A stretch of DNA of 64,000 bases from Candidatus Micrarchaeota archaeon (GTDB lineage: Archaea > Micrarchaeota > Micrarchaeia > Micrarchaeales > CABMGC01). Positions 1 through 64,000 of the stretch are shown here, one piece after another; positions within the stretch are counted from its first letter, which is position 1; the number at the start of each line of letters is the position of its first letter. Location: contig JAJZJQ010000005.1 in assembly GCA_021851065.1 (NCBI GenBank), forward strand, positions 44-64,043, given 5' to 3'. A program made the translations under genes and the position numbers. Below the pieces are notes generated by a model. The model was not told where the DNA came from. It was given only the letters and a program-made list of their open reading frames with translations, and made no database searches.

Positions 1-77
1 ATCTGGTGATTTAGGATAGCCTGATGCTCCTTTGAAGGATATGCGCGGAACTTGAACGCAGTTTTCATGACGACCAT
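1..77 (-). CDS. tnpB: TnpB-family protein, N-terminal fragment (runs off window edge)
   Basis: Manual translation MVVMKTAFKFRAYPSKEHQAILNHQ closely matches the N-terminus of the TnpB at 9497-10696 (MAIVKTTYKFRAYPSKEQKAILNLQ). Confidence 0.85.
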   Translation of the reverse strand, partial: MVVMKTAFKFRAYPSKEHQAILNHQ

Positions 78-160
78 AGTTATCTCCTCATTAAAATTTA
101 TATACGTTGCGGCGGGCTTATATCCCACCTCTGAAGAGTGTGGGTTTTACGCCCACATAG
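1..160 (-). mobile_element. Left end of an IS200/IS605-family (IS1341-like) TnpB element
   Basis: Hairpin CCCAC-CTCTGAAGAGT-GTGGG at ~124-144 upstream of tnpB; TTAT on the minus strand at 161-164; same layout as the left end at 10740-10780. Confidence 0.65.
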
Positions 161-372
161 ATAAGTACTCAGAGAACTCGCAACTGCTTAGGGAAATAGA
201 CGGCAGGCTGACCTGACCATATATTGCATTTCTCTTCCTATAGAAGAACGCCCATTCCCTACCTCCCATGGAATTCATTGCAGCATTGATCAGCCTGCCG
301 CATTGCATTATTTCGCCGCCTACTGCGTGTAATATATTACTTGCTGCGAGAGATACAATTTGGGTGAACAAG

Positions 373-1353
373 ATGGATAGGCGCAGCATTGCAGTGCTTT
401 CCCACGCAAGCGACATCGACGGTGTCGGGAGCTCTGCGCTGATAAAGGCAAAATACGGCATCCCCGCATCGATGCTGTTCTTCGCAGACTACTCGAAGCA
501 GAGCCTTGGGTATGTCGACAGCAAGCTGGCGGGCATTTACAAGAACGGCATTGTGCTTTTCATAACCGACCTTGGAGTGAACGATTCGCTAATAGCGGCG
601 TACAGGAAGATACTGCTTGCCGTGAAGAAGGGTGGCGGAAAGGTCGTGTGGTTTGACCATCACCCATGGAGCGACAGGGCCGTGAAAGAACTTGCCTCGC
701 TGTGCGATACTGCGGTTATTGGGGAGAACGAGAAGTACTGCGCAACAGAGATAACGTACAAGGAGCTTGGCATGGCCGGGGGTTTCTACAGGGATTTTGT
801 GCGTCTTGTGCATTATTCCGATTTTAACATAACCCCAAGGAGCAGGGCTGTTTATGGAAGGATAGGAGTATATGCGCTGGGCATAACCTCGTACGGCATC
901 CTGCAGTCAAGGGATGCGATGACGATGAAACTAAGGCATGTGGCCGAAGTGATAAGCAAAGGCAGGTATTACGACTCTAAAATAAAAGCCGATGCGCTGC
1001 GCTTCGAACGCCTTAACAGGGATAGGATAAGTAAGATGCTCAAGGAAATGCTGCTCTACCCGCATGCAGCCATAGGCTTCTCAAGCCATGTGCAGTCAAC
1101 AGCAGGATGCACTGCACTGATGAAACGTAGCGGCAAGGAAATCGGCATATACGTAAACACTTCGAACATGAGGGGCCACATAAGATGCGAGGACAAGGAC
1201 ATATCGGTGCTTGCCGGGGCACTTGGCGGAGGCGGGCACCCGCATGCCTCGGGATTCAATGTGCCAAGGCAGTTCAAGAAGCTGGATACATCTGCTGAAA
1301 GGAAAAGGCTTGCAGACTTCCTTGGGGAGAAGATTGAGGAGCTTGGAATCTGA
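373..1353 (+). CDS. DHH/DHHA1-family phosphoesterase (NrnA-like)
   Basis: Motifs SHASDIDG, ITDLG, FDHH and C-terminal GGGGHPHASG; start moved to ATG 373. Confidence 0.88.
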   Translation: MDRRSIAVLSHASDIDGVGSSALIKAKYGIPASMLFFADYSKQSLGYVDSKLAGIYKNGIVLFITDLGVNDSLIAAYRKILLAVKKGGGKVVWFDHHPWSDRAVKELASLCDTAVIGENEKYCATEITYKELGMAGGFYRDFVRLVHYSDFNITPRSRAVYGRIGVYALGITSYGILQSRDAMTMKLRHVAEVISKGRYYDSKIKADALRFERLNRDRISKMLKEMLLYPHAAIGFSSHVQSTAGCTALMKRSGKEIGIYVNTSNMRGHIRCEDKDISVLAGALGGGGHPHASGFNVPRQFKKLDTSAERKRLADFLGEKIEELGI

Positions 1354-1411
1354 TTTATGGCATCCCCGTGTCAAAATGGCATGGGATTTTGCAGCCACGA
1401 TATTATAGGGG

Positions 1412-2620
1412 CTACTTTAGCACGCTGTAGCCTGAAAGTCTCCATCTCTGGGCAAAGTTCCTTAATATTGAGATTTTGGCGTTCCGATCTATGCATACTG
1501 TGTGCTTGAAATCGACCTGGACCCTGTCCTTTCTTGCCTTCTTTACGTATCCGACCACAGTCCCTGTGCCTACCCCAAGAAGTATCGGCTCCCCATCCCT
1601 GAATGCTGCCTTTGGTAGGTCATCCCTGTTAAGGGAGAAGTATTTCATCTCTGCAGACTGCAGCGGCTCCGGCAGCTTGCCTGCAAGGCCAAGGACCTGG
1701 CCGACCAGGCCGTCCGCCTTCGTGAACGATGGATCCATGTCGGTGCCTATGGCTATAAGGCCGCCTGCAACTGCCTCGTCCAGATGCTCGGATCCTGCAG
1801 ACAGGCTCTCCACTTTCGTGAATATCGGCTCGTACGTCTCCCTCTTTGTCCTGTCTTTTGCAGTGTTTATGCCTGGCCTTATCTCTATCTCGTCGCCGAC
1901 CTTGAGCTTGCCGCGTATTATGGAACCGCCGATGACTCCTCCCTTGAGGTCCTTTATAGCTGTTCCGGGCCTGTTGACGTCAAAGGATCTTGCAACGTAC
2001 ATCACAGGGTCTGACGCCGTGTCCCTTTCAGGCATCTTCAGCTTGACTATCTCCTCGAGCACAGCGTCGACGTTGACATTCTTGTTTGCCATGACAGGCA
2101 CTACAGGCGCATTCTCTATCCTGCTGCCCTTTAGGAACTTCTGTATCTGCGCGTAGTGGGCTTTTGCCTTCTCCTTTCCTACTATGTCTATCTTAGTCTG
2201 CACCACCACTACGCGGTCTATGTTGAGCGCGTTTATTATCATCAGGTGCTCTTTTGTCTGCGGCATGGGGCACGGCTCCGCAGCTGATATGACGAACATT
2301 GCGGCGTCGATTATGCTGGATCCGGCTATCGCAGTGGCCATGAGGGTTTCGTGGCCGGGCGAGTCCAGCAGCGATATCTTGCGCACTGGAATTGACTTTG
2401 AGCCGTCAATGCAGGTATCGGACGTGGTGTAGGTTGTCTGCCCGCCGGCCTCGCACTTTGAGATAGTTGCGTCAGCATAGCCCAGCTTTATTGTCATGCT
2501 TCTCTTTACGCTCTCGCTGTGGGTGTCTGTCCACTGGTGGGTTATGGCCGATGTAAGCGTGGTCTTGCCGTGGTCCACGTGTCCAAGCGTGCCTATGTTG
2601 AATTCGCTCTGCTTAAGCAT
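1412..2620 (-). CDS. eif2g: Translation initiation factor aIF2 gamma subunit
   Basis: NIGTLGHVDHGKTT, DTHSES..RSMTIKLGYA, DSPGHE, PQTKEH, RSFDVNRPG, RWRL. Confidence 0.97.
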   Translation of the reverse strand: MLKQSEFNIGTLGHVDHGKTTLTSAITHQWTDTHSESVKRSMTIKLGYADATISKCEAGGQTTYTTSDTCIDGSKSIPVRKISLLDSPGHETLMATAIAGSSIIDAAMFVISAAEPCPMPQTKEHLMIINALNIDRVVVVQTKIDIVGKEKAKAHYAQIQKFLKGSRIENAPVVPVMANKNVNVDAVLEEIVKLKMPERDTASDPVMYVARSFDVNRPGTAIKDLKGGVIGGSIIRGKLKVGDEIEIRPGINTAKDRTKRETYEPIFTKVESLSAGSEHLDEAVAGGLIAIGTDMDPSFTKADGLVGQVLGLAGKLPEPLQSAEMKYFSLNRDDLPKAAFRDGEPILLGVGTGTVVGYVKKARKDRVQVDFKHTVCIDRNAKISILRNFAQRWRLSGYSVLK

Positions 2621-2625
2621 GGTTA

Positions 2626-3105
2626 TCAGATATTTAGCTTCTTCCCGCTGATGATGTCATTAATTGCTTTACGCGTATAGGTATTTAATCGTAACCTGAG
2701 GGCACTGCGCGGCCTTATCCACAGGTACTGCTGCAATTCGTCGCCATCAAGCCTTACTTCTTCGGTTATCGCATCGCACATAACGTCAATGAAGATGAAG
2801 TGCCTCTTCTTGAAGAAATTCTTTGGATAGATTGCCTGCTGTATGTTGATGGCGTGCCTGTACCTGACCTTAAGCCCGGTCTCCTCGAGCGCCTCGCGCT
2901 GCGCCGTCTGGCTTATGCTCTCCCCAAGTTCCACGTGCCCGCCAGGCACTGCGTACAGCCCGGGCCATTTGTAACTTTTGACCAGCAGCAGCTCTCCTTT
3001 TTTGCCCATTATGAATGTGCCTATAGCTACTTCGGGATATGCCTGCGGCCTTGACGGGGATGATTTGGGCTTCCCCGCCTGTGTGCGCCTTGGAGCTGGG
3101 GTCAT
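2626..3105 (-). CDS. NUDIX hydrolase
   Basis: Nudix box GGHVELGESISQTAQREALEETGL. Confidence 0.9.
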   Translation of the reverse strand: MTPAPRRTQAGKPKSSPSRPQAYPEVAIGTFIMGKKGELLLVKSYKWPGLYAVPGGHVELGESISQTAQREALEETGLKVRYRHAINIQQAIYPKNFFKKRHFIFIDVMCDAITEEVRLDGDELQQYLWIRPRSALRLRLNTYTRKAINDIISGKKLNI

Positions 3106-3491
3106 TCGGCCTTCTTCTCTTTTGGCTTGAAGAGCTCCTCTATGGGCTTTGCTCCGTACTCCGTTATCACGGTATTGACCTGGGCCGTATCTGCGCTTAT
3201 TGTTCTTCCGCGTATGGATCTTCTCGCCCTAAAGCCCTTGCTAGGGTGCCTCACCCCAGGACCGCTTGCTATGAGGGGCCTTGCCTTCCTTGTGCCCTCG
3301 ATCTCGGCCCTTGAAGGAGCGCCTGCGCTGTCGCTAAGCCCCGTTATCTGAAGCTTGAATCCGTCTAGCCCGGCCACGCTGCCGTCTATAACCTGGCCCA
3401 TCTCAATTCCCACGAGGGTATTCTCCCTGTCCTTGGGCACGTCTACCTGTGCGGTCTTGCCTGTTTTCTTGTCAGAATATACCAGTTTCAT
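3102..3491 (-). CDS. rps6e: 30S ribosomal protein S6e
   Basis: MKLVYSDKKTGKT..., LQITGLSDSAGAP, RRSIRGRTI..AQVN; upstream of aIF2-gamma as is usual in archaea. Confidence 0.93.
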   Translation of the reverse strand: MKLVYSDKKTGKTAQVDVPKDRENTLVGIEMGQVIDGSVAGLDGFKLQITGLSDSAGAPSRAEIEGTRKARPLIASGPGVRHPSKGFRARRSIRGRTISADTAQVNTVITEYGAKPIEELFKPKEKKAE

Positions 3492-3510
3492 GATATCACA
3501 AAAATAAAGC

Positions 3511-5679
3511 CTATCGGTACATGCTCTGCGGCTCTTCCTTGAACCTGCTTATCCTGTCCGCAACCTCCTTTGGAACGGCAGGCTTGACCTCGGCCATCGC
3601 ATGCTTGAAGTCCTCCATGGTTACTATATCCTTGCTGTGGCGTATGGCGTTCATTCCGGCTTCCCTGCACAGGTTCTCTATCTCTGCTCCGGTGTAGTTG
3701 TCGGTCATCTCGGCGAGGTCCTCCCTGGTAACGTCCTTGTCCAGAGGCATCTTGCGCATGTGTATGCCGAATATCTTGAGCCTTGCCTCGTAGTCAGGCA
3801 TAGGTATGTCTATTATCTTGTCGAACCTGCCTGGCCTGAGCAGAGCCGGATCTATGTCCTCCGGCCTGTTAGTCGCAGCAAGCACCACCACGTTCTTTAG
3901 TTCCTTTAGACCGTCCATCTCCGTGAGCAGAGTGTCCACTACGCGCTGCGAGACCCTGCTGCCAGGATCGTCTCCAGACGCTCCCCTTGCATTGGTTATG
4001 GAGTCTATCTCATCTATGAATATGATGCACGGTGCGGCAAGCCTTGCTTTCCTGAAGATCTCCCTGACTGTCTTCTCGCTGTCGCCCACATACTTGCTGA
4101 GCACCTCCGGCCCGTTTATTGATATGAAGTTTGATTCGCGCTCTGTTGCCACTGCCTTGGCAAGAAGCGTCTTGCCTACGCCTGGAGGCCCCACGAGCAG
4201 CAGCCCCTTGATAGGCCTTATGCCCATCTTCTGGAACGACTCCGGGCTCTTTATTGGAAGATCTATGGATTCGCGCAGTTCGTCCTTTACCTTGTCCAGC
4301 GCGCCTATGTCGCTCCAGTGCACGTTGGGCCTCTCCACGAAGACCTCTCTGAGAGCGCTTGGCTGTATGTTCCTCATCGCGTCGCCAAAGTTGCCCATGG
4401 ATACCTTGAGGTTCATGAGCTTGTTGCTTGGTATTGGCTGCGAGTAGTCTATGTCTGGCAGCACCTCCCTTAGCTTTGCCATTGCAGCCTCCCTCACAAG
4501 AGCGGCAAGGTCTGCTCCGGTGTAGCCATGTGTCATGTTTGCCAGCTCGTCTACCTTTACATCTTCAGCAAGCGGCACGTTGCGCGTGTGTATCTGCAGT
4601 ATCGTCTTTCGCGCCTCGCGGCTTGGCACGCCTATCTCTATCTCGCGATCAAACCTGCCTGGCCTACGCAGGGCAGGATCTATTGAATCCGGGCGGTTTG
4701 TAGCGCCCAGCACTATCACCTGGCCGCGAGTATTCATGCCGTCCATGAGTGTCAGCAGCTGGGATACCATCCTCTTTTCCACTTCATTTGCAGCGTCGTC
4801 CCTTCTTGGGGCTATTGCATCTATTTCATCCATGAATATTATTGTAGGGGCCTTCTCGTTTGCCTGCCTGAATATCTCCCTTAGCTTCTCCTCGCTCTCG
4901 CCTACGAATTTGCTAACAAGCTCTGGCCCTGAGATCGATATGAAGTTGGCATCGCTCTCGTTGGCAACTGCCTTGGCAAGCAGCGTCTTTCCTGTGCCCG
5001 GGCTGCCATACAAAAGCACTCCTCGCGGAGGCTCTATGCCAAGGGCTTCAAACAGCTCCGGACGGCGTATGGGAAGCTCCACCATCTCCCTTATCTTCTG
5101 CTTTGCATCATCAAGGCCGCCTATATCCTCGTAGTGCACGTCGCCTATCTTCACCTGCGACTCTGGAACTGGTTCGGTGCGCACATTGAAGTTTGTCGTG
5201 TTTGCAACCCTGACTATCCCATGTGGCACGACCTGGATGACTATGAAGTTGAACACAATCCCAAACATAGGTATTGGTACCGAGTCCCCTTTTGCCAGCG
5301 GCCTTCCCTCAAGCCTTCTCTTTGCGTACTCGGCGAAGTCCGGCGAGAGCGGCGGCTTTTGGCCTGGAGGCGGGGCTATGACAACGCGCTCTGCGTCCTT
5401 TACGACTGCCTTTGATATGAATACCTTGTCCCCTATGCCTACGCCAAGGTTCTGGCGCAGGTATCCGTCTATCCTTATGAAGCCCAGGCCTTCGTCGCTG
5501 GGATGTGCCTGCCATGCGACAGCGGCAGTAGTCTTGAGCCTGCCCTTTATCTCTATTATGTCTCCGGTGTTTATGCCAAGCAGGTTGCGCGACTTGGAGT
5601 CTACTCTGGCTATGCTGCGCCCTGAATCCGTAACCAGCGCGTCTGCGACTGTAAGCTCCATCGTATTTGCCATAAGCAA
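3511..5679 (-). CDS. cdc48: CDC48/VCP-family AAA+ ATPase
   Basis: N-domain plus two AAA modules (GSPGTGKT, GPPGVGKT; DEID; DPALRRPGRFD). Confidence 0.97.
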   Translation of the reverse strand: MLMANTMELTVADALVTDSGRSIARVDSKSRNLLGINTGDIIEIKGRLKTTAAVAWQAHPSDEGLGFIRIDGYLRQNLGVGIGDKVFISKAVVKDAERVVIAPPPGQKPPLSPDFAEYAKRRLEGRPLAKGDSVPIPMFGIVFNFIVIQVVPHGIVRVANTTNFNVRTEPVPESQVKIGDVHYEDIGGLDDAKQKIREMVELPIRRPELFEALGIEPPRGVLLYGSPGTGKTLLAKAVANESDANFISISGPELVSKFVGESEEKLREIFRQANEKAPTIIFMDEIDAIAPRRDDAANEVEKRMVSQLLTLMDGMNTRGQVIVLGATNRPDSIDPALRRPGRFDREIEIGVPSREARKTILQIHTRNVPLAEDVKVDELANMTHGYTGADLAALVREAAMAKLREVLPDIDYSQPIPSNKLMNLKVSMGNFGDAMRNIQPSALREVFVERPNVHWSDIGALDKVKDELRESIDLPIKSPESFQKMGIRPIKGLLLVGPPGVGKTLLAKAVATERESNFISINGPEVLSKYVGDSEKTVREIFRKARLAAPCIIFIDEIDSITNARGASGDDPGSRVSQRVVDTLLTEMDGLKELKNVVVLAATNRPEDIDPALLRPGRFDKIIDIPMPDYEARLKIFGIHMRKMPLDKDVTREDLAEMTDNYTGAEIENLCREAGMNAIRHSKDIVTMEDFKHAMAEVKPAVPKEVADRISRFKEEPQSMYR

Positions 5680-5829
5680 TCAGCAGTATAACTTATTGAA
5701 AGAAGGATTATAAAGGCTTTTTATGAATCACGGGGCAGAAATAGCCCCGGTGCTTTTGACGGCGCAAGGCTTATAATGCTTTTGTGTATATTATAGTGGA
5801 TTGTTCTAACCCTGAAATTAGGTATCATT

Positions 5830-5982
5830 ATGGGAAAGTTTCCGCTAGCAGACGAGGTTCTTGGAGGCATGGTAATATGCAGAAGGTGCAAGGCTAGGAA
5901 CAAGGCTGGCGTTGAGAAATGCAGGAAGTGCGGATGCAGGTACCTTCGGGCCAAGAGGAAGGAGAAGAGGGTAAAGAAGTAG
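5830..5982 (+). CDS. rpl40e: 50S ribosomal protein L40e (missing from ORF track)
   Basis: Manual translation MGKFPLADEVLGGMVICRRCKARNKAGVEKCRKCGCRYLRAKRKEKRVKK; CxxC-ARN-CRKCG-LRxK pattern. Confidence 0.93.
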   Translation: MGKFPLADEVLGGMVICRRCKARNKAGVEKCRKCGCRYLRAKRKEKRVKK

Positions 5983-6023
5983 CCGCTGCGTGCTCATGCT
6001 GAATTATGCAATAATGTGATCGT

Positions 6024-6248
6024 ATGGTGGATTTGAATCCCATAGAAAGCCTTGTTGTCCAGGCCATGAAGGACCTTGGAGCTACAAGCGACGAGAAGAA
6101 GAAGACCGCGGATGACATAGCAAAGAAGTGCAACAGGCCAAAGAGCATGGTGAATAACGCGCTTGTCACCCTCATGCAAAAAAGCGTCATAAAGAGAGTT
6201 GCAAGAGAGAAAGCTTCAGGATATTACGTTGTGCCCGGAACAGCATAA
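6024..6248 (+). CDS. Small winged-helix-like DNA-binding protein
   Basis: TADDIAKKCNRPKSMVNNALVTLMQKSVIKR...GYYV fits a wHTH; lies in the rpL40e gene run. Confidence 0.7.
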   Translation: MVDLNPIESLVVQAMKDLGATSDEKKKTADDIAKKCNRPKSMVNNALVTLMQKSVIKRVAREKASGYYVVPGTA

Positions 6249-6267
6249 TTCCAAACAGCGTGCTAAA

Positions 6268-7173
6268 ATGCCAGATTCTGACTCCATAGACTTCATGGCG
6301 AAGTACAAGGAGTGGAATATATCAAGCAGCATGCCTGCAACTGATTCTACCGCTACCAAGGACATCGCAGCATTCCTTGCATACGTCAGGGAGGAAACAG
6401 AGCTTAAGTCTTTCACGGTTCTTGGAATAGACATGCATATTCTAGACACATATGCAGCAAGGATAACAAGACCTGAGCAGAAAGGCAACCACAGTGGCAT
6501 AATAGAGATATACAAACAGCTTGGCTCACCGGATTCTGCTGAAGCAATCATGAAATCAGTGAATTCGAAGGAGGAACTTGCCCCTTTTGCAAAAGCTTAT
6601 CTGCTAAGAAGCTGCCTTGACAGGACAGGAACTCTGTTTTACCTTCAGAAAAACAGCAGGGCGCTTGCAGGGAACACTCTTTCAAGGACCATAAAGCAGG
6701 GCAAGGCTCAGTTCGAGGGCGAAGGGATATCATTCATGGCCAAGTATAAGAGCTGGGTATCGATAAAGAAGATGGGGATATATGATAACACAAAGCCTGA
6801 AGAGATCTCGGCCCATCTAACGCAGATAAGGAACGCCGTTGACAGGAAGAGCTTTGCCATACTTGGAGTGAATGTTGACAGGCTTGATTCCTACGCGGCG
6901 CAGGTTACAGGGAGCATGAGAAAGAGCCTGGCAAACCTGCAGAAGATAATCGAGGCAGCAAGTGCAGCGCAGGCGGCCAAGGAGATAGAAGAGTCATGCA
7001 TGGGCAATGCTGCACTCAAGGAGGCTGCGCAGGCATACCTCTTCAGCTCAATGTTCAGGAACCTGAAAGTGGACTATTACGTAAACACTGACGTGCTTAT
7101 GGATGTGTTCCCGGGCCTTAAGATACCAAAACCTAAGGGAAGGATGCCGGGCCAGAAGAAGAAAAAGCAGTAA
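6268..7173 (+). CDS. Conserved archaeal protein with two DUF2666-like repeats
   Basis: Internal duplication (IDFMAKYKEW...KSFTVLGID / ISFMAKYKSW...KSFAILGVN); basic C-terminal tail; family name from memory. Confidence 0.65.
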   Translation: MPDSDSIDFMAKYKEWNISSSMPATDSTATKDIAAFLAYVREETELKSFTVLGIDMHILDTYAARITRPEQKGNHSGIIEIYKQLGSPDSAEAIMKSVNSKEELAPFAKAYLLRSCLDRTGTLFYLQKNSRALAGNTLSRTIKQGKAQFEGEGISFMAKYKSWVSIKKMGIYDNTKPEEISAHLTQIRNAVDRKSFAILGVNVDRLDSYAAQVTGSMRKSLANLQKIIEAASAAQAAKEIEESCMGNAALKEAAQAYLFSSMFRNLKVDYYVNTDVLMDVFPGLKIPKPKGRMPGQKKKKQ

Positions 7174-7283
7174 GTGCCTGGTCTTCATTTTGGCATGCCT
7201 TGGCGCGGTTGAGTAGGATTCGTGCAGGATTATTAACTTTATCTTACGACCAACATTATGGCGTTAGCCATGGGGTTAGTGCG

Positions 7284-8324
7284 ATGGGCAGATTAGGCAT
7301 AGTTGTTGTGCAGCTGTCTGTATTTATGCTGCTTGTCGCAGTAAAGGCGCAGTCCAGCGGCTATTATGACATACAGCAGGGCGCCGACCTTGCGGGTAAC
7401 TACAGCGCTCTTGCATACATAGTGAATGCCACTGCGTCGCCAGCCTCGGATTCCTCGGTGTATTATCTTGTCAATGGAGTGTCTAACACAGGTTTCTGGT
7501 ATCAGCTAGGCCTGGCATATACGCCCAGTGCATACCCAGAATTCTACATCATATATGCAGTATTCGACCCCACTGGAGACATTGTGTATCCTTTCGGTTG
7601 CAGGTGCTCTGGAGTGATTGCAATGAATGGCATAAGCAGCGCTGACAGGATCCTGCTGGACATGTATTTTCGCGATGGCAAGGTGCACATGGTGGCATAT
7701 GACATGAATACCCGCGCCTTGGCCTCGGCTAACTTCAGCGCCTTCGGGGCCACAGTCTTTACTGCGAAGACCAACCAGACTTCGCATACGATATTCATAA
7801 ACGGCAATGGGCAGTTCCTTACAGGCCCCATGACAGAGATAATAGCGCCGCAGGGCAAGTATTCCAGCGTGCCGCAGGCATATGTGCCGTATGGCAAATA
7901 CAACGCCTCGGCCTGGCTCTTTGCAGACGAGTTCACATGCAGCGACGCGCAGTGCAACGGAGGCCTGCCAGTTTTCTACACGGGCACCAACGGCTCCGTG
8001 GCCCCATCCCCAGCGTATGTGCTGCAAAGCAATGCTGGCCAGGAAGCATACTTTGGCGACGGCGCCTTTGTAAGCCAGTATTCCCCCGGAGCCCCTGAGC
8101 CGCAGGCGTATTCCAAGCGCATAACTGCAGCAAATGCCACCATCGTGCGCAATACTGTTTCAAGCGTGCCTTTGATAAACGGATTTGAGATATTTCTTGC
8201 AACCATGGCTGCAATCGTGCTTGTGGTAGTGACAATATACTATGCAATAAAGCGCGTTGGAGGAGGCAAGAATGGCGGCGAAGCCACGCGCCCCATAAAC
8301 AAGCATGCCGAGTCTTTTGACTGA
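7284..8324 (+). CDS. Secreted, C-terminally anchored beta-rich protein, possibly glutamic-peptidase (G1)-like
   Basis: Signal peptide, C-terminal TM, many N-x-S/T sequons; WYQLGL...TGPMTE. Confidence 0.65.
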   Translation: MGRLGIVVVQLSVFMLLVAVKAQSSGYYDIQQGADLAGNYSALAYIVNATASPASDSSVYYLVNGVSNTGFWYQLGLAYTPSAYPEFYIIYAVFDPTGDIVYPFGCRCSGVIAMNGISSADRILLDMYFRDGKVHMVAYDMNTRALASANFSAFGATVFTAKTNQTSHTIFINGNGQFLTGPMTEIIAPQGKYSSVPQAYVPYGKYNASAWLFADEFTCSDAQCNGGLPVFYTGTNGSVAPSPAYVLQSNAGQEAYFGDGAFVSQYSPGAPEPQAYSKRITAANATIVRNTVSSVPLINGFEIFLATMAAIVLVVVTIYYAIKRVGGGKNGGEATRPINKHAESFD

Positions 8325-8471
8325 TCCCATAGCGCAGCTGCATTGCCCGCGGGCCAAACGGGATTCCCCTAGCAAAGACCTGTTTATTCGGGGCTTTGAA
8401 GAAGCTGCGTAAGGATTGGCAGCGCCATCCCCCGCACGCTGCTTTTTATATCTTGCTTGAGAGCTTATTTC

Positions 8472-9386
8472 ATGCAGTTAAGTGTCGATCTAGCTCTGAA
8501 GGACGCGCTTGTGGGCCTGTTCAAGGACAAGCAGCTGCTCCTTATAGCCGTAATAAATGCACTCATACTAAGCGCATTTTCTTATTATATCATCTCAAGT
8601 GCCCTGCACCCTCTGCTAAGCTCTCTTGCAAGTACACCAGCAAATGCTGGTGCGCAGCTTGGCAGCATAGTAGGATGGTTCATATCAGTACTGGCAATCG
8701 AGATAGTAGTATGGCTGGTATCGCTGTTCTTTGTGGTGGCGATAATGGCAAAGGCGTACAATGGAGCTAAGATGGGCATAATGGACGCACTGGGATATGC
8801 CGCCAGGAGATATCTTGGAGCACTTGCCGTAGCCATATTGCTTGCCCTGATAGCAACGGTGCCTTATATCATAGTAATTCTTTCTGCCATCGCAAGTCCC
8901 ATATTATTCCTTTTTCTGTTCGTGATTTACGCAGTGGGCATAATTTATCTCTCAATATCCCTCTGTGTGGCCCTGCCTTTCTCTGTGCTTGGAAGGAAGG
9001 GGCCTGTTGCCTCGTTGACATCCAGCCTTGCGGTAGTCAGGGGCAACTGGTGGCGCATATTTGCCATCTTCTTCGTTATCGGCATAATTTACTACATAAT
9101 AGTGCTTATACTAGAGGTTCCAATGCTGATCGAGATATTCTCGCCTGTAACCAGCGTGGTTCATACTGCCGGAGCAGGCGGCGCGGTTAACGGAACTACG
9201 CTTAGTTCGCAGATCTTCAGCGGCGAGGAGAAGGCATTTTCGTCGCCGCTTTTTGTGGTAGCGTCATTTGTTGGCACGCTGCTATATGCATGGTTCATAA
9301 TAGCCCTAGCATCGATATACAGGCAGTTTCAGGGGCCGCAGCCAAAAATGCAGAAGGGCAGAAAGAATGTGCCTGCACCAGCATAA
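8472..9386 (+). CDS. Polytopic membrane protein (about 6 TM)
   Basis: Hydrophobic helices; ...SLTSSLAVVRGNWWRIF motif. Confidence 0.75.
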   Translation: MQLSVDLALKDALVGLFKDKQLLLIAVINALILSAFSYYIISSALHPLLSSLASTPANAGAQLGSIVGWFISVLAIEIVVWLVSLFFVVAIMAKAYNGAKMGIMDALGYAARRYLGALAVAILLALIATVPYIIVILSAIASPILFLFLFVIYAVGIIYLSISLCVALPFSVLGRKGPVASLTSSLAVVRGNWWRIFAIFFVIGIIYYIIVLILEVPMLIEIFSPVTSVVHTAGAGGAVNGTTLSSQIFSGEEKAFSSPLFVVASFVGTLLYAWFIIALASIYRQFQGPQPKMQKGRKNVPAPA

Positions 9387-9421
9387 CTGGATAATCACAG
9401 ACCATGCTGTTTTTCCCTACA

Positions 9422-9600
9422 GCCAGCTGGCAGTTTGATAGGTGACATCCTCCCACAACTGAAGTCTGTGGGCTTCCAATGGTGCTTTTTGATTGGTCAT
9501 CGTGAAGCACCAAGTATAGTTCCTGATTCAGCGGCATCCGCCTTCATGTGCGAAGGTCTTACAATGTCTCCAGAGGCGTGACTTCCCGAATGTCCTTCGG
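9422..9600 (-). ncRNA. Predicted TnpB omega/reRNA (scaffold plus ~20-nt flank-derived guide)
   Basis: Structured right end overlapping the tnpB 3' end (GGTGCT...AGCACC stem and terminal hairpin); 5' boundary uncertain. Confidence 0.6.
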
Positions 9601-10775
9601 TAGCTCGTTTGAGTATGTTCTTTGCCGCATTCAGGTCCCTGTCCATTGACATTGCGCACCTTTGGCAGCCGAATGTCCTTTCTGATAGGGGCATTTCCTG
9701 AATGTTTCCACATCCACTGCATGTCTTTGAGGTGTTGTTAGGGTTCACCCCCAATGCCACGCAACCGGCACTCTCAGCCTTGTATTGCAGCATTTGGGCG
9801 AAGTTTCCCCATGAGGATTCGCTGATGGATTTAGCAAGATGGTGATTTTTCACCATGTTTGCGACTTTGAGTTCCTCGTATGCTATGAATGAGTATGAAT
9901 TCACAAGATTATGGGAGATTTTGTGGAGGCGGTCTTCCCTGATTCTTGATACGTGTTCAGAGTATTTTGCAAACCTGCGTATTGCTCTTTTCCTATTTGC
10001 GCTTCCCTTTTTCTTCCGTGAAATCCTTTGCTGAAGACGTTTCAGGGATTTTCTTTGCAGTCCTGAGATTTCGGCATTCTGGAAGACTTTGCCATCTGAA
10101 AGAGTTGCGTAGTTTGCAATCCCCAAGTCTATTCCGACTGGCTGTTTTCCGTTTGTGAATGGAAATATGTCTTCCTTTTCAGCAGATATGGTTACATACC
10201 ATTCGTCTGATTTTGTCTTCTTTATTGATAGGGTCTTTATCCTGCCCTCAATTTTTCTGTGGTTCACAAAATTTATCCTGCCTATCTTTGATAGTTCAAC
10301 CCTCTTGCGTTCAGTCCTGAATCCCGATTGCGGATATGTCAATGATGAAACGAACTTCCTGAAACGCGGGAATCCGACTTTTTGCCTTTTACCGTTGCGT
10401 TTTTCCTTTGCCCTTCTGAAGAAGTTTTTGTATGCCTTTGAAAGCCTGTCAGGCACATTCTGCAATACCTGTGAATAGACGTCATTGTATTCTGGATGCT
10501 CCTTCTTGAACTTAGTAATCCATTTTATCATATCGTATCTGGTGAAGGTCTTGCCATTATCTTTGAAGTGCTGTTTTGCCTTCTCAAGGAGATGGTTGTA
10601 GAGTTCCTTGCACAGATACATCTGCAGATTAAGAATAGCCTTTTGTTCTTTTGAAGGATACGCCCTGAATTTGTATGTTGTTTTCACGATGGCCATATTT
10701 ACTACTTCATTAAGATTTATACGCATTCGCTTTCATCCCACGATTGGAAATCGTAGGTTTTCCCGCTATGAACCT
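9442..10775 (-). mobile_element. IS200/IS605-family TnpB-only (IS1341-like) element
   Basis: Minus strand: TTTAT followed by left-end hairpin CCTACGATTTCCAATCGTGGG; right end GGAAGCCCACAGACTTCAGTTGTGGGAGGATGTCAC ending in TCAC; lower GC than flanks; no tnpA. Confidence 0.85.
9497..10696 (-). CDS. tnpB: RNA-guided endonuclease TnpB
   Basis: YKFRAYP start, GFPRF, RuvC GIDLG / YEEL / DRDLNAAKNI, zinc ribbon CSGC...CQRC. Confidence 0.96.
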   Translation of the reverse strand: MAIVKTTYKFRAYPSKEQKAILNLQMYLCKELYNHLLEKAKQHFKDNGKTFTRYDMIKWITKFKKEHPEYNDVYSQVLQNVPDRLSKAYKNFFRRAKEKRNGKRQKVGFPRFRKFVSSLTYPQSGFRTERKRVELSKIGRINFVNHRKIEGRIKTLSIKKTKSDEWYVTISAEKEDIFPFTNGKQPVGIDLGIANYATLSDGKVFQNAEISGLQRKSLKRLQQRISRKKKGSANRKRAIRRFAKYSEHVSRIREDRLHKISHNLVNSYSFIAYEELKVANMVKNHHLAKSISESSWGNFAQMLQYKAESAGCVALGVNPNNTSKTCSGCGNIQEMPLSERTFGCQRCAMSMDRDLNAAKNILKRATEGHSGSHASGDIVRPSHMKADAAESGTILGASR

Positions 10776-10822
10776 ATAAAGCTGGCCATCATGGGCATGC
10801 GGCCCTTACGACGCAATGCAGG

Positions 10823-12091
10823 TCATATCCTGTACCTGAGCAGTGCGCCTATCCCGGTAAACCCCATGAGGAACTCCTTGCCGTACGAACTCTCGCCAGA
10901 TACGAACACAGTATCTGCGCCGCTGCCGTCCGCAAGCGCTATGAGCTCCTCTATATGGTCTACCCCCTGGTCCGCAGTGCTGTACAGGCCGCCGTCGGTT
11001 TCGTGCTTCCTCTCAGGCTCCGGGTCGGCATTGCTATTTATTGCCACTTTCTTATTTATGAAGTCGCTGTCCTTCTCGGTATCCTTCTGCCACAGTATAA
11101 GGTGCTTCTCGTCGCCGCATACGCTGCACTTCCTCTTTATTATAGTGTCTATCCTGCTGCTTATTATAAGCGTCGCGACCTGGTTCTTCTCAAGAGCTGC
11201 CCTGGTATTCTTGTATCCGTGCACAGTCATGCCTCCGGCCCTCACCTCCTGCATGAACCTCTCAAGCACCTTGCGCTCCTGGAAAGCCTCCTGCTCCTTG
11301 AGCAGATCTGCCGCCTTCTCCACCAGCTCGTGCAGCCCGTATTCGTCAGTGTATCCGACGTCGTACATGCCCAGTATCTTGAGCTGGTAGTTCAGCGTGT
11401 TGTGCTTTGCGAATCCCTCCTTTGCTGGTCCTGGCCCGCCCAGTATGACTCCCTTTATCTTGGGGCTGCTCTGCTCGAAAGCGGCGTTGGCTATGTCTGA
11501 GACCCGTGTGTGGTACTCGCCTATGCTCTCCTCTATTATTCGCTGGTAGCGCTGCGCGCTCTGCCCGCCCTTTCTCACCTTGGCATGCACCATTGAATTG
11601 AGCTTCTTTATGACCTGTATGTGGGAGCCCTTGAGCGTTGCTATTGTAGCCTCCCTGCCATCCAGCACTATTAGAAGGTATGTATCCTTTGAGCCCACTA
11701 TATCCTCTATGGGCTCTAGCAGGAAAGTTGAGTCGCAGCGGTATATGTTAACCTTTAAGGGCAGCGGAGGCTCTATGGAAAACAGCTCTATATCGACCTT
11801 CCCGGAATTGTCCGACACATTGCCGGAGAATATGGCAAGGCCGTTCTTTGGCGTCTCCCTGAAGAGCTTTAGGTACTGCATTATCTTGTCCAGTGCGCTC
11901 TGAACATTGGTGCGCACCGACTTTGACTTTATGTTGCCAGACTGGCTGTGCTCCTCCCTGAGCCTGCCTACCTCCTCGGCCAGGTTGAACCCCGCCGGTA
12001 TGTACACCGAGATCAGCTCCGTGCCGTAGCCTCGGACCGACTTGAGCCTCTTTATCTCCCTGAACATGTTGTACTCTTTTTTCATAGTCAC
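10823..12091 (-). CDS. prf1: Peptide chain release factor aRF1
   Basis: GTELISVYIP, NIKS, YRCDSTF, GGQSAQRY. Confidence 0.97.
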   Translation of the reverse strand: MTMKKEYNMFREIKRLKSVRGYGTELISVYIPAGFNLAEEVGRLREEHSQSGNIKSKSVRTNVQSALDKIMQYLKLFRETPKNGLAIFSGNVSDNSGKVDIELFSIEPPLPLKVNIYRCDSTFLLEPIEDIVGSKDTYLLIVLDGREATIATLKGSHIQVIKKLNSMVHAKVRKGGQSAQRYQRIIEESIGEYHTRVSDIANAAFEQSSPKIKGVILGGPGPAKEGFAKHNTLNYQLKILGMYDVGYTDEYGLHELVEKAADLLKEQEAFQERKVLERFMQEVRAGGMTVHGYKNTRAALEKNQVATLIISSRIDTIIKRKCSVCGDEKHLILWQKDTEKDSDFINKKVAINSNADPEPERKHETDGGLYSTADQGVDHIEELIALADGSGADTVFVSGESSYGKEFLMGFTGIGALLRYRI

Positions 12092-12768
12092 AACTTGGTA
12101 ATATCTAGTTGCCTGGTACTATATGAGATTATCCTTTCAAGCGCTGAATATATTGATTTGCCGGCTCTTTTGCCGCCATTGTCTATGTGCATGGAGGTTA
12201 TGCCCATCTTCCTGGCCTGCCTTACGTTGTACATCCTGTCATCGAGAAATATCATGCTGTTTTTTGTTATGCCAAATTTTCTCATAAGGGCCCTGAACGC
12301 ACAAGGCTCTGGTTTTATGCAACCATCCATCAGCTCCGGAGACATCACCATGTCCATTGTAATGATGCCGCCAAGGCCAAGGGCCTTTATTGTGCGGCCA
12401 ACCCAGATCCTCTTGGAGTTTGTAAACAGCACTATCCTGTAATTCTTTGCAAGGATGCTGATCAGGCTTACAAGCTTTCTGTCCCTTTTTATGCCGGCCT
12501 CCCCAGGATTTCCGTCAAGCACGTAATCCTCGAATTCTTCCCGGTCAATGCCGTAGTCTTTGCCCAGCAGCCTTGAAATGCTTAGCATCCTTCCCTGGAT
12601 GATGAGTCTGGCGATATGGCTGCGGTGGCTGTGCGACATGCGCTTTAGCAGTCCGCTATCCTTGAGGAAGCGGTTTGCCCTTATTGCGCAAAGTCTGTCT
12701 GCACGCACCTCGCTGTCATGCTTGTAAAGAGTGCTGTCAAGGTCTATGACCAGTGTTATTGCTTTCAT
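12088..12768 (-). CDS. HAD-superfamily hydrolase (possible pyrimidine nucleotidase type)
   Basis: DLDSTL, FTNS, KPEP, FLDD..N motifs. Confidence 0.85.
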   Translation of the reverse strand: MKAITLVIDLDSTLYKHDSEVRADRLCAIRANRFLKDSGLLKRMSHSHRSHIARLIIQGRMLSISRLLGKDYGIDREEFEDYVLDGNPGEAGIKRDRKLVSLISILAKNYRIVLFTNSKRIWVGRTIKALGLGGIITMDMVMSPELMDGCIKPEPCAFRALMRKFGITKNSMIFLDDRMYNVRQARKMGITSMHIDNGGKRAGKSIYSALERIISYSTRQLDITKL

Positions 12769-12777
12769 TGCTGCGCC

Positions 12778-14076
12778 TTATGCTATCCTGCTCTTGCCCA
12801 TGTACGGCACGAGCACATCAGGAACCGTAATAGAGCCGTCATCGTTTGAGTAGTTCTCTGCTATTGCAACAAGCATCCTCTCTATGGATCCGCTAACAGT
12901 GGAATTTAAGGTATATGCGTACTTTCTCTCTCCTCCCTCGTCATATCTTATCCCAAGGCGCAGCGACTGCCAGTCGGTGCAGTTTGAGCATGATATCAGC
13001 TCGCGGTACTTGCCGGTTGAGGGCATGTGCACTTCAAGATCAAGCTTCTTGGCTGCCACAGTGCCTATATCCCCGGTGCATATGTCCACCACCCTGTAAG
13101 GCAGCTTTAGCATCTTGAATATGCTTTCGGCATTGCCCATCATCTCGTCGAAGAGTTTCCATGAGTCTTCAGGCCTTGACACCACAAACTGCTCGACCTT
13201 GTAGAACTGGTGCACCCTGAATATGCCCTTGGTGTCCTTTCCGTGAGCGCCTGCCTCCCTCCTGAAGTTGGGGCTTATGCCCACTAGCCTTAGCGGAAGG
13301 TCCTTTGGAGCAAGTACGCTATCGGATACAAGCGCTGCCATGGCATGCTCGGATGTGCTTATCAGGAACAGGTCGTCATCAGTGCGCTCAAGATCCTTAT
13401 TGCCATCGGCCTCCTTCGGATCTGTGACTTTGTAGAGGACCTCCTCGAAGTCCCCCAGGGCCGTTGCGCCGCTGTAGTATTTCTTGCGCAGCATGAGGGG
13501 CGGGGCTATTGGAAGATAGCCTTTCTTCACCATCACATCAAGGGAGAACCGTATGAGAGACTGCTCGAGCATCACTAGGTCCCCTTTCAGGTAGTAAAAC
13601 CTGGACCCTGCAACCTCTGCCGCCTTCTCTACGTCGAGCAGGCCCAGGCCTTTTAGTATGTCCACGTGGTTCTTTGATGCCCTGGCGCGTATTGTGCCCC
13701 ATTTCCTGACTTCCACGTTCTGCGAGTCGTCCTTGCCCTGCGGCACGGAGCGGTCAAGCGTGTTTGGCATATTCATAAGAAGGGATGTTATCCGGTCATG
13801 GTATCGCGGCAGCTGCGCCTCTATACCATCTATCTTCGCCTTCAGTGCAGCAAGCTCTCCTATCTCCTTTTCTGCATCCTTCTTGGACTTCTTGAGTTCG
13901 GATACGGTAAGGCTGCCCTTATTACGCTGCGCCCTTAGGTCCTGAAGCTCCTTCTCGAGCTTCTTTGCCTTCTCATCAAGCTCCAGCAGCTCATCGATGG
14001 GATAATCGCTCTTGCGCTTTGCCATCGACTCCCGTATGGCCCCCAGATTGTCCTTGATGTATCTTGTGGTTATCAT
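12778..14076 (-). CDS. serS: Seryl-tRNA synthetase
   Basis: N-terminal coiled coil, GSRFYYL, TSEH, FRREAG...GIFRVHQF, SCSNCTDWQS. Confidence 0.97.
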   Translation of the reverse strand: MITTRYIKDNLGAIRESMAKRKSDYPIDELLELDEKAKKLEKELQDLRAQRNKGSLTVSELKKSKKDAEKEIGELAALKAKIDGIEAQLPRYHDRITSLLMNMPNTLDRSVPQGKDDSQNVEVRKWGTIRARASKNHVDILKGLGLLDVEKAAEVAGSRFYYLKGDLVMLEQSLIRFSLDVMVKKGYLPIAPPLMLRKKYYSGATALGDFEEVLYKVTDPKEADGNKDLERTDDDLFLISTSEHAMAALVSDSVLAPKDLPLRLVGISPNFRREAGAHGKDTKGIFRVHQFYKVEQFVVSRPEDSWKLFDEMMGNAESIFKMLKLPYRVVDICTGDIGTVAAKKLDLEVHMPSTGKYRELISCSNCTDWQSLRLGIRYDEGGERKYAYTLNSTVSGSIERMLVAIAENYSNDDGSITVPDVLVPYMGKSRIA

Positions 14077-14143
14077 AGGCCACACCCATAGAGGATAATA
14101 TCGATATAGCTTAATATATAACTATCAGGGTATATGCTACTGT

Positions 14144-14230
14144 GCAGGGGTGGCAGAGCCTGGCCAAATGCGACGGGCTTAGGACCCGCTTCCTTTAGAG
14201 GATGCAAGAGTTCAAATCTCTTCCCCTGCA
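14144..14230 (+). tRNA. tRNA-Leu(TAG)
   Basis: GCAGGGG/CCCCTGC acceptor stem, anticodon loop CTTAGGA, long variable arm, GTTCAAATC T-loop, discriminator A. Confidence 0.93.
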
Positions 14231-14369
14231 TATAACTCTAAGGAGCGTGCAACAACGTAAGAGTTTATGATTCTACCGCTTCATGAGCGACCTATCCACT
14301 ACATCCTTCATGTAATTGAAATAGATGAGAAAAGGGGCTTTGGCCCCTTTTGAACCCCCAGCACTAGGG

Positions 14370-15005
14370 TTTCCTCCCCCGACTACGTCGGTGGTATCTC
14401 ACCCCTCGCTGCAGTTTCAATTGAACTGCAACTTTGTCTGTTTACCCTCTTCTCTGCCTGGCATGAACGGTTCATACGAGACATCCTGCCCCCTGATGTA
14501 GTTCTGTCTGATGTTCTGCCCTACCGGCCCGACACTTGTTCCTGTAGGCTGTCCACCCCAGAATTCTTTGCGAGGATTCGCTTTATGAAGTTCGGCATCT
14601 CTTTGAAGACTTTCGATGCAGAGTGTGATTTCAGAATCTGCCTCACCTGTTGCATTGAAAGGTTTGCAGGTACATTTACCATCATGTGTATGTGTGCATA
14701 GTCATCTCCGAAAGCGAATTCCTTTATCTTGACGCCAAATTGCACTTCCACTTCTCGGAAAGCATCTGCAACAACTTTCTGCGTCTTCGGATTCCTGAAG
14801 ACCTTGAATCGGTACTTTGATACCAACACAATGTGTTGAAAATTGTACACCCAGTCCAATTCATTTTTATTCTTTGCATACGCTAAGCTAACCATTGTTT
14901 CACTTCGGCGCGACGAACATCACGTCGCGTCACTATTTTTCATCTGAAAATGCGTATATTTGTTGCAGGATTAGGTAAGCACCCCCGACGAGGTCGGGGG
15001 AAAGC
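14370..15005 (-). mobile_element. IS200-like element (TnpA only)
   Basis: Related subterminal hairpins CCGACTACGTCGG (~14379-14391) and CCCCCGACGAGGTCGGGGG (~14982-15000) flank tnpA; exact ends uncertain. Confidence 0.7.
14417..14895 (-). pseudogene. tnpA: IS200-family Y1 transposase TnpA, frameshifted
   Basis: HIVLVSKYR and HIH (HUH) motifs; after KR near 14575 a shifted frame reads PRKEFWGG...SVG...NYIRGQ, which holds the catalytic Tyr. Confidence 0.85.
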
Positions 15006-15215
15006 TCTCACTTATTCTTTCAGACTCAAATGCCTCAGTCGGTTTGTCGTGAGAAACAAATTTCGGGATCGTACAACTTTATCAATGGGAAGAAAGCCTT
15101 TTATACCACCTTTGCGCATGGATTAACGGGTGGAACAGTGCTCTCTTCGGCATATTAAGCGTAAGTATATGTGGATTTGATTTATTCAATGCGCTTCCAC
15201 GCGCACCTTGTTATT

Positions 15216-16601
15216 TTACTCGTAGTTGGCCAATTCTTTGGGCCTGAGCTTGCCCGATTCCACAAGAAGCCTGTGCTGCCTTGAATGGTCGTTGTCGAAC
15301 CTCCTGCTGCACAGCGAGCCGACCATTATTTTTGTAATTACAGTGGAAGTCACTGTGCTGCCTTCCAGCTCCTTTGTTATCCGCTCAGCCACGTCATCTA
15401 TGCCTTTATCGCTAGTTAGCTGCTGGAACAAAACCGTGCCCTCTGGAGCGCCTATATTTCCTGTTAGTAGGTACTTGTTTGCTATCTGTCCTTGTTCAAT
15501 TATGTCCATGAGAAATTTATACCTGTTCTCCTCGACCTGTTTTTCGTATATGTTTGCAATATGAAGCATTCCTATATACTGCGATTGAAGATCTGGGATT
15601 GCTATTGTTGGCCTCACAATAACACCTCTTGACTTCAGGTCGTGGTATGCGTATCTCGCCGATCCGCTGGCAAGCGCGTATTTCCTGTCTATCTCAGAAA
15701 AGCTGGCTGTGCTGTTGGCATTCAGTTCTTTGAGAATGGCAAATTCCCTGCGCATTAGAATGCCGCCAGATTTATAGCTGCGTTTCCTAGCCTTTTCTAT
15801 AGTCTTAAGCGTTGCGTCTATAAACTCGTTTCTCAATGGCACGAAGGAATATGTCATGCCTATAGGCACAAGATTCCACAGCATCCCATGTTTTCCGAGT
15901 TCAGTATTTATCATGAGGCTCCTAAAGTCCTCTATCACTTTGACTGTGTCCGTAGTGTCAAGCAGGTATGCCACAATATCATATTCTCCTTTTGTCCTGG
16001 CTGCAAACTGCACCATGGGGTTTCGTACGAATGCACTCTCGATCTCCGTCTGGCTCGGCGCCTTCCCTTCGAATCTTATCAACAAAAGATAAGGTATGTA
16101 TCCAAGGCTGGACAGGTCCAGTTCCAGTATGTATTTGAGCCCCAGCTGCTTCTCAAGGTTGCCTATCCTATTATATGCTGTCTGCTTGTCGATTCCTGAT
16201 ATCCTTGCCGCTTTTGCTATAGATATCCTCGCATTCATGCTTAATGCAGTCAGGAGCCTAAGATCTGAGCCCTTTGTTGGCATGTTTGTTTTCTGTTGTG
16301 CATCGAGTTCTTGGCCATGCTGCCTGTGCCATATTATCTCGCCTCCGCGTTCAGTGATAAGTGCAGCGGCATTGTCTATGTCATCAGTTGCAGAAAGCTT
16401 CTTCTTTACGAATACTCCTTCATCATTTATCCTCCCCAGATATTCTGCTTTGGTTACGGTGCGTTTTTTGTCGCTGTGCCAGACGCTGGTATGCCTGTAT
16501 ACATAGTACCTGCCGTTCAGTTTCTTGAGCACTATATAAAACGGGTAGTGCCTCTTCAGCTCCTCGAATCTTTCCCGTACCTTGATTGGGTCGCCCTCCA
16601 T
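15216..16601 (-). CDS. Large tandem Lrp/AsnC-like transcriptional regulator with an extra N-terminal domain
   Basis: DLRLLTALSMNARISIAKAARISG...AYNRI..LE HTH, RAM-like GEYDIV, second HTH (ILKELNANSTASFSEI); paralog at 58089-59486. Confidence 0.8.
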   Translation of the reverse strand: MEGDPIKVRERFEELKRHYPFYIVLKKLNGRYYVYRHTSVWHSDKKRTVTKAEYLGRINDEGVFVKKKLSATDDIDNAAALITERGGEIIWHRQHGQELDAQQKTNMPTKGSDLRLLTALSMNARISIAKAARISGIDKQTAYNRIGNLEKQLGLKYILELDLSSLGYIPYLLLIRFEGKAPSQTEIESAFVRNPMVQFAARTKGEYDIVAYLLDTTDTVKVIEDFRSLMINTELGKHGMLWNLVPIGMTYSFVPLRNEFIDATLKTIEKARKRSYKSGGILMRREFAILKELNANSTASFSEIDRKYALASGSARYAYHDLKSRGVIVRPTIAIPDLQSQYIGMLHIANIYEKQVEENRYKFLMDIIEQGQIANKYLLTGNIGAPEGTVLFQQLTSDKGIDDVAERITKELEGSTVTSTVITKIMVGSLCSRRFDNDHSRQHRLLVESGKLRPKELANYE

Positions 16602-16923
16602 GCTTACATACTATATAACATTTAATCAGATATTTAAATTAGATGGTATTTATCACGTTGTAAATAACATCTGTTTTAATACATTTATCATAAAATGATA
16701 GACACGTATTGTTTTTTTGTCTGATTTTATCAGAAATACCGAGATGACACTTAAATAAAAGCCCTGCTATAACACTCTTCACGGGTCTTGGGGATATGAT
16801 GGATCTGGACAAACGGATTATTTTGTTCGTCTCGTTCTTAGCTGGCCGCATGCCCATCCCAATGCTGGCAGCTCCAGCCTATTCCCACCCATCCCGCTTG
16901 AACTGAGATGATTGGGTCAGTGT

Positions 16924-18069
16924 ATGAAAACAAAAGGAATACAGGCAGCGCAGATGCATGGAATTGATTTGAAGTTCATGGAGGCCGCCATGGAGGAGGC
17001 GCGAAAGAGCATGACGGAAGGTGGAATACCTATAGGCGCTATACTGGTAAAAGATGGTGCGATAATCGGCAGAGGGCACAATATGCGCATACAGACAGGC
17101 AACCGCATGGCCCATGCAGAGATAGACTGCCTTGAGGATGCGATAAGGTCTGCGGGCAAGCAGGCCGTTGAAGGCTCCACATTATACTCGACGCTTATGC
17201 CGTGCCACATGTGCGCCGGAGCGGTAGTCCACTACGGTGTAGGAAACGTAGTCGGTGCAGAGAACCAGACCTTCCCAACCGGCGAGCGGATACTGCAGAC
17301 AGAGGGCGTGAGAACCATAAACCTTGAGCTGGAGGAATACCAGCTAATGCTCCAGGGATACGTTGACGGGCACCAGGAGCACTGGCAAGGCGGTGAAACT
17401 GGAATCAAATCGCTAAGGCGCAAGGACAGCGCGACTCTAGGGGCAAACTGGGCTCTTATAGAGCACGAGCTACAGCGGCTGGTAACACGGCTGCATGCCG
17501 AGCTAGGCTGGTTCGATGACGAGAGCGTTGCAAACACCCCACGGATGGTGGCAGGATTCTACAGGGAACTCTACGAAGAGCATGCTGGGGATCTTCGCGT
17601 CACGCAGTTTGATGGGCCTGCATCAAAGCGCGGCACACTGATAACTCAAAGCAGAATAAAGACGTATTCAATATGCATACACCACATGCTTCCTTTCGAG
17701 TGCAACGTAAGCATAGGCTATGTTCCTGAAAACGGAAGGGTGATAGGGCTGTCCAAGCTATCAAGAGTTGCTGCAAAGTTTGCAAGCAAGCCTACCATGC
17801 AGGAGCGCATGACGCAGGATATAGTAGATTTCCTGCAGGGAGAACTCAAGCCGTCGTTTGTCATATGCCTGGCAGAAGGCATACACCACTGCTCCGTGAT
17901 AAGGGGAGTGTGCCAGCAGAGCGCCACATTCACGACTTCTGCAATGAACTGGAACCATGAGAAGCTGGGAGAAGCCGATGCCGACCGCCTGAAAGAGGAA
18001 TTCCTTGTAACCATAAGATACGCCAATGGTGGAATCTATGACCGTGAAAACAAGACAGACAGGACATAA
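16924..18069 (+). CDS. Cytosine-deaminase-like domain fused to GTP cyclohydrolase I (FolE)-like domain
   Basis: N-half EGGIPIGA, GRGHNMR, HAE, PCHMC; C-half TP.., SICIHHMLPF, IGLSKLSR, QERMT, HHCSVIRGV; single uninterrupted ORF; start uncertain (16912-16954). Confidence 0.9.
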   Translation: MKTKGIQAAQMHGIDLKFMEAAMEEARKSMTEGGIPIGAILVKDGAIIGRGHNMRIQTGNRMAHAEIDCLEDAIRSAGKQAVEGSTLYSTLMPCHMCAGAVVHYGVGNVVGAENQTFPTGERILQTEGVRTINLELEEYQLMLQGYVDGHQEHWQGGETGIKSLRRKDSATLGANWALIEHELQRLVTRLHAELGWFDDESVANTPRMVAGFYRELYEEHAGDLRVTQFDGPASKRGTLITQSRIKTYSICIHHMLPFECNVSIGYVPENGRVIGLSKLSRVAAKFASKPTMQERMTQDIVDFLQGELKPSFVICLAEGIHHCSVIRGVCQQSATFTTSAMNWNHEKLGEADADRLKEEFLVTIRYANGGIYDRENKTDRT

Positions 18070-19384
18070 CGAAGAGCTAATCCCGCTGAGAAGCATTCCT
18101 GGAGTTAATGTATTCCAGTATCCTCCGGCGATGCCTGCAGGCCCAGGGGCCAAGGAGCAGTTTGCCGGAAATCTTGCACTTACGCAGAGGCTTGCACAGG
18201 GAGAGGAGTTCACGATGTTCGTTTCGATACCCTATTGCAAGGTGAGGTGCAACTCCTGTCCATATTTCAAGGCGAAGATGCCAAAGGGCGCAGGCTACGA
18301 CTTCCTCGACCCCTACGTGAGTGCACTGGAGACGCAGATGGCCGCCTATGCGCAGACCGAAAGGTTTAGGTCAGGGACACTTGCCGCAATCTACATGGGC
18401 GGTGGCACCGCATCGCTTCTTTCCGCAGATCAGGTCAGACGGATTGTTGGGTTTGCAAAAAGCGCATTCAGAACAAGCGCAGGAATGGAGATAACCCTCG
18501 AAGGAAATCCATCCGATTTCAACAGGGCCTATTACGCCGAGGTGGTATCGCACGGAATCAACAGGCTGTCGATAGGGTATCAGAGCGCGGATTCTGACAT
18601 ACTTGTGGACAAGCTGGGCTCGCCACACAACGCAAGCGAGGGCTTGCGCTCGCTGCAGGATGCCATTCAGGCGGGGTTCCGCACGGTAAACGTCGATATG
18701 CTATACGGGATACCTGGGCAGAAGCTTGAACAGTGGCAGCGCGATCTTGGAATCGTGATAGGGCTTGGCCCGGAAAGCGTGACCACCTACTCATACATAG
18801 TGTATGGGAATACAGTCGCAGAGCTGCGAATAAGGAAGGGAACCCTCGACGCGCAGATAGACGACGATGAGAAACACAGGTGGTATCTTTACACAAAAGG
18901 CACGTTTGAGGATAATGGATATGTCCTTTACAAAAAAGGGCACTTCATCAGGCCGGGGCACCCGCAGGCATATTCCGATCTTTCCTACAGGGTAGGCACA
19001 GAGAGCCTGGGAATAGGTGCAGGCGCGTACAGCTTTGTCAACGGATACCTTTTCATGTCGGTAGGGAATCCCAAAAAGTTCACGACGGACATGGAACGCG
19101 GACTGTTTACTGCTGCAGATTTCCAGTCCTCGCAAGCCAATACAGATGCACGGATGGCGAAGTATCTCATGCACAGCGTGGCGACAGGCACGATAGACGT
19201 GCAGGAATTCAGGGTAATGTTCGGGACGGATCCAAGGAATGTCTACAGGGCCATATTCGAGGAGATGAGTGCAAAGGGCCTCACCGAATCAGGAGATGGC
19301 TCGATAAGTATGACGGACCGTGGAACCAGGTGGCAGCAGAACATAATGAGCGCGTTCTATCACGAAGGGTTGAGGCGCGCATGA
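18038..19384 (+). CDS. HemN-like radical SAM enzyme
   Basis: IPYCKVRCNSC (CxxxCxxC), YMGGGTAS, EITLEGNP, NRLSIGYQS, DMLYGIPGQ, GIGAGAYS; overlaps the upstream gene. Confidence 0.92.
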   Translation: MTVKTRQTGHNEELIPLRSIPGVNVFQYPPAMPAGPGAKEQFAGNLALTQRLAQGEEFTMFVSIPYCKVRCNSCPYFKAKMPKGAGYDFLDPYVSALETQMAAYAQTERFRSGTLAAIYMGGGTASLLSADQVRRIVGFAKSAFRTSAGMEITLEGNPSDFNRAYYAEVVSHGINRLSIGYQSADSDILVDKLGSPHNASEGLRSLQDAIQAGFRTVNVDMLYGIPGQKLEQWQRDLGIVIGLGPESVTTYSYIVYGNTVAELRIRKGTLDAQIDDDEKHRWYLYTKGTFEDNGYVLYKKGHFIRPGHPQAYSDLSYRVGTESLGIGAGAYSFVNGYLFMSVGNPKKFTTDMERGLFTAADFQSSQANTDARMAKYLMHSVATGTIDVQEFRVMFGTDPRNVYRAIFEEMSAKGLTESGDGSISMTDRGTRWQQNIMSAFYHEGLRRA

Positions 19385-19419
19385 TCAGAAACCGATATAA
19401 GCACCTCTGATGCATTATC

Positions 19420-20745
19420 ATGGGAGTTGATAATTTGGGGGCGTTGCAAAGGGACAGAGTGCCTGCGGTTACGACTGAAGTCGTCAGGAATCTTGCCCTT
19501 ATGAAGCAGGGTCTTACTGCTGGTGATAGGTCCAGAGGCAAGCCATCCATACTCGATGCCATAAAGCAGATACGGCTGCTGCAGCTTGACAGCGTCAATG
19601 TTGTTGACAGGAGCCACTATCTTGTCATTTTCAGCAGGATAGGCACTTATGATAGGACAGACCTTGACTCCCTCCTGTTTCCAGACCGCGCCCTATTTGA
19701 GCAGAGGAGCCACGAAGCGTGTTTCATACCCTCTGAAGATTACCCCCATATCAGCCCTGAGATAACGAACAGGAGAAGCCAGCCAATAAGCAACATGAGG
19801 CTCAGGCAGCTTGGCGGTGACCCAGACTCGGTTTTGCGCGCGGTATTGGAGAGGATAAAAGAAGAAGGGCCATTATCCTCTAAAGATTTCGTAGATGCCA
19901 GGCGCGATGAGAGGAAGGGTTGGTGGGACAGAAAGCCTGAGCGCGTTGCGCTGGAGATATTATGGAGGCAGGGATACCTTGCAGTGCAGAGGCGAGCCAA
20001 CTTCCAGCCGTATTATGATCTGCCTGAGCGCGTCATACCATCCAAATTCAGGAAAGGCAGCCACTCGCTTGCGGACTTCAGGAGGTGGGCGGCAACTAAC
20101 GCCCTCATGGCCCAGGGGATTGCCACCGCTGCAGACGTGAACGACTACTATCGTCAGAACATAAAGGAAACGAGAGCCACGCTTGAGGAACTCGTCGCAG
20201 AAGGCACTGTTGTAAAGATAAGGGTAAGCGGATGGAAGGATGATGCATATGTATTGGCAGGCGATCTTGGAATCGCAGAAAAACTTGCATCCGCAGGGCC
20301 TTTGGCCACACGTACCACGTTACTCTCGCCGTTTGACAACCTCATCTGGTTCAGGGACAGGGCCGAAAGGCTTTTCGGGCTGCATTTGAGGGTGGAGATG
20401 TACACGCCTAAAAAGGACAGGTCATTTGGCTACTATGCAATGCCGATACTGCATGAAGGGGCCATAATTGGGAAGGCGGATCCGAAGATGGCAAGGGACG
20501 ATGGGACTCTGATAATAAATAATGTCGAATTCAATCCGGGCGTGGCTCTTGATGAGGGCCTTGCAAGGTCCGTGAGCGGAGCATTCGACGAGCTTGCGAG
20601 ATTCGGCGGCTGCGATTCCGTAGTTATTGGCAGCCGAGTTCCAGATAGTGTACGAACCATGCTGGAAGGGCATTTGGGCAGTGTGGCTGAAAGCGCCAGG
20701 GCTGGCCATGAACCTAAGCAGGGCATGCGCAGGCTGAAGGCATGA
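19420..20745 (+). CDS. YcaQ/AlkZ (HTH_42)-family DNA glycosylase, YcaQ-like QxD type
   Basis: LLQLDSVNVVDRSH, SRIG.YD, GWWDRKP, YDLPERV, LLSPFDNLIW.RDR, EMYTP..R.FGYYAMPIL. Confidence 0.92.
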   Translation: MGVDNLGALQRDRVPAVTTEVVRNLALMKQGLTAGDRSRGKPSILDAIKQIRLLQLDSVNVVDRSHYLVIFSRIGTYDRTDLDSLLFPDRALFEQRSHEACFIPSEDYPHISPEITNRRSQPISNMRLRQLGGDPDSVLRAVLERIKEEGPLSSKDFVDARRDERKGWWDRKPERVALEILWRQGYLAVQRRANFQPYYDLPERVIPSKFRKGSHSLADFRRWAATNALMAQGIATAADVNDYYRQNIKETRATLEELVAEGTVVKIRVSGWKDDAYVLAGDLGIAEKLASAGPLATRTTLLSPFDNLIWFRDRAERLFGLHLRVEMYTPKKDRSFGYYAMPILHEGAIIGKADPKMARDDGTLIINNVEFNPGVALDEGLARSVSGAFDELARFGGCDSVVIGSRVPDSVRTMLEGHLGSVAESARAGHEPKQGMRRLKA

Positions 20746-21122
20746 CCAGGAAGGCAAGCTGTGTGATCTTCGTTTTCCTGAAGGAAGAACTCTTCCTTGC
20801 AGAGAGACGACCTGAACATGAATCCATAGATCCTGGCAAGCTTGCCCTTCCAGGGGAACATGTAGAACATGGAGAAAGCCTTGAGCAGGCGCTAATAAGG
20901 GGCTGCCGTGAGGAGCTTGACGTTGAGCCTACAAAATACTGGCTTTTCTTCCAGCAAAGATACCTAACGGAGCGTGAGGATCAGGACTGCTACTATTATG
21001 CAGTAACGGGGTGGAAAGGGACTATAAGGCAGGTTGAAGCAGGAGAGCTGGCATGGATCCGATTGGATGAACGCCATCTTGTGGAGACCGGGATCGACAG
21101 GAATGCGATCTTCCATCTCTAG
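20742..21122 (+). CDS. NUDIX hydrolase (MutT-like)
   Basis: PGEHVEHGESLEQALIRGCREELDV (variant Nudix box); ATGA overlap with the glycosylase gene. Confidence 0.85.
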   Translation: MTRKASCVIFVFLKEELFLAERRPEHESIDPGKLALPGEHVEHGESLEQALIRGCREELDVEPTKYWLFFQQRYLTEREDQDCYYYAVTGWKGTIRQVEAGELAWIRLDERHLVETGIDRNAIFHL

Positions 21123-21132
21123 TACAAGCCGC

Positions 21133-21549
21133 CTAGCGCTCCCTGAGGAACTCGTCTATCTGCGATTCTGCTTCCCCTATTGCATCGTATTTTTTGACCA
21201 CCAGGTATTTGTTGCCATCTATTATGGCGGAAAGGTGCCTCCCTGGAGAGGGCCTATAGAGGCAGAGCACGGGCTTCCCAAGCTCCTGCGCCTTTGCAAG
21301 CTCCCATCCCTGGCCATGGGAAGGCGATGAAACCTCAGCAACCACCACGTCCGCTTCCTCCAGCCATTTCAAGTCCCTGTTGTAGATCCTTACGCTGTTC
21401 TCGTGTGAAGGGTCAAGGCTGATCCCCTTATGGTCGGCAAGGTGCCTCGTGAGCACCGTGCCATATCTCTCCAGATGCTCTATCAGCTCAGCATAGGTGG
21501 AAATATCTATTATCCCGCCTCTAACTGAAGCAGAGAAGTAAATATTCAT
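21133..21549 (-). CDS. Nucleoside 2-deoxyribosyltransferase family / DNPH1 (RCL)-like dNMP N-hydrolase
   Basis: IYFSASVRGG, GTVLTRHL, IYNRDLKWLEEADVVVAEVSSPSHGQGWEL, KPVLCLYR, LSAII.G. Confidence 0.88.
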   Translation of the reverse strand: MNIYFSASVRGGIIDISTYAELIEHLERYGTVLTRHLADHKGISLDPSHENSVRIYNRDLKWLEEADVVVAEVSSPSHGQGWELAKAQELGKPVLCLYRPSPGRHLSAIIDGNKYLVVKKYDAIGEAESQIDEFLRER

Positions 21550-21638
21550 AAAGGAATTAGAGGGACGCAGTATTAAATCTGCTTACAGGCCTGCGATCAG
21601 GTCTCGCCTACAAGCTTTTCGCGCTCGGAACTGTATCT

Positions 21639-21881
21639 GTGCTCGAAGAGGTACCTCCAGTTGGCAAGCCTGTTGATGAGCGTGCCCTCTGCCCCGTATT
21701 TCCTGTACAGCATGAGAAAAGGGGCCAAAATCCCTTTTCTCATATGGTAGGCATTGCGATAGGAATAGCGTGGTATACCGCCTCACAGCACTTGATTAAG
21801 CTGGAAAGAGAGGGCAAACTAAAATATTTCAGAATCGGACGCCAGAATCAATATATTCTAGCGTCGAGGTTGAAAAACTAA
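21639..21881 (+). CDS. Small winged-helix protein (possibly truncated)
   Basis: GIAWYTASQHLIKLEREGKLKYFRIGRQNQY fits a wHTH C-half; start uncertain. Confidence 0.5.
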   Translation: MLEEVPPVGKPVDERALCPVFPVQHEKRGQNPFSHMVGIAIGIAWYTASQHLIKLEREGKLKYFRIGRQNQYILASRLKN

Positions 21882-21928
21882 GCCAAGCGAGAGTGTTCAA
21901 ATGCAATACGAAAAACAAAAAATAACGT

Positions 21929-21960
21929 GGATGCAAGAGTTCAAATCTCTTCCCCTGCAT
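21929..21960 (+). repeat. att-like copy of the tRNA-Leu 3' end
   Basis: Identical to 14200-14231. Confidence 0.92.
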
Positions 21961-22007
21961 CTGCCTGAATGGCAAACGCCAGTGCAGCGGCCAGGTACTT
22001 GGCGGAA

Positions 22008-22508
22008 TTAGCCTTTGGGGATTACAATTCCACCGACAAAGTCATGGAAAAATACCCTTTCTCCTTTATGCCTGATTTCTTCGCTGCCAGTGAATGCGGA
22101 GATATCCCCATTCAGGGAGCTATGATACTCCCAGTCCCCATCCTTGAAGAATTTCTGGCCCCTGGGTTGGAATTGCCCTGCCTTTTCGCCGCTTTTAAGG
22201 GCTTTCTTTAGGAATTCGAAGGTTTCATGTGCAAAAGCGGTGTCTTGTACATGTTTCTCTTCCATGCCCCCGCCATAATTCTGCACCCATACCGGGCGGC
22301 CTTTGTAGAATATTGTCTCTGTCCCCCATGACCTGAACCACCCGGTATACATATCCTTATAGTTCCAGTCCCCTTTTCGGTATGCCAGTGCAGTGTATCC
22401 ACCTTCAACAGTTCCGGCCATTCCGCCAGCATAGGTAGACCGGGATGCTTCTCCAAGAAACTGGTTCAGCTCCCTTAAGAACTGCTCTTGGTTGTTCTGC
22501 TCTGGCAT
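22008..22508 (-). CDS. DUF5680-like protein
   Basis: TYAGG, GDWNYKDMYTG, PVWVQNYGG, PRG, FTGSEEI pattern; family name from memory. Confidence 0.75.
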   Translation of the reverse strand: MPEQNNQEQFLRELNQFLGEASRSTYAGGMAGTVEGGYTALAYRKGDWNYKDMYTGWFRSWGTETIFYKGRPVWVQNYGGGMEEKHVQDTAFAHETFEFLKKALKSGEKAGQFQPRGQKFFKDGDWEYHSSLNGDISAFTGSEEIRHKGERVFFHDFVGGIVIPKG

Positions 22509-22650
22509 GGAATTCCCACCATGATCTTACATCAGGGAATTTATAAAACGGCATCCGTGGAATGCATGTTGCAGCCTGCCTTGTGCAGTAGCTGCGTAAA
22601 GAGCTTGGCTTTGGGGCTTGCCGCCTTCGCAGCAGACATTTCTACGCAAG

Positions 22651-23004
22651 TCACCTTGCCTTAAGGATCTTGCGTAGCCCGCCGTACTTGAAAGTCACAA
22701 GGCCTAGCAGTGCCATGAGAATCCCAGACAGCATGTCCCCCATGGTTAGCAGTATCGGCATCCTGAAAGAGGTTGTGCCAACAGGCAATGAACTCCTGTT
22801 GTATATGCGCCCGCTTGCGGCTGTAGCCTGCTGGCTGCTGCCGGTCTGAGTAGATGCGCCGCCAGATCCTGAGAGGTGCCTTGGCAGAGCCGGCGAGGCG
22901 AAATAGTTGTATGCAGAATATGCGAAGAATGCTGCGCCAAGCGCAATCAGCAGCAATCCAACCATCTCAATGCCTGTCCATCCATTATAGGTTCTTGTAG
23001 ACAT
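22651..23004 (-). CDS. Small two-TM membrane protein
   Basis: Two hydrophobic helices around a Ser/Gly/Thr-rich loop. Confidence 0.65.
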   Translation of the reverse strand: MSTRTYNGWTGIEMVGLLLIALGAAFFAYSAYNYFASPALPRHLSGSGGASTQTGSSQQATAASGRIYNRSSLPVGTTSFRMPILLTMGDMLSGILMALLGLVTFKYGGLRKILKAR

Positions 23005-23148
23005 ATTTACCACTATATTAGTGTGCACCTGAAAGATACACATAAACAAGCAGCACTCCTGCTATTATCACCAGAAATCCCGTTGCAATGGCTATCATCT
23101 GCATGAGCTTCCTGTCTGGGGGCGCCTTCTCATCCATGCTATCGCCAA

Positions 23149-24759
23149 TTAATCCACTGTGACATTTCCTTCAAGCACGCCTTTGTCTGTGAATACCAGC
23201 AGTCTGTAGCTGCCGGATGGATTGGTTGGCAGATTTAAGCCGAGTTGGCCGTTGTATGCGAACCTAGCAGCCGAATGCGGGCCTATGCTGTATCCCAGCG
23301 GCTCTTGCGGCGCAGGCAGGGGCATTGCACCGTAAGGTGATGAGAGAGTGCCATTGTAGTTCACCATAAAGTCCATGCCCCCATCCATCGTAGTGAAGAA
23401 TCCCTGGGCCCGGATTGTTGGCCCAGTGATGCCAGATATCCTTATGCTGTTGACCGGGCTCTTTAGGGTTATATTTACAGAATTAATCCCGCAGCACTGT
23501 ATATCGGAATATACCGCAGAGGCATTTATAATTACGCTGGAGTTTGACTGGACGAAGAAGTTGCCGTCGTAAGCCGCATTGCCACCGTATCTCATGACAT
23601 AGAAGTCTGACCCGTTTGGCGATGGGCGTGACGATGCTTCACCCCCTGATTCAGATATTCGCTGGTTTATGTATGTAGCCGCCGCTACCTGGACAGGCTG
23701 AGCTTGGGCAGATGCGCCTAGCGGCACTGCAATAGGCTGCCTGAACTGTGAATCGTTAGTGCCATTTACTATAGACATGCTTATTACGGTAAGGTTGCTT
23801 GAGCCGTGGTTGCTTATGGATGCATCAAACGAGACGCTGCCTGAATCAAATGCTAGGGTTGCGTTTGACACCGTTGCGTTTATGTCCGGCTTTTCGAAGA
23901 ACCTGGCGCTGAACATGCCTCCAATAGGGGTGGTAAGTCGTATCCCCACCCCGGAGTTTACACGGGTTATCATGCCTGGGTTTGAGAACACTGCTGCCCT
24001 CAAAGCTGGCACAAGTATGAATACGGTGGTGTTTTGCGTGGACAGCGTGGCTATGGACGGATAGAAATCCATCAGGACATCGGAAGAGTCGTTTATGATT
24101 CCACCGTTAGTGACATTTGCAACCACCTCCCTTATAGGGACATAGACGCTGTAACTGGAATTCCCTATGGTTATGCTTGCATAGGTTATGTTGAACTTGA
24201 TGCCATCAACAGCTGCATTTTGCCTGACATCTGCAAGGCCTATTATCTGGGATTCGTTTATGAGGCTCATGAGGTTTAGCCTGCCGCTGGAATTGAGGTC
24301 AAGCCATGCTGAGCTTGCGTTGCTGTAACTGACATGGACCTTTAGCGAGGAGTAGTTTATGTAAAGAGCGCGAGTGCCCTGCGGCACAATTGGCGGATCC
24401 GTTATGCTTATTGGAACGTACGAAGATTGCTGTGCAGGCCTTGAGTAATATGCCCCTAGTGCGTACAGAGATGCCATAAGACCCAGAACGGCAATGGCAG
24501 ACACCACTATCATCCTGTTTACCGTAACTCCGCTCTTTCGGACCTTCTCCGCATTTATCTCCTGGTTAAGATCATAATACTTCCACTTCTTGAAAGGAAC
24601 GTCCCTTTGACGTATTATGCCATGGTCCTCGAGATCCTGCAGGTGTTTGCTTACTGTGGATGGTGCCAGGCCAAGCTTCTTGCATATGGCACTTAGGGTG
24701 TTGTCCCCGTGGGAGATGAGTTTTATTATCTCCTCCTTTGTAGCTCCATGCCTGTTCAT
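23149..24759 (-). CDS. ArsR-type HTH + TM + extracellular (DUF4382-like) domain; membrane-tethered regulator
   Basis: TLSAICKKLGLAPSTVSKHLQDLEDHGII; TM at ~aa 83-105; ISITDPP...YSSLKVH; many sequons. Confidence 0.8.
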   Translation of the reverse strand: MNRHGATKEEIIKLISHGDNTLSAICKKLGLAPSTVSKHLQDLEDHGIIRQRDVPFKKWKYYDLNQEINAEKVRKSGVTVNRMIVVSAIAVLGLMASLYALGAYYSRPAQQSSYVPISITDPPIVPQGTRALYINYSSLKVHVSYSNASSAWLDLNSSGRLNLMSLINESQIIGLADVRQNAAVDGIKFNITYASITIGNSSYSVYVPIREVVANVTNGGIINDSSDVLMDFYPSIATLSTQNTTVFILVPALRAAVFSNPGMITRVNSGVGIRLTTPIGGMFSARFFEKPDINATVSNATLAFDSGSVSFDASISNHGSSNLTVISMSIVNGTNDSQFRQPIAVPLGASAQAQPVQVAAATYINQRISESGGEASSRPSPNGSDFYVMRYGGNAAYDGNFFVQSNSSVIINASAVYSDIQCCGINSVNITLKSPVNSIRISGITGPTIRAQGFFTTMDGGMDFMVNYNGTLSSPYGAMPLPAPQEPLGYSIGPHSAARFAYNGQLGLNLPTNPSGSYRLLVFTDKGVLEGNVTVD

Positions 24760-24819
24760 CCGATATCACTGCGCAAGCAGACTCCTTGTGCCGGATAAGA
24801 TATATATGCATTTCTTAAC

Positions 24820-24958
24820 ATTTCGCATTTTGAACGAAGTATTTTTCTGGGCAGGCGCAGTGCCATTGGCCATATTTCGCAATATAGCGAAATCCTTCCT
24901 GTGAGAGGTACAATGACGGATGCCAGGCATGTTTCTTATTTCGTTTTTAATGCGAAAT
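24820..24958. promoter_or_regulatory. Three palindromic operator-like sites ATTTCG-N8/9-CGAA(A/G)T
   Basis: Copies at 24820-24840, 24874-24893 and 24938-24958 in the divergent intergenic region. Confidence 0.7.
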
Positions 24959-25034
24959 CGCTGGGAGATTATATATAATGGGATTGACAGATCCACTACT
25001 TGAAGGAAATCTTAATGCGTTAGCCATGATGCAT

Positions 25035-25733
25035 ATGACAATCGCAGATATCGCAGTAAAGGTAGACAAAGTATCTAAAGTGTACAGCACAGGGGCAGTG
25101 GAAGTTGATGCGCTTAGCGAAGTGTCATTCTCACTTAAGAAAGGCGAGTTCGTTGCCATTGTTGGACCTTCCGGAAGCGGGAAGTCTACGCTGATGCATT
25201 TGCTTGGGACCATAGACAGGCCAAGCAGAGGGGAGATATACATAGACGGAGTTGCAACTTCGGATATGAACGGAACAGAGCTTGCAAGATTTAGGAACAG
25301 CAAGCTCGGGTTCGTATTTCAGGCATACAACCTAGTAAACGGGATAGATGCGCGCATGAATGTGGAGCTGCCGTTGATGGTGAGCCGCATGACAGATTCC
25401 CAGAGGAGGGAGAAGGCTGAAAGGCTTCTTGTTGAGCTGGGGCTTGGAGAGAGGATGAACCTTAGGCCCACGCAGCTTAGCGGCGGGCAGCAGCAGCGGG
25501 TTGCCATAGCAAGAGCCCTTGTAAACAGCCCGTCATTGATACTTGCTGATGAACCCACAGGCAACCTGGACACCAAGGCTGGAGATGAGGTCATAAAGCT
25601 GTTTAAGAACGTGTGCAAGACGCAGCATGTGACCATAGTAATGGTCACCCACAACTTTGACATCACCAGGCATTGCGATCATGTAATACACATACGAGAT
25701 GGTAAAATGGTGAAGGAAGAGGTTTTGAGATGA
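25035..25733 (+). CDS. ABC transporter ATP-binding protein (LolD/MacB type)
   Basis: [45 protein letters not shown]. Confidence 0.95.
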
Positions 25734-26998
25734 GCACGAAAACAATGATGTATATAATACTGGCCGCGTCCGTAGTGGCGCCGATGGCTTTTGCGCAGAC
25801 AGGCACGGCTTCTAACCCGATACCGCCGCAGTTCTACCTGAATGCGACTACTACCACCCTGTGCAGAGGCACAACCAACTACGTGCAGCTTGCCATAACC
25901 AACCCCAGCAAGAACATCATGGACCAGTTGCAGAGCGTAGAGCTGAGCATAGGCAAGATGGACGGCCTGTATCCGGCCCTGGTATATGCAGGCACGGTAA
26001 ACGCAAGCACAACCCTGAACGTCACCATGCCAGTGTTTGCAGGCGTGAACACTTCTTCCTTCATAACTGTGCCGGTGTCAGTGAACTTTTACTATTTTGC
26101 GGCGCTATATACGGACAGCGAGGAAAGGAACGTCACTTTCGACGTAGTAAGCTGCCCGTCTTCATTGCCGCTTGAGATGAACGTCTCGCCTGGATCGCTT
26201 GTTACAGGCCAGATAAACAACCTGACTTTCGGCTTCACCAACACAGGGAACACAACACTGACCAATGTATCTGCGAAGGCTGCCATATCGAGTTCCCAAA
26301 GCGGCATGGAATTTGTTGGGTATGAGCCCATAGTTATAGATGCAATAGCTCCGCACAGCACCGTGTACGTTCCTGAGAGGATGTACGAAAACGGATCGCA
26401 GATATTTTACATAAACGTTTCTGCTACGTTCATAAACCAGAGCAGGCTTGAGCAGGCGGCTGACAGCTTCTCCATGCTATCCGGGGGCACAATAGACATG
26501 ATACCATCCAGCATAAGCGTCACGCCCTCTACAGTCAGCCCGGGCAGCATATTCTCGATAGCATTCACCGTGACGGATACGGGAACCAGTTCTGTGTCTA
26601 ACGCAAATGCGGCCGCCATACTGCCAGCAGGATTCGGGTATTACGGAGTTACAACTTCGGATTATATAGGAAGCATAGGCATAGAGTCACCCACTGCAGT
26701 AAGCCTGGCGCTTATGGCCAACTCCTCGGTTAGACCAGGCACATACAACATTCCGGTAAAGCTCAGTTATCAGGGCAATTTCAGGCAGAACATGAGCAGC
26801 ATGGTGAATGTGAGCGTAACCGTGGGCAGCAGCTCTGGATCCGCATCGGGGTTGCCTGTCAGTGGCGCCCAGGGAGGCGGTTCCTCAGGCAGCACTGCCA
26901 TATACATAATGGCTGTGGTCTTCGTTATTGCAGTGGCGGCAATATTTGCCTATCCGCGCTTCATGAATAGGAAGGCACAGGGACCGAGGAGGACATAG
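25730..26998 (+). CDS. S-layer-like (COG1361-type) Ig-fold membrane-anchored protein
   Basis: Signal peptide, beta-rich repeats (TNTGNTTLTNV, PGTYNIPVKLSY), C-terminal TM; sits in the ABC operon. Confidence 0.75.
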   Translation: MSTKTMMYIILAASVVAPMAFAQTGTASNPIPPQFYLNATTTTLCRGTTNYVQLAITNPSKNIMDQLQSVELSIGKMDGLYPALVYAGTVNASTTLNVTMPVFAGVNTSSFITVPVSVNFYYFAALYTDSEERNVTFDVVSCPSSLPLEMNVSPGSLVTGQINNLTFGFTNTGNTTLTNVSAKAAISSSQSGMEFVGYEPIVIDAIAPHSTVYVPERMYENGSQIFYINVSATFINQSRLEQAADSFSMLSGGTIDMIPSSISVTPSTVSPGSIFSIAFTVTDTGTSSVSNANAAAILPAGFGYYGVTTSDYIGSIGIESPTAVSLALMANSSVRPGTYNIPVKLSYQGNFRQNMSSMVNVSVTVGSSSGSASGLPVSGAQGGGSSGSTAIYIMAVVFVIAVAAIFAYPRFMNRKAQGPRRT

Positions 26999-27009
26999 AA
27001 GGTCTTTGG

Positions 27010-28374
27010 ATGGAGCCAAAGGATATAGTGAGGCTGGGAACCAGGCAGCTAGGTGAAAAGAAGTTCAGGACCGTGCTAACAGTAATAATGGTCGTCATAG
27101 GAGTGGCTTCGATAGTTGCGCTCACTTCCCAGACGGCAGGCGCAGACCAGAACATAAAGAACCAGTTTGAGGCGCTTGGGCCTGATGCGATACTCATAAT
27201 GCCATCCGGCAGTACGCATTTTACAAGCGCGGACATAGCCAATCTCGAAGCCCTTCCTAACGTGAGCACGGCAATACCTGTAGTATCTGGACAGGGCACC
27301 CTTAGCCTGGATGGATACAATCTTTCTGTTGACGTAATAGGAGTGTCGGCAAACGGCCTGCAGACCATCCTTGGGAGTTCCTCGGCAGCCCTGTACAATG
27401 GCACATACTACCCCGACGGATTCTCTCCTGATGCAGTGGTCGGCCACGACATAGCATTTGCGTCATCTTCAGACCCTAATCTGCAGACAGCCATGGTAGG
27501 GGATACTGGAACGCTTGTGGCATCAGGCGGATCAGCAAAGACCGGCAGCGGCGCCTCGAAGTCAAAGATATACATACCGGTGGTAGGCATACTGCAGTCG
27601 CACGGCTCATCGCTGGTATCCATAGACAGCAGCGTCATAGTCTCGCTTCCATTTGCTGAAACGATACTCCACCAGCAGAGTTTCAACGAGATACTGGTAG
27701 AAGCCAACAGCCCGCAGAACGTCAGCTCACTGGCATCCCTTATAGAGGTAGTATACGGGAGCAATGCGCGTGTAATTGATACTCAGCAGCTGGCGAACAC
27801 GTTCACATCCATAGCAAGCAGCACCCAGGGGCTGTACATAATAATAGCAGGCATATCTCTGCTTGTAGCCGCAATAGGAATAATGAACGTGATGCTGATG
27901 GCCGTATCCGAAAGAGTGCATGACATAGGCATACTGAAGTCAATAGGCTTTGAGAGCAGGGATGTGATGCTGATATTCCTGTTCCAGGCAATGATCATAG
28001 GAGTACTTGGTGGCATGATAGGCCTTGCTGCAGGGATGGTAGCATCATATACAATATCATATGCCGGATCTGGGAGCGCAGGGCCCGGCGGGCTTGGCAG
28101 CGGGCCGCATTTCCAGGTAAACACAGGCGCAGGCAGACTGCCTGGCGCAGGGCAGGCAGGAGCGCAAGGCACTGGCAGCGGAGTGGCAATAGGCGCGGGA
28201 GTGCCTGGCGCAAGCAGCCCGTCTTCCCAGTCGTCGAAGGTCATGCCCATCTTCACTCCGTCAGTTATAGCAGACTCTATTGCAGTTGCAATAGCAATAA
28301 GCATAATAGCAGGGATATACCCCGCATGGAAAGCATCGAAAATGGAGCCGATAGACGCCTTAAGGACCCTTTGA
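27010..28374 (+). CDS. ABC transporter permease (MacB/FtsX type)
   Basis: RTVLTVIMVVIGVAS, GIMNVMLMAVSERVHDIGILKSIG, GIYPAWKASKMEPIDALR. Confidence 0.93.
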   Translation: MEPKDIVRLGTRQLGEKKFRTVLTVIMVVIGVASIVALTSQTAGADQNIKNQFEALGPDAILIMPSGSTHFTSADIANLEALPNVSTAIPVVSGQGTLSLDGYNLSVDVIGVSANGLQTILGSSSAALYNGTYYPDGFSPDAVVGHDIAFASSSDPNLQTAMVGDTGTLVASGGSAKTGSGASKSKIYIPVVGILQSHGSSLVSIDSSVIVSLPFAETILHQQSFNEILVEANSPQNVSSLASLIEVVYGSNARVIDTQQLANTFTSIASSTQGLYIIIAGISLLVAAIGIMNVMLMAVSERVHDIGILKSIGFESRDVMLIFLFQAMIIGVLGGMIGLAAGMVASYTISYAGSGSAGPGGLGSGPHFQVNTGAGRLPGAGQAGAQGTGSGVAIGAGVPGASSPSSQSSKVMPIFTPSVIADSIAVAIAISIIAGIYPAWKASKMEPIDALRTL

Positions 28375-28451
28375 CTGCCATTCACCAGGGCTACACCGAA
28401 TCCGATGGCAATGCGTAAATACATTGTATGAGATTCACAGTTGTGGTAGGT

Positions 28452-28643
28452 ATGAGGCATGAAGAGCGCATAGAGATAATGAAGGAAGGACATAAGGCCC
28501 TCTTCGACAGACTGCACAAGCACTCGGTGGAGCTTGAAAGGCTGCCAGAAGGCGTTGACAGGGAAAAGCTTGAGAAGGCATATGACAGGATCGATAACGA
28601 GTACGAGTGGGTCCTGAAGAAGAGGCCTGAACCGAGGGTTTGA
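28452..28643 (+). CDS. Small charged helical hypothetical protein
   Basis: Amphipathic 63-aa ORF with GGTAGG upstream. Confidence 0.5.
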   Translation: MRHEERIEIMKEGHKALFDRLHKHSVELERLPEGVDREKLEKAYDRIDNEYEWVLKKRPEPRV

Positions 28644-29001
28644 GCAGTATGCCAATGGGGCTTTTATTGCAAGCGGCTATCCAGGATGCCGCCATCGCCC
28701 TAGGCAATATTGCGGCGTGAGCAAAGGGCTTTGATTTGGATGGGGACGCTATGGGTTTGCATGTAGCGCCTTGGGGGGGTTTTTCAGGACCAGGGCTTTT
28801 CGTTGCCCCATCTAAGCAGCATTAGGAAGGCCTTTGATTTTGCATTAGTGCTAGGCCAGGGTCATCTTTTGTCTGGATGTGGTTGGTAGGGATCGCCCGT
28901 ATACTCTCGAAGTTGTATGGCATCCCGATTCACAAACGCCAGGATAGCAACAAATAAAAGACTGCATGCACAGATGTATCTTGCTGCTGCTAGTGGTTTT
29001 C

Positions 29002-29967
29002 ATGGAGGTTCTAGATCTACAGTGGACTGAGAAGTACAGACCTGCCAGGCTTGATGAGGTCATTGGGCAGAAGGCCATAGTAGACAGGCTGAAGGCCTTC
29101 GTCAAGGAAAGGAGCTTTCCAAGCATGATATTTTCAGGCCCTGCAGGAGTGGGGAAGACCACCTCGGCCGTAGCCATGGCAAAGGAGCTTTATGGCGAGT
29201 CCCTTAACCAGGCCTTCCTAGAGCTCAATGCAAGCGACAGCAGGGGCATAGATGTCATAAGGGGAAGGGTGAAGGAATTTGCAAAGACCATTCCGCTTTC
29301 AAGCGGACTTGTGAAGATAATATTTCTTGACGAGGCTGACGCACTGACGTCCGAGGCCCAGCATGCCCTTAGAAGGACAATGGAGAAGTACTCATCGACC
29401 ACGAGGTTTGTGCTAAGCGCCAATTACGCAAGCAAGATAATCGAGCCCATACAGAGCAGGTGCGTTGTGCTCAGGTTCAAGCTCCTCAAGGAGGAGGAGA
29501 TGCGCGAATACATAAGCAGGGTGGTCAAGGGCGAAGGGCTTGAGATAGACGACAAGGCCATAGAGGCGCTGATATATGTAAGCGAGGGCGACCTCAGGAA
29601 GATAACAAACACGCTCCAGGGAGCCGCCATATCGAACAAGGCCATAACCGAGAAGACAGTCTACGAGATAGCTTCCAAGGCAAGGCCAAAAGAGGTTGCT
29701 GCAATGCTGAAGTATGCGCTTGGAGGCAACTTCTCAAAGGCAAGAGACGAGCTGAACACGCTGTTCCTATCGTACGGTATGAGCGGCGAGGATATACTAG
29801 TGCAGTGCCACAGGGAGGCTCTAAACATGGAAGTTGACGACAGGCTGAAGCTCAGGCTTATAAGCAACATAGGCGACTACAACTTCAGGATAGTGGAAGG
29901 CGCCAATGAGAGAATCCAGCTGGAGGCCATGCTTGCCAGGCTTGCGCTTCTTGAGAAGGCAAAATAG
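29002..29967 (+). CDS. rfcS: Replication factor C small subunit
   Basis: WTEKYRP, GPAGVGKT, LELNASDSRG, LDEADALT, IIEPIQSRC; no intein. Confidence 0.97.
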   Translation: MEVLDLQWTEKYRPARLDEVIGQKAIVDRLKAFVKERSFPSMIFSGPAGVGKTTSAVAMAKELYGESLNQAFLELNASDSRGIDVIRGRVKEFAKTIPLSSGLVKIIFLDEADALTSEAQHALRRTMEKYSSTTRFVLSANYASKIIEPIQSRCVVLRFKLLKEEEMREYISRVVKGEGLEIDDKAIEALIYVSEGDLRKITNTLQGAAISNKAITEKTVYEIASKARPKEVAAMLKYALGGNFSKARDELNTLFLSYGMSGEDILVQCHREALNMEVDDRLKLRLISNIGDYNFRIVEGANERIQLEAMLARLALLEKAK

Positions 29968-29969
29968 GT

Positions 29970-30536
29970 TCAGAGCTCTTTGTACCTGAAGCATGATGTC
30001 ACGTGGTCGTTGACCATGCCTGTTGCCTGCATATGTGCATAGCATATTGTACTGCCCACGAACCGAAATCCCCTTTTTACAAGGTCCCTGCTAAGAGCAT
30101 CCGACTGAAGGCTGCGAGCCGGTATCTGTTTTATGCTCTTCCACCCGTTTCTTACCGGTTTGCCGCCTACGAACCGCCATATGTAGGAATCGAAGCTGCC
30201 AAACTCATCCTGCACCTGGATGAAGGCCTTTGCATTGGTTACGGCAGACTCTACCTTTAGCTTGTTGCGTATTATGCCTGGATCCCTAAGCAGGCTTTCG
30301 ATCCTGGCTTTGCCATATCTTGCTACTCTCTCAGGATCGAAATTGTCGAATGCCTTACGGTAGTTATCGCGCTTTTTAAGCACTGTGAGCCAGCTTAGCC
30401 CTGCCTGCGCTCCCTCCAGGACGAGGAACTCGAACATGCTGCGATCGTCGTGCACAGCAACCCCCCATTCGCTGTCATGATATTTTATATATATAGGGTC
30501 TGAGACAGACCACTCGCAACGTTTTATGTCGGCCAT
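29970..30536 (-). CDS. tag: DNA-3-methyladenine glycosylase I
   Basis: RCEW, YHDSEWG, LEGAQAGLSW, IIRNKLK, FRFVGSTICY, GMVNDH. Confidence 0.95.
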   Translation of the reverse strand: MADIKRCEWSVSDPIYIKYHDSEWGVAVHDDRSMFEFLVLEGAQAGLSWLTVLKKRDNYRKAFDNFDPERVARYGKARIESLLRDPGIIRNKLKVESAVTNAKAFIQVQDEFGSFDSYIWRFVGGKPVRNGWKSIKQIPARSLQSDALSRDLVKRGFRFVGSTICYAHMQATGMVNDHVTSCFRYKEL

Positions 30537-30591
30537 TTACACCAGCTGTTTTGACTGATTTGTAGCTCACCGCATGATCCGGTTGACATGC

Positions 30592-31365
30592 CTATTTGCT
30601 GCCCAGTTCAGATGCCGTATCCTGGTCCCCATCAAGTGCTTTTGTGAGCATTTCTGCCGCCATTGTCGCCGGGCTTATGAGATTGTCGACCTCAAGATCC
30701 TTAAGGTGCGTTTCTGACTCGGCAGTTGGAGCCACAACCGATATCTTAGCGCCCTTTGCAAGCTTCTTGACCACGAGAACGACGTATACCGTCTTTGAGT
30801 TGTCCCGCAGGTCTATGACTATGTCAGAAGCGCGCTCGAGATGGAATTTTTCCAGCTCTGCCTTTGAGGTATAATCCTCCACGAATGCACTGTAGCCGTT
30901 TTTCCTTAGAGCATCCGCAGTGGGCTTGTCGCCTGTTATCACGATAAAATTGCGCCTCTGCTCCTTGAGCTTGCGGGCCACCATGGAATTGACTGCATCG
31001 TATCCCACAAGCACTATGTGGTTGTTCATCTTCCTCCTGTCAACGGCAGACATCCCGGAATAGAGGCTTGCGACTCTTGCGCTCAAGAATTCACCAGATA
31101 GCAGTGTAAGTGCACTGAGGAATATACTTAGCCCAGATATTATTAAAACTATGACAAAGTCCCTGCCTATCGGTGTCACTGGCGTTATGTCCCCATAGCC
31201 TACAGTTGATATCGTGACTACGGTGAAATACAGGGCCTGGTTCCATGAATTCACCTTGACATTGAAGTTGCCCCCCTGCCCAAGCACGTATGTGCCGATC
31301 ACGCCGTAGATCAGCACTGCGGCTATGGCAAGTATGTAGAACGCAACTCCTCGGTTAAGCGCCAT
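30592..31365 (-). CDS. Potassium channel with RCK/TrkA-N domain
   Basis: TISTVGYGDITP selectivity filter, two TM, NHIVLVGY Rossmann start. Confidence 0.92.
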   Translation of the reverse strand: MALNRGVAFYILAIAAVLIYGVIGTYVLGQGGNFNVKVNSWNQALYFTVVTISTVGYGDITPVTPIGRDFVIVLIISGLSIFLSALTLLSGEFLSARVASLYSGMSAVDRRKMNNHIVLVGYDAVNSMVARKLKEQRRNFIVITGDKPTADALRKNGYSAFVEDYTSKAELEKFHLERASDIVIDLRDNSKTVYVVLVVKKLAKGAKISVVAPTAESETHLKDLEVDNLISPATMAAEMLTKALDGDQDTASELGSK

Positions 31366-31440
31366 CGGATCTAAGAGTACTTGCCTGAGAAATAAGATAT
31401 ACCTTTCCCCCGTACTTGCTGCTGGCATGCGCCGGATGGC

Positions 31441-32679
31441 TTATCTTGTGAGCCATTCGTTCTGCTTCCAGACGGTAAGAAGGCCGTATATCGATGCGGC
31501 GAACATCATCAGCAGCGCCACTATCCCCAGGACAAGGGTTTTCTTCTTCTTGCCCTTGGTTATCCTGATCCCTATTGCGATGCCGAAGACTGCAAGACCC
31601 AGCAGGACAAGCAGCTGCACCCACAAAGACACAAGAAACCTGTCGCTGACGTGCGCGAAGTTTAGTGCGAGCAGGGTGCCGTAGTGGCGTATCTCAAACG
31701 ACAGGTAGTTCCCAATGCCCCTTGAGAAGGCAAGATTGAGCCTTACTAACCCAATGGAGATCAATGCGATCGGGAAGAGGTACATGTACGCCATGTCGAA
31801 GGAGTAGAATAGCCCCCTTTTGAAGTAGCTTCCATCAGCAACCTCCTTAAAAAAGTAGAAATACCCTGCCCTGGACCATCTCACTGTCTGGCGGAACAGG
31901 GTCCTGAAGTTCCTTGGAGGGGCAGTAACTACGGTGACGTTGTAGTCGATTATCGTCTTGTAGCCTGACCTCACAACGTAACCGGTGAGGTGCCTGTCTT
32001 CGGCAAGGAGGCTTTTCTTTCCAAATGCCATGTTCTGGGTGTATTCTTTTGAGAGCATGAACCCCTTTACCAGGTCAGTGCGGTACATGGCACACCTTCC
32101 GTCAAGGACCATCACGCTCCCGTTTATAGACATTGCCCTGAATATCACTTCCTTTAGCTTCTCGAAGAACTCTGAGCAGTATGATACGTTATCTGACCGG
32201 GTTATCCTTGCCGACACGGCAGTGCCCACCCCTCCCACATCTTCTGTAAACTTGGAGAGCATGCTGTACGCCGAGCCTTCTGGCACCTCGGTATCGCTGT
32301 CAACGAACAGCACATACCTGGTGCTTACGTAGTTCATGGCGTTGGATATGGAGCCGCGTTTTCCCCTGCGCACGTCCTGGTAGACGAAACTGCCGCCATT
32401 TGCATGCGTTATTGAACGGTATGGCTCCAGGGACGAATCGCCAACGACAAGTATGTGCGATGCCTGTAGGCGCAGGCTCTCTATGCACTTTCTGAAGGTC
32501 TCTTCGTCCTCGTTGTAGACAGGCACAACAGCAGTAACGTCATCTGTATCGGCATCACCATCAGCATAGGAGTATTTGGGCGACTTGAATGAGCGTAGCG
32601 AGTTTAGCAGATAGTAAACTAGGGATATCAAGGAGAAAAGTATGCTGGCAAGGAATATGTAGCCGTATGTTGTGAGCAT
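31441..32679 (-). CDS. Processive GT2 glycosyltransferase (hyaluronan-synthase/NodC-like)
   Basis: VPVYNED, GKR, FVDSD, AEDRHLT, QTVRWSR (QxxRW); N- and C-terminal TMs. Confidence 0.9.
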   Translation of the reverse strand: MLTTYGYIFLASILFSLISLVYYLLNSLRSFKSPKYSYADGDADTDDVTAVVPVYNEDEETFRKCIESLRLQASHILVVGDSSLEPYRSITHANGGSFVYQDVRRGKRGSISNAMNYVSTRYVLFVDSDTEVPEGSAYSMLSKFTEDVGGVGTAVSARITRSDNVSYCSEFFEKLKEVIFRAMSINGSVMVLDGRCAMYRTDLVKGFMLSKEYTQNMAFGKKSLLAEDRHLTGYVVRSGYKTIIDYNVTVVTAPPRNFRTLFRQTVRWSRAGYFYFFKEVADGSYFKRGLFYSFDMAYMYLFPIALISIGLVRLNLAFSRGIGNYLSFEIRHYGTLLALNFAHVSDRFLVSLWVQLLVLLGLAVFGIAIGIRITKGKKKKTLVLGIVALLMMFAASIYGLLTVWKQNEWLTR

Positions 32680-32960
32680 GGTCTCCGACAGACAATAATG
32701 GTAACGCATGCTTAAAAAGTGATTGTTTGACGAAGTTGCCGTAAAGTGGCCCGTGATGCCAGGCAAATCAATCGCTGGTAATGCCCTCTTCGCAGCCAAG
32801 CTCTGCTCCGCAGTTGTAGCATCGCCTGTGGCATGCAGACATGTCCTGCATGTTTGAACCGCATAAGCACAGCATGGTTTCGCCCAAGGACAGGTACTCT
32901 TGCCTGTAGCAGAGATATGGCAATTGCCTTAAGTTGCAGCCCTCTACGCCTTAGGCAAGT

Positions 32961-33155
32961 ATGGACTCTGCGGGAAACATATCCAAAACCTTCTTCTATT
33001 TCATAACTAGGATTATAGTCGCTCTAAGCTTGATTTCTGGCATAGTTTTCTTAATCGGAGCAATAGAGAACCCTAGCCAATTAACTCTTTGGAATTCTAG
33101 CATCCTCTTCATTCTAGTAGCGTATATCTCCGCTCAAGGGGCTGAAAAGACATGA
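32961..33155 (+). CDS. Small two-TM membrane protein (start codon lies in the att repeat)
   Basis: Two hydrophobic segments in 64 aa. Confidence 0.45.
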   Translation: MDSAGNISKTFFYFITRIIVALSLISGIVFLIGAIENPSQLTLWNSSILFILVAYISAQGAEKT

Positions 33156-33250
33156 ACAATATATTGAAACCCATAGAATGCCATGAAAAGCAGGAACCCT
33201 ATGAACAGAAGAAGAGCTATTCCCACTATTACTGGCGCTTGTGCTTTCAT
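33134..33250 (-). CDS. 38-aa hydrophobic peptide with class III (pilin-like) signal
   Basis: Manual translation MKAQAPVIVGIALLLFIGFLLFMAFYGFQYIVHVFSAP. Confidence 0.5.
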   Translation of the reverse strand: MKAQAPVIVGIALLLFIGFLLFMAFYGFQYIVHVFSAP

Positions 33251-33498
33251 AATATCTGTTCATGGTCTAAGTTCTTAAATCTAAGTCCGACTCTCAGCGA
33301 GTCCATACTATCTGCTTATGCACCCAGCACCCCCGCTCGGCTCAGCTCAAGCTTGATGCTAAGCCTGACAAGCATGGAGCGCCGCAAGCCGAGCCTGAAA
33401 GGGAGGCAGAGGAGATTGAAGGTGTAACTTATGCTGAGTCTTATTTCCATTTCTTTGAAAGTGCATATACGGTTCAACTCTCAGCGAGTCCAGAGGGG

Positions 33499-34305
33499 GT
33501 GCTTATGATGGGCAAAGGTACAGTATTAGAGGCGCAGCAACTAGAGGCTCAATTAGAGAGCTTATTGCCACGCCTGAGCAAAGCAAAGGTAAGGCACCTC
33601 AAGGAGCTTATACTGCACCACTACATAAAGGCTTACAACATAAAGAGCAACCAAATTCCACGCTACGGGACGCTGAATAAGGGCTTTAGGCAGGAAGAGC
33701 TGGACAAGTTCCTTGCTGCTGTTGATAACCCTAAATTCAGGCTATTTTTCAGCTATCAGGCTTATCTGGGGCTTCGCATAGGCGAGGCGGTAAAAATCAG
33801 GCTAGAGGACATAAACCAGGCTACTCGTGAGCTTAAGGTGTTCACGGAGAAGGCTAGAGTCCTCAACACCATGATAATACCGCTACCGTTCTTTAACGAA
33901 ACTCTTGAATACGTCAAGGCTAATGAAGCCCAGATAGGCTCAGCTCAGGGCTACCTCTTTTATGCAAATAAGGAGGCTAGCCATGCCAAGCGTACGGACC
34001 CTTGGCTAGAGCTGAATTATGTGCGCAAAGTCTTCAGGAGCTACATAAGGCTCGCTGGGCTTGATGAAGTGTACGGACAGAGTGAGGAGAGGGACGGAAG
34101 GGGAATAAGGCATCTGCATAGGTTGACGACGCACAGCCTGCGGCACTATGCAATTACTAAGTTCTCCAAGGCTACAAATGGCAACCTAATCCTTACCTCT
34201 CGCTTTGCTCGGCATCTCAAGCCAGAAACGACGTTGAATTACGTCCACAGCGACAAGAGTGAGCTATATTCTTATGCAGAACAAATGGCTGCGCAGTCGA
34301 GATAG
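33499..34305 (+). CDS. Tyrosine recombinase/integrase
   Basis: LGLRIGE (R), EKA (K), HSLRH, ARH..PETTLNY (catalytic Y). Confidence 0.93.
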   Translation: MLMMGKGTVLEAQQLEAQLESLLPRLSKAKVRHLKELILHHYIKAYNIKSNQIPRYGTLNKGFRQEELDKFLAAVDNPKFRLFFSYQAYLGLRIGEAVKIRLEDINQATRELKVFTEKARVLNTMIIPLPFFNETLEYVKANEAQIGSAQGYLFYANKEASHAKRTDPWLELNYVRKVFRSYIRLAGLDEVYGQSEERDGRGIRHLHRLTTHSLRHYAITKFSKATNGNLILTSRFARHLKPETTLNYVHSDKSELYSYAEQMAAQSR

Positions 34306-34434
34306 AATGAAAACAATTTCTACTTTGAAATTTATCTTACTATCCTTTTTCCTAGGGTGCTTTATGCGTTCGCTTATATTTGGGCAACGTGAAGGTATTA
34401 CACTATTTGGTATTGTAATTCTTCTATTTTTAAT

Positions 34435-34947
34435 TTAAGTAGAATTTACGGGTTTACCTGTACTTGCATTTATTAGAGGCCCAAGTCCAGTTATACCTTG
34501 CTGGATTTTGTATTTAGAATCACTGCTTACAATTATACCAATTTGAGATGGAGCAGCTACAGAAAATGTTATAGTACCAACTTCGGTTGGCACTATATCT
34601 TGAGCTACGAAAGAAATAGTAGTCCCACCAGTCCAACCATTAGGTGGTTGAAATTGAATATTTCCACCTGTACTAAAACCAGTTATAGGTACACTACTAT
34701 CTATTTCAATGTTCAGATATGTTGCTGTAGAATTGCCAAAATTTTCTATAGAAATGGAAGGTAGTGAAGAATTTAGATTAAATTCACTGATTACTAGGAA
34801 CGGTGCAGTAGTATTTGGGAAGAAATAATTAGAAATGATGTTGTCAATATGAAGTATAAATGGTTGAAATAGAATTCCTAATATAAAAGTAATTATACCA
34901 AGAATAATTGCATATCTTTGTTTTGTTAGATACTCCCGAATACCCAT
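34435..34947 (-). CDS. Membrane-anchored beta-rich hypothetical protein (element cargo)
   Basis: N-terminal TM, IENFGNSTAT Ig-like strand pattern, very AT-rich. Confidence 0.65.
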   Translation of the reverse strand: MGIREYLTKQRYAIILGIITFILGILFQPFILHIDNIISNYFFPNTTAPFLVISEFNLNSSLPSISIENFGNSTATYLNIEIDSSVPITGFSTGGNIQFQPPNGWTGGTTISFVAQDIVPTEVGTITFSVAAPSQIGIIVSSDSKYKIQQGITGLGPLINASTGKPVNST

Positions 34948-35017
34948 TCTAACCGAACCCCGCAACTGAACCCTAACTCCTTTTAAACCCTCTTCTTCCC
35001 ATACTATCAGATAAGCA

Positions 35018-35089
35018 TGGACTCTGCGGGATTCGGACCCGCAACCTTCCGCCTGCAAAGCGGACGCTCTACCGTTGAGCTAAGAGCCC
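35018..35089 (-). tRNA. tRNA-Ala(TGC)
   Basis: GGGCTCT/AGAGTCC acceptor stem with G3:U70, anticodon arm TCCGC-TTTGCAG-GCGGA, discriminator A. Confidence 0.93.
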
Positions 35090-35215
35090 ATTCGGAGCAA
35101 TATTAACATCAATGTATAATAAATGCTTCCTCGACTGCCAAACCCTAAAAGATACCCAAGGTTTATATAGTTTTCTAAGAAAAGTTGCTTAGCTTGCATA
35201 AGCTGGTAGATATAC

Positions 35216-35323
35216 ATGGCGAAGGAAGATTTCGACGATGAAGATTTCGAAGATGACGAGGATAGCGACGACTTCGACGAGGAGGAATTCGACGACGAGG
35301 ATGAAGGCTCAGACGATGAGTGA
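35216..35323 (+). CDS. 35-aa hyperacidic microprotein
   Basis: MAKEDFDDEDFEDDEDSDDFDEEEFDDEDEGSDDE; TTTATATA box at ~35162; T-tract downstream. Confidence 0.7.
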   Translation: MAKEDFDDEDFEDDEDSDDFDEEEFDDEDEGSDDE

Positions 35324-35334
35324 CCTGGAGTTCG

Positions 35335-35346
35335 TTTTTATTTTTT
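35335..35346 (+). terminator. Archaeal oligo-T terminator candidate
   Basis: TTTTTATTTTTT just after the microprotein stop codon. Confidence 0.5.
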
Positions 35347-35423
35347 AGAGAAGCTGTTTCTGCGCCATTGTTTGAATTACTTGGCTTTGGCGCATTTTAT
35401 TGCTGGCCGTATTGCATTTGCAG

Positions 35424-36809
35424 TCACTGGCCGTTCATTGCAACTGTTGGAGGCGTGAGAAGCGCTGGATCAGGCCCGGTTATGGCTAGCGGGAGAACTG
35501 CGCCAGCATGGCCGGACAGATCGCCAACAGTCCAGTGCCGTCTGGAGAGGGATAGGAGCCTCTTTTCGTAGATTATTTCCTCGAGGAGAGTGTTGAACGC
35601 CTCTGGTATCGAAGCGCTCTCGAATATGCCTTTAAGTATTGCTACCGCCTGCTCCTGCAGGGCCAGCCTGAACCCGTAGGCATCCGGAGAGCTTTCCAGG
35701 GCGCTGAATATAGACTGGCTTTGCGCATTCATGCTGCTAAAGTCCACTGCCGTGGCAGCTAGCATTGTGCCGTCGGTACTGTTTAGATGGGATACGAATG
35801 ACCCCATGAGGGCGTTGGTTTCAGACAGTATGCCGTTTATTTCATTTACCGTGCCCTGCGGCTGGTTGGATAGATACAGATGTGCCTTGGCAAACATCAC
35901 CATGTTCCTCTCGTTGATCTCCTTGATCAGCATCCCCAGGTTTCCACCGAATCTGTCAAGGCATGCGTCCTTGTCAAGCACATAGGATTCCATCAATTCG
36001 CGCAGATACATGCTCGACGCGTTAATTATGGAGGCGATTCTTTGGCCGTCAACTACGATTATCTCGCCTTCCACTTCCCTTTGGGTCATCTTCCCCCTGT
36101 ACCATTCATCAGGATAGGCGCCTACAAGGCGCAGGGCCATACTTATTCCGCCATGCGTTGACGATCTTGATGCATCAGTCACTGAGTTTATGAACCCTAA
36201 TCCCGCGCGAGCGTATGTCAGGTCCCTCATGCTCCTTTCCACTGAAAGCAATCCGTCAGCACCCATATCTGCGGCTATGCGCCCTGAAGCTACCTTGCCA
36301 AGCTGATTTTCCACCATTGGCCCGATGGCTGCAGCTAGCCTTGAAGAGATTATTCCATGTCCATCCATATACTTAGTAAGCAGGTCAAGCGCGTTAACTC
36401 TGCGTTCAAGTTTGGCAAGGCCCTTGACTCCGCGCTTTGAGAGTCTGCCGAGCGCTCTTTCGTGCAGCTCGCCCATTTCTGCTTCCACCTGGCGCATGTG
36501 GCCTGCGCGATCCCCGTTTTTAAGCGCTACGCTGAGCCTTGGAGCAAGCCCGTTGCGCATGGCCCTGTATGCATAGGCATCGTACTCGCCGTATGTGCGC
36601 ATCTTGGCACGCACTATCTCGAGTTCATCCACAGCATCCCGTATGGCTGAAGTATTTGGCTTGCGCAGCATGGGCCCCAGGTTGTCAAGCCTTGATCTTA
36701 GGCCTTCGATTCTTTTGCTGGATTTTAAGAGCGTGGCGTCTATTTCGTGCGATGCTTTGCGGTGCATCCTCTCATTGTGCGCAACTCTCCTGCCAGTAGC
36801 CATTATCAT
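35424..36809 (-). CDS. Hypothetical alpha-helical protein
   Basis: 461-aa ORF with GGTG upstream; no recognisable motif. Confidence 0.7.
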   Translation of the reverse strand: MIMATGRRVAHNERMHRKASHEIDATLLKSSKRIEGLRSRLDNLGPMLRKPNTSAIRDAVDELEIVRAKMRTYGEYDAYAYRAMRNGLAPRLSVALKNGDRAGHMRQVEAEMGELHERALGRLSKRGVKGLAKLERRVNALDLLTKYMDGHGIISSRLAAAIGPMVENQLGKVASGRIAADMGADGLLSVERSMRDLTYARAGLGFINSVTDASRSSTHGGISMALRLVGAYPDEWYRGKMTQREVEGEIIVVDGQRIASIINASSMYLRELMESYVLDKDACLDRFGGNLGMLIKEINERNMVMFAKAHLYLSNQPQGTVNEINGILSETNALMGSFVSHLNSTDGTMLAATAVDFSSMNAQSQSIFSALESSPDAYGFRLALQEQAVAILKGIFESASIPEAFNTLLEEIIYEKRLLSLSRRHWTVGDLSGHAGAVLPLAITGPDPALLTPPTVAMNGQ

Positions 36810-36892
36810 TTACACCGCCACTATATCATTGAATCGGAAAAGTAAAGAATCTTGCTGTGGATTTAGGTTATGCCGCATATTTATGGAGCAGG

Positions 36893-38110
36893 TCAGGCAG
36901 CAGCGAGTCCGTCCGCTGCATTTCTCCTCGCAGCCTGCAGAGACCTTCTGCTCAGTTCTATCTGGTAGTGCACATACCACTGAAGGAATATGTCCTCCCT
37001 GGTGCTGCCGGTGCCGTAGTGCCTGAAGCCCGAGATCTCGCGCAGTACCTCCGGTGGAACAGAGTTTATGTGCCGGCTTCCTGCAACGTTCATGTATATT
37101 CCGTGCATCTGGGTGAATATCCCGTATGCGCCCTCATCAGTAGTGCATCGGTCCACAGCTACGCGGAACTTTGCCTTCTGCTCTGCAGAAAGAACAGGAG
37201 TCGCCCCGATCCATAGCTGGTTGAGCAGCTTCCATACTGCAAGCCTGTTCTCCAGCGTATCGGTGTTCTCAAGCGCACGTATTGCATTGCCTACCCTCCT
37301 GTCGGTCACCTGGTCAAGGTCTGCCCATCCTTTAAGTATGTTGTCATAGTATTGCCTTGCCCTCTCGTGTGCAGGCATATTGAAATAGGCATCGGCCAGC
37401 GCCCTTATCTGCTGAACGCTGCCCGCAGTAGACGACAGGACAGGCATATCGTGCAGGGTGTCTCCTGCTGCTTGTGCCTGGTTGCCTGCACTTCGCGCGG
37501 CCTTGACCTGTTTTAGCCTAAGCCTGTTTATGCTGTTCTCAAGGCCTTTTATAACTGCTGAACCGGACGCTTCGCCTGAAAGCCTGAAGTCGTTTATTGC
37601 AGTGAGCAGAAGGTTTTTCTTCTCCTGGATGCCGGAAATGTACCACGAAGCCCTAGTCTCCGCACGGGCTGCATTGGCGTAGTCCCTGTGCAGCAGCCTC
37701 TGCGCCTTCTTGGCTTGCGCGCCTTGCGGCTGATACTGGGCTATGGCAACGTGCGTAGCTTGTGCCCTCTCCTTGAACCTGGCCGCCTGGTTTAGGTAAT
37801 GGGCAAGTGTGCGCTCCCTGAGTTTTCCGGCTGCATCCTTTGCATGCCCATGCCCGATGGCCACTGCCTCTGGGCCTGCAGCAAGGCCTGGCGCTGCGTA
37901 TCTGGCTGTGGATCTTGCAGCCGAATTGAGATGCCTTGCTGTGATATCTGCAGTGCCTACTGCAGCCCTCTTTGCAAATATGAATGGCTTTGGGGAATAG
38001 TGGGCAGGATTGCGATTTGCCGCAGGTGCCTTTGGCTGCCCAAGATCATTGACTTTGATAACTGTTGTGGTGTCTTTGCCCATATGCCTTGGAGCGTGCC
38101 GCATCGCCAT
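36893..38110 (-). CDS. Hypothetical Ala/Arg-rich helical protein
   Basis: 405-aa ORF; no recognisable motif. Confidence 0.65.
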   Translation of the reverse strand: MAMRHAPRHMGKDTTTVIKVNDLGQPKAPAANRNPAHYSPKPFIFAKRAAVGTADITARHLNSAARSTARYAAPGLAAGPEAVAIGHGHAKDAAGKLRERTLAHYLNQAARFKERAQATHVAIAQYQPQGAQAKKAQRLLHRDYANAARAETRASWYISGIQEKKNLLLTAINDFRLSGEASGSAVIKGLENSINRLRLKQVKAARSAGNQAQAAGDTLHDMPVLSSTAGSVQQIRALADAYFNMPAHERARQYYDNILKGWADLDQVTDRRVGNAIRALENTDTLENRLAVWKLLNQLWIGATPVLSAEQKAKFRVAVDRCTTDEGAYGIFTQMHGIYMNVAGSRHINSVPPEVLREISGFRHYGTGSTREDIFLQWYVHYQIELSRRSLQAARRNAADGLAAA

Positions 38111-38223
38111 GTGCTATCCCTTTGATACAGGAGTAGTGGGCATTCTTCATTTAAATAAGCTTCCAAGAAGTAGCATATGGCTTTATGAATGATGCGGTTT
38201 GCACCCTGCCTGGTTTCGCGGCA

Positions 38224-41200
38224 CTATGCCCTTCTCCTTCTGGCAGGGGCAGTGCGCCTTGGCTTTGGCTGAGCGCGCCTGCGGCTTGCGAACAGCATGA
38301 TAGCGGCAATAGCCGCAAGAGCTGCAGCTATAGGAAGCGCGCTTATGTTCCCTGTGCTCAGTAGCAGGGCGCCTATCTCGACTATCTGGGCAGACTCTAT
38401 CGGTGCCCATGCATAGTTGAAGGCATTGAACGTGGTGTACTGCGTGCTCTGTGGATTTGCTGCATCGCTAAGAGGCGACTGCTTCACCTGTATTGGCTCG
38501 TTTCCTGGAGCGCCGTAATACTGGGCGAACACATCCGCGCTGCCGCTCCCGCACGCCACCACGTTATCGCTAAAGTATCCCATGGCATTGGTGGTGGCTA
38601 TGTCGAATAGACCCATCTGTGGCGTGCATACGCCCGTGCCGTTCTGATAAAGAGGATAACAGTACTGCGTGTTTCCATTAAGGGCTGGGCATTGATTGTA
38701 TATTCTTGTTGGTGAAGTCGCACTCATTGCGCTTGCTACATCAGGATATATGTTGCATATGGTGTATATCTGGTTGACTGGGGTGAAGAGGCTGTTTGCA
38801 GCAGGCGGGCACTCCCTCATGCTGTTGAATGCAGTATTGTACGTTATTACATTGGGGTTTATCTGGCCAGGGTAAAGGGAATTTGCTGCCAGGGCATTGA
38901 ACGATGGATTGGCAAGCTGGCAGGTGTCGGCCCCGGTGTACAAGCCGTTGACTGAGAAGATGCACTGCGTTGCCTGCACAGGGTGGGTGACTGCATTGTA
39001 TCCTATGGTATCCAGGTTGGCCTGGTAGTATAGGTAGACCGGCTGGTTCTTGAGTGGAATGAAACTCTGGGATATCGGATTTGTCCATCCTGCAGTCCCG
39101 TTCACCACAAGAAGCGTCTGGTTTGAATTGATGGAGTTCACATCCTCGTACACATTGAGGTTTATCGCAGTTATGTTGGCTATATCCGCATCCAGCGGCA
39201 TGTAGTAGGTATTCCCGAACCTGTCATTGTACACGAAGTCCAGCCTGTGGTAGCCATATGCATAAAGAGGGTAAGGCGCAAAAGTAAACGGAGAAGGATA
39301 TACATTGATGTATTTTGGAGGTGAGATCCCGTTGAATGCAACCTGGATCGCAAGGTCGTTTACAGGTATCTTCTCCCAGTTGAACAGCTGGACGAGCAGA
39401 GGGGTTGCAGCGTTTGCTGTGAATATGTTGTTTACCCCGTATACGTTCTGCGTGTTTGTGAGGAATGGATCGCAGCTGGGCTTAACGCACTGGCTCGGCA
39501 CGCTGTTTGCCACAAAATACTCAAAGCCCGGGTTTCTGCCCTGCTTTAGGTCCATCGAATTGTAGGTAAACAGGTAGGTGGCGTTGACTATCGCCTGATA
39601 ATTAGTGGTAGGAGAGACCGAGCTGTTCACGTAAATCGCGCCGAATACCCTGTTTGTGAGTATGTTGTAGAGTATCTGCTGCGGGACGGTCACTGAGCTG
39701 AGGTTTGCGTCGTAGTAGAACGAAGTGTTCATGCCTGACTTTGCATAGGTCTGGCCGCTCTCAAGCTGCGCAAGCCTGGCGTTTGACTGCGTTGGGCTGA
39801 CGGCCTGCGGAGCGGTCTGCTCGGATGTGGTGTAGTTGTACACAGTGAACTGCTCGCTGCCTCCCGGCGGCAGAGCTACTGTTGTAGGGCATCCTGGAGG
39901 GTTTGCGCTGGCGCCTGTTGTGATAGGCTGCGGATTGGAATACGAGTAGGAGTACGTGTAGGTGTATGAGTACGGCATCACGAGATATCCGGACACTATG
40001 CTGTTGATCGATGTCGCTATTCCTGAGAGGCCGTATGCAGGCAGGTTAGGGTTGTTTAGGTAGTTTACAAATTGCTGGGCATTGCTCTGGGCTGAGCTGG
40101 CAAATGCGCCGCTTATGCCAGAGAGCTCGGACTCCACGCCGGCTTGTGTAGGAGCGCCTCCCCCGGAATAGCTGCCAAGGCCACTGGTTATGCCTGATGA
40201 TGAGTAAGTGGTATCAAGGGTGAAGGTCTGGAACGAGCCTATGTTGCTGTCGTACTTGAATGGATTTGGAACCACATAGACTGGTGGATTCAGATTGTCC
40301 ACTTCAGACATTACTGCCGGGCTGTTCTGGCAGTCGCTGCCCAGACCATAATTCCAATCGCTGTAAGTAGCGCTAAATCCAAATGCTATGTAGTTGCCAG
40401 TATAGCATTGAGCAGTGACATGGTCAACGAAACGAGGATATGTGCTGCCGCCTATAGACTTGGTGTAATTCTGTGGAGCCAGGTTTGCTATAAGGAGTTC
40501 CCCTTGCATATTTGTATATGGTTGTGTAGACCCAAACCCATCGGATTGATGCCAGGTCTGCTGTATCTTTGCTACTGAAGGCACGTACAGTGCCATCGTA
40601 TTGTTATAATTAACAGAGAAAGATACCCCTACGACAGGATATGGACCTGAACGGTAGTGTAATAAACCGAAGAATGAAGAACCTGAATTCCAGACACGTA
40701 TCATAGGGCCGAGAGGTTTTAGTGTGCCAGGATAATCTGGCTCTGGAGAACTTATGCAGCCGTCAACAGTTCCTGACTGATATGTTGGGGATGAAGTAGG
40801 GATGAATCCCCCGCTGCATAGGCTGATTACATGTGAGCTCGGATCAAATGGCCCGCACGACGGGCAGTTGTATCCCACTGTTGCAGAAAGTATCCACCCG
40901 TATGGGGGGTAATAGTTGGAACTGGCCTGGGTATACTTGTATGTGGCAGTATGGGAAGGGTTGTAAGTCCACAGGTCGTTGTAGTACGTAGGATCTACTG
41001 GCACATCGACTCCGCTGGAGTTTATTATCCTAAGCACCAGCATGTTGAACCTTATGCCCCCAGTGCAGCCTGAGCTGTATGAGCCCACTATTGGCAAGGA
41101 TGCCTTACTGCATACCTGGCCGCTGACGCCATACCAGTTATCCAGCACATAAAGGTAGCCGTTAACGTCCTCTATCCCAAGCGGGTGGTGGTAGTTGTTG

Positions 41201-44200
41201 TTTCCAGTGGCAGCCCAATCCACTTTGTCCATCACATCCACAGTGCATGTGCCTGCAAATAGAATTATTCCAGAGCACCCGGAAGCCTGCGATTTCAGGT
41301 TAGCCTCTTCTGCATTTATTATCTTGATCATGTTGGCATCTGCAGGTGTGCACGCCTGTTCATGTGAGCTTCCGCACTTGGTAGTGATGCCGTACAGTCC
41401 GCCATTTGCAAGGAAATCGGTTATGTTGAGTTCCGGGGCATTGGACGGAGGCGCGGGAAGCGGATTTCCGGTTGCGCCGGCTTCCTCTAGCGACTGAGGA
41501 TTGAAGTACAGGACATTGCTTGTGGAGTAATTCAGGCTTATGATGCCGCTATACTTTAGGTTCTGGTCGTAGGTGAGTATGTGGCCATCATAATGGTCTG
41601 CAAGGAACACTTCTGAGCCGGTTGGAGAGACTGCTATCTCGCTCCAGGTCTGTCCGTTGGTGCAGGCCTGCGATGGAGGATAAGGATAGTTATCGTAAGT
41701 TGGGCTTACCATGCGCGAATCGAACTGATTGGGGCAGGCAGGCACCGCGTTCTCTGTGATGGGCCCGTTGCCTATGGTGTTGGTTATCTCCATTACCCAT
41801 GTGTTCTGCTTCGGGCTTGAGTCCTGGCCGGTTATAAACACATCGCCAAACGAGTCCACCGAGATGTTGTACGGACTGAACTGGTTGCTTGAAGCTATGA
41901 TTGGAGCGCCGCTGGATGCGGATGTCTGCGATACCCAGGAGTACTTGAACGGAAGCGCGTTTGCAGATATTACGTTTATGACGTAGAGGCTCTGCTGCTG
42001 CATGTTGATCACATTGCTCCAGTAGCCGCTCCACTCGTTGTTGAACCCGGAAATGGTGTTTGACTGCACTAGAGAATTAGGCTGGTAGAGCGATGTGTTA
42101 AGCTCTCCTGAAGGTATCACCTTTAGCACGTAGATATTCATCCCATATTGCTCCAGGGCCGACTGGTACTGCTGCTGTTGCGCGCTGGGATACGAAGATG
42201 CGGGAGCCATAGACAATGCGGATGGATTTGTGCCCAGTACGAATATGTAACCGCTTGGAATCGAGGCAATGGACTGCGGGTCTATCTGCATCTGAACGCC
42301 CCCAGCAGCAGTTACAGGGATAGTTGGAGGGGTGACGGTTCCGGCCAGTATCGGATCCTGGAGGTCCTGGAAGCTGCCGCTTGATGGAGCCTCGGTTGGC
42401 TGTGGCCTTATAGAAGCAGTATTAGCGCTTCCTGTGTCACCAGTGTAGCCTGCTGAAGTAGGTTGTTGCTGTGCTGTGTTTTGAGATTGTATAGGAGAAG
42501 CAATAGCCGTTGGTGCAGTCGGCTGAAGGTTCACTCCTGCCCAGAAGCTATCCCCTGCAGCGCCGCCCCCGTTGGGACAGGTTGGAACACTGTATGAGCT
42601 GGGCATATACTGGCAGTATGCATTGTCTCCATTGCCGCCGCAGGCTGATGGGGCATAAGTGCACCAGGCATTGAAGTTGGTGCCTCCGGATTCACTGTAG
42701 GCCCATGAGAACGAATATGAAGCTGTGAATGCATCTGATTGTGAAACCTGTGGATTTGCACCTGAATCTATCTGCACTATTCCCTGTCCGCAATGGGTCT
42801 GCGATGGTTGTGTAAGATAGAGATTATCGTCGCATCCGTTGCCTGTTGGTTGCAGTCTTCCTGGCTGCATCCCGCTTTCCGCCATGCTTATTGCGACAAT
42901 TATCTGAGCAGAGATACCTTCTGGGAAGCCCGCTGCAACTGCACAGTCATAGGCAGCCTGAACAGAAAGCATATCGGAAGATAGGGACGAGGTATGATAT
43001 GGAAGATCTGGGGTGCTAGGACACTGGCCATTCGATATCGGAGGTGGAGAAGTGCATTGACTACCTGTGCAGCTGATGAGGCTTGGCTGGCCGCTTGGTT
43101 CGGGCACCTGCGTGCCAAGTACGTTCTGGGGCGATGTTAGCGTTACAAATGGACCGCTGGCAGGGAAGTAGGACAGCTGGGTGGCAGAGGAAGTTGCAGA
43201 CTGCGCGCATGATTTTGTCGTGCAGTCCTGGGCCAGCGCATTGGCAAGCAGCATGCCCTGCGAATCGAGCGGTATAGGATCTATTTTGGCAGCCGGATCC
43301 TGGTAGTTCTGCGGGCTGTAAATATCGTAGGAGAGCGGGTAATTGAACTGATTGCCCGGAGCGGAATTGGTCACGTTAGCGCTGTACACAAGATACGGGA
43401 ACAGATTTACCCCGCTAGTGCCGCCGGAAGGGGCAGGGAACTGGATCTGCTGGTTGGATACGCCGTCAAGCGTGACCTGGTAGTTGTATGTGTATGAGTA
43501 GGAGCATGTGAGAGGCGCAAGTTGCTGCGCAGGCTGTGACTGCTGCGCAAATGACTCTGCACGCGACTGTGGAGGGACGGCGAGGTTTGTGCTGGCAGAC
43601 AGGCAGCTCGGGTTGGTTGGCTGGCAGACCTCGGCAGTTGGAGCCCCCTGTGTGCAGCCACCGTTGCTGCCGCATTCAGCGCTACCGGTAGGATTGTTGC
43701 ATGACCAGACATAGAGGCCTGGGCATCCGCTCACGGAACATGAACCTGCCTGGCAGCTTGCCTGGTGGCCGGAGGTTCCTCCGCCGCCGCTTGGAGGGGG
43801 GCTTGAGAGCTGCGTGGTGTATACGCCCTGCTCGGTGCCCTTTACGGTAAGCCCCTGGAACTGCTGGCTTACTCCCGGATTGCCAAGATCAAGGTATATC
43901 GCGTTCCATGACCACACGCCATGCTGGCCGTCCACGCGGTCGCCGTTGAACAGGTATGAATTTGTATCGAAAGAGGATGAGATTATTGTATTTCCGTTGT
44001 CGATAAGCTCTGGCGAGTAGCCTATATTGTTTATCGATGCATAGACAGCGCCATATAGGCTGAAGATTGCATTGCCTACCCCGTATAACCCCGAAGCGCC
44101 TGGAGACTGCGGAGGATATGCAGTAAGCTCGCCTGTTACAGGGTAGTCGGATGGAGATGAGGGCGCCTGGCATGCGTCTCCTGCAATGAGCCAGTTGCCG

Positions 44201-44490
44201 CTGCTTGCAGTAGATGTGTAAAGAAGCGGATTTTGAGATGAATGGGAAGAAGGGTTTGATGGACAGGATATAAGCCATAGCGCATTCTGCGTATTGTATG
44301 CGTTGACGTTGCCTGCAGGCGATAGGGAGTACGGGCCGTATGGCGATGTAGACGAACCTAGCGGCGATGACTGCGAATACCCGGAATAATAATTCAGCAC
44401 TGTGCGGCTGGATGACTGCTGTGCGTAGGATATGGGAATAATCATTACCAGTATTGGAAGTATGACAAGGATTGCGCGCAGTTTTAGCAT
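38224..44490 (-). CDS. Giant (2088 aa) cell-surface protein with an internal lysozyme/SLT-like domain
   Basis: Signal peptide, C-terminal TM and basic tail, Cys pairs, S/T/N/Q/P-rich; AISMAESG...GIVQI...NFNAWCTY at ~42600-42980. Confidence 0.85.
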   Translation of the reverse strand: MLKLRAILVILPILVMIIPISYAQQSSSRTVLNYYSGYSQSSPLGSSTSPYGPYSLSPAGNVNAYNTQNALWLISCPSNPSSHSSQNPLLYTSTASSGNWLIAGDACQAPSSPSDYPVTGELTAYPPQSPGASGLYGVGNAIFSLYGAVYASINNIGYSPELIDNGNTIISSSFDTNSYLFNGDRVDGQHGVWSWNAIYLDLGNPGVSQQFQGLTVKGTEQGVYTTQLSSPPPSGGGGTSGHQASCQAGSCSVSGCPGLYVWSCNNPTGSAECGSNGGCTQGAPTAEVCQPTNPSCLSASTNLAVPPQSRAESFAQQSQPAQQLAPLTCSYSYTYNYQVTLDGVSNQQIQFPAPSGGTSGVNLFPYLVYSANVTNSAPGNQFNYPLSYDIYSPQNYQDPAAKIDPIPLDSQGMLLANALAQDCTTKSCAQSATSSATQLSYFPASGPFVTLTSPQNVLGTQVPEPSGQPSLISCTGSQCTSPPPISNGQCPSTPDLPYHTSSLSSDMLSVQAAYDCAVAAGFPEGISAQIIVAISMAESGMQPGRLQPTGNGCDDNLYLTQPSQTHCGQGIVQIDSGANPQVSQSDAFTASYSFSWAYSESGGTNFNAWCTYAPSACGGNGDNAYCQYMPSSYSVPTCPNGGGAAGDSFWAGVNLQPTAPTAIASPIQSQNTAQQQPTSAGYTGDTGSANTASIRPQPTEAPSSGSFQDLQDPILAGTVTPPTIPVTAAGGVQMQIDPQSIASIPSGYIFVLGTNPSALSMAPASSYPSAQQQQYQSALEQYGMNIYVLKVIPSGELNTSLYQPNSLVQSNTISGFNNEWSGYWSNVINMQQQSLYVINVISANALPFKYSWVSQTSASSGAPIIASSNQFSPYNISVDSFGDVFITGQDSSPKQNTWVMEITNTIGNGPITENAVPACPNQFDSRMVSPTYDNYPYPPSQACTNGQTWSEIAVSPTGSEVFLADHYDGHILTYDQNLKYSGIISLNYSTSNVLYFNPQSLEEAGATGNPLPAPPSNAPELNITDFLANGGLYGITTKCGSSHEQACTPADANMIKIINAEEANLKSQASGCSGIILFAGTCTVDVMDKVDWAATGNNNYHHPLGIEDVNGYLYVLDNWYGVSGQVCSKASLPIVGSYSSGCTGGIRFNMLVLRIINSSGVDVPVDPTYYNDLWTYNPSHTATYKYTQASSNYYPPYGWILSATVGYNCPSCGPFDPSSHVISLCSGGFIPTSSPTYQSGTVDGCISSPEPDYPGTLKPLGPMIRVWNSGSSFFGLLHYRSGPYPVVGVSFSVNYNNTMALYVPSVAKIQQTWHQSDGFGSTQPYTNMQGELLIANLAPQNYTKSIGGSTYPRFVDHVTAQCYTGNYIAFGFSATYSDWNYGLGSDCQNSPAVMSEVDNLNPPVYVVPNPFKYDSNIGSFQTFTLDTTYSSSGITSGLGSYSGGGAPTQAGVESELSGISGAFASSAQSNAQQFVNYLNNPNLPAYGLSGIATSINSIVSGYLVMPYSYTYTYSYSYSNPQPITTGASANPPGCPTTVALPPGGSEQFTVYNYTTSEQTAPQAVSPTQSNARLAQLESGQTYAKSGMNTSFYYDANLSSVTVPQQILYNILTNRVFGAIYVNSSVSPTTNYQAIVNATYLFTYNSMDLKQGRNPGFEYFVANSVPSQCVKPSCDPFLTNTQNVYGVNNIFTANAATPLLVQLFNWEKIPVNDLAIQVAFNGISPPKYINVYPSPFTFAPYPLYAYGYHRLDFVYNDRFGNTYYMPLDADIANITAINLNVYEDVNSINSNQTLLVVNGTAGWTNPISQSFIPLKNQPVYLYYQANLDTIGYNAVTHPVQATQCIFSVNGLYTGADTCQLANPSFNALAANSLYPGQINPNVITYNTAFNSMRECPPAANSLFTPVNQIYTICNIYPDVASAMSATSPTRIYNQCPALNGNTQYCYPLYQNGTGVCTPQMGLFDIATTNAMGYFSDNVVACGSGSADVFAQYYGAPGNEPIQVKQSPLSDAANPQSTQYTTFNAFNYAWAPIESAQIVEIGALLLSTGNISALPIAAALAAIAAIMLFASRRRAQPKPRRTAPARRRRA

Positions 44491-44769
44491 ATGAGCACTT
44501 TTGGAGCTGTCGCTATAACCTATGTGCTATATGGTATATAAAACGTGTGCAGCGCTAGTGAACCAAAAGGCCTGCCTGGTTTGCATTGGCGGCACGTGGC
44601 GCTGCATAAGCCTGTGCACATAGACAGGCTGGTGCCCCGATCTTTGCGCTGTGCGGCGCGGCGGGTTTGGGGCATGCGGACTGCAGGCATTAGCCCGGAT
44701 CCGGGAATATCGCCTATGGCTTTCGTTTAGTGCGCGGGTTTGTGGCATGCAGCGCTGCGCGCCTGGCGC

Positions 44770-47154
44770 CTAGGTAGTGGTATTGTAGACGAGCTTGAAG
44801 ATCTTCGTGTCGCTGTTCATGTACGCAAGCTTTGCGCTCACCTGCTTGTTGTTCCACTCGCAGCTGTAGTTGTTGCAGAAGTAGAGGAACTTGAACATGT
44901 TGCTCTGGGCAAGCCCGGCTGCTACAATGTACGCGCCTGTGAGGTTTATGAACATGCCAGGGCGCGGCACCGAGGAATACTGAACAAGAAGCATCGCTCC
45001 GTTGGTGTTGTTCGCACTGCCCTGCGGTATGAGGGTGTAATTGCCGTTGTCCTGGTTGTAGAAGGCAGCCCAGGTGAATGGAATCGACTGGGACGGACCC
45101 ACCTGAAGGTTTGCGGTTATTGCAGATAGGGAGTTTGTCGTGTTTGAGTATGTCATGGAGACTACTGCATACGGATATGAGTTTGAGTTCCTGAGCACAA
45201 GCTGGCGCGTTGTGGAATTGACTGCTGACTCCGTGTATGAATAGATCGGGGAGAAGCCGTATAGCGACTCGTTTGTTTTAAGCTCAGACTCGGTGTATAT
45301 GCCCTGGGTCTCTATGAGCCAGCTGTTCCTGACGAGAAGGTATGTCGGCTTCCCGGTAGCATAGCTGTACATGAAGTTGCCGTCAGGAGTGTTGTTGAAG
45401 AGCCATGATGCGAAAAGGTATGCCTTTGTGCCGTTCTCCGACCCAACACTATCGGTTACGGTCTTCCTGTTGGCCACGCCCTCGACTACAGAGCCGTCGG
45501 GCCACAGCGTCAGAACTGAGCTGTTGCTCGGGGAATTCCGGCCCAGCCACTGGAGCGCGCTTATGAACTGCGGGTTTATGCTGTCGGCCTGCACAAGGCC
45601 CTGGCTGTAGGCGTAGGCATAGTATACAAGGCCCGCTATCACCACGACGATTATGACAGACATGAACGCCATGCCGGCAAGCCTAAGGCTTGCTGACTGA
45701 AGCCTGCTTGCATAGGAGATGAGCCAGTACAGGGTGTACGCTGCCAGCATTGCTATAGGCAGGGACACCAGGGAGTTGAACCTTATGATCTGCGACTGCA
45801 GGTAGATGGTGAGCAGAGAATATGCCATTATCACCACCATCGGTATGTTTAAGTCGAGCCTTATCCTTGCCTTCCCGCCAAACACACCGCCAGAGTCGTA
45901 CACCTGCATTAACAGGTAAGGGGTAAGGGCCATAAGAGTCATCACCATGCCGCCTATGCCGTACGCCGACGTCCATATGCCATTGAACCCGAAGTAGAAC
46001 GACGCCATCAGCATGAGCACTGGAAGGGATGCAAACGAGGCAGTGCTGAAGCTTGTAAACAGGAACGGGAAGTTTGGAGGCTGCAGCTCCTGGGTGGACT
46101 GGCCCACAGGGTTGTATGAGCCGCTTATGTTGAATCCGTTGTCTACGAATATGTGATATACGAAGCGCGGGAAGATGAGATAGAATGCAAGCAGGCCTAT
46201 GATGAGCCCTGCGGCAAGCAGCCCTACGCGAAGGTATGGAGTGCGCATCAGGCGCGAGAATGCCTCGAGCCTTGGGGTGTTGCTGGATATGGCATACAGC
46301 ACTGCCCACATCACTATCAATGCGGAGAACACAGGCACGAACTCGTTTATGCCTACTAGCTGCTGGCCCTGTATGAAGCCGGTGGCAGTGGCTATTGTGG
46401 CAAGCACCCACCATACTGCAATAGATATGAGAATGAAGTACCCTTCTGCTATCACCTTCTCCTTCCTCATTGCAAATGAATAGAGCATGACCATCGCGAA
46501 GGCCAGCATGAAAGTGGCGTCTGCGAATGGCGCCCCATTCCACACTGCATTTGACATGGCAAGGGCCGCGGCAGCGGCAAACGCCATCGCAAGCTTCCTG
46601 CGCGGGTTGTCCTGCCTGAATACCTCTATGAACAGGGCTAGGGCTATAAGCAAGAAGAACGTTACGAATGTGTCGCCTCGGTATATCAGCGCGCTGGTCC
46701 TTGCGGCATTGCCCATGCTAAGGGCCACGAACAGGGCTGCAAGAAGGCCCAGCATCTTGTCCTTGCTCAGGTACCTCATGAGCAGGTATGCGCCAAGCAT
46801 GTCAAGCAGCGCGAACACAACCGGCATGAGCCTCATGACAGTGTAATAGGACACGCCTGCATACTGAAGTATGGAATAGGGCACAAGTGAGACCCAGTAT
46901 ACCCCATGGGCCTCGGCTACAAGCGTAGGGTATGGATAGCCCGATGTATTTAGGTACTGCGGTATGGTGAACCCGTTGTCCACTGTGGCCCGCATTACGG
47001 AGTAGTAATAGAAGCCGTCAGGCTCGTAGAATCCGTAGTAGTGCAGCATTGTCGTGCGGAAGTAGACTGCAAGCGCGGCTATCAATATGACTGCGGCCAC
47101 CAATGCCACGTTCTTAGCGCTGAAGATCTTGGTAACTTCCAGTGAATCGACCAT
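44770..47154 (-). CDS. aglB: STT3/AglB-family oligosaccharyltransferase (divergent)
   Basis: EPDGFYY, YRGD, ELQPP, multi-TM N-half, ALQWL...SVLTLWPDGS (WWDYG equivalent), NRKTVTD. Confidence 0.82.
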   Translation of the reverse strand: MVDSLEVTKIFSAKNVALVAAVILIAALAVYFRTTMLHYYGFYEPDGFYYYSVMRATVDNGFTIPQYLNTSGYPYPTLVAEAHGVYWVSLVPYSILQYAGVSYYTVMRLMPVVFALLDMLGAYLLMRYLSKDKMLGLLAALFVALSMGNAARTSALIYRGDTFVTFFLLIALALFIEVFRQDNPRRKLAMAFAAAAALAMSNAVWNGAPFADATFMLAFAMVMLYSFAMRKEKVIAEGYFILISIAVWWVLATIATATGFIQGQQLVGINEFVPVFSALIVMWAVLYAISSNTPRLEAFSRLMRTPYLRVGLLAAGLIIGLLAFYLIFPRFVYHIFVDNGFNISGSYNPVGQSTQELQPPNFPFLFTSFSTASFASLPVLMLMASFYFGFNGIWTSAYGIGGMVMTLMALTPYLLMQVYDSGGVFGGKARIRLDLNIPMVVIMAYSLLTIYLQSQIIRFNSLVSLPIAMLAAYTLYWLISYASRLQSASLRLAGMAFMSVIIVVVIAGLVYYAYAYSQGLVQADSINPQFISALQWLGRNSPSNSSVLTLWPDGSVVEGVANRKTVTDSVGSENGTKAYLFASWLFNNTPDGNFMYSYATGKPTYLLVRNSWLIETQGIYTESELKTNESLYGFSPIYSYTESAVNSTTRQLVLRNSNSYPYAVVSMTYSNTTNSLSAITANLQVGPSQSIPFTWAAFYNQDNGNYTLIPQGSANNTNGAMLLVQYSSVPRPGMFINLTGAYIVAAGLAQSNMFKFLYFCNNYSCEWNNKQVSAKLAYMNSDTKIFKLVYNTTT

Positions 47155-47272
47155 TGGACTAAAGGATTACAGAACTATTAATTGCATGGGAAACTTTAAA
47201 ACTGTGTTCTTCTGATCCCATCCTGGGCGTACAGTACTTAAGAGTGGCTGCAAGTGGTATGAGACAGGTTGC

Positions 47273-47542
47273 ATGGACCCGCAGGAAGCTATTATGCGCA
47301 ACAGGAAGAAGCTTGATATGCTTACTGTTGGCCTCGTAAGGCTTATGGCCGCGCGGGACAGGGCGGCGATTAGGATAGAAAGAGCCAAGAGGCGCCTTGG
47401 AAGCAGAGTGCTTGACAGGAATAGGGAGAAAGCGGTGCTGGACAGGGCGCAGGCCCTGGCTTCAAGGTGCGGGGTTGACGGCAAGGTAGTCGTGCGGATA
47501 ATGAGAATACTGATGCGCCATTCAAGGAGAATACAGCAATAA
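47273..47542 (+). CDS. Chorismate mutase type II (AroQ-like)
   Basis: RKKLD...LMAAR...AK...VLDRNRE..VL...SRRIQ. Confidence 0.75.
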   Translation: MDPQEAIMRNRKKLDMLTVGLVRLMAARDRAAIRIERAKRRLGSRVLDRNREKAVLDRAQALASRCGVDGKVVVRIMRILMRHSRRIQQ

Positions 47543-47565
47543 GCCGGTCGGCAAGCCGAAGCAGG

Positions 47566-48153
47566 TCATTGGGCCTGTTTCCTTGCGAACACAAGGTATG
47601 CGGTGTGCCATATGCCGGTGTTCGTCGGCCTTGTGCCCTCCTTGCGCACAAGCATGTCCCTGATTATTGTCTCGGTAGTGTATATGTCGCAGAACCCGAG
47701 CCTTGTCAGCTTGTCAACGAATTTCTTGGCCTGCTCCATGTGCGGCAGGTAGCCCACTATGACCCCATCAGGCTTGAGCGCCTTTCTTGCGCTGAGTATG
47801 GCCTTCTCTGAGCTTGGCATGTCAAGCGCCACCATATCGACCTCTGTCTGGAGTATGCCTTTGGTTACGTCCCGGTTTATGAGCTCAAGGTTGTCCAGGC
47901 CAAGCATTGCCCTGTTCTTTTCGGCTATATCCAGAAAATCGGGCCTCACGTCGTAGCTGTATACCTTCTTGCATAACCTTGCAAGGCTTACTGCAAGCCA
48001 CCCGCTCCCTGTACCTGCATCGACGCAGACGCTCTCCTTGCTTATCCCCGAGTACGCCACTATCGTGCCTATGTCCTTTGGCAGTATGACCTGCGGGCCT
48101 CTTCTCAGCTTGCGGTATATCTTTGGGTAGATGAACATTGTATCTCCTATCAC
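47566..48153 (-). CDS. trmI: tRNA (adenine-N1)-methyltransferase TrmI-like
   Basis: RGPQVILPKD, DAGTGSG, LDMP, YLPHMEQ, TRP...HTAYL. Confidence 0.9.
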   Translation of the reverse strand: MIGDTMFIYPKIYRKLRRGPQVILPKDIGTIVAYSGISKESVCVDAGTGSGWLAVSLARLCKKVYSYDVRPDFLDIAEKNRAMLGLDNLELINRDVTKGILQTEVDMVALDMPSSEKAILSARKALKPDGVIVGYLPHMEQAKKFVDKLTRLGFCDIYTTETIIRDMLVRKEGTRPTNTGIWHTAYLVFARKQAQ

Positions 48154-50432
48154 TTCCCTGATGCTTGCTCTTTCTGTTTCTTGCCTGGCTTCTTTCCCTT
48201 TGACGGCTTCTTAGCTGCGCCGGACCTCTTTGCTGGTTTTGGCTTCTTTGCGCCTTGCGATTCTGGTACTGCTGGCGGCTGCGCAGGCGCATGCTGCGCT
48301 TTTTGCTGCGGCGCTGAGGCTGCCTGCGGCGCCTTGGGATAGACTGACGCAACGGCCTTCGCCCCTGCGATCATATCAGGCTGCTCCCTTGGCTTGCCCC
48401 AGTTCTTCTTAGTCTCGCATGAAGGATCCAGGTCCATCTGGAATACCCCCTTGCCTTTCCTGAAAACCTTGACTATCGGAGTGTGGCACAGCTCGCACAC
48501 CTTGCCCGTGGATACTATCCTTGCAGACTGGGGTACGCTGTAGGTTTTTGTGCACTTTGGCCAGTTAGAGCAGCCCACGAAATTCTTCCCGGCCTTGGAT
48601 CTCCTCAGCACCAGTGTACCGCCGCACGTGCACGGGCCCAGCACATTGGTATTCTCGCTCTCTTTTAGCCCCTTCATGAGGGCCTCGCCTATCTGCGCCT
48701 CCTTGCCGTGGAACTCGCCTACAAGGCCGGTTATTATCCTCTTGCCCTCATCCACAACTTCGGCCTTTGCGGCCTTTCCCTGCTGTATCTTCTCCATGTC
48801 CTTCTCAAGCTTTCTTGTGAGATCCTCGGATATTATGTCTGCACAGTAGGTTGAGAGCGCATCGTAGACGCTAAGCCCGAACTCGCTGACCTCTATGCTG
48901 CCCCCCTTTATGTAATCCCTTCTGAACAGGGTGTCTATGACCTCGGCCCTTGTTGCCTTTGTGCCAAGGTCCTTGCTCTCAAGCAGCGATATCAGGCTTG
49001 CCTTTGTAAACCTCTTTGGCGGCAGGGTCTTGAGCGCCTTCATGTCAATCTTGTCGGGCTTTATGGCCTCGCCTTTGGTAAAATCAGGTATCTGTGCCTC
49101 CTTTGGCGAGTAGTACCTGTAGAAATCCAGCCATCCGCGGTAGGTCACCTTCTCCCCTGCTGCCCTGTACTCGGTGCCCGCAACATCCATGGCCACCTTC
49201 CTGCTCTCGGCCTTAGCGTACTGCGCGAAGCATGAGAGGAATCTCCTTGCAATCATGTCGTATATCTTCCTCTCCTCATCTGAAAGGGATCTTGGCTGCT
49301 CGCCGGTTGGATGTATTGCCGGATGGGCCTCGTCCTCCTTCATACCCTCTGCAGGCCTGAATCTTGACGATTTTATCAGATCGGATGCCATATCGGAATA
49401 ATCGGCTATCTTTGACATCGCTGTTATGAGCCTTGGAAGATTTAGAGTCGGAGGCAGCTTCTGTGACGAGGTCCTTGGATAGGATATGTACGACTTCTCG
49501 TACAGCGACTGCGCTATGGCAAGGGTTTTTGACGGATCTATGTGGAAGGCCCTGCTGGCTTCTATCTGCAGCGAAGTCAGGTCAAACGGAGGGAACGGCC
49601 TTATGTTCCTCTCCTCGGCCTGTACAGATGATATTACTATGCTTGCGGATTTCGCCTTATGGAGCATTGAGTCCGCTGCCTGCTTGTCGAATATCTCCTT
49701 GTCCTTTGCAGCCTCGAAGTCAGTGCCCTTGGCAGTTATGGCTATCTTCCAGTACGGCCTTGAGACAAAACCCTTTATGTCCTTCTCCCTCTTTGCAAGT
49801 ATTCCAAGAGTAGGCCCCTGCACCCTGCCTATGCTAAGCGTCTTTCTTATGCCCTTTGTAGATATTGCGCGCATAAGGGCCCTTGACAGGTTTATTCCCC
49901 ACATCCAGTCAAGCATATGGCGCGTCTCCCCGGCGTCGAAATTAAGGCTGTCGAATTCGTTGAGGTTTGCATACGATTCTATCAGGTCGGCGTTTGTGGT
50001 AGTGGAGAATCTCATGCGCCTTACGCTCTGGGCCCCAAGCTGCGAGTTTACATTCCTGTTGACCACGTATTTTATGATGTTGGTGCCTATCACCGTGCCC
50101 TCCAGGTCGTAGTCGCAGGCGTTTATGAAGAAGGCGCACTGCCTTGCAACGGATTCTATGGCATCCAGGTATTTCTTAGTGAAGTACGCGGACTGGTTGA
50201 CCTTGTAGGACGGCACCCATTCTATGTCAAAGACCGGCACAGTGCTTGCTCCTTTCTGGGTGAGGGTGAATAGGTGTCCCGCCGCGGCAGTGATGTATAT
50301 AGTGTCATCGCCTCTCCTGATTACGAAGTACCTTATGCCTGCCACATTCTGGGACTGCGGGCTCGACTCCCCAAGAGCCATGGCTATGCGAAGTGCCACG
50401 CTAGGCTTTTCCGCAACTATTAGCTTGTTCAT
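48150..50432 (-). CDS. topA: Type IA DNA topoisomerase
   Basis: IVAEKPS, AAGHL, ACDYDLEG, SIGRVQGP, ISYPRT, AHPAIHPT, GTKATRA, zinc ribbons, Lys-rich tail. Confidence 0.97.
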   Translation of the reverse strand: MNKLIVAEKPSVALRIAMALGESSPQSQNVAGIRYFVIRRGDDTIYITAAAGHLFTLTQKGASTVPVFDIEWVPSYKVNQSAYFTKKYLDAIESVARQCAFFINACDYDLEGTVIGTNIIKYVVNRNVNSQLGAQSVRRMRFSTTTNADLIESYANLNEFDSLNFDAGETRHMLDWMWGINLSRALMRAISTKGIRKTLSIGRVQGPTLGILAKREKDIKGFVSRPYWKIAITAKGTDFEAAKDKEIFDKQAADSMLHKAKSASIVISSVQAEERNIRPFPPFDLTSLQIEASRAFHIDPSKTLAIAQSLYEKSYISYPRTSSQKLPPTLNLPRLITAMSKIADYSDMASDLIKSSRFRPAEGMKEDEAHPAIHPTGEQPRSLSDEERKIYDMIARRFLSCFAQYAKAESRKVAMDVAGTEYRAAGEKVTYRGWLDFYRYYSPKEAQIPDFTKGEAIKPDKIDMKALKTLPPKRFTKASLISLLESKDLGTKATRAEVIDTLFRRDYIKGGSIEVSEFGLSVYDALSTYCADIISEDLTRKLEKDMEKIQQGKAAKAEVVDEGKRIITGLVGEFHGKEAQIGEALMKGLKESENTNVLGPCTCGGTLVLRRSKAGKNFVGCSNWPKCTKTYSVPQSARIVSTGKVCELCHTPIVKVFRKGKGVFQMDLDPSCETKKNWGKPREQPDMIAGAKAVASVYPKAPQAASAPQQKAQHAPAQPPAVPESQGAKKPKPAKRSGAAKKPSKGKKPGKKQKEQASGK

Positions 50433-50438
50433 CGCTGC

Positions 50439-50660
50439 TTACCTTGGCTTCCTGCTGCGCTGCTGCTTCTGGTCCGTATCCTTGGCCTGCCTTGAGAGGT
50501 TGTACGAAAGGTAGAAGCCCAGTATCAGCGCAAGTACCGCAATGGCGTAGAATGCAACCTGGCTTATCCCTGAAAGGAACACGGCAAAAGCCGCTATGCT
50601 GAGCACAACAACTCCGACCGAGACAAAGAGCAGCTGCTTTTCGTCAGCATTGGCCAACAT
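50439..50660 (-). CDS. Small two-TM membrane protein
   Basis: Two hydrophobic helices and a basic tail; directly upstream of topA. Confidence 0.7.
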   Translation of the reverse strand: MLANADEKQLLFVSVGVVVLSIAAFAVFLSGISQVAFYAIAVLALILGFYLSYNLSRQAKDTDQKQQRSRKPR

Positions 50661-50843
50661 CTAACCAGATTCATTGGCGCGCCAAGGGTTAAATATGTTT
50701 GCGATGCATGGGCCCTGTGACGGCTGGCGCGCCTGGCATGTTTCCCTTAAGAGGACTTAGCAGGTGAGCGCATGCCCACAGGAAGTGCAAGGTGCACTTC
50801 ATGCAGCATTCTGCCAGTGCCAGCAACCGGCATCTTCTTGCTC

Positions 50844-51128
50844 TCAGTTCCTCTTTGTTCTGGGACCCAGGGCTAAAAGCACCTCAAGCTTGATATCGGC
50901 AGCCATGGCGCCATGAGCCCCATATGTATTCCTAAGGTCGAATCTTGCAAGGTCCCTGAGGACAAGGTCCGGAGCCTTATTCGTGAATCCTGCCTCTGCA
51001 AGCCTTTGCTCCGCTCTCCTTGATAGGGACCACTCGCGGAATGTGGCTGTGGCATGCGGAGCTGCTTTGCCTGCCGGGGCCTGTGCCGCCAGTATTGGCC
51101 GCCTTTCAAGAACCATTGTTGTTTTCAT
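50844..51128 (-). CDS. Hypothetical protein
   Basis: AGGTGA ribosome-binding site before the ATG. Confidence 0.55.
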   Translation of the reverse strand: MKTTMVLERRPILAAQAPAGKAAPHATATFREWSLSRRAEQRLAEAGFTNKAPDLVLRDLARFDLRNTYGAHGAMAADIKLEVLLALGPRTKRN

Positions 51129-51501
51129 AGTTTCACCTAAGCGTTAATTATTCGCACAAAGACGCAAGACGGCCTTTATGCAGCTGCTATCAAAAGAGGG
51201 AGTATGCGTGCCTGTACCGCAGATAAGCCCATAGCTAAGGATGAAGCAATGAACCTGTGCATATGGCTACCACTGTACTCCATTTATTTCATAATCCTTG
51301 CTCATCGCACATTTATAAAGATTTTCTGCGAATTGCGCAGTTGCCATATGCGCCTGCCCGACATGCTGCAGGCCCTGCAGCGGCTGGCGTAATTGCCCAG
51401 GTGGTATTTTCGTATGCCGCGTGATATGTATGGGCAGCTGTGCCTGCGGAGTCGTCGTATAATCCCACTGGCCCCGAATAGGCATCGTAAGATTAGAGAC
51501 T

Positions 51502-52719
51502 TCAGCATATGCCAGCATGTGTTAAAGGCTTCTTTGTATAATATCCTGCAATTCCCCCAATCCCACCAAGAAGCAGGTAAATCGCCATTACAATTGCATG
51601 GATGGTGTACACAAATCCACTTAAAGCATACGTAACCGCACCAAAGGCAGTCTCGGAATTGGGAAGGGTTGCGCTACTAGCTGATGATTTGCTGCTAAGT
51701 CCAGGCGCGGTGCCAAAAATAAAAGATATCAGAACTGCAGCAACCCCTACAGCAAAGGAGAATTTTCTGCTGCCTGAAGCTATGAGAGCGGCTGCCATGC
51801 CCCCGATGGGCAACCACACGAAGATCATTATGCCTGGAAACCCAATAGCAAGCACTGCAGCAAGCACTGCGCCAATTAAGATGCCCATAGTTGCTCTCAT
51901 ATTGCGTAAAAACATTTTGTGCCCTGTGGCATGCAGACGCAGGTAATAATATGTAAGTCCGCCCAAGCCCCCCAAGAGCAGATACAACATCGCAAGAAAT
52001 ATCTGTGCTGCATACGCAGATCCGAATACGCCCGTATTGGCTGCCCATGCCACCAGCAATGATCCGGTGCGTATTCCGCTTACAGCGTCTGCTTTATCAG
52101 GATACACTGCAATTAGCGATACAAGAGTTGCAACAGCCCCTACGGCAATACTGGCCCTCTTACTGCCTGATGCTATGAGAGCGGCCGCAGCACCTCCAAC
52201 GAATACGCCAAGCAGTACTGATGGGCCAGGTGTGCCCACCACCAAAACTGCAATCGTGAATCCGCCTATCAAAACGCTTCCTAACAACCTCATATTGTGC
52301 AATGTTTTACGCCTAGATACAACTTTCTCATCTGCTGTAGTTTTTTTGATGAAGAGTCGGTATGTGATAAGCCCCATAACCGCAGCCACTATCTCCAATG
52401 CGATTACCTGGTACGCAATCCCTACCAAGAGAAAGCTAGCAGTATGCAATGAGGAGTAGATGCCAACCCCTCTGGTGTAGTTTATGGCATTTATCAGAGC
52501 AGCATACAATACGCCAGTAGCCATGCACGCTAGCATGCTGCCCTTCCTAGAGCTGCTAGCAATCAATGCCGCAGTGGCATCCCCAGCCAGTATAACTGGC
52601 AGCATCACCACATTGGCAATGATTATCGGGAGATAATTAAGTAGCAGGGCAGCAGCAACGACCTCTGAAGCAGTACCTATAAGGATACCCACTACCCATG
52701 GCCTAAGATTTGTATTCAT
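51502..52719 (-). CDS. Membrane protein with three internal ~130-aa repeats
   Basis: N(L/M)R...GILIG...AALIAS(S/G)S(R/K) occurs three times; homologous to the single-unit protein at 54544-54948. Confidence 0.8.
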   Translation of the reverse strand: MNTNLRPWVVGILIGTASEVVAAALLLNYLPIIIANVVMLPVILAGDATAALIASSSRKGSMLACMATGVLYAALINAINYTRGVGIYSSLHTASFLLVGIAYQVIALEIVAAVMGLITYRLFIKKTTADEKVVSRRKTLHNMRLLGSVLIGGFTIAVLVVGTPGPSVLLGVFVGGAAAALIASGSKRASIAVGAVATLVSLIAVYPDKADAVSGIRTGSLLVAWAANTGVFGSAYAAQIFLAMLYLLLGGLGGLTYYYLRLHATGHKMFLRNMRATMGILIGAVLAAVLAIGFPGIMIFVWLPIGGMAAALIASGSRKFSFAVGVAAVLISFIFGTAPGLSSKSSASSATLPNSETAFGAVTYALSGFVYTIHAIVMAIYLLLGGIGGIAGYYTKKPLTHAGIC

Positions 52720-52800
52720 ACCATATGCACCGCAACCTTATCATATACAGTTAGGTAAACCCTGCTATAAACTTATGCCTGGGGTTTTTGCCCCGGAACT
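52714..52800. repeat. 87-bp near-identical repeat (other copy 54943-55029)
   Basis: One mismatch; spans the stop of a surface gene, the spacer and the start of a membrane gene. Confidence 0.9.
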
Positions 52801-52933
52801 GTCCCTTGCATATACCTGCAACCCTGAGTTCATTGCCCATGCAAGTGGGCTTTGCGACGTTAGGTCATACGGAAGCGATCCGGTTCCAGTGCTGTCAACC
52901 GAATGCGGCTGCGTAAGCTGCACGCCGTCACTT
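52765..52933 (-). pseudogene. Orphan 3' remnant of a paralog of the 54994-57624 surface protein
   Basis: Reads SDGVQLTQPHSVDSTGTGSLPYDLTSQSPLAWAMNSGLQVYARDSSGAKTPGISL*. Confidence 0.8.
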
Positions 52934-53065
52934 TCATGTAATACATAAGCAGTTTACCCCGATTACCATTCAGAGATGTGATAGCAAATTACATGGTGCA
53001 CATTATATGCAGTATTTTGTAAGATGAAATAGGATATAGTTTTTCACATCTTTAACTTGAATGCG

Positions 53066-53881
53066 TTATTTTGTAACAAATGTACCGTTTTGATAGTAAT
53101 ATTCTGAGTAGGTTTTCCAGGTGAGATTTCCTAAGTGGCCATTACTTATTGTATATAGTGGCATATCATAAATTAGTACTGAAGGACCAGGAGATATTCG
53201 ACCTACATCTAATCCGAGTTCGACGTTTTGTGGATAATAATTTACAGGTTGGTATATAACTACAGGGTGACTAACAGTAGTATTGGGAACATAATACGAG
53301 TATTCTGAGATTGGCCCAGTAAAACCATTCCCAACAGGTGTTGTAAGATAACTTCCTGTCCCAGTGAATACTATACTTTTTGTAACATTTGGTTTGTCCC
53401 AGTCTTTAATATATACTATTGTAGAATTGCTTATCGTGTATATTCTTACAAGTACTTTGTTTCCATAGGATATGCCCCCTTGGTCATATACTTTTGCATA
53501 TTCAGTACGATTTAATCCATTAGGAGCTGATTCATATATAGTTATACCTGCTCCGGGAATCATCGTGTTGTTGGTAACCGGATTGGTGACCACCCCTACA
53601 TCAAACCTATAACCCATGTTGGTAAGTGCAGATATGCCAAATATTGACTGATTACCAGGATCTGGATTCTCAGGTATGGTTATATTATATGCAACAATAG
53701 TGGTATTGTGTGATAGTACTGTAAATTCTTGCTCCATGTAGACAGGGAAATTGAGTTTTGTAAGAGTTATGTAATGAGTCTCAAAGCCGATGAATGTAAG
53801 CATGGCCATAACAACTACAAGGATTGGTACTGCAACAGCAGGTCCGTATAATAAGCTTTTATGTCGCATACGACTACCCAT
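53066..53881 (-). CDS. Secreted or anchored beta-rich protein, distant paralog of 7284-8324
   Basis: ALTNMGYRFDVGV vs GVSNTGFWYQLGL; GFTGPISE vs FLTGPMTE; AT-rich. Confidence 0.65.
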   Translation of the reverse strand: MGSRMRHKSLLYGPAVAVPILVVVMAMLTFIGFETHYITLTKLNFPVYMEQEFTVLSHNTTIVAYNITIPENPDPGNQSIFGISALTNMGYRFDVGVVTNPVTNNTMIPGAGITIYESAPNGLNRTEYAKVYDQGGISYGNKVLVRIYTISNSTIVYIKDWDKPNVTKSIVFTGTGSYLTTPVGNGFTGPISEYSYYVPNTTVSHPVVIYQPVNYYPQNVELGLDVGRISPGPSVLIYDMPLYTISNGHLGNLTWKTYSEYYYQNGTFVTK

Positions 53882-54258
53882 TCAATCCCCATAGATGTAT
53901 GGCAACCAATTAAATAAAAACTGAAGATACAATAGTGACCTTAGTAAGTTCCATCCCACATGACCACACTTACTCGTGGTATTTTCTTAACATAACCATA
54001 ATCTAGTATGATGAGTTCATGCCATCACTAGATCTATTCAATTATCTATTGGTAATATCCCTTTTAAAAGCTTTCTACCTGGTTGTAACAGTTTAAAATT
54101 TGCTGCTCCGAAGTTGAGTCGAGAGCAAGTTATTCAGATATTGGGAATAACTTCTGTCCTGTTGTCTCAGTGTCATGAACATTGACGCTTGCATCGCATA
54201 ACTTTCCATGTTTCCTATACCTCTACTTTGTTGTGATATCTTTCGTTTCAGCACAATT

Positions 54259-54422
54259 GGCCTAAGTGCATCCTTTATTCCTATTGCATTACTTACATTA
54301 TCAAGTTGTTGTCGGGCAACGCGCGTAGCGTTCGTAAGCCCACCCCATCCATCCAGTTAATAATGGGTGGGGAGAAGGTTTATAGGGCTTTTGTTTTTGC
54401 GGAATATTCCGGGATTATGGAA
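54259..54422. repeat. 164-bp near-identical repeat (other copy 61849-62012): upstream region and 5' end of a secreted-protein gene, here orphaned
   Basis: Three mismatches, one changing the TTG start to CTG; the reading frame diverges and stops at ~54093. Confidence 0.9.
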
Positions 54423-54543
54423 TGATTGCAGCTTGGAGCAGGTATGCTATTCGGTAAGTTAATGGCATATAAACCGAAACTCCAATAAAGTCATGTGCCA
54501 AGGATAGCATCACTTTAATGCGTATCCATTCTTGTGCTAAGGT

Positions 54544-54948
54544 TCATGCAACCCTAATTTCACTTCGCCTCGTTGCAAGTAGCTTGTAACTTATTAATCC
54601 AACAGCACCTGCCACTAATGCCCCGAATATTATGCCGCTTACAATAGCTGTAACCTGGGTAACAAAGCTATAAGCACTTAAATTTGGGAAGAACTGCATA
54701 CCGCGTATGGCGTATCCGCTAATGTCAGTAGGCACCACATATACAAGATAGGCAACACTACTGGCCATGATGCTCCTATTTCTAGAGGTTTTTGATATCA
54801 TAACTGTTATAATTGGTGCCAGTACGATAGAAGCGAGATGTATTCCTGGGCCAATTCCTCCAGGTAAATACTTGCTTGTGAGGTCAAGAATGTAAAATAC
54901 TGTAGCTCCCACCAGGATTCCAGCCACTAATCGGATATTCGCATTCAT
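54544..54948 (-). CDS. Four-TM membrane protein (single repeat unit)
   Basis: MNANIRLVAGILVGA vs MNTNLRPWVVGILIG. Confidence 0.8.
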   Translation of the reverse strand: MNANIRLVAGILVGATVFYILDLTSKYLPGGIGPGIHLASIVLAPIITVMISKTSRNRSIMASSVAYLVYVVPTDISGYAIRGMQFFPNLSAYSFVTQVTAIVSGIIFGALVAGAVGLISYKLLATRRSEIRVA

Positions 54949-54993
54949 ACCATATGCACCGCAACCTTATCATATACAGTTAGGTAAACCCTG

Positions 54994-57624
54994 CTATAAA
55001 CTTATGCCTGAGGTTTTTGCCCCGGAACTATCCTGCGCATAAACCTGGAAGCCCTGGCTTATAGCCCATTCAAGCGGGCTTCCCCGCGTTATGTCATACC
55101 CAATCACGCCATTGCCGTTGGCGTCCACAGGATGGGGCTGCGTAAGCTGCACGCCGTCACTTGCATAGAGTATCCACGTGCTGTTTGGCATAAGGCCCGA
55201 CACGTTTATCGATACATCATTCCCCACTGCGGCAGTACCGGATATACTCACTTCTGGTTTAGGCATTACAATAGGCGGCAATGTGCCAGTAGTTGTGACG
55301 GTAGATGGCACGGTAACTAGGGTAACAGGCGGAACTGATGTAGTGGACGGTACAGCAACCATGGTATCCGGTGGCACAGAGGTACTCGGCGTCACTACCT
55401 GTGGCAGCACATACATGGCAGTCGTCTTGCCGCTGCTGTCCCTTGCATAGACGCTCCATCCCTGGTTTGCTGCCTGCCATACCGGACTATCCATGGTCAG
55501 TTCGTAGGCAGTAATCGCCCCGCTGCCGGTGCTGTCAAGTGCGTGCGGCCGGGTAAGCTGCATACCATTCTCTGCATACAGTATCCATGTGGAGTTAGGC
55601 GTCAGCCCCTGAACATTCACGTTTACGCTGCAGTTTAGGCAGAAATTGCCGGATAACGATACATTGCCCTGCGTGTTTACAGGAACGGTAGCGGTAGCCG
55701 AAGATATCGCATTGTTGTACTGTATTGTGGCGTTTATTATTCCTTCAAGTTTCTCCAGGTTGTTAACGTGCGCGCTCCATGAACTTATCGCAATTCCATT
55801 TCGAGCCTGTTGCTGATATGATAGTTCCGACTGGTCGGTAGACAGCGAACTGTGCAGCGCGGTGAGTTGTGAGGCAAGTCGCGAGTTTAGCTGCGCTGCA
55901 AGTTGGGAGTTGCCCGCGGATATGTTGTTTAGGTAGTACAGTGTCACGGGCCCATCTGTTACAGGGGATGGTCCAGGTATGTTTGCGATGGTGCTGTAGT
56001 TTATCGTGGCAGCAGTATAACTTTGCGATGTGGAGATGGATGTTATCGTGACCCCTGCATCTGTATTGCATGGGCCGTTTGTACATGAATTATTGTACTG
56101 GCCGCTGTATATGGCAGCAGGTAGGGGATTTTGGGGCACTGTGGTTGTGGAATCGTTGACAGGCAGACTTGCAGGCTGACCTGCATATGTTGTAGGAGTG
56201 CTTAATTGGGATTGCTGCAGATTTATGTATGGTGTTACAATCCCATAATTATCCTTTGCATCCACCTGCCACCCTTGACTAATTGCAGTGTACAGTGAAC
56301 TGGATCTGGTTATGTAATAAGACAATGAACCAGTTCCATTACTGTCTACGGAATGCGGCTGCGTAAGCTGCATGCCGTTGTTTGCAGTAAGTATCCATGT
56401 TCCATTGGGAGTAAGTCCAGATACGTTGATTGTAACAGTATCGTATAGTGCAGGTGTGCCGGAAATTGATAGAGTTGGTTGCATATTCTGAGTACTTCCG
56501 CCATATCCTGAACCAAATGTTAGCACATTGTTGTTGTATGCATTTATAAATGCTGGATCGTTTACGTAGTAGGCTCCGGAGGGATTATCATTAGCCCTTG
56601 AATCTGGAAGTTCATAAAATCCTGGACCCCGATACATTTGCTCCCCATTTACTGCAGCCGGATATGGATTTGAGATTGAAGACCCAGGCATAGTACTTAC
56701 CTCTGGAAGGGGAGGTGGTGATGTTGTAAGTTGACCTCCCTGTGATAGCAAACCAGAAGAACTTGGGATATTAATTATTGCATTGGCTATATAATAAGGC
56801 AGAATTGCGGAGTTTAGATTTAGTAGACTAATGCCAAAAGGAGTGGGTGCAGCCTGGATGCTCACCCCGTTTATCCCAGAGTTTATAGTCAGAAGAGATG
56901 CATTAGTACTAAAATTCGGACCGCCTTCAGTAAGAGCCTGGAATGAACCACTCTCTATCTGTATTGTTACGTTTGGATTTAACTCTGAGCCAACAGTTTC
57001 GCTTATGGATGCGCCATTTATGCTTCCATTCAAGAATAGGAGACATGGAATTGATATTTCAGCTGACCCTCCAAAACTTGCACCTACAGATACACCATCT
57101 TGAGTGAAGTTTGCTGTATTTATGTCGTATCCACCAGTATACGGCCCTATGGCTACGGTACTCTGGTCCCTGTATAAAGTAACCCCAATGTTCTCTTTCC
57201 CTATATCTACAAGATACCCTACAGGAAGTTTTTCCGAACAATAATCCAGGGTTTGCTGTGGATTGGATATTGTACCAATCCCAAGCAACGAACTCTCTAC
57301 AAATCCAGTTATAGCTGTACCTTCAGTTGCACCGGAAACTGGACGTATAACCAATTGTATTGGTACCAAGTTGGATTCTGGTGTACTAGCCGAAGCTGCA
57401 CTTATGTCAGTTGATGATAAAACTACTTGTTCTCCAGTTGTAAGCATAGCAGCAGCAATTGCAACAGGAGCGGCTTTTCTTTGAAGAGCGTATAGAATTC
57501 CTCTAGTAGTTGATGCTTGCCTCGTATGCCTTGGTTCATATCCCGTGTCCCTCATTGCATCTGCTGCAGCACTGATTCTTTCGACTCTGGTTGCGTTTAT
57601 CGTTCTCATACTCATACCCCACAC
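54994..57624 (-). CDS. Modular secreted protein with three ~85-aa Ig-like repeats
   Basis: SISG...INVSGLxPNxTWILYA..GxQLTxPH..D..G.G...QVYAxDSSG occurs three times; basic leader followed by a hydrophobic stretch. Confidence 0.8.
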   Translation of the reverse strand: MWGMSMRTINATRVERISAAADAMRDTGYEPRHTRQASTTRGILYALQRKAAPVAIAAAMLTTGEQVVLSSTDISAASASTPESNLVPIQLVIRPVSGATEGTAITGFVESSLLGIGTISNPQQTLDYCSEKLPVGYLVDIGKENIGVTLYRDQSTVAIGPYTGGYDINTANFTQDGVSVGASFGGSAEISIPCLLFLNGSINGASISETVGSELNPNVTIQIESGSFQALTEGGPNFSTNASLLTINSGINGVSIQAAPTPFGISLLNLNSAILPYYIANAIINIPSSSGLLSQGGQLTTSPPPLPEVSTMPGSSISNPYPAAVNGEQMYRGPGFYELPDSRANDNPSGAYYVNDPAFINAYNNNVLTFGSGYGGSTQNMQPTLSISGTPALYDTVTINVSGLTPNGTWILTANNGMQLTQPHSVDSNGTGSLSYYITRSSSLYTAISQGWQVDAKDNYGIVTPYINLQQSQLSTPTTYAGQPASLPVNDSTTTVPQNPLPAAIYSGQYNNSCTNGPCNTDAGVTITSISTSQSYTAATINYSTIANIPGPSPVTDGPVTLYYLNNISAGNSQLAAQLNSRLASQLTALHSSLSTDQSELSYQQQARNGIAISSWSAHVNNLEKLEGIINATIQYNNAISSATATVPVNTQGNVSLSGNFCLNCSVNVNVQGLTPNSTWILYAENGMQLTRPHALDSTGSGAITAYELTMDSPVWQAANQGWSVYARDSSGKTTAMYVLPQVVTPSTSVPPDTMVAVPSTTSVPPVTLVTVPSTVTTTGTLPPIVMPKPEVSISGTAAVGNDVSINVSGLMPNSTWILYASDGVQLTQPHPVDANGNGVIGYDITRGSPLEWAISQGFQVYAQDSSGAKTSGISL

Positions 57625-57650
57625 GAATTATTCAGTATCTATTATCAATC

Positions 57651-57773
57651 TCAGTCAGCCCAGACTGCCCTCCACGAATTAACCCCATCAGGCACCAGCT
57701 TGACCGGCCTGCTCCCATCGGCGCTCCTCTGCTTCAGCTTCCTCCTTCCAAACAGCCTTCCCACTAAACCCAT
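57651..57773 (-). CDS. 40-aa basic peptide at the head of the surface-protein gene run
   Basis: MGLVGRLFGRRKLKQRSADGSRPVKLVPDGVNSWRAVWAD; TTATATAA and GGTGG directly upstream. Confidence 0.5.
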   Translation of the reverse strand: MGLVGRLFGRRKLKQRSADGSRPVKLVPDGVNSWRAVWAD

Positions 57774-58088
57774 AGTTCCACCATATTATATAATCGGGAT
57801 GGAAGGGCTGGGAGAGAATAGATGCACCAGCAATTGGGATGGCATAGTGCAGTATAGGACAAGATGGATAATGCATTTACATTGTTTTTTGACCCCGTCA
57901 TCTTCCCAAACCCCACGAGTAATATATTTAGATCAACTTATATTTAAGAATGAATAAGGAAACGCGACCAGGGGGCAATATGATTATTGGATTATCTGCA
58001 TTATAATCTTTTTTTTATTGAAAAACTTAGGTTATTGACACAATATTAACGTATGATTTAAATACCTAGTCACATATAGTAATTAACC

Positions 58089-59486
58089 ATGGCAGATTTG
58101 CCCCGTGAAATTTCCGAAGCATTTGTCAGACTCAAAAAGGAATATCCGTCTGGCATTTCATTAAAGAGAATACGTAGAGGGTATTATGTATATAAGGAAA
58201 AGGGTCTGTGGATAAAGGACCAACGCCGCACCAAGATAATATCGGAATACCTTGGTAAGATAACTAAGGAAGGCTTATTCGTAAAGAAAAAACTCTCGGC
58301 AAAAGATGACCTAGAGAATGCCAAAGCTGTAGTGGCAGAGCATGGCGGTGAGATAATATGGCACGATAAGGGTATATCAGATATCGAGTTGCATACAGGA
58401 AAGGAACTGGAAACCACTGAAGTTGATTTGAAGCTGCTGACATGCCTAAGCATGAATGCAAGAATATCTATGTCAGAGGTCGGAAGAATTGCAGGAGTAC
58501 CTAAACAGACTGCATATTCAAGGGTCAAAGCATTAGAAGAGAAACTAGGCATAAAGTATATACTTGAAACAGATATGGAGAAGCTTGGCTACCTACAGTA
58601 TCTCATTCTAGTAAAGTTTGAGGACAAGCTACCTGCCTATAGCGAACTTGAAGCTGCAATAGCAGATGATCCTGGAATCCAATTTGCAGCTACTATAAAG
58701 GGCGATTTTGATCTTATAATGTATGTGATCGCTGAGAGCTATCTTAAGGCGCACGGCAACCTCGTCTCCCTCAGATCCAAAGCTCCATTTGATAGATACA
58801 ATGCACGTTGGATCCTTACATACTTTGCACAGGTATACTCGTTTGTACCGCTTAGGGACATATTCATTGAGAATGTGCTGAAGGAGAGAGTATGGCACAG
58901 GTCGAGGGAGGCACTGCGATTCGATAAGACCAACCTCAAACATAGAGAATATCTGCTACTTAAGGAGCTTAACGGTAATAGTATTGCCAATTTTTCAGCG
59001 ATAGATACAAAGTATGGTCTGAGCACGGGTGCATCGAGATATGCATATAAGGAACTAAGCGAAAGAGGGGTGATCCGAAGACCTACAATATCAATTACCG
59101 AAGCAGGGATAAAATACACAGGAGCCATCCTAATATCGAATATTGATTATGGGAAATTGAAAAAGAATAGATACAAATTGGTCGAGGACGAGATCAGATA
59201 TGGCAGAATATTGAACAAGTACTGTCTCTTTGGGAATATAGGCGCACCGACAAATGGTGGAATCGGATTACTACCCATAGAGAAGGACGGCGAGCTTGAA
59301 ACTTTTGCAAAGAAGGTAGAAACAGAGCTGCAGGGAAGCGTTGTGAGAGATATGATAATAACAAAGATTATCGTAGGCGACCTATGCTACAGAAGGTTCG
59401 ATAACACATATTCAAGTGCCTATCAATTCCTAGTAAGGACAACGAGATTAAAACAGGGAGAGAAGATAGCATATGGGCAACTGTGA
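58089..59486 (+). CDS. Large tandem Lrp/AsnC-like regulator, paralog of 15216-16601
   Basis: Colinear similarity: YYVY..EYLG.I..EG.FVKKKLSA.DD, LSMNARIS, YSFVPLR, GNIGAP, RRFDN. Confidence 0.82.
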   Translation: MADLPREISEAFVRLKKEYPSGISLKRIRRGYYVYKEKGLWIKDQRRTKIISEYLGKITKEGLFVKKKLSAKDDLENAKAVVAEHGGEIIWHDKGISDIELHTGKELETTEVDLKLLTCLSMNARISMSEVGRIAGVPKQTAYSRVKALEEKLGIKYILETDMEKLGYLQYLILVKFEDKLPAYSELEAAIADDPGIQFAATIKGDFDLIMYVIAESYLKAHGNLVSLRSKAPFDRYNARWILTYFAQVYSFVPLRDIFIENVLKERVWHRSREALRFDKTNLKHREYLLLKELNGNSIANFSAIDTKYGLSTGASRYAYKELSERGVIRRPTISITEAGIKYTGAILISNIDYGKLKKNRYKLVEDEIRYGRILNKYCLFGNIGAPTNGGIGLLPIEKDGELETFAKKVETELQGSVVRDMIITKIIVGDLCYRRFDNTYSSAYQFLVRTTRLKQGEKIAYGQL

Positions 59487-59824
59487 CGCTCCCAAGCATA
59501 ACATTTGCCCCTATTTCATGATCCTAATAGGCTCCATCCATAATATAACCACATTGCTGCGATATGGCTTGGAAAGCTACATTTAAAACCCTTATGTACG
59601 GGTTAGGTTATAGGGAGTTGACATCTGATCTCAAAAGACCTTATTTTATTTCATACCCATGAAATTTCTGGAATGTTATCGTCGCCATAGTAGTTTTGCA
59701 TGTTAGTTATTTGACATCTCTCTATTCACTTTGCGCCTATTTGCCAAGTTCCTATTAGATTACTACGCTTTCGAATATCACTACCTTAAATGCCATCGTG
59801 CGATATTATTACTGGTACGAAGAT

Positions 59825-60578
59825 ATGGAGCTAGAAGAGGATGCCCACGGGCAACAGATAATCAGGTACTATAACGGAAAGCGAAGTTTCAGCGTAGTTG
59901 AACGCGATGATGGATATGTTAATCTAGATGAGGATGAGGCGAACAGGTACCTATCTAGCTATAAGCGCTGGAAGAAACATGAGAAAGATGCAATAAAATA
60001 CGCGAGAGGAAGGTGCCTGGACGTTGGCTGCGCAGCCGGAAGGGTGCCCATATATCTGCAGAAGAAGGGGCTTTACTGCTTGGGTATAGACATTTCACCT
60101 CTGGCAATTAAGGTGTGTAGGTTACGCGGTGTAAAATACTGCAAAGTCATGTCTATAGCAGATATAGGGAAGCTTAGGGGCGGCCTCTTTGACACAGTAA
60201 TAATGTTTGGGATAATTCCGGGCTCCTCGGCAGTAGGAGAAAAGCAAAGTCTCTGCTCAGAAAGTTCTATAGAATAACATCGAAAAATGCATTGATAATA
60301 GCGGAGACCAGAGATCCATACATTACAGATAATCCAGTGCATTTTAATACCACGCATCAAACATAAGGAATGGCAGAATGCCAGGACAGCTGCGCATACG
60401 TGTGAGATTTATGCAATACTCAACAAAACGGTTTGATTATCTCTATGTTTCAAAGGAGGAGATGAAAAGTATCCTTCAAGGAACAGGATGGAAGGTCAGG
60501 AGGTTCATAAATGCAGATGGATTCAGGCAGAACGGCCGGTACATCGCAATAATAGGCAAGACCAGTGGACTGGAGTAG
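59825..60578 (+). pseudogene. Class I SAM-dependent methyltransferase with two frameshifts
   Basis: ERDDG, LDVGCAAGR, GIDISP; a hidden middle frame (GLLGSRRKAKSLLRKFYRITSKNALIIAETRDPY) links to MPGQLRIRVRF; shifts near 60212 and 60347. Confidence 0.8.
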
Positions 60579-60656
60579 ATGGCATGATATATAACAGCCT
60601 TTTGCAGAGTTTGGAGCGCAGGCATTTTTGGCAGTGCTCTCTTCATTGTGCAGCAA

Positions 60657-61946
60657 TCATATGTTCGGATTAAGCGTTGAATCCATTGTAGTAAGGCCCT
60701 TGCTGTCCTTTGCGTGTACCTGCAGCCTGCCAGTTATTGCATTGAGGAATTGGCTTCCTGGCTCTATGGTAAACGTTATTGATCCGGATCCTTTGCTGCC
60801 AAGTTTGGATGGCGGAGTAAGCCGAGTTCCGTCGCTGGCATATAGCGCCCATGTCCCATTTTTAGTGAGCCCTCCGACCATTATGGTTATGGTTTTGCCT
60901 GGCTGCTCCAGGCCGATTATGCTAAGCGAGCCAGGTACAGTGGCAGTGGGTTTCTTTATGGTTGTGGTTTTGGGCTGCTTCTTTGGGGATACGGTTTCTG
61001 TAACAGGCGGCTTTCCATAGATTGTGGTACCGGACTTATTAGATGGAAATAGGCTGCTTATCTCTATGTAACCTGGAGGTATCTTTTTGTTCTGGTCGTG
61101 GCCCTTTGCGCCGTAGGTGGTATAAGATGCCGTAGTGGTGAGCCACGGAACCTGCGACCAGGCTCCGCCAGAGATATGTTGGATGCTCGGATTGCTGAAC
61201 ATGACGTTGAAGTTTAGGTGCTCTGGATTCTTCTCGCTGATGTGCGCTTCGGAATCAATAGTCATGTCTGATTCAAAAGTTGTGTCAGGAACTTTTACAT
61301 TACCAAAGGCTTTACCGTTAACATAGAATGTGACTGTTTTATTTCTAAGTTCCATCATGAATGTAGATCTGCCGCTTGATAGCCATATTGGCGATCCAGT
61401 GTTGTAAGCCATTTCCCTACCATTTGAACCCCAAACCTGCCAGAATGCATTAGCAACTGGATGCAGGCCGTTTAGTTCAAGATGTGTGTTCTCATTAGGG
61501 ATGTAACCTACTTGCAAGAATATCGGGCTCTTGTTAAGCCCTACTTCCATAAATCCACCTATCCAGAATAAAACGGCATTATTTGTATTCTGATTGGCTA
61601 CTTGGGATACACTCATGGTGACTTTCATGCCAGAAATATCTGTAGAGGATGGAGCAAAGTAGTCAGCACTTGCATACTGTATCTTGTATCCATATGGTGT
61701 GTTTTGCCCAACAGCAGGAGCAGCCTGCGGCTTAGTCTGCGCATAAGCTGCACCATCGCGAAGGAATCCTGCATTTAGGGATGCAAGCATGCCTGCAGCT
61801 GCAGCAAGACTTGCTGCACGCCTGCCTATTCCTCTTGTCGTTCTTGCAGGCCTAAGTGCATCCTTTATTCCTATTGCATTACTTACATTATCAAGTTGTT
61901 GTCGGGCAACGCGCGTAGCGTTCGTAAGCCCACCCCATCCATCCAA
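60657..61946 (-). CDS. Secreted protein: G1-peptidase-like beta domain, K/T linker and one C-terminal Ig-like repeat
   Basis: FWIGG...FLQVGY...AFWQVW; C-terminal GGLTKNGTWALYASDGTRLTPP...QVHAKDSKG matches the repeats of 54994-57624. Confidence 0.75.
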   Translation of the reverse strand: MDGWGGLTNATRVARQQLDNVSNAIGIKDALRPARTTRGIGRRAASLAAAAGMLASLNAGFLRDGAAYAQTKPQAAPAVGQNTPYGYKIQYASADYFAPSSTDISGMKVTMSVSQVANQNTNNAVLFWIGGFMEVGLNKSPIFLQVGYIPNENTHLELNGLHPVANAFWQVWGSNGREMAYNTGSPIWLSSGRSTFMMELRNKTVTFYVNGKAFGNVKVPDTTFESDMTIDSEAHISEKNPEHLNFNVMFSNPSIQHISGGAWSQVPWLTTTASYTTYGAKGHDQNKKIPPGYIEISSLFPSNKSGTTIYGKPPVTETVSPKKQPKTTTIKKPTATVPGSLSIIGLEQPGKTITIMVGGLTKNGTWALYASDGTRLTPPSKLGSKGSGSITFTIEPGSQFLNAITGRLQVHAKDSKGLTTMDSTLNPNI

Positions 61947-62046
61947 TTAATAATGGGTGGGGAAAAGGTTTATAGAGCTTTTGTTTTTGCGGAATATTCC
62001 GGGATTATGGAAGAGGATCTGCCGGGATATGGGTGATGTGGCTTTC

Positions 62047-64000
62047 TTAGCACCACGATGGCTCTGGGCTGAGGCTTGTGTCCACTATGCCGCCGCAATT
62101 GTCGGTAGATTGCTCTGCGCCAGAGTCGAACGGCCCATTCAGCACCCATTCGTAGGATCCGCCCGTAGTCTCGTAGCACTGCGTGGTTATCTCCTGCACA
62201 GGGGTTGAACATTCTGATGGATTTGCATCTGATTCGTAGTAGTGTCCGACGCCGTATTGACCAGGGCCAGGCGCATTGCATGTGTCAGTTCCTGCAGTTG
62301 GGACGCAGCTGGAAGTAACTGACGAGGCTACAGTCACGCTGAACGGTACCGTGCACTGCGCGCCTGTGTCGGTGGTGAAATAGGCATTGCCTTGGAATGA
62401 TCCTGCATTGTTGAAGGTGGCGGTCACCGAGCTGGACGAGCCGGAGCAGGATATGGTTCCGCATGAACCACCTCCGCCGCAAGGGAATAGCCAGTTGCAG
62501 CCTGATGGAGAGAGGACTCCGCTGTTTAGCGTTGTTGAGAAGGTTACGCTCTGGCCGGGAGATATGGAGGTCGCCGACTGAGTGCCTTTGCATGCCAAGG
62601 TAGGAGTGTTGCAGCTTGCAGTTTCAGTTATGTCTCCGTTCATGGACACTGCAGCGCCGTTAGTGCTTCCCGAGTAGCTTCCGCTGCCTGAGCCGCTCCA
62701 GCCAGAGAATGTGTCTCCAGATGGTACTGAGGCCGAGATGGACACGACTGTGCCCGATGTGTATGAATGTGAGCCTGAGGATGGGGATGTGGCTGAGCAT
62801 GTGCCCGGATTCATGGTAAGGGTGTAAAGTGATGTTTGGGAACTCTTAGTACACGTTGCAGTTTCAGTTATGTCGCCGTTCATGGTTATCGTGTGCGACT
62901 GGCTGGTGCCTGTGTAGCTGCCTGAGCCTGATCCCGACCATCCCTGGAACGAGTAGCCGCTTGGGACTGTGGCAGACAGGGGCACTGAGGCCTGCGGCGT
63001 CTCGCCGTAGGTTCCCTGCGAAGGCGAGACTGACGAGCAGCCGTTGTTGTATATCTGGAGCGTATAAGGATTTGCAATGCAGCTGGCGGACTCGGTTATT
63101 GCGCTGTCCATAGTCACCGAAGCCTGTTGTTTGTTTCCGGTGTAGCTGCCTGCGCCTGTGCCAGTCCATACTACGGTGTATCCGCTTTGGGGCGTTGCAG
63201 ATATTAGCACAGGGGAGCCCAGTGTGTATGTGCCTATGCCTGAAGGGGTCACGGAAAGGCACGGGGAGGCCACAAGGTTGGCTACGTTAAGAGTCTCGGT
63301 GTAGCTTGCAGTCTCTGTCACTGCGGCAGTCACTGTCAGCGGTATGTCCGATGATGTGCCCGTGTAGCAGCTACCTGAACTTGAACAGCTCCACTGGCCC
63401 TGCCCGTAGCCGGGATCCAGCGTAGTTGTTATATTGATGCGGGAGCCGCTTGGGTAACTGTGCGCAGTGCTGCAGCTGGTTTGAGGGAAAGTCACTGTAG
63501 AGTATGGCGCTATAACGCTGACGGGATAGCACGTTAGCGCGCTCGTGTACGAGGCGGTCTCTGTTATGTTGCTGTCCATTGTCACTATGTACCCGCTCTT
63601 GCCGGTGGTGTCGGAGTAGCTGATGGTTCCAGTGCCTGCCCATCCTGTAAGCGAGTATCCTGCGTCAGTGCTGGTATCGATCGCAACTTCAGTGCCCGAG
63701 GCGTAGTGAAGGTTGCTGCAGCCTGGGCTGCTTGTGGGCGCATAGGAGATGGATGAGTGCGCGGCCTGTATGTTGAGGTAGTACGGGCATGACGGGGCGG
63801 AGCACGTATTCGAGAGGGATGTTGCAGAGCCTGTGCTGCATGTATCGGAACTGGTTCCGCAGTTGCCTGAACCAGGGCAGCTCCAGGTTATGGATCCGCT
63901 CTCGCCGGAAGGGCATGAGGCACTGCACTGCGAGGTCCCTGCAGCTGTGTACGAAGCGGTCTCCGTTATGTCGCTGTTGCCAAAGGTCACAGTGAATATC
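62047..64000 (-). CDS. Ser/Thr/Cys-rich surface protein with InlB-B/Flg_new-like repeats and a PKD-like domain (5' end outside window)
   Basis: Repeats of V.ISA..PSGY.F.GWSGSGSGSY.G......MNGDITETA; WLF..G....TATFNNAGSF. Confidence 0.8.
   Translation of the reverse strand, partial: IFTVTFGNSDITETASYTAAGTSQCSASCPSGESGSITWSCPGSGNCGTSSDTCSTGSATSLSNTCSAPSCPYYLNIQAAHSSISYAPTSSPGCSNLHYASGTEVAIDTSTDAGYSLTGWAGTGTISYSDTTGKSGYIVTMDSNITETASYTSALTCYPVSVIAPYSTVTFPQTSCSTAHSYPSGSRINITTTLDPGYGQGQWSCSSSGSCYTGTSSDIPLTVTAAVTETASYTETLNVANLVASPCLSVTPSGIGTYTLGSPVLISATPQSGYTVVWTGTGAGSYTGNKQQASVTMDSAITESASCIANPYTLQIYNNGCSSVSPSQGTYGETPQASVPLSATVPSGYSFQGWSGSGSGSYTGTSQSHTITMNGDITETATCTKSSQTSLYTLTMNPGTCSATSPSSGSHSYTSGTVVSISASVPSGDTFSGWSGSGSGSYSGSTNGAAVSMNGDITETASCNTPTLACKGTQSATSISPGQSVTFSTTLNSGVLSPSGCNWLFPCGGGGSCGTISCSGSSSSVTATFNNAGSFQGNAYFTTDTGAQCTVPFSVTVASSVTSSCVPTAGTDTCNAPGPGQYGVGHYYESDANPSECSTPVQEITTQCYETTGGSYEWVLNGPFDSGAEQSTDNCGGIVDTSLSPEPSWC

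Follow-up and report, generated by a model that had tools for sequence, protein, structure and literature searches.

We found that three genes, encoding a yeast-type (FCY1-like) cytosine deaminase, a HemN-like radical-SAM enzyme and a YcaQ-type DNA glycosylase, form the conserved core of a gene cluster in the 64,000-nt window, by which we mean the whole stretch of DNA analyzed here. Because these genes recur jointly in genomes and metagenomes, their grouping is more than chance. Our best explanation, to which we assign a probability of roughly 0.4 as a whole, is that the window holds a version of a metabolic module that is conserved and moves horizontally. This module would make a GTP-derived, deaminated, C1-alkylated heterocycle that damages guanine N7, and the glycosylase would belong to it as self-protection. 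The sequences directly show the domain identities, intact catalytic motifs, fusions, conserved gene order and patchy distribution on islands; what we infer is the substrate, the product and that the glycosylase protects.

All five genes of the window's cluster belong to the families given in the initial annotation (Pfam, NCBIfam; Table 1). The deaminase-FolE and radical-SAM genes overlap by 44 nt (32 nt if the second ATG starts the latter), a 35-nt gap separates the radical-SAM gene from the glycosylase gene, and the glycosylase and NUDIX genes overlap by 4 nt. The N-hydrolase gene is convergent with the NUDIX gene, 10 nt away.

Table 1. Coordinates of the features discussed in the text.
Feature	Position	Strand	Basis
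tRNA-Leu (anticodon TAG), integration target	14143..14231	+	ARAGORN; Rfam tRNA 50 bits
Left att-like repeat copy, final 32 nt of tRNA-Leu	14200-14231		Direct-repeat search
IS200-like Y1 transposase, 124 aa, within island	14521..14895	-	Pfam Y1_Tnp 3.4e-15; NCBIfam transpos_IS200 55.2 bits, cut-off 55
461-aa protein, AsnC-type winged HTH, divergent from operon	15216..16601	-	Pfam HTH_AsnC-type, HTH_24
Deaminase-GTP cyclohydrolase I fusion, single frame (gene 1)	16924..18069	+	Pfam dCMP_cyt_deam_1 1e-23, GTP_cyclohydroI 1.1e-36
HemN-like (class C type) radical-SAM enzyme (gene 2)	18026..19384	+	Pfam Radical_SAM
YcaQ-type HTH_42 DNA glycosylase (gene 3)	19420..20745	+	Pfam AlkZ-like PF06224 8e-64; PDB 9zd6 6.6e-50
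Small NUDIX-family protein (gene 4)	20742..21122	+	Pfam NUDIX 1.1e-13; weak MutT-type matches
DNPH1/Rcl-like 2'-deoxynucleoside 5'-phosphate N-hydrolase (P0005; gene 5)	21133..21549	-	Pfam Nuc_deoxyrib_tr 9.9e-12
Right copy of 32-nt att-like direct repeat	21929..21960	.	100% identity to tRNA-Leu 3' end

The N-terminal part of the first protein, annotated earlier as a deaminase domain, could be refined to a cytosine deaminase closely related to that of yeast: it matches cytosine deaminase in the PDB (5e-32, residues 15-154), shares ~45% identity with the yeast enzyme when aligned, and carries HAE at residue 64 and PCHMC at residue 93. Its C-terminal part is a GTP cyclohydrolase I (GCH I; PDB match 1.9e-22) with CIHH at 251, HHC at 321 and the QER motif retained, and scores below the NCBIfam FolE cut-offs (123 vs 162). 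The deaminase-FolE fusion was found in one other homolog only (P0008, 61% identity). The deaminase is also fused to an MptE-like domain, a pyrophosphokinase, in G195 and P0009, and to the radical-SAM enzyme in 7 of 74 radical-SAM homologs. These three fusion types physically tie the deaminase to other pathway steps.

The radical-SAM enzyme carries CKVRCNSC at residue 71 and GGGTAS at residue 125, and a motif check found no fourth cysteine after CxxxCxxC. It falls below every NCBIfam cut-off (top match HutW/ChuW, 204.6 bits, cut-off 400), the class C methyltransferase NocN is its nearest relative with a solved structure, and it belongs to a family of ~70 proteins separate from HemW-like matches at 24-29% identity. 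Clustering with ordinary HemW/HemN, which had been named as counting against the proposed system, was thus not what we observed. Glycosylase-linked radical-SAM genes are spread over at least five separate parts of this family tree.

In the glycosylase, the catalytic-type motif is QLD at residues 55-57, and Q55 and D57 are invariant among 14 aligned homologs. As described in PMC9040887, Q-x-D defines the YcaQ-like subfamily, whose Streptomyces members act on simple N7-alkylguanine lesions. A VOC/bleomycin-resistance-like gene adjoins the glycosylase gene in G029 and L105, and the two copies are 67% identical.

Joint occurrence across genomes held for the deaminase, radical-SAM enzyme and glycosylase, and often FolE, of the five families proposed earlier to travel together; it did not hold for the NUDIX and N-hydrolase genes, which were found in none of the nine other loci examined. 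The earlier interpretation is thus supported in part. The order deaminase, radical SAM, glycosylase is kept in G195 (46-58% identity to the window's proteins), in G029 (52-56%) and in the metagenome loci L105, L101 and L103, and the radical-SAM and glycosylase pair alone is found in metagenome loci L107 and L098. Nine more such protein pairs were matched by equal size of longest contig. Of 12 assessable loci, 8 have the glycosylase gene downstream of the radical-SAM gene; the contexts are archaeal and probably bacterial, and beyond the window the cluster is known from a few further archaea and from what are probably bacteria. Within the taxonomic family, 4 of 118 genomes have the glycosylase; three of these have the intact cluster, and in the fourth (G398) it is a frameshifted remnant without partner genes.

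GTP-to-pterin or 7-deazapurine enzymes (FolE, FolB, MptE-like, PTPS, QueE-like) occur in five of the six clusters for which context is available. The window, G195 and L103 have FolE, and FolB occurs in L105 and, above its NCBIfam cut-off, in G195, whose operon unites FolE, a ComB-like phosphatase, FolB and the MptE-like (HPPK) domain (82 bits). L101 and L103 have QueE-like genes (98-106 bits vs cut-offs of 200-300), and L103 combines its own with FolE and PTPS. Within the operon, the glycosylase gene is flanked by the radical-SAM gene and FolB in G195 and L105, and it follows the QueE-like gene in L101 and L103. DHPS, TGT and PTPS were not found in the four carrier genomes searched (G000, G195, G029, G340), and therefore the cluster feeds neither folate nor archaeosine/preQ0 pathways. 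The initial annotation, which saw no queD/E/C or folate genes, was therefore right that this is not a standard preQ0 or folate operon, but sister clusters do carry FolB, MptE-like HPPK, PTPS and QueE-like genes. G029 has the three core genes, and neither FolE, with the query used, nor PTPS was found there; thus either the module can do without a GTP-derived supply or its substrate is imported.

We propose that the FolE domain would open GTP to dihydroneopterin triphosphate or a ring-opened aminopyrimidine, as happens with the GCH I-like enzymes in azanucleoside biosynthesis, and that the intermediate would be trimmed or activated by the NUDIX protein in the window, or by a phosphatase, FolB and the MptE-like pyrophosphokinase in sister clusters. 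The fused deaminase may then hydrolyze an exocyclic amine of the pyrimidine ring, and the radical-SAM enzyme may put a SAM-derived one-carbon unit on an sp2 carbon. The product or an intermediate, being electrophilic or an antimetabolite, would cause DNA damage at guanine N7, and the always-present glycosylase would remove these lesions as self-protection. In the window, the DNPH1-like hydrolase and the NUDIX protein could serve either as extra nucleotide-pool clean-up or in free-base release.

This proposal is favored by the conserved gene order, the fusions, the frequency of GTP-branch enzymes, the intact catalytic motifs, the four carrier genomes without PTPS, TGT or DHPS, the co-occurrence of glycosylase and cluster within the family, and the VOC-like gene beside the glycosylase gene, together with the precedents described below. 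Against it, neither an exporter nor recognizable further tailoring enzymes were found in the six clusters with context, and the accessories vary (FolB/MptE; QueE-like/PTPS; NUDIX/DNPH1 in the window), which fits poorly with one defined product. G029 lacks a recognized FolE or PTPS, and a toxin pathway would be unexpected in a symbiont genome of ~1 Mb. Streptomyces YcaQ-like proteins with the Q-x-D motif, which act on simple lesions, also count against it, since none was near a biosynthetic cluster (PMC9040887). The deaminase resembles an ordinary free-cytosine deaminase, which suggests a one-ring pyrimidine rather than a pterin. Product, lesion and activities are predicted from the genes.

A literature search found no paper on the cluster, in line with the earlier statement that no cluster of such composition was described, but there is partial precedent, the nearest being the 8-azaguanine cluster (ptn / 8-azg, Streptomyces). 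According to PMC7674941, 8-azaguanine is made with a GCH I-like enzyme, a nucleoside-monophosphate nucleosidase that frees the base, and the HemN-like radical-SAM enzyme 8-AzgG, which is needed and whose role is given as unknown; the window has counterparts of all three, the radical-SAM enzymes being likened by description only. However, the 8-azaguanine cluster has a nitric oxide synthase and an efflux pump, both missing from the window's island, its N-hydrolase is LOG-type whereas the window's is DNPH1-type, and it lacks the deaminase and the DNA glycosylase. GCH I homologs are presented in PMC13749301 as gateways to azanucleosides, and in the azacitidine cluster described there the GCH I-like AzaE gives a triaminopyrimidine, so that a divergent GCH I starts a route from GTP to a free cytosine-like base. 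The window's FolE domain, below its cut-off and fused to a cytosine-deaminase-type domain, is reminiscent of this, although the window lacks the cupin dioxygenase, the TPP decarboxylase pair and the phosphoribosyltransferase, and azacitidine self-resistance is an MFS pump rather than a glycosylase.

For the protective step, PMC9040887 describes HTH_42 glycosylases as self-resistance genes in genotoxin clusters, and the AlkZ-like genes of azinomycin B, hedamycin and trioxacarcin are of the same Pfam family as the window's gene, which is also embedded among biosynthetic-type genes. The window's motif is nevertheless of the YcaQ type, which in the Streptomyces set of that paper had no biosynthetic cluster within 20 kb in any case, and the hosts here include archaea, for which the paper counts only 12 HTH_42 proteins. 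Instead of polyketide/NRPS genes, the glycosylase gene here is accompanied by genes for a deaminase, a HemN-like radical-SAM enzyme and pterin enzymes. C10P (CC-1065) and YtkT (yatakemycin) are HemN-like class C radical-SAM enzymes of DNA-alkylating antibiotics that are accompanied by a repair glycosylase. By description, they likewise pair the addition of a SAM-derived carbon with an adduct glycosylase, but these glycosylases are of the AlkD/YtkR2 family and the substrates are pyrroloindoles from large clusters.

It is also conceivable, if unlikely, that the cluster makes a non-canonical pterin cofactor, with FolE, phosphatase/NUDIX, FolB and MptE-like HPPK giving 6-hydroxymethyl-dihydropterin diphosphate, from which the deaminase and radical-SAM enzyme would form a deaminated, C-methylated pterin or lumazine; the glycosylase would be a passenger or a guard against a reactive intermediate. 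The full pterin branch within one G195 operon, the FolB of L105 and the MptE and FolE fusions of the deaminase argue for this, and the FolE-adjacent NUDIX gene is reminiscent of NudB, the dihydroneopterin triphosphate pyrophosphatase of the folate branch. A radical-SAM pterin C-methylase has precedent in MJ0619 of methanopterin synthesis. However, DHPS was not found in the four carrier genomes, which leaves the route without a known acceptor step. FolB and HPPK are missing from the window, and the combination of a DNA glycosylase with a deaminase and a class C radical-SAM enzyme belongs to no known folate operon. A cofactor that cells need would not be so patchily distributed, the module being limited to 3 of 117 sister genomes; no pterin gene was found alongside the core genes of G029, and the deaminase resembles a cytosine deaminase rather than a known pterin deaminase. 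The most constant partner, the glycosylase, would be left unexplained.

Nor do we think it likely that the cluster is a sanitation or salvage route, in which the glycosylase (DNA), NUDIX protein ((d)NTPs) and DNPH1-like hydrolase (dNMPs) release an abnormal base for conversion or destruction by the deaminase and radical-SAM enzyme; such a route would fit a symbiont scavenging foreign nucleotides, or resistance to an outside base analogue. The deaminase is of the free-base type, within NCBIfam the radical-SAM enzyme comes closest to the catabolic ChuW/HutW, the host genome is small and an exporter is absent. P0005 is close to DNPH1 (PDB match to Rcl/DNPH1, 1.1e-30, residues 2-135, a G-W-E-L stretch aligning to G-Y-E-L), which is in PDB entries labelled 5-hydroxymethyl-dUMP N-hydrolase. 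On the other hand, a regex check showed the NUDIX box to be degenerate (GEHVEHGESLEQALIRGCREE), with RGCREE instead of the expected REUxEE, and FolE, FolB, MptE-like, PTPS and QueE-like genes, including two deaminase fusions, would go unaccounted for. The three core genes also lie on a 621-kb, probably bacterial contig. Since the NUDIX and N-hydrolase genes were found in none of the nine other loci, the protection at three levels proposed earlier is a trait of the window and not of the system.

Quite improbable, in our view, is DNA base modification, in which the HTH_42 protein would install, exchange or erase a GTP-derived base as an epigenetic mark or to protect DNA from viruses or restriction, rather than act in repair or immunity. 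The location of the glycosylase gene inside the operon, its strict co-occurrence within the family, the missing exporter and the FolE, PTPS and QueE-like set of L103, as in 7-deazaguanine DNA-modification clusters, are consistent with it. Yet HTH_42 enzymes are known, in the account of PMC9040887, solely as hydrolytic glycosylases. QueC and TGT/DpdA, parts of 7-deazapurine pathways (FolE-QueD-QueE-QueC; toyocamycin/tubercidin; Dpd), are missing from the cluster, no TGT/DpdA-like gene was found in the four genomes, and the Micrarchaeota clusters, in which QueD and QueE were not found, have FolB and MptE instead. Relatives were not found among 2.9 million viral contigs, and PADLOC gave no specific match.

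That the island merely gathered unrelated nucleotide-metabolism genes is very improbable: the NUDIX, DNPH1 and HTH genes are not conserved partners and accessories change from cluster to cluster, but for the three core genes a lack of common function is largely refuted by a gene order kept at 23-57% identity across unrelated contexts, three kinds of fusion, overlapping start and stop codons and the broken lone copy in G398.

The HTH gene, 322 nt upstream of the deaminase-FolE gene, is divergent as annotated. Its homologs occur in 93 of the 118 genomes of the family and at six places in G000, and a copy of 42% identity sits divergent from the G195 cluster. Copies of this family are frequently at contig ends. 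Because the family is multi-copy and so widespread, the supposed regulator is not cluster-specific, and the protein may be part of the mobile element rather than a dedicated regulator. The distribution of the module is patchy and island-borne, and the host is a small acid-mine archaeon, a symbiont with a 1.13-Mb genome. Between the two 32-nt repeats no integrase was present (Pfam), and the IS200-like Y1 transposase is the sole mobility gene there. The att-bounded tRNA-Leu island described earlier stands: it spans 7.7 kb between exact copies of the tRNA-Leu 3' end, and contigs from four public runs end or start at 21931-21959, exactly in the right repeat copy.

Only part of the five-gene cluster in the window, which holds a deaminase-FolE fusion, a radical-SAM enzyme, a YcaQ-type glycosylase, a NUDIX gene and a convergent DNPH1-like hydrolase, is conserved as a unit. 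The initial annotation had treated the five families as one candidate system; we found that the deaminase, radical-SAM enzyme and glycosylase recur together elsewhere, whereas NUDIX and DNPH1 genes are present at 0 of 9 other loci. A member of the radical-SAM family was located at 17 loci, and the downstream gene was assessable in 12, since three loci are truncated (L096, L106 and L119) and two have little downstream sequence (167 nt in L097, 231 nt in L100). A glycosylase gene follows in 8 of these 12, the exceptions being L099 (581 nt downstream), L102, L104 and L108. The deaminase is upstream of or fused to the radical-SAM gene at 6 of 10 loci that could be judged, and such a fusion occurs in 7 of 74 radical-SAM homologs. 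Indirect support comes from 9 further radical-SAM/glycosylase pairs whose members agree in the size of their longest contig.

The genes around the core vary. The carrier genome G195, from the same taxonomic family as the host genome (G000), has a divergent HTH homolog followed by an MptE-like-deaminase fusion, FolE, radical SAM, glycosylase, FolB, a ComB-like phosphatase and an alpha/beta hydrolase, and the carrier G029 has deaminase, radical SAM, glycosylase and a VOC/glyoxalase-family protein. Among metagenome contigs, L105 carries deaminase, radical SAM, glycosylase and FolB with a convergent VOC gene; L103 carries a canonical FolE, a deaminase-radical-SAM fusion, a QueE-like radical-SAM gene and a glycosylase, with PTPS and a FolE2 fragment on the opposite strand; the 621-kb contig L101 carries the deaminase-radical-SAM fusion, the QueE-like gene and the glycosylase; and in L107 and L098 radical SAM is followed by glycosylase. 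A quick maximum-likelihood tree (77 rows) spreads the glycosylase-linked radical-SAM members over at least five separate positions, groups L102 with L104 in a single clade and puts L108 with the outgroup. The family members of L102 and L104 lack a glycosylase and occupy other contexts, one with a PLP enzyme, a cyclodeaminase and a 2993-aa protein, the other with a second radical-SAM gene and a TPP enzyme. The radical-SAM family is sparse. Within the taxonomic family, 3 of the 117 other genomes carry a member, as do 3 of the 400 other genomes in a phylum sample, and a Verrucomicrobiota sample gave 0 of 401. A fourth match in the phylum sample (25% identity) lies outside the family. The best match on viral contigs was 29% identical, with no glycosylase relative found there, and the best match in a plasmid search was 29.6% identical.

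The domain calls made earlier were borne out by Pfam and NCBIfam for all five genes. For the radical-SAM enzyme, we found that it is neither the HemN equivalog (102.4 bits against a cut-off of 324.95) nor HemW (149.5 against 205.4) by NCBIfam, and that its best match there, ChuW/HutW (204.6 bits), is below the cut-off of 400. Its cluster motif is CKVRCNSCPYF (CxxxCxxC), accompanied by a GGGT SAM motif, both also expected of class C enzymes; HemN has a fourth cysteine after CxxxCxxC, which is absent here. The class C methyltransferase NocN was the first match in the PDB (85.2 bits, against 73.4 for HemN), and ESM Atlas neighbors were only generic HemW, STM4012 and ChuW-like proteins. The enzyme is thus set apart from ordinary HemW/HemN, as had been anticipated, by its scores below all NCBIfam cut-offs, its missing fourth cysteine and NocN as its closest solved relative. 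It is a HemN-like enzyme and a putative class C methyltransferase. A complex prediction pairing it with the glycosylase scored 0.01.

The glycosylase matches Pfam PF06224 with 216.8 bits (gathering cut-off 25.9) and PDB entry 9zd6 at 6.6e-50 over residues 20-402. Its catalytic motif, QLD at residues 55-57, is of the Q-aliphatic-D form, which defines the YcaQ-like type as opposed to the (Q/H)-aliphatic-Q form of the AlkZ-like type in the Streptomyces study (PMC9040887). An alignment of 14 homologs, which reaches down to 23% identity and includes those of the distant L101 and L103, shows no change at Q55 or D57. The protein is a predicted YcaQ-type HTH_42 DNA glycosylase, which would be expected to excise N7-alkylguanine or to unhook interstrand crosslinks. 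Of 118 genomes in the taxonomic family, 4 have the gene, and 3 of these carry the cluster intact. In the fourth, G398, the gene is frameshifted and split over two overlapping frames with no deaminase, radical-SAM or FolE gene nearby, and this copy appears to be what is left of a degraded cluster.

The deaminase half of the fusion matches yeast (FCY1) cytosine deaminase over its full length (5.3e-32, residues 15-154 of 159 submitted), with the zinc-site motifs HAE and PCHMC intact and the pocket stretch GRGHNMR aligned. An Asp three residues after the conserved Trp is important in yeast-type cytosine deaminases; this position is Gly in the window protein and Asp in P0008. A search of 5.8 billion protein clusters gave P0008 (61% identity) as the single further fused relative. 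The FolE half scores 126.3 bits against the Pfam GTP_cyclohydroI cut-off of 27, keeps the CIHH and HHC motifs and, aligned to solved GCH I, keeps the GLSKL, QER and H-x-C..RGV stretches. It is not the FolE equivalog by NCBIfam (123.3 bits against 162 and 106 against 181.6); the FolE of G195 is likewise below its cut-off (137 against 162) and that of L103 passes (265.5). Among the best 150 HMMER matches from 1.84 billion proteins, no deaminase-FolE fusion was shown; only two matched in two stretches, both double deaminases by Pfam, and 8 other matches checked by Pfam (2 short FolE and 6 longer FolE-matching) had no deaminase domain. A genome-contig search with the fusion as query returned 80 loci, all lone deaminase or FolE genes without a radical-SAM neighbor, and the fusion was absent from 12 of 12 congeners.

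Based on these assignments, we propose, with a probability of roughly 40%, that the cluster makes a GTP-derived specialized metabolite and that its glycosylase repairs the resulting guanine N7 damage. FolE would open GTP, giving H2NTP or a ring-opened pyrimidine, the hydrolases would trim the intermediate, the fused cytosine-deaminase-type domain would remove an exocyclic amine and the class C radical-SAM enzyme would add a SAM-derived carbon. Guanine N7 would then be damaged by the product or by an intermediate, and the embedded YcaQ-type glycosylase would repair this damage. Among described systems the 8-azaguanine cluster comes closest: it has a GCH I-like enzyme, the HemN-like 8-AzgG, an NMP nucleosidase, a nitric oxide synthase and a pump, with neither a deaminase nor a glycosylase (PMC7674941). 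Shared with the window are the GCH I-like and HemN-like radical-SAM enzymes, but the N-hydrolase of the window is of a different family and no ORF of at least 60 aa remains in the island as a candidate nitric oxide synthase or pump. For the glycosylase, AlkZ-type self-resistance is the nearest functional analogy, and a full-text literature search found no paper on the combination of deaminase/FolE, radical-SAM enzyme and glycosylase. We regard the cluster as a putative small-molecule pathway with an embedded repair glycosylase. Against a GTP-derived metabolite stand the lack of an exporter, accessory genes that vary from cluster to cluster, a host that is a very small symbiont and the view from Streptomyces that YcaQ-like glycosylases are not tied to metabolic or biosynthetic clusters (PMC9040887).

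At least one GTP-branch enzyme is present in 5 of 6 clusters with at least 2 kb of context; the exception, G029, has no GTP-branch gene at all, which also counts against the proposal. FolE is found in the window, G195 and L103, FolB in G195 and L105, an MptE-like HPPK in G195 and also in P0009, QueE-like genes in L101 and L103, and PTPS in L103. The FolB and MptE genes suggest a pterin as the intermediate, and a non-canonical pterin cofactor pathway is an unlikely alternative. The window has only FolE from the folate pterin branch (FolE, FolB, HPPK, DHPS), and the preQ0 / 7-deazaguanine pathway would call for QueD, QueE, QueC and a TGT-type transglycosylase. PTPS, TGT and DHPS were each absent from all four carrier genomes (G000, G195, G029 and G340) in searches that were positive in 10 to 14 of 14 control genomes, and therefore the cluster is not a folate, methanopterin or archaeosine/preQ0 operon. 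For the GTP-derived metabolite, the yeast-type deaminase together with the PtnA and AzaE precedents (PMC7674941; PMC13749301) suggests instead a one-ring pyrimidine intermediate.

A sanitation or salvage funnel is about as improbable as the cofactor pathway. Two further genes accompany the core in the window alone. The fifth gene product aligns with DNPH1/Rcl at 1.1e-30 over residues 2-135, with GWEL opposite GYEL; the Glu of this G-x-E-L stretch is the nucleophile in DNPH1/Rcl. The protein is a close DNPH1/Rcl homolog and a predicted 2'-deoxynucleoside 5'-phosphate N-hydrolase. The NUDIX protein scores 51.8 bits in Pfam (cut-off 21.1), but the canonical box (G-x5-E-x7-R-E-U-x-E-E-x-G-U) is absent, and the degenerate version has one residue extra and RGCREE in place of REUxEE.

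Less probable again is a DNA base-modification system. The YcaQ-type protein could in that case, at similarly long odds, be the DNA-acting end of the pathway instead of a protective enzyme, writing, swapping or erasing a GTP-derived, deaminated, C1-alkylated base in DNA independently of TGT/DpdA, in a system mobile between archaea and bacteria. If so, the long-sought native partner pathway of YcaQ-like glycosylases would be revealed. Folate-independent thymine synthesis by cytosine deaminase and C5 methylation was dropped, as ThyX and ThyA gave no pattern (ThyX in G000, G195 and the cluster-free G015 and not in G029 or G010; ThyA in 0 of these 5 genomes).

YcaQ-like glycosylases are widespread. 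Here such a gene belongs consistently to a small operon that also encodes a radical-SAM enzyme and a deaminase, and this membership, with fused or adjacent pterin genes in most clusters, offers a concrete and testable source for the glycosylase substrate. A GTP-derived metabolite would bring specialized metabolism of the azanucleoside and 7-deazapurine kind to DPANN archaea. If a new DNA-reactive or antimetabolite heterocycle is made, a HemN-like enzyme would be performing new chemistry, and otherwise the cluster would be a new pterin or DNA-modification pathway; with three to five genes, the system is small enough for reconstitution.

The window derives from an archaeon and codes for eRF1, RFC and CDC48; the host genome is small (1.13 Mb in 36 contigs, 87.5% complete). 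The tightly packed operon, as judged by gene coordinates, is in a putative tRNA-integrated island bounded by tRNA-Leu and an exact repeat of its 3'-terminal 32 nt located 7.7 kb downstream. No integrase was found between the two copies, where only an IS200-like transposase and a 461-aa HTH protein occur. None of the 12 congeners searched has the cluster genes, and the right flank of the island was not found in them either. The island is present in 4 DNA runs from a single study labelled mine drainage metagenome, whose contigs show neither an excision joint across it nor an empty site, and no RNA run is listed as containing it. Rfam searches of the island, L101, L103, L105 and L095 returned tRNA only and no riboswitch, and PADLOC gave just a generic deaminase match, a NUDIX match and wHTH matches.

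The 461-aa HTH protein was considered as a dedicated regulator and rejected because its family is multi-copy and widespread: of 118 genomes in the taxonomic family, 93 have it (a count that takes in G216, flagged unpublished). It occurs at 6 places in G000, including contigs C27, C13 and C36, and at as many as 14 in G264, and many of the copies are no further than about 2 kb from a contig end. The protein looks more like an element-associated protein than a dedicated regulator; it may belong to a repeated mobile element and possibly provides the mobility function of the integrase-less island.

Coordinates of features in the window and at related loci
Feature	Location	Coordinates	Strand	Remark
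Five-gene cluster	window	16924-21549		hydrolase on -, others on +
461-aa HTH protein	window	15216-16601	-	multi-copy family
Further HTH-family copy	window	58089-59486	+	
IS200-like Y1 transposase	window	14521-14895	-	inside island; separate from TnpB
IS605-type TnpB (Cas12f-like TNB domain)	window	9497-10726	-	outside island
Right flank of island	window	21961-23100		
37-nt repeat, two copies	window	32957-32993; 35013-35049		78% identity
tRNA-Ala	window	35017-35090	-	
2088-aa ORF	window	38224-44490	-	
Split YcaQ-type gene	L188 (G398:C6)	9178-10354		
VOC/glyoxalase-family protein	L089	13741-14151	+	beside glycosylase
VOC/glyoxalase-family protein	L105	3668-4078	-	beside glycosylase
Pentapeptide-repeat protein	L105	8222-8776		
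Pentapeptide-repeat protein	L102	9030-9707		
181-aa ORF and class I SAM methyltransferase	L096 (G340:C49)	916-1461; 1573-2235	-; +	divergent

Several neighbors of the core were also observed. The two VOC/glyoxalase-family copies are 67% identical, with weak N-terminal similarity to the bleomycin-resistance type, and pentapeptide-repeat proteins are encoded a few kb from the radical-SAM gene at two loci. In G340, the 181-aa ORF, which has no Pfam match, is upstream of radical SAM at the usual place of the deaminase. Elsewhere in the window, the 37-nt stretch that recurs 2 kb apart overlaps the end of tRNA-Ala and flanks a low-GC stretch (0.38-0.46), possibly what is left of a second tRNA-borne insertion.

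Follow-up and report, generated by a model that had tools for sequence, protein, structure and literature searches.

A deaminase-GTP cyclohydrolase I fusion on a mobile islet of a Micrarchaeota archaeon, part of an undescribed gene set with a probable role in producing or processing an uncommon base derived from guanine

The window analysed here is a stretch of 64,000 nucleotides from contig JAJZJQ010000005.1 (assembly GCA_021851065.1) of a Candidatus Micrarchaeota archaeon, a small archaeon whose habitat is acid mine drainage. It carries a fusion gene, the product of which we refer to as P0001, in an operon within a 7.7-kb islet, each edge of which is marked by one copy of a perfect 32-nt direct repeat from tRNA-Leu. 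The features of the locus are given below, with the evidence for each in brackets.

14143..14231, + strand: tRNA-Leu gene, the last 32 nt of which (14200-14231) form the left direct repeat (ARAGORN; perfect repeat)
14325..15019, - strand: IS200/IS605-type element with a Y1 transposase ORF at 14521-14895 (Pfam Y1_Tnp; DNA matches)
15216..16601, - strand: protein of 461 aa that carries an AsnC-type HTH and is oriented divergently to the operon (Pfam; tblastn synteny; Pfam on L180)
16924..18069, + strand: fusion protein P0001, 381 aa (ORF list, Pfam, protein search, AlphaFold2, Foldseek)
16966..17253, + strand: zinc deaminase core of P0001, residues 15-110, with GRGHNMR, HAE and PCHMC (Pfam, yeast cytosine deaminase alignment, clade tree)
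17392..17439, + strand: inter-domain linker of P0001, residues 157-172, predicted disordered (pLDDT <50)
17515..17958, + strand: GTP cyclohydrolase I core of P0001, residues 198-345 (Pfam, alignments, Foldseek)
18026..19384, + strand: HemN/ChuW-like radical SAM enzyme with CxxxCxxC (Pfam, NCBIfam, homologues, loci)
19420..20745, + strand: HTH_42 glycosylase resembling AlkZ/YcaQ, catalytic motif Q-L-D (Pfam, 216.8 bits)
20742..21122, + strand: MutT-like NUDIX hydrolase (Pfam, NCBIfam; under equivalog cut-offs)
21133..21549, - strand: nucleoside 2-deoxyribosyltransferase-like protein, inside the islet (Pfam, 45.5 bits)
21929..21960, + strand: right 32-nt direct repeat, a duplicated tRNA-Leu 3' end and the right edge of the islet (repeat search)

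The operon, which comprises the P0001 gene and the three genes downstream of it, is a horizontally mobile, accessory islet at tRNA-Leu. Positions 15100-24200 of the window have no DNA match in any of 12 congeners, while the flanks match at 67-79%. At the protein level, no full-length or orthologue-level match to the operon was recovered among 40 relatives; the fusion gave short deaminase-domain matches in two of them, the radical SAM enzyme gave only 25-27%-identical homologues in three, and the AlkZ-like protein had a match in none. The IS200/IS605-type element is present in many copies in the host genome and its congeners, as judged by DNA matches, and contigs break there; the contigs of all four runs considered below also break at 21931/21959, in the right repeat. 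The composition profile revealed no anomaly (GC of 0.52-0.54 in the operon and 0.45-0.54 nearby). The operon genes are tightly packed, with an overlap of 44 nt between the fusion and the radical SAM gene, a gap of 35 nt before the glycosylase gene, and an overlap of 4 nt between the latter and the NUDIX gene. The AsnC-type HTH protein is likely a regulator; a 42%-identical homologue is likewise divergent from a related cluster in another genome (G190). The Q-phi-D (YQL) catalytic motif of these glycosylases is defined in PMC9040887. An assignment of the radical SAM gene as QueE was rejected, given that the protein is HemN-like and does not match QueE models.

The P0001 reading frame is real, opening with ATG at 16924 and closing with TAA at 18067-18069. 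Pfam places dCMP_cyt_deam_1 at residues 15-110 (83.6 bits, far over the cut-off) and GTP_cyclohydroI (PF01227) at residues 198-345 (125.8 bits against a gathering score of 27). The deaminase motifs GRGHNMR, HAE and PCHMC fall at 49-55, 64-66 and 93-97, with the tail EHWQGGETG around W154; those of FolE fall at 205-208 (TPRM), 251-254 (CIHH), 275-278 (GLSK), 287-295 (ASKPTMQER) and 321-323 (HHC). Among solved structures, the deaminase domain comes closest to yeast cytosine deaminase (E 3.5e-31), with CDA-fold guanine deaminase far more distant (E 4.5e-11), and the FolE domain comes closest to GTP cyclohydrolase I (E 3e-22). AlphaFold2 predicted two confident domains joined by the disordered linker (mean pLDDT 84.8), and in Foldseek the model had FolE structures as its top matches (T-fold; TM 0.75-0.81 on the target) together with yeast cytosine deaminase (TM about 0.7). 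Assembled contigs from four runs of one mine-drainage study bridge the domain junction without any difference, these runs possibly being the source samples and not independent of the assembly. An independent protein, P0002, has the same architecture at 61% identity, and in a search of 5.8 billion proteins it and P0001 were the only two of 62 matches with both domains. No longer version of the fusion was found; a scan of genome contigs, confined to deaminase patterns, returned deaminase homologues and no second fusion, isolated phages matched in FolE alone, at less than 80% of the length of the fusion, and an ESM Atlas search gave FolE clusters only. The original prediction, which had read an unusual fusion of an FCY1-like deaminase to FolE from the sequence, is borne out on these points: all the motifs it quoted are present, the structural model agrees with it, and the fusion is very rare and uncharacterised. 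We regard P0001 as plausibly a true two-enzyme protein, a judgement that shares the roughly even odds of the whole explanation developed below.

The deaminase domain is ~40% identical to yeast cytosine deaminase (FCY1) and alignable with it up to W152 of the yeast enzyme. Its zinc site (H64-A-E66 and P93-C94-x-x-C97) and substrate Asn (N53 of GRGHNMR) are kept, as are the pocket Ile, Asn, Leu, Phe and Trp; the RibD deaminase model yields 37.7 bits against an NCBIfam cut-off of 156, and there is no RibD_C domain. The lid helix extends to W154 and is followed by a degenerate tail, which reads W154-Q-G-G-E-T-G against the lid motif W-x-E-D-I-G. We take yeast FCY1 to continue as W-F-E-D-I-G, only ...QDWF being visible in the alignment, and Asp155 of its C-terminal lid presumably closes over cytosine and binds its N1-H. 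Loss of this tail would open the edge at which the second ring is fused in guanine- and pterin-type substrates. The yeast-like pocket and the ~40% identity would also suit a monocyclic, cytosine-like substrate, which counts against the pathway proposed below. The altered tail (HWQGG) that had first been remarked on in P0001 proved to be a trait common to a whole clade: W-x-E-D-I-G is kept in relatives outside the gene set described below (P0006, P0008, P0018 and following) and lost across those within it, with the tail of the bacterial deaminase-radical SAM fusions reading LWEG. In a quick IQ-TREE phylogeny of 90 rows, 14 deaminases linked to this gene set by fusion or clustering group with P0005 in one clade (SH-aLRT 94) that includes P0001 and comprises an archaeal subclade (SH-aLRT 99) and a bacterial, radical SAM-fused subclade (SH-aLRT 91); P0005 is unlabelled in the tree and near-identical to the deaminase of genome G064. 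Judging from this tree and the gene neighbourhoods, these deaminases are a distinct, apparently dedicated FCY1-like clade, always adjoining or fused to a HemN-like radical SAM enzyme.

The FolE domain retains its zinc ligands (C251, H254, C323), its catalytic His pair (H253, H321), the Gln-Glu guanine anchor (Q293-E294), GLSK-x2-R (S277, K278, R281) and H-x-C-x3-RG (R327), these residues being invariant throughout alignments A2, A4 and A9. The roles of these sites follow the E. coli numbering. The Arg and Lys of TPxR-x2-K, which we take to be triphosphate-binding residues, are absent from P0001 (TPRMVAG) and retained in P0002 (TPDRIMR). The domain scores under all NCBIfam FolE cut-offs (88.9-123.1 bits against 162-202), as does the homologue in G190. 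These scores and the missing Arg and Lys weigh against the pathway proposed below. The domain also has an extra segment of ~8 residues and a conserved tail that are shared only with P0002, and it belongs to a FolE sub-clade typical of viruses and mobile DNA, whose closest viral members (40% identity) adjoin QueD, QueE and QueC. Direct reading confirmed the individual changes that had been listed at the outset (CIHH, TPRM, and Lys before PxxQER, with zinc ligands, GLSK and QER retained), but they are not as unusual as was supposed: among the 150 best FolE relatives, the x of C-x-HH is Glu in 71 and another residue in 79. On viral contigs, QueD and QueE adjoin seven of the eight FolEs in which x is Ser, Ala or Pro, and 53 of the 72 in which it is Glu; by context, therefore, the non-Glu forms act as ordinary FolE. 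A literature search on the role of Glu111 in E. coli FolE returned no usable account. The proposal that these changes signal a shifted substrate or an arrested reaction does not fit well with the retained catalytic residues, with this genomic context, or with the fully canonical FolE of a bacterial locus (L194; 265 bits, over the NCBIfam cut-offs, CEHH/QER). What survives of it is that the Glu is lost in the closest FolEs, whether module-linked or 49-61% identical (Ile in the host genome; Gln in G190, P0002 and P0063), and kept as CEHH in the folate-linked FolE of genome G079. With the same even odds as the explanation to which it belongs, the FolE domain of P0001 would be catalytically competent, converting GTP to 7,8-dihydroneopterin triphosphate.

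On sequence evidence, the deaminase, the HemN-like radical SAM enzyme and the YcaQ-type HTH_42 protein are a conserved, undescribed gene set, or module, common to this archaeon and bacteria. We considered nine loci with flanks and a radical SAM orthologue at at least 36% identity; seven of these have a deaminase and an AlkZ-like gene in the radical SAM operon and constitute the full modules (G000, the host genome; G190; G064; L190; L194; L197; L199), L198 being identical to L197 and counted once. The radical SAM enzyme of the window is 46-54% identical to those of G190, G064 and L190, and 38-39% identical to the bacterial forms fused to a deaminase. Fusions of the module deaminase take three Rosetta-stone forms: with the radical SAM enzyme (7 of 74 radical SAM homologue clusters), with FolE, and with an MptE-like protein (P0003, and P0004 (G190)). 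The glycosylase residues Q55 and D57 of Q-phi-D are invariant in all six aligned module copies. Five of the seven modules contain FolB or a gene for GTP cyclohydrolase I or IB; counting a QueE-like gene, six do. In Micrarchaeota the companions are FolE, FolB and MptE-like genes; in bacteria they are QueD, a QueE-like enzyme and either FolE or FolE2. These two branches lead to different ring systems, so that no one substrate shared by all modules suggests itself, which also counts against the pathway proposed below. Two of the seven modules have a glyoxalase/bleomycin-resistance-type gene beside them, and the deoxyribosyltransferase-like gene of the window had no tblastn match in the other module loci. 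In G064, a single 853-kb contig (92% complete) with deaminase, radical SAM, AlkZ-like and glyoxalase genes, neither PF01227 nor PF02649 was detected anywhere; the trio can therefore exist without a GTP cyclohydrolase of its own, a further point against the pathway proposed below. A plasmid collection contained no orthologue of the deaminase-radical SAM fusion, the best match being 30% identical and covering the radical SAM part only.

The coupling of cyclohydrolase and deaminase postulated from P0001 thus recurs elsewhere, as module-clade deaminases adjoin FolE in G190 and L194 and cluster with FolE, FolE2, QueD, QueE-like or FolB genes. This supports a functional tie between the deaminase and the GTP cyclohydrolase I branch over an accidental fusion; the literature that we searched held no description of a link between these deaminase, radical SAM and glycosylase genes and GTP cyclohydrolase I. 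In the host genome (87.5% complete), we found none of PF01242, PF02152, PF00809, PF01973 and PF02649, and none of DHPS, FolB, MptE, QueD, MptA and TGT, so the FolE domain is left without a housekeeping pathway to feed. The possibility that the operon is a folate or methanopterin operon was dropped, there being no DHPS in the host genome, G190 or G064.

What is observed comprises domain identities, conserved catalytic residues, gene associations, fusions and mobility. The gene set to which the fusion belongs probably serves to produce or process an uncommon base derived from guanine. Our best explanation, to which we assign a probability of about 0.5, is that FolE feeds a new pathway of deaminase and radical SAM enzyme that ends in a modified base of the pterin or deazapurine type. 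FolE would supply the operon with a bicyclic 2-amino-4-oxo heterocycle that derives from GTP and is of pterin type in Micrarchaeota and of 7-deazaguanine type in bacteria. We infer the substrate of the deaminase, which would strip the exocyclic amino group from this heterocycle, as well as the chemistry of the HemN-like (class C type) radical SAM enzyme, which would alkylate a ring carbon. The glycosylase and NUDIX protein may exclude the product or its nucleotide from DNA and from the nucleotide pool, or may act on the product within DNA. One may go further and suppose that the mobile, GTP cyclohydrolase I-fed pathway yields a deaminated, C-alkylated base of pterin or 7-deazapurine type that is installed in DNA or genotoxic, with the glycosylase, NUDIX and glyoxalase-type proteins serving as self-protection; we put this forward tentatively, as somewhat doubtful.

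Alternative scenarios must be weighed against this explanation. One may postulate that P0001 merely joins independent housekeeping activities, a pyrimidine-salvage cytosine deaminase that makes uracil, and an ordinary FolE supplying folate or pterin, with neither tied metabolically to the other or to the genes nearby. The similarity to the yeast enzyme, with catalytic and most pocket residues kept, is as this scenario expects; a FolE of the same sub-clade takes part in a real folate pathway in G079, where DHPS and a RibD_C-type reductase adjoin it, and the G064 deaminase cluster occurs without any FolE. We nevertheless consider it unlikely: this deaminase clade and the HemN-like radical SAM enzyme are inherited together and have been fused repeatedly, the lid motif of FCY1 has disappeared, the operon forms a mobile islet missing from 12 congeners, and the folate, methanopterin and deazaguanine enzymes listed above were not found in the host genome (87.5% complete). 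A scenario of similar, low probability is that the trio is directed at DNA, where it would insert, alter or guard against a non-canonical base, the HTH_42 protein being the DNA-acting part; the set would then be a modification or anti-virus module and not a pathway for small molecules. An HTH_42 protein with intact Q-phi-D in all seven modules would suit this role, as would the 7-deazaguanine pathway genes of the bacterial versions, the location on a mobile islet and a FolE sub-clade typical of viruses. Against it, PADLOC gave no defence-system match for the radical SAM or AlkZ-like proteins (it returned a weak partial dCTPase match for the deaminase and PDC-S07 for the NUDIX protein), and neither the host genome nor the ~5 kb around the module in L194, L197 and L199 yielded a TGT or DpdA-type transglycosylase. 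Base insertion by hydrolytic glycosylases is, moreover, not known. Glycosylases that act on 7-deazaguanine DNA are described as phage defences in bioRxiv 10.1101/2025.10.29.685425, a precedent in favour of this scenario.

The model of the original prediction appears to us the least likely of these alternatives. It held that FolE acts on dGTP or a modified GTP, which could be N7-alkyl-GTP or some other damaged guanine nucleotide, or that the reaction halts once the ring is opened, and that the resulting pyrimidine is then deaminated, as in the GCH II/RibD pathway. Extended to the neighbouring genes, this model would make the islet, with its YcaQ-type glycosylase for N7-alkylguanine, its NUDIX protein and its deoxyribosyltransferase-like hydrolase, a toolkit for clearing damaged guanine. 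The lost Arg and Lys of TPxR-x2-K and the Glu that is missing from module-linked and closest FolEs and kept in folate-linked G079 would accord with a shifted substrate, and the NUDIX and deoxyribosyltransferase-like genes inside the islet, the mine-drainage habitat, and the ability of YQL glycosylases to excise 7-methylguanine and unhook nitrogen-mustard crosslinks (stated in PMC9040887) would accord with a toolkit of this kind. However, the variable residues are common in FolEs of QueD/QueE/QueC clusters, both catalytic His and the Gln-Glu anchor are retained, and the canonical FolE or FolE2 that accompanies QueD and a QueE-like enzyme in the bacterial module only makes sense if dihydroneopterin triphosphate is formed. 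The weak RibD deaminase score is a further objection, and the model leaves the radical SAM enzyme without a role.

The nearest known systems share some features with P0001 and its module. The FolE domain resembles FolEs of phage and mobile preQ0 clusters in its T-fold, Cys-His-Cys zinc site, catalytic His pair, Gln-Glu, GLSK-x2-R and H-x-C-x3-RG; it differs in its position behind a deaminase, its Ile at C-x-HH, its TPRM and its scores below the NCBIfam cut-offs, and QueD, FolB and DHPS were not found in its host genome (87.5% complete). The deaminase shares with FCY1 its GRGHNMR, HAE and PCxxC motifs and the pocket Phe and Trp at ~40% identity, but has a degenerate lid (HWQGGETG, or LWEG in bacterial fusions), forms a separate clade and is tied to a radical SAM enzyme. 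In GCH II/RibD and ToxB/ToxE, too, an enzyme that opens the GTP ring is genetically coupled to a CDA-fold deaminase, which here would act on a 2-amino-4-oxo pyrimidine ring; in the module, though, the cyclohydrolase is a T-fold FolE rather than RibA, the deaminase is FCY1-like with no reductase domain, and a radical SAM enzyme and a DNA glycosylase accompany them. Genotoxin clusters are reported to pair class C radical SAM enzymes of the HemN-like kind with self-resistance DNA glycosylases, as with C10P/YtkT and YtkR2, and with AlkZ of the azinomycin cluster. The module resembles these clusters in that its operon combines a HemN-like radical SAM enzyme with a DNA glycosylase from a lesion-excising family; it differs in that its glycosylase carries Q-phi-D (YQL), no PKS or NRPS is present, and its precursor would be GTP-derived. 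In Streptomyces, according to PMC9040887, the Q-phi-D (YQL) motif is never associated with biosynthetic clusters, and the same source calls the cellular pathway of YcaQ-like (Q-phi-D) glycosylases unknown.

The module would give these YcaQ-like glycosylases a concrete, testable metabolic partner, and its HemN-like enzymes, into which a deaminase is built, make up a new subfamily. Through repeated fusion and conserved operons, it links three enzyme families: the GTP cyclohydrolase I/7-deazaguanine enzymes, the HemN-like radical SAM enzymes and the AlkZ/YcaQ glycosylases. A tiny symbiotic archaeon in which no folate, queuosine or archaeosine genes were found yet carries a mobile GTP-derived pathway, which hints at a role in conflict or protection and not in core metabolism. 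If the reading as a genotoxin or DNA base is true, the module would represent a new DNA-directed base or genotoxin system common to DPANN archaea and bacteria.

The fusion gene encodes a 381-residue protein, P0001, in which both catalytic domains are intact:

16924-18069 (+): fusion ORF, 381 aa, from ATG at 16924 to TAA at 18067-18069; a TTG lies further upstream at 16912
P0001 residues 15-110: CDA-fold deaminase domain (Pfam, far over cut-off)
P0001 residues 198-345: GTP cyclohydrolase I (FolE) domain (Pfam, far over cut-off)

Every motif listed in the original prediction is present (GRGHNMR, HAE, PCHMC, HWQGG, TPRM, CIHH, GLSK, KP..QER and HHC). The nearest solved structures were yeast cytosine deaminase (E 3.5e-31) and FolE (E 3e-22); an AlphaFold2 model was confident for both domains, with a disordered linker at 157-172 between them, and Foldseek returned structures of the same two enzymes. 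The deaminase/FolE junction was bridged with zero differences by contigs of four mine-drainage runs, which do not count as independent, as they belong to one study and are possibly the source samples. The same architecture recurs in a 61%-identical protein, P0002, from a different assembly, and we conclude that the fusion is real. It is also rare, as had been anticipated: in a collection of 5.8 billion proteins both domains occurred together only in P0001 and P0002 (2 of 62 matches), and no longer fused form was found. Among 40 relatives, 12 same-genus species included, no match spanned most of the fusion, and two had short matches to the deaminase domain alone. A 400-genome sample of the phylum yielded one split version, in the archaeal genome G190: a 415-aa MptE-like plus deaminase gene, with a 229-aa FolE immediately after it that shares 55% identity with the FolE domain of P0001.

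The fusion gene lies in a mobile islet delimited by a repeat of a tRNA gene end:

14143-14231: tRNA-Leu gene
14200-14231 and 21929-21960: 32-nt direct repeat of the tRNA-Leu 3' end, a perfect match, marking the 7.7-kb integrated islet

The islet holds an IS200 copy, a 461-aa AsnC-HTH protein (a 42%-identical homologue of which also adjoins the G190 cluster), a four-gene operon and a deoxyribosyltransferase-like gene. Its flanks (aRF1, SerRS, ABC ATPase) were matched in all 12 same-genus genomes at 67-79% DNA identity, and none of the 12 had a DNA match to window positions 15100-24200. In all four mine-drainage runs contigs break at the repeat. No GC deviation appeared in the composition profile, and no integrase gene was found inside the islet, the nearest integrase-family ORF being at 33499-34305.

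Several other features of the window were observed. The AsnC-HTH family (roughly 460 aa, with an HTH near residue 110 and a long C-terminal part without assignment) is encoded at 15216-16601 (-), 58089-59486 (+) and possibly 35424-36809 (-); the first two copies share 68% DNA similarity, and these proteins could be regulators or mobile-element proteins. The IS200/IS605 Y1 transposase element (14325-15019) recurs many times in this genome and in congeners, and a TnpB/Cas12f-like ORF (409 aa, 9497-10726) is separate from it. A nucleoside 2-deoxyribosyltransferase-like gene within the islet (21133-21549, -) and a DUF5680 gene just beyond it (22008-22508, -) do not accompany the module elsewhere; the deoxyribosyltransferase-like protein and the operon's NUDIX hydrolase could degrade a non-canonical dNTP to its free base. 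A 2088-aa ORF (38224-44490, -), for which Pfam returned nothing at E 1e-4 or better and which is followed by an STT3-like oligosaccharyltransferase (44770-47154), may be a giant surface protein.

What matters most here is the genomic context rather than the FolE residues. There is a 44-nt overlap between the fusion gene and the next one, which encodes a HemN/ChuW-like radical SAM enzyme; after it come genes for an AlkZ/YcaQ-like HTH_42 glycosylase and a MutT-like NUDIX hydrolase, the start of the latter overlapping the HTH_42 gene by 4 nt. This gene set is conserved and repeatedly fused: in 7 of 74 clusters, radical SAM homologues are proteins of roughly 600 aa with an FCY1-like deaminase fused at the N-terminus. 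Module loci elsewhere, recognised by an orthologous radical SAM gene, have the following gene orders:

G190 (archaeal): MptE-like-deaminase, FolE, radical SAM, AlkZ-like, FolB
G064 (archaeal): deaminase, radical SAM, AlkZ-like, glyoxalase
L190: deaminase, radical SAM, AlkZ-like, FolB, glyoxalase
L194 (bacterial): canonical FolE, deaminase-radical SAM, QueE-like, AlkZ-like, QueD, FolE2 fragment ... QueC
L199 (bacterial): NUDIX-HTH, FolE2, QueD, deaminase-radical SAM, QueE-like, AlkZ-like
L197 (bacterial; L198 identical): deaminase-radical SAM, QueE-like, AlkZ-like

Genes of the GTP cyclohydrolase I branch are linked to the module in five of seven loci. Nothing speaks more strongly against an obligate link than G064, whose single contig carries the module but has neither FolE nor FolE2. 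A deaminase is missing from the surroundings of two other radical SAM homologues, L192 (41%) and L193 (36%), which occur in different contexts; the neighbours of L192 are a 2993-aa ORF and an SbnA/SbnB-like pair. Each bacterial module also encodes a small QueE-like radical SAM protein, flanked by the deaminase-radical SAM fusion on one side and the HTH_42 gene on the other (L194:2669-3361, L197:11322-11999, L199:5817-6524); with a score of about 100 bits it falls short of the cut-offs (200-300), and may therefore act on an altered, perhaps deaminated, substrate.

The Q-phi-D motif is kept in all six aligned HTH_42 proteins of modules. PMC9040887 describes it as catalytic in the YcaQ-like glycosylases, a subfamily that can excise 7-methylguanine and unhook crosslinks. 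A second alkylation-repair glycosylase of the window, 3-methyladenine DNA glycosylase I (29970-30536, -; Adenine_glyco, 275 bits), lies outside the islet. In a quick tree, 14 module-labelled deaminases and P0005, an unlabelled sequence near-identical to the G064 deaminase, formed one clade (SH-aLRT 94), one half of it archaeal and the other bacterial. Non-module relatives retain the FCY1 lid tail W-x-E-D-I-G, whereas it is degenerate across the whole module clade.

The name 'Candidatus Micrarchaeota archaeon', given to the G190 protein by one source, puts the host genome among Micrarchaeota. This genome (1.13 Mb, 87.5% complete; archaeal markers eIF2-gamma, S6e, aRF1 and RFC within the window) has the fusion gene as its only PF01227 gene. 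It appears to lack the known consumers of the FolE product: QueD, FolB, DHPS, MptE, MptA/FolE2 and TGT were not found, an absence not proven at this completeness, and tblastn revealed no QueD-, QueE- or QueC-like sequence. DHPS and QueD were likewise not found in G190 (96% complete).

The original prediction read the altered FolE residues as a shifted substrate or an arrested reaction, and this was not borne out. Residues 160-381 of P0001, searched exhaustively with HMMER, gave 6806 relatives, just 7 of them below 1e-30. The P0001 sub-clade is marked by an ELGWF(D/N)xE motif, a non-Glu x in C-x-HH, an extra segment close to the C-terminus and a variable residue after ASKPxxQE. Among the best 150 relatives, x was Glu in 71, Pro in 26, Ser in 22, Ala in 20 and another residue in 11. 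Eight of 80 viral FolE loci had a non-Glu x, and QueD and QueE were present in 7 of these, as in 53 of the 72 with Glu; one viral FolE (L093; 40% identical; CSHH, QEQ) is clustered with QueD, QueE and QueC. Because x is variable and occurs as non-Glu in QueD/QueE contexts, and because alignments show all recognised catalytic and metal-binding residues retained in P0001, the variants are no argument for a changed reaction. There are caveats, however: the Arg and Lys of TPxR-x2-K are missing from P0001 alone, and among the closest relatives the FolEs that are module-linked or nearest to the fused domain (those of this genome and G190, P0002 and P0063) lack the Glu of C-x-HH, while the folate-linked FolE of G079, a genome with DHPS, retains CEHH. 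On balance a shifted-substrate or damaged-guanine model seems improbable. In G079 (L181, C33, 9076-10238) a standalone FolE of the same sub-clade adjoins a RibD_C-type reductase; with DHPS encoded as well, this Micrarchaeota relative seems to have a real folate-type pathway. In G070 (C14:17708-18287), a FolE-like stretch broken by several stop codons is probably a decaying copy.

The explanation we favour for these results, to which we assign a probability of about 0.5, is that FolE feeds a deaminase and radical SAM pathway with glycosylase/NUDIX protection or processing. FolE would supply dihydroneopterin triphosphate; loss of the deaminase lid would free the ring edge that carries the second ring in guanine- or pterin-type substrates, and the deaminase might remove the 2-amino group from a downstream pterin or 7-deazaguanine-type compound. 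A SAM-derived carbon could then be attached by the HemN-like enzyme, a reaction reported for class C radical SAM enzymes. Protection or processing of DNA and nucleotides would fall to the YcaQ-type glycosylase and the NUDIX hydrolase, and in other loci to glyoxalase-type proteins. One may postulate instead that salvage and folate enzymes were fused by accident, which is unlikely given that the gene set is conserved and repeatedly fused. A DNA-directed modification or defence system is a similarly doubtful alternative, as the module was unmatched by PADLOC defence-system models. No paper joining these enzyme families was found in the literature searched, and in the consulted part of a review of HemN-like proteins the terms pterin, deaza, deaminase and purine are absent. 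All component folds are already known; the novelty lies in a variant architecture and a variant module.
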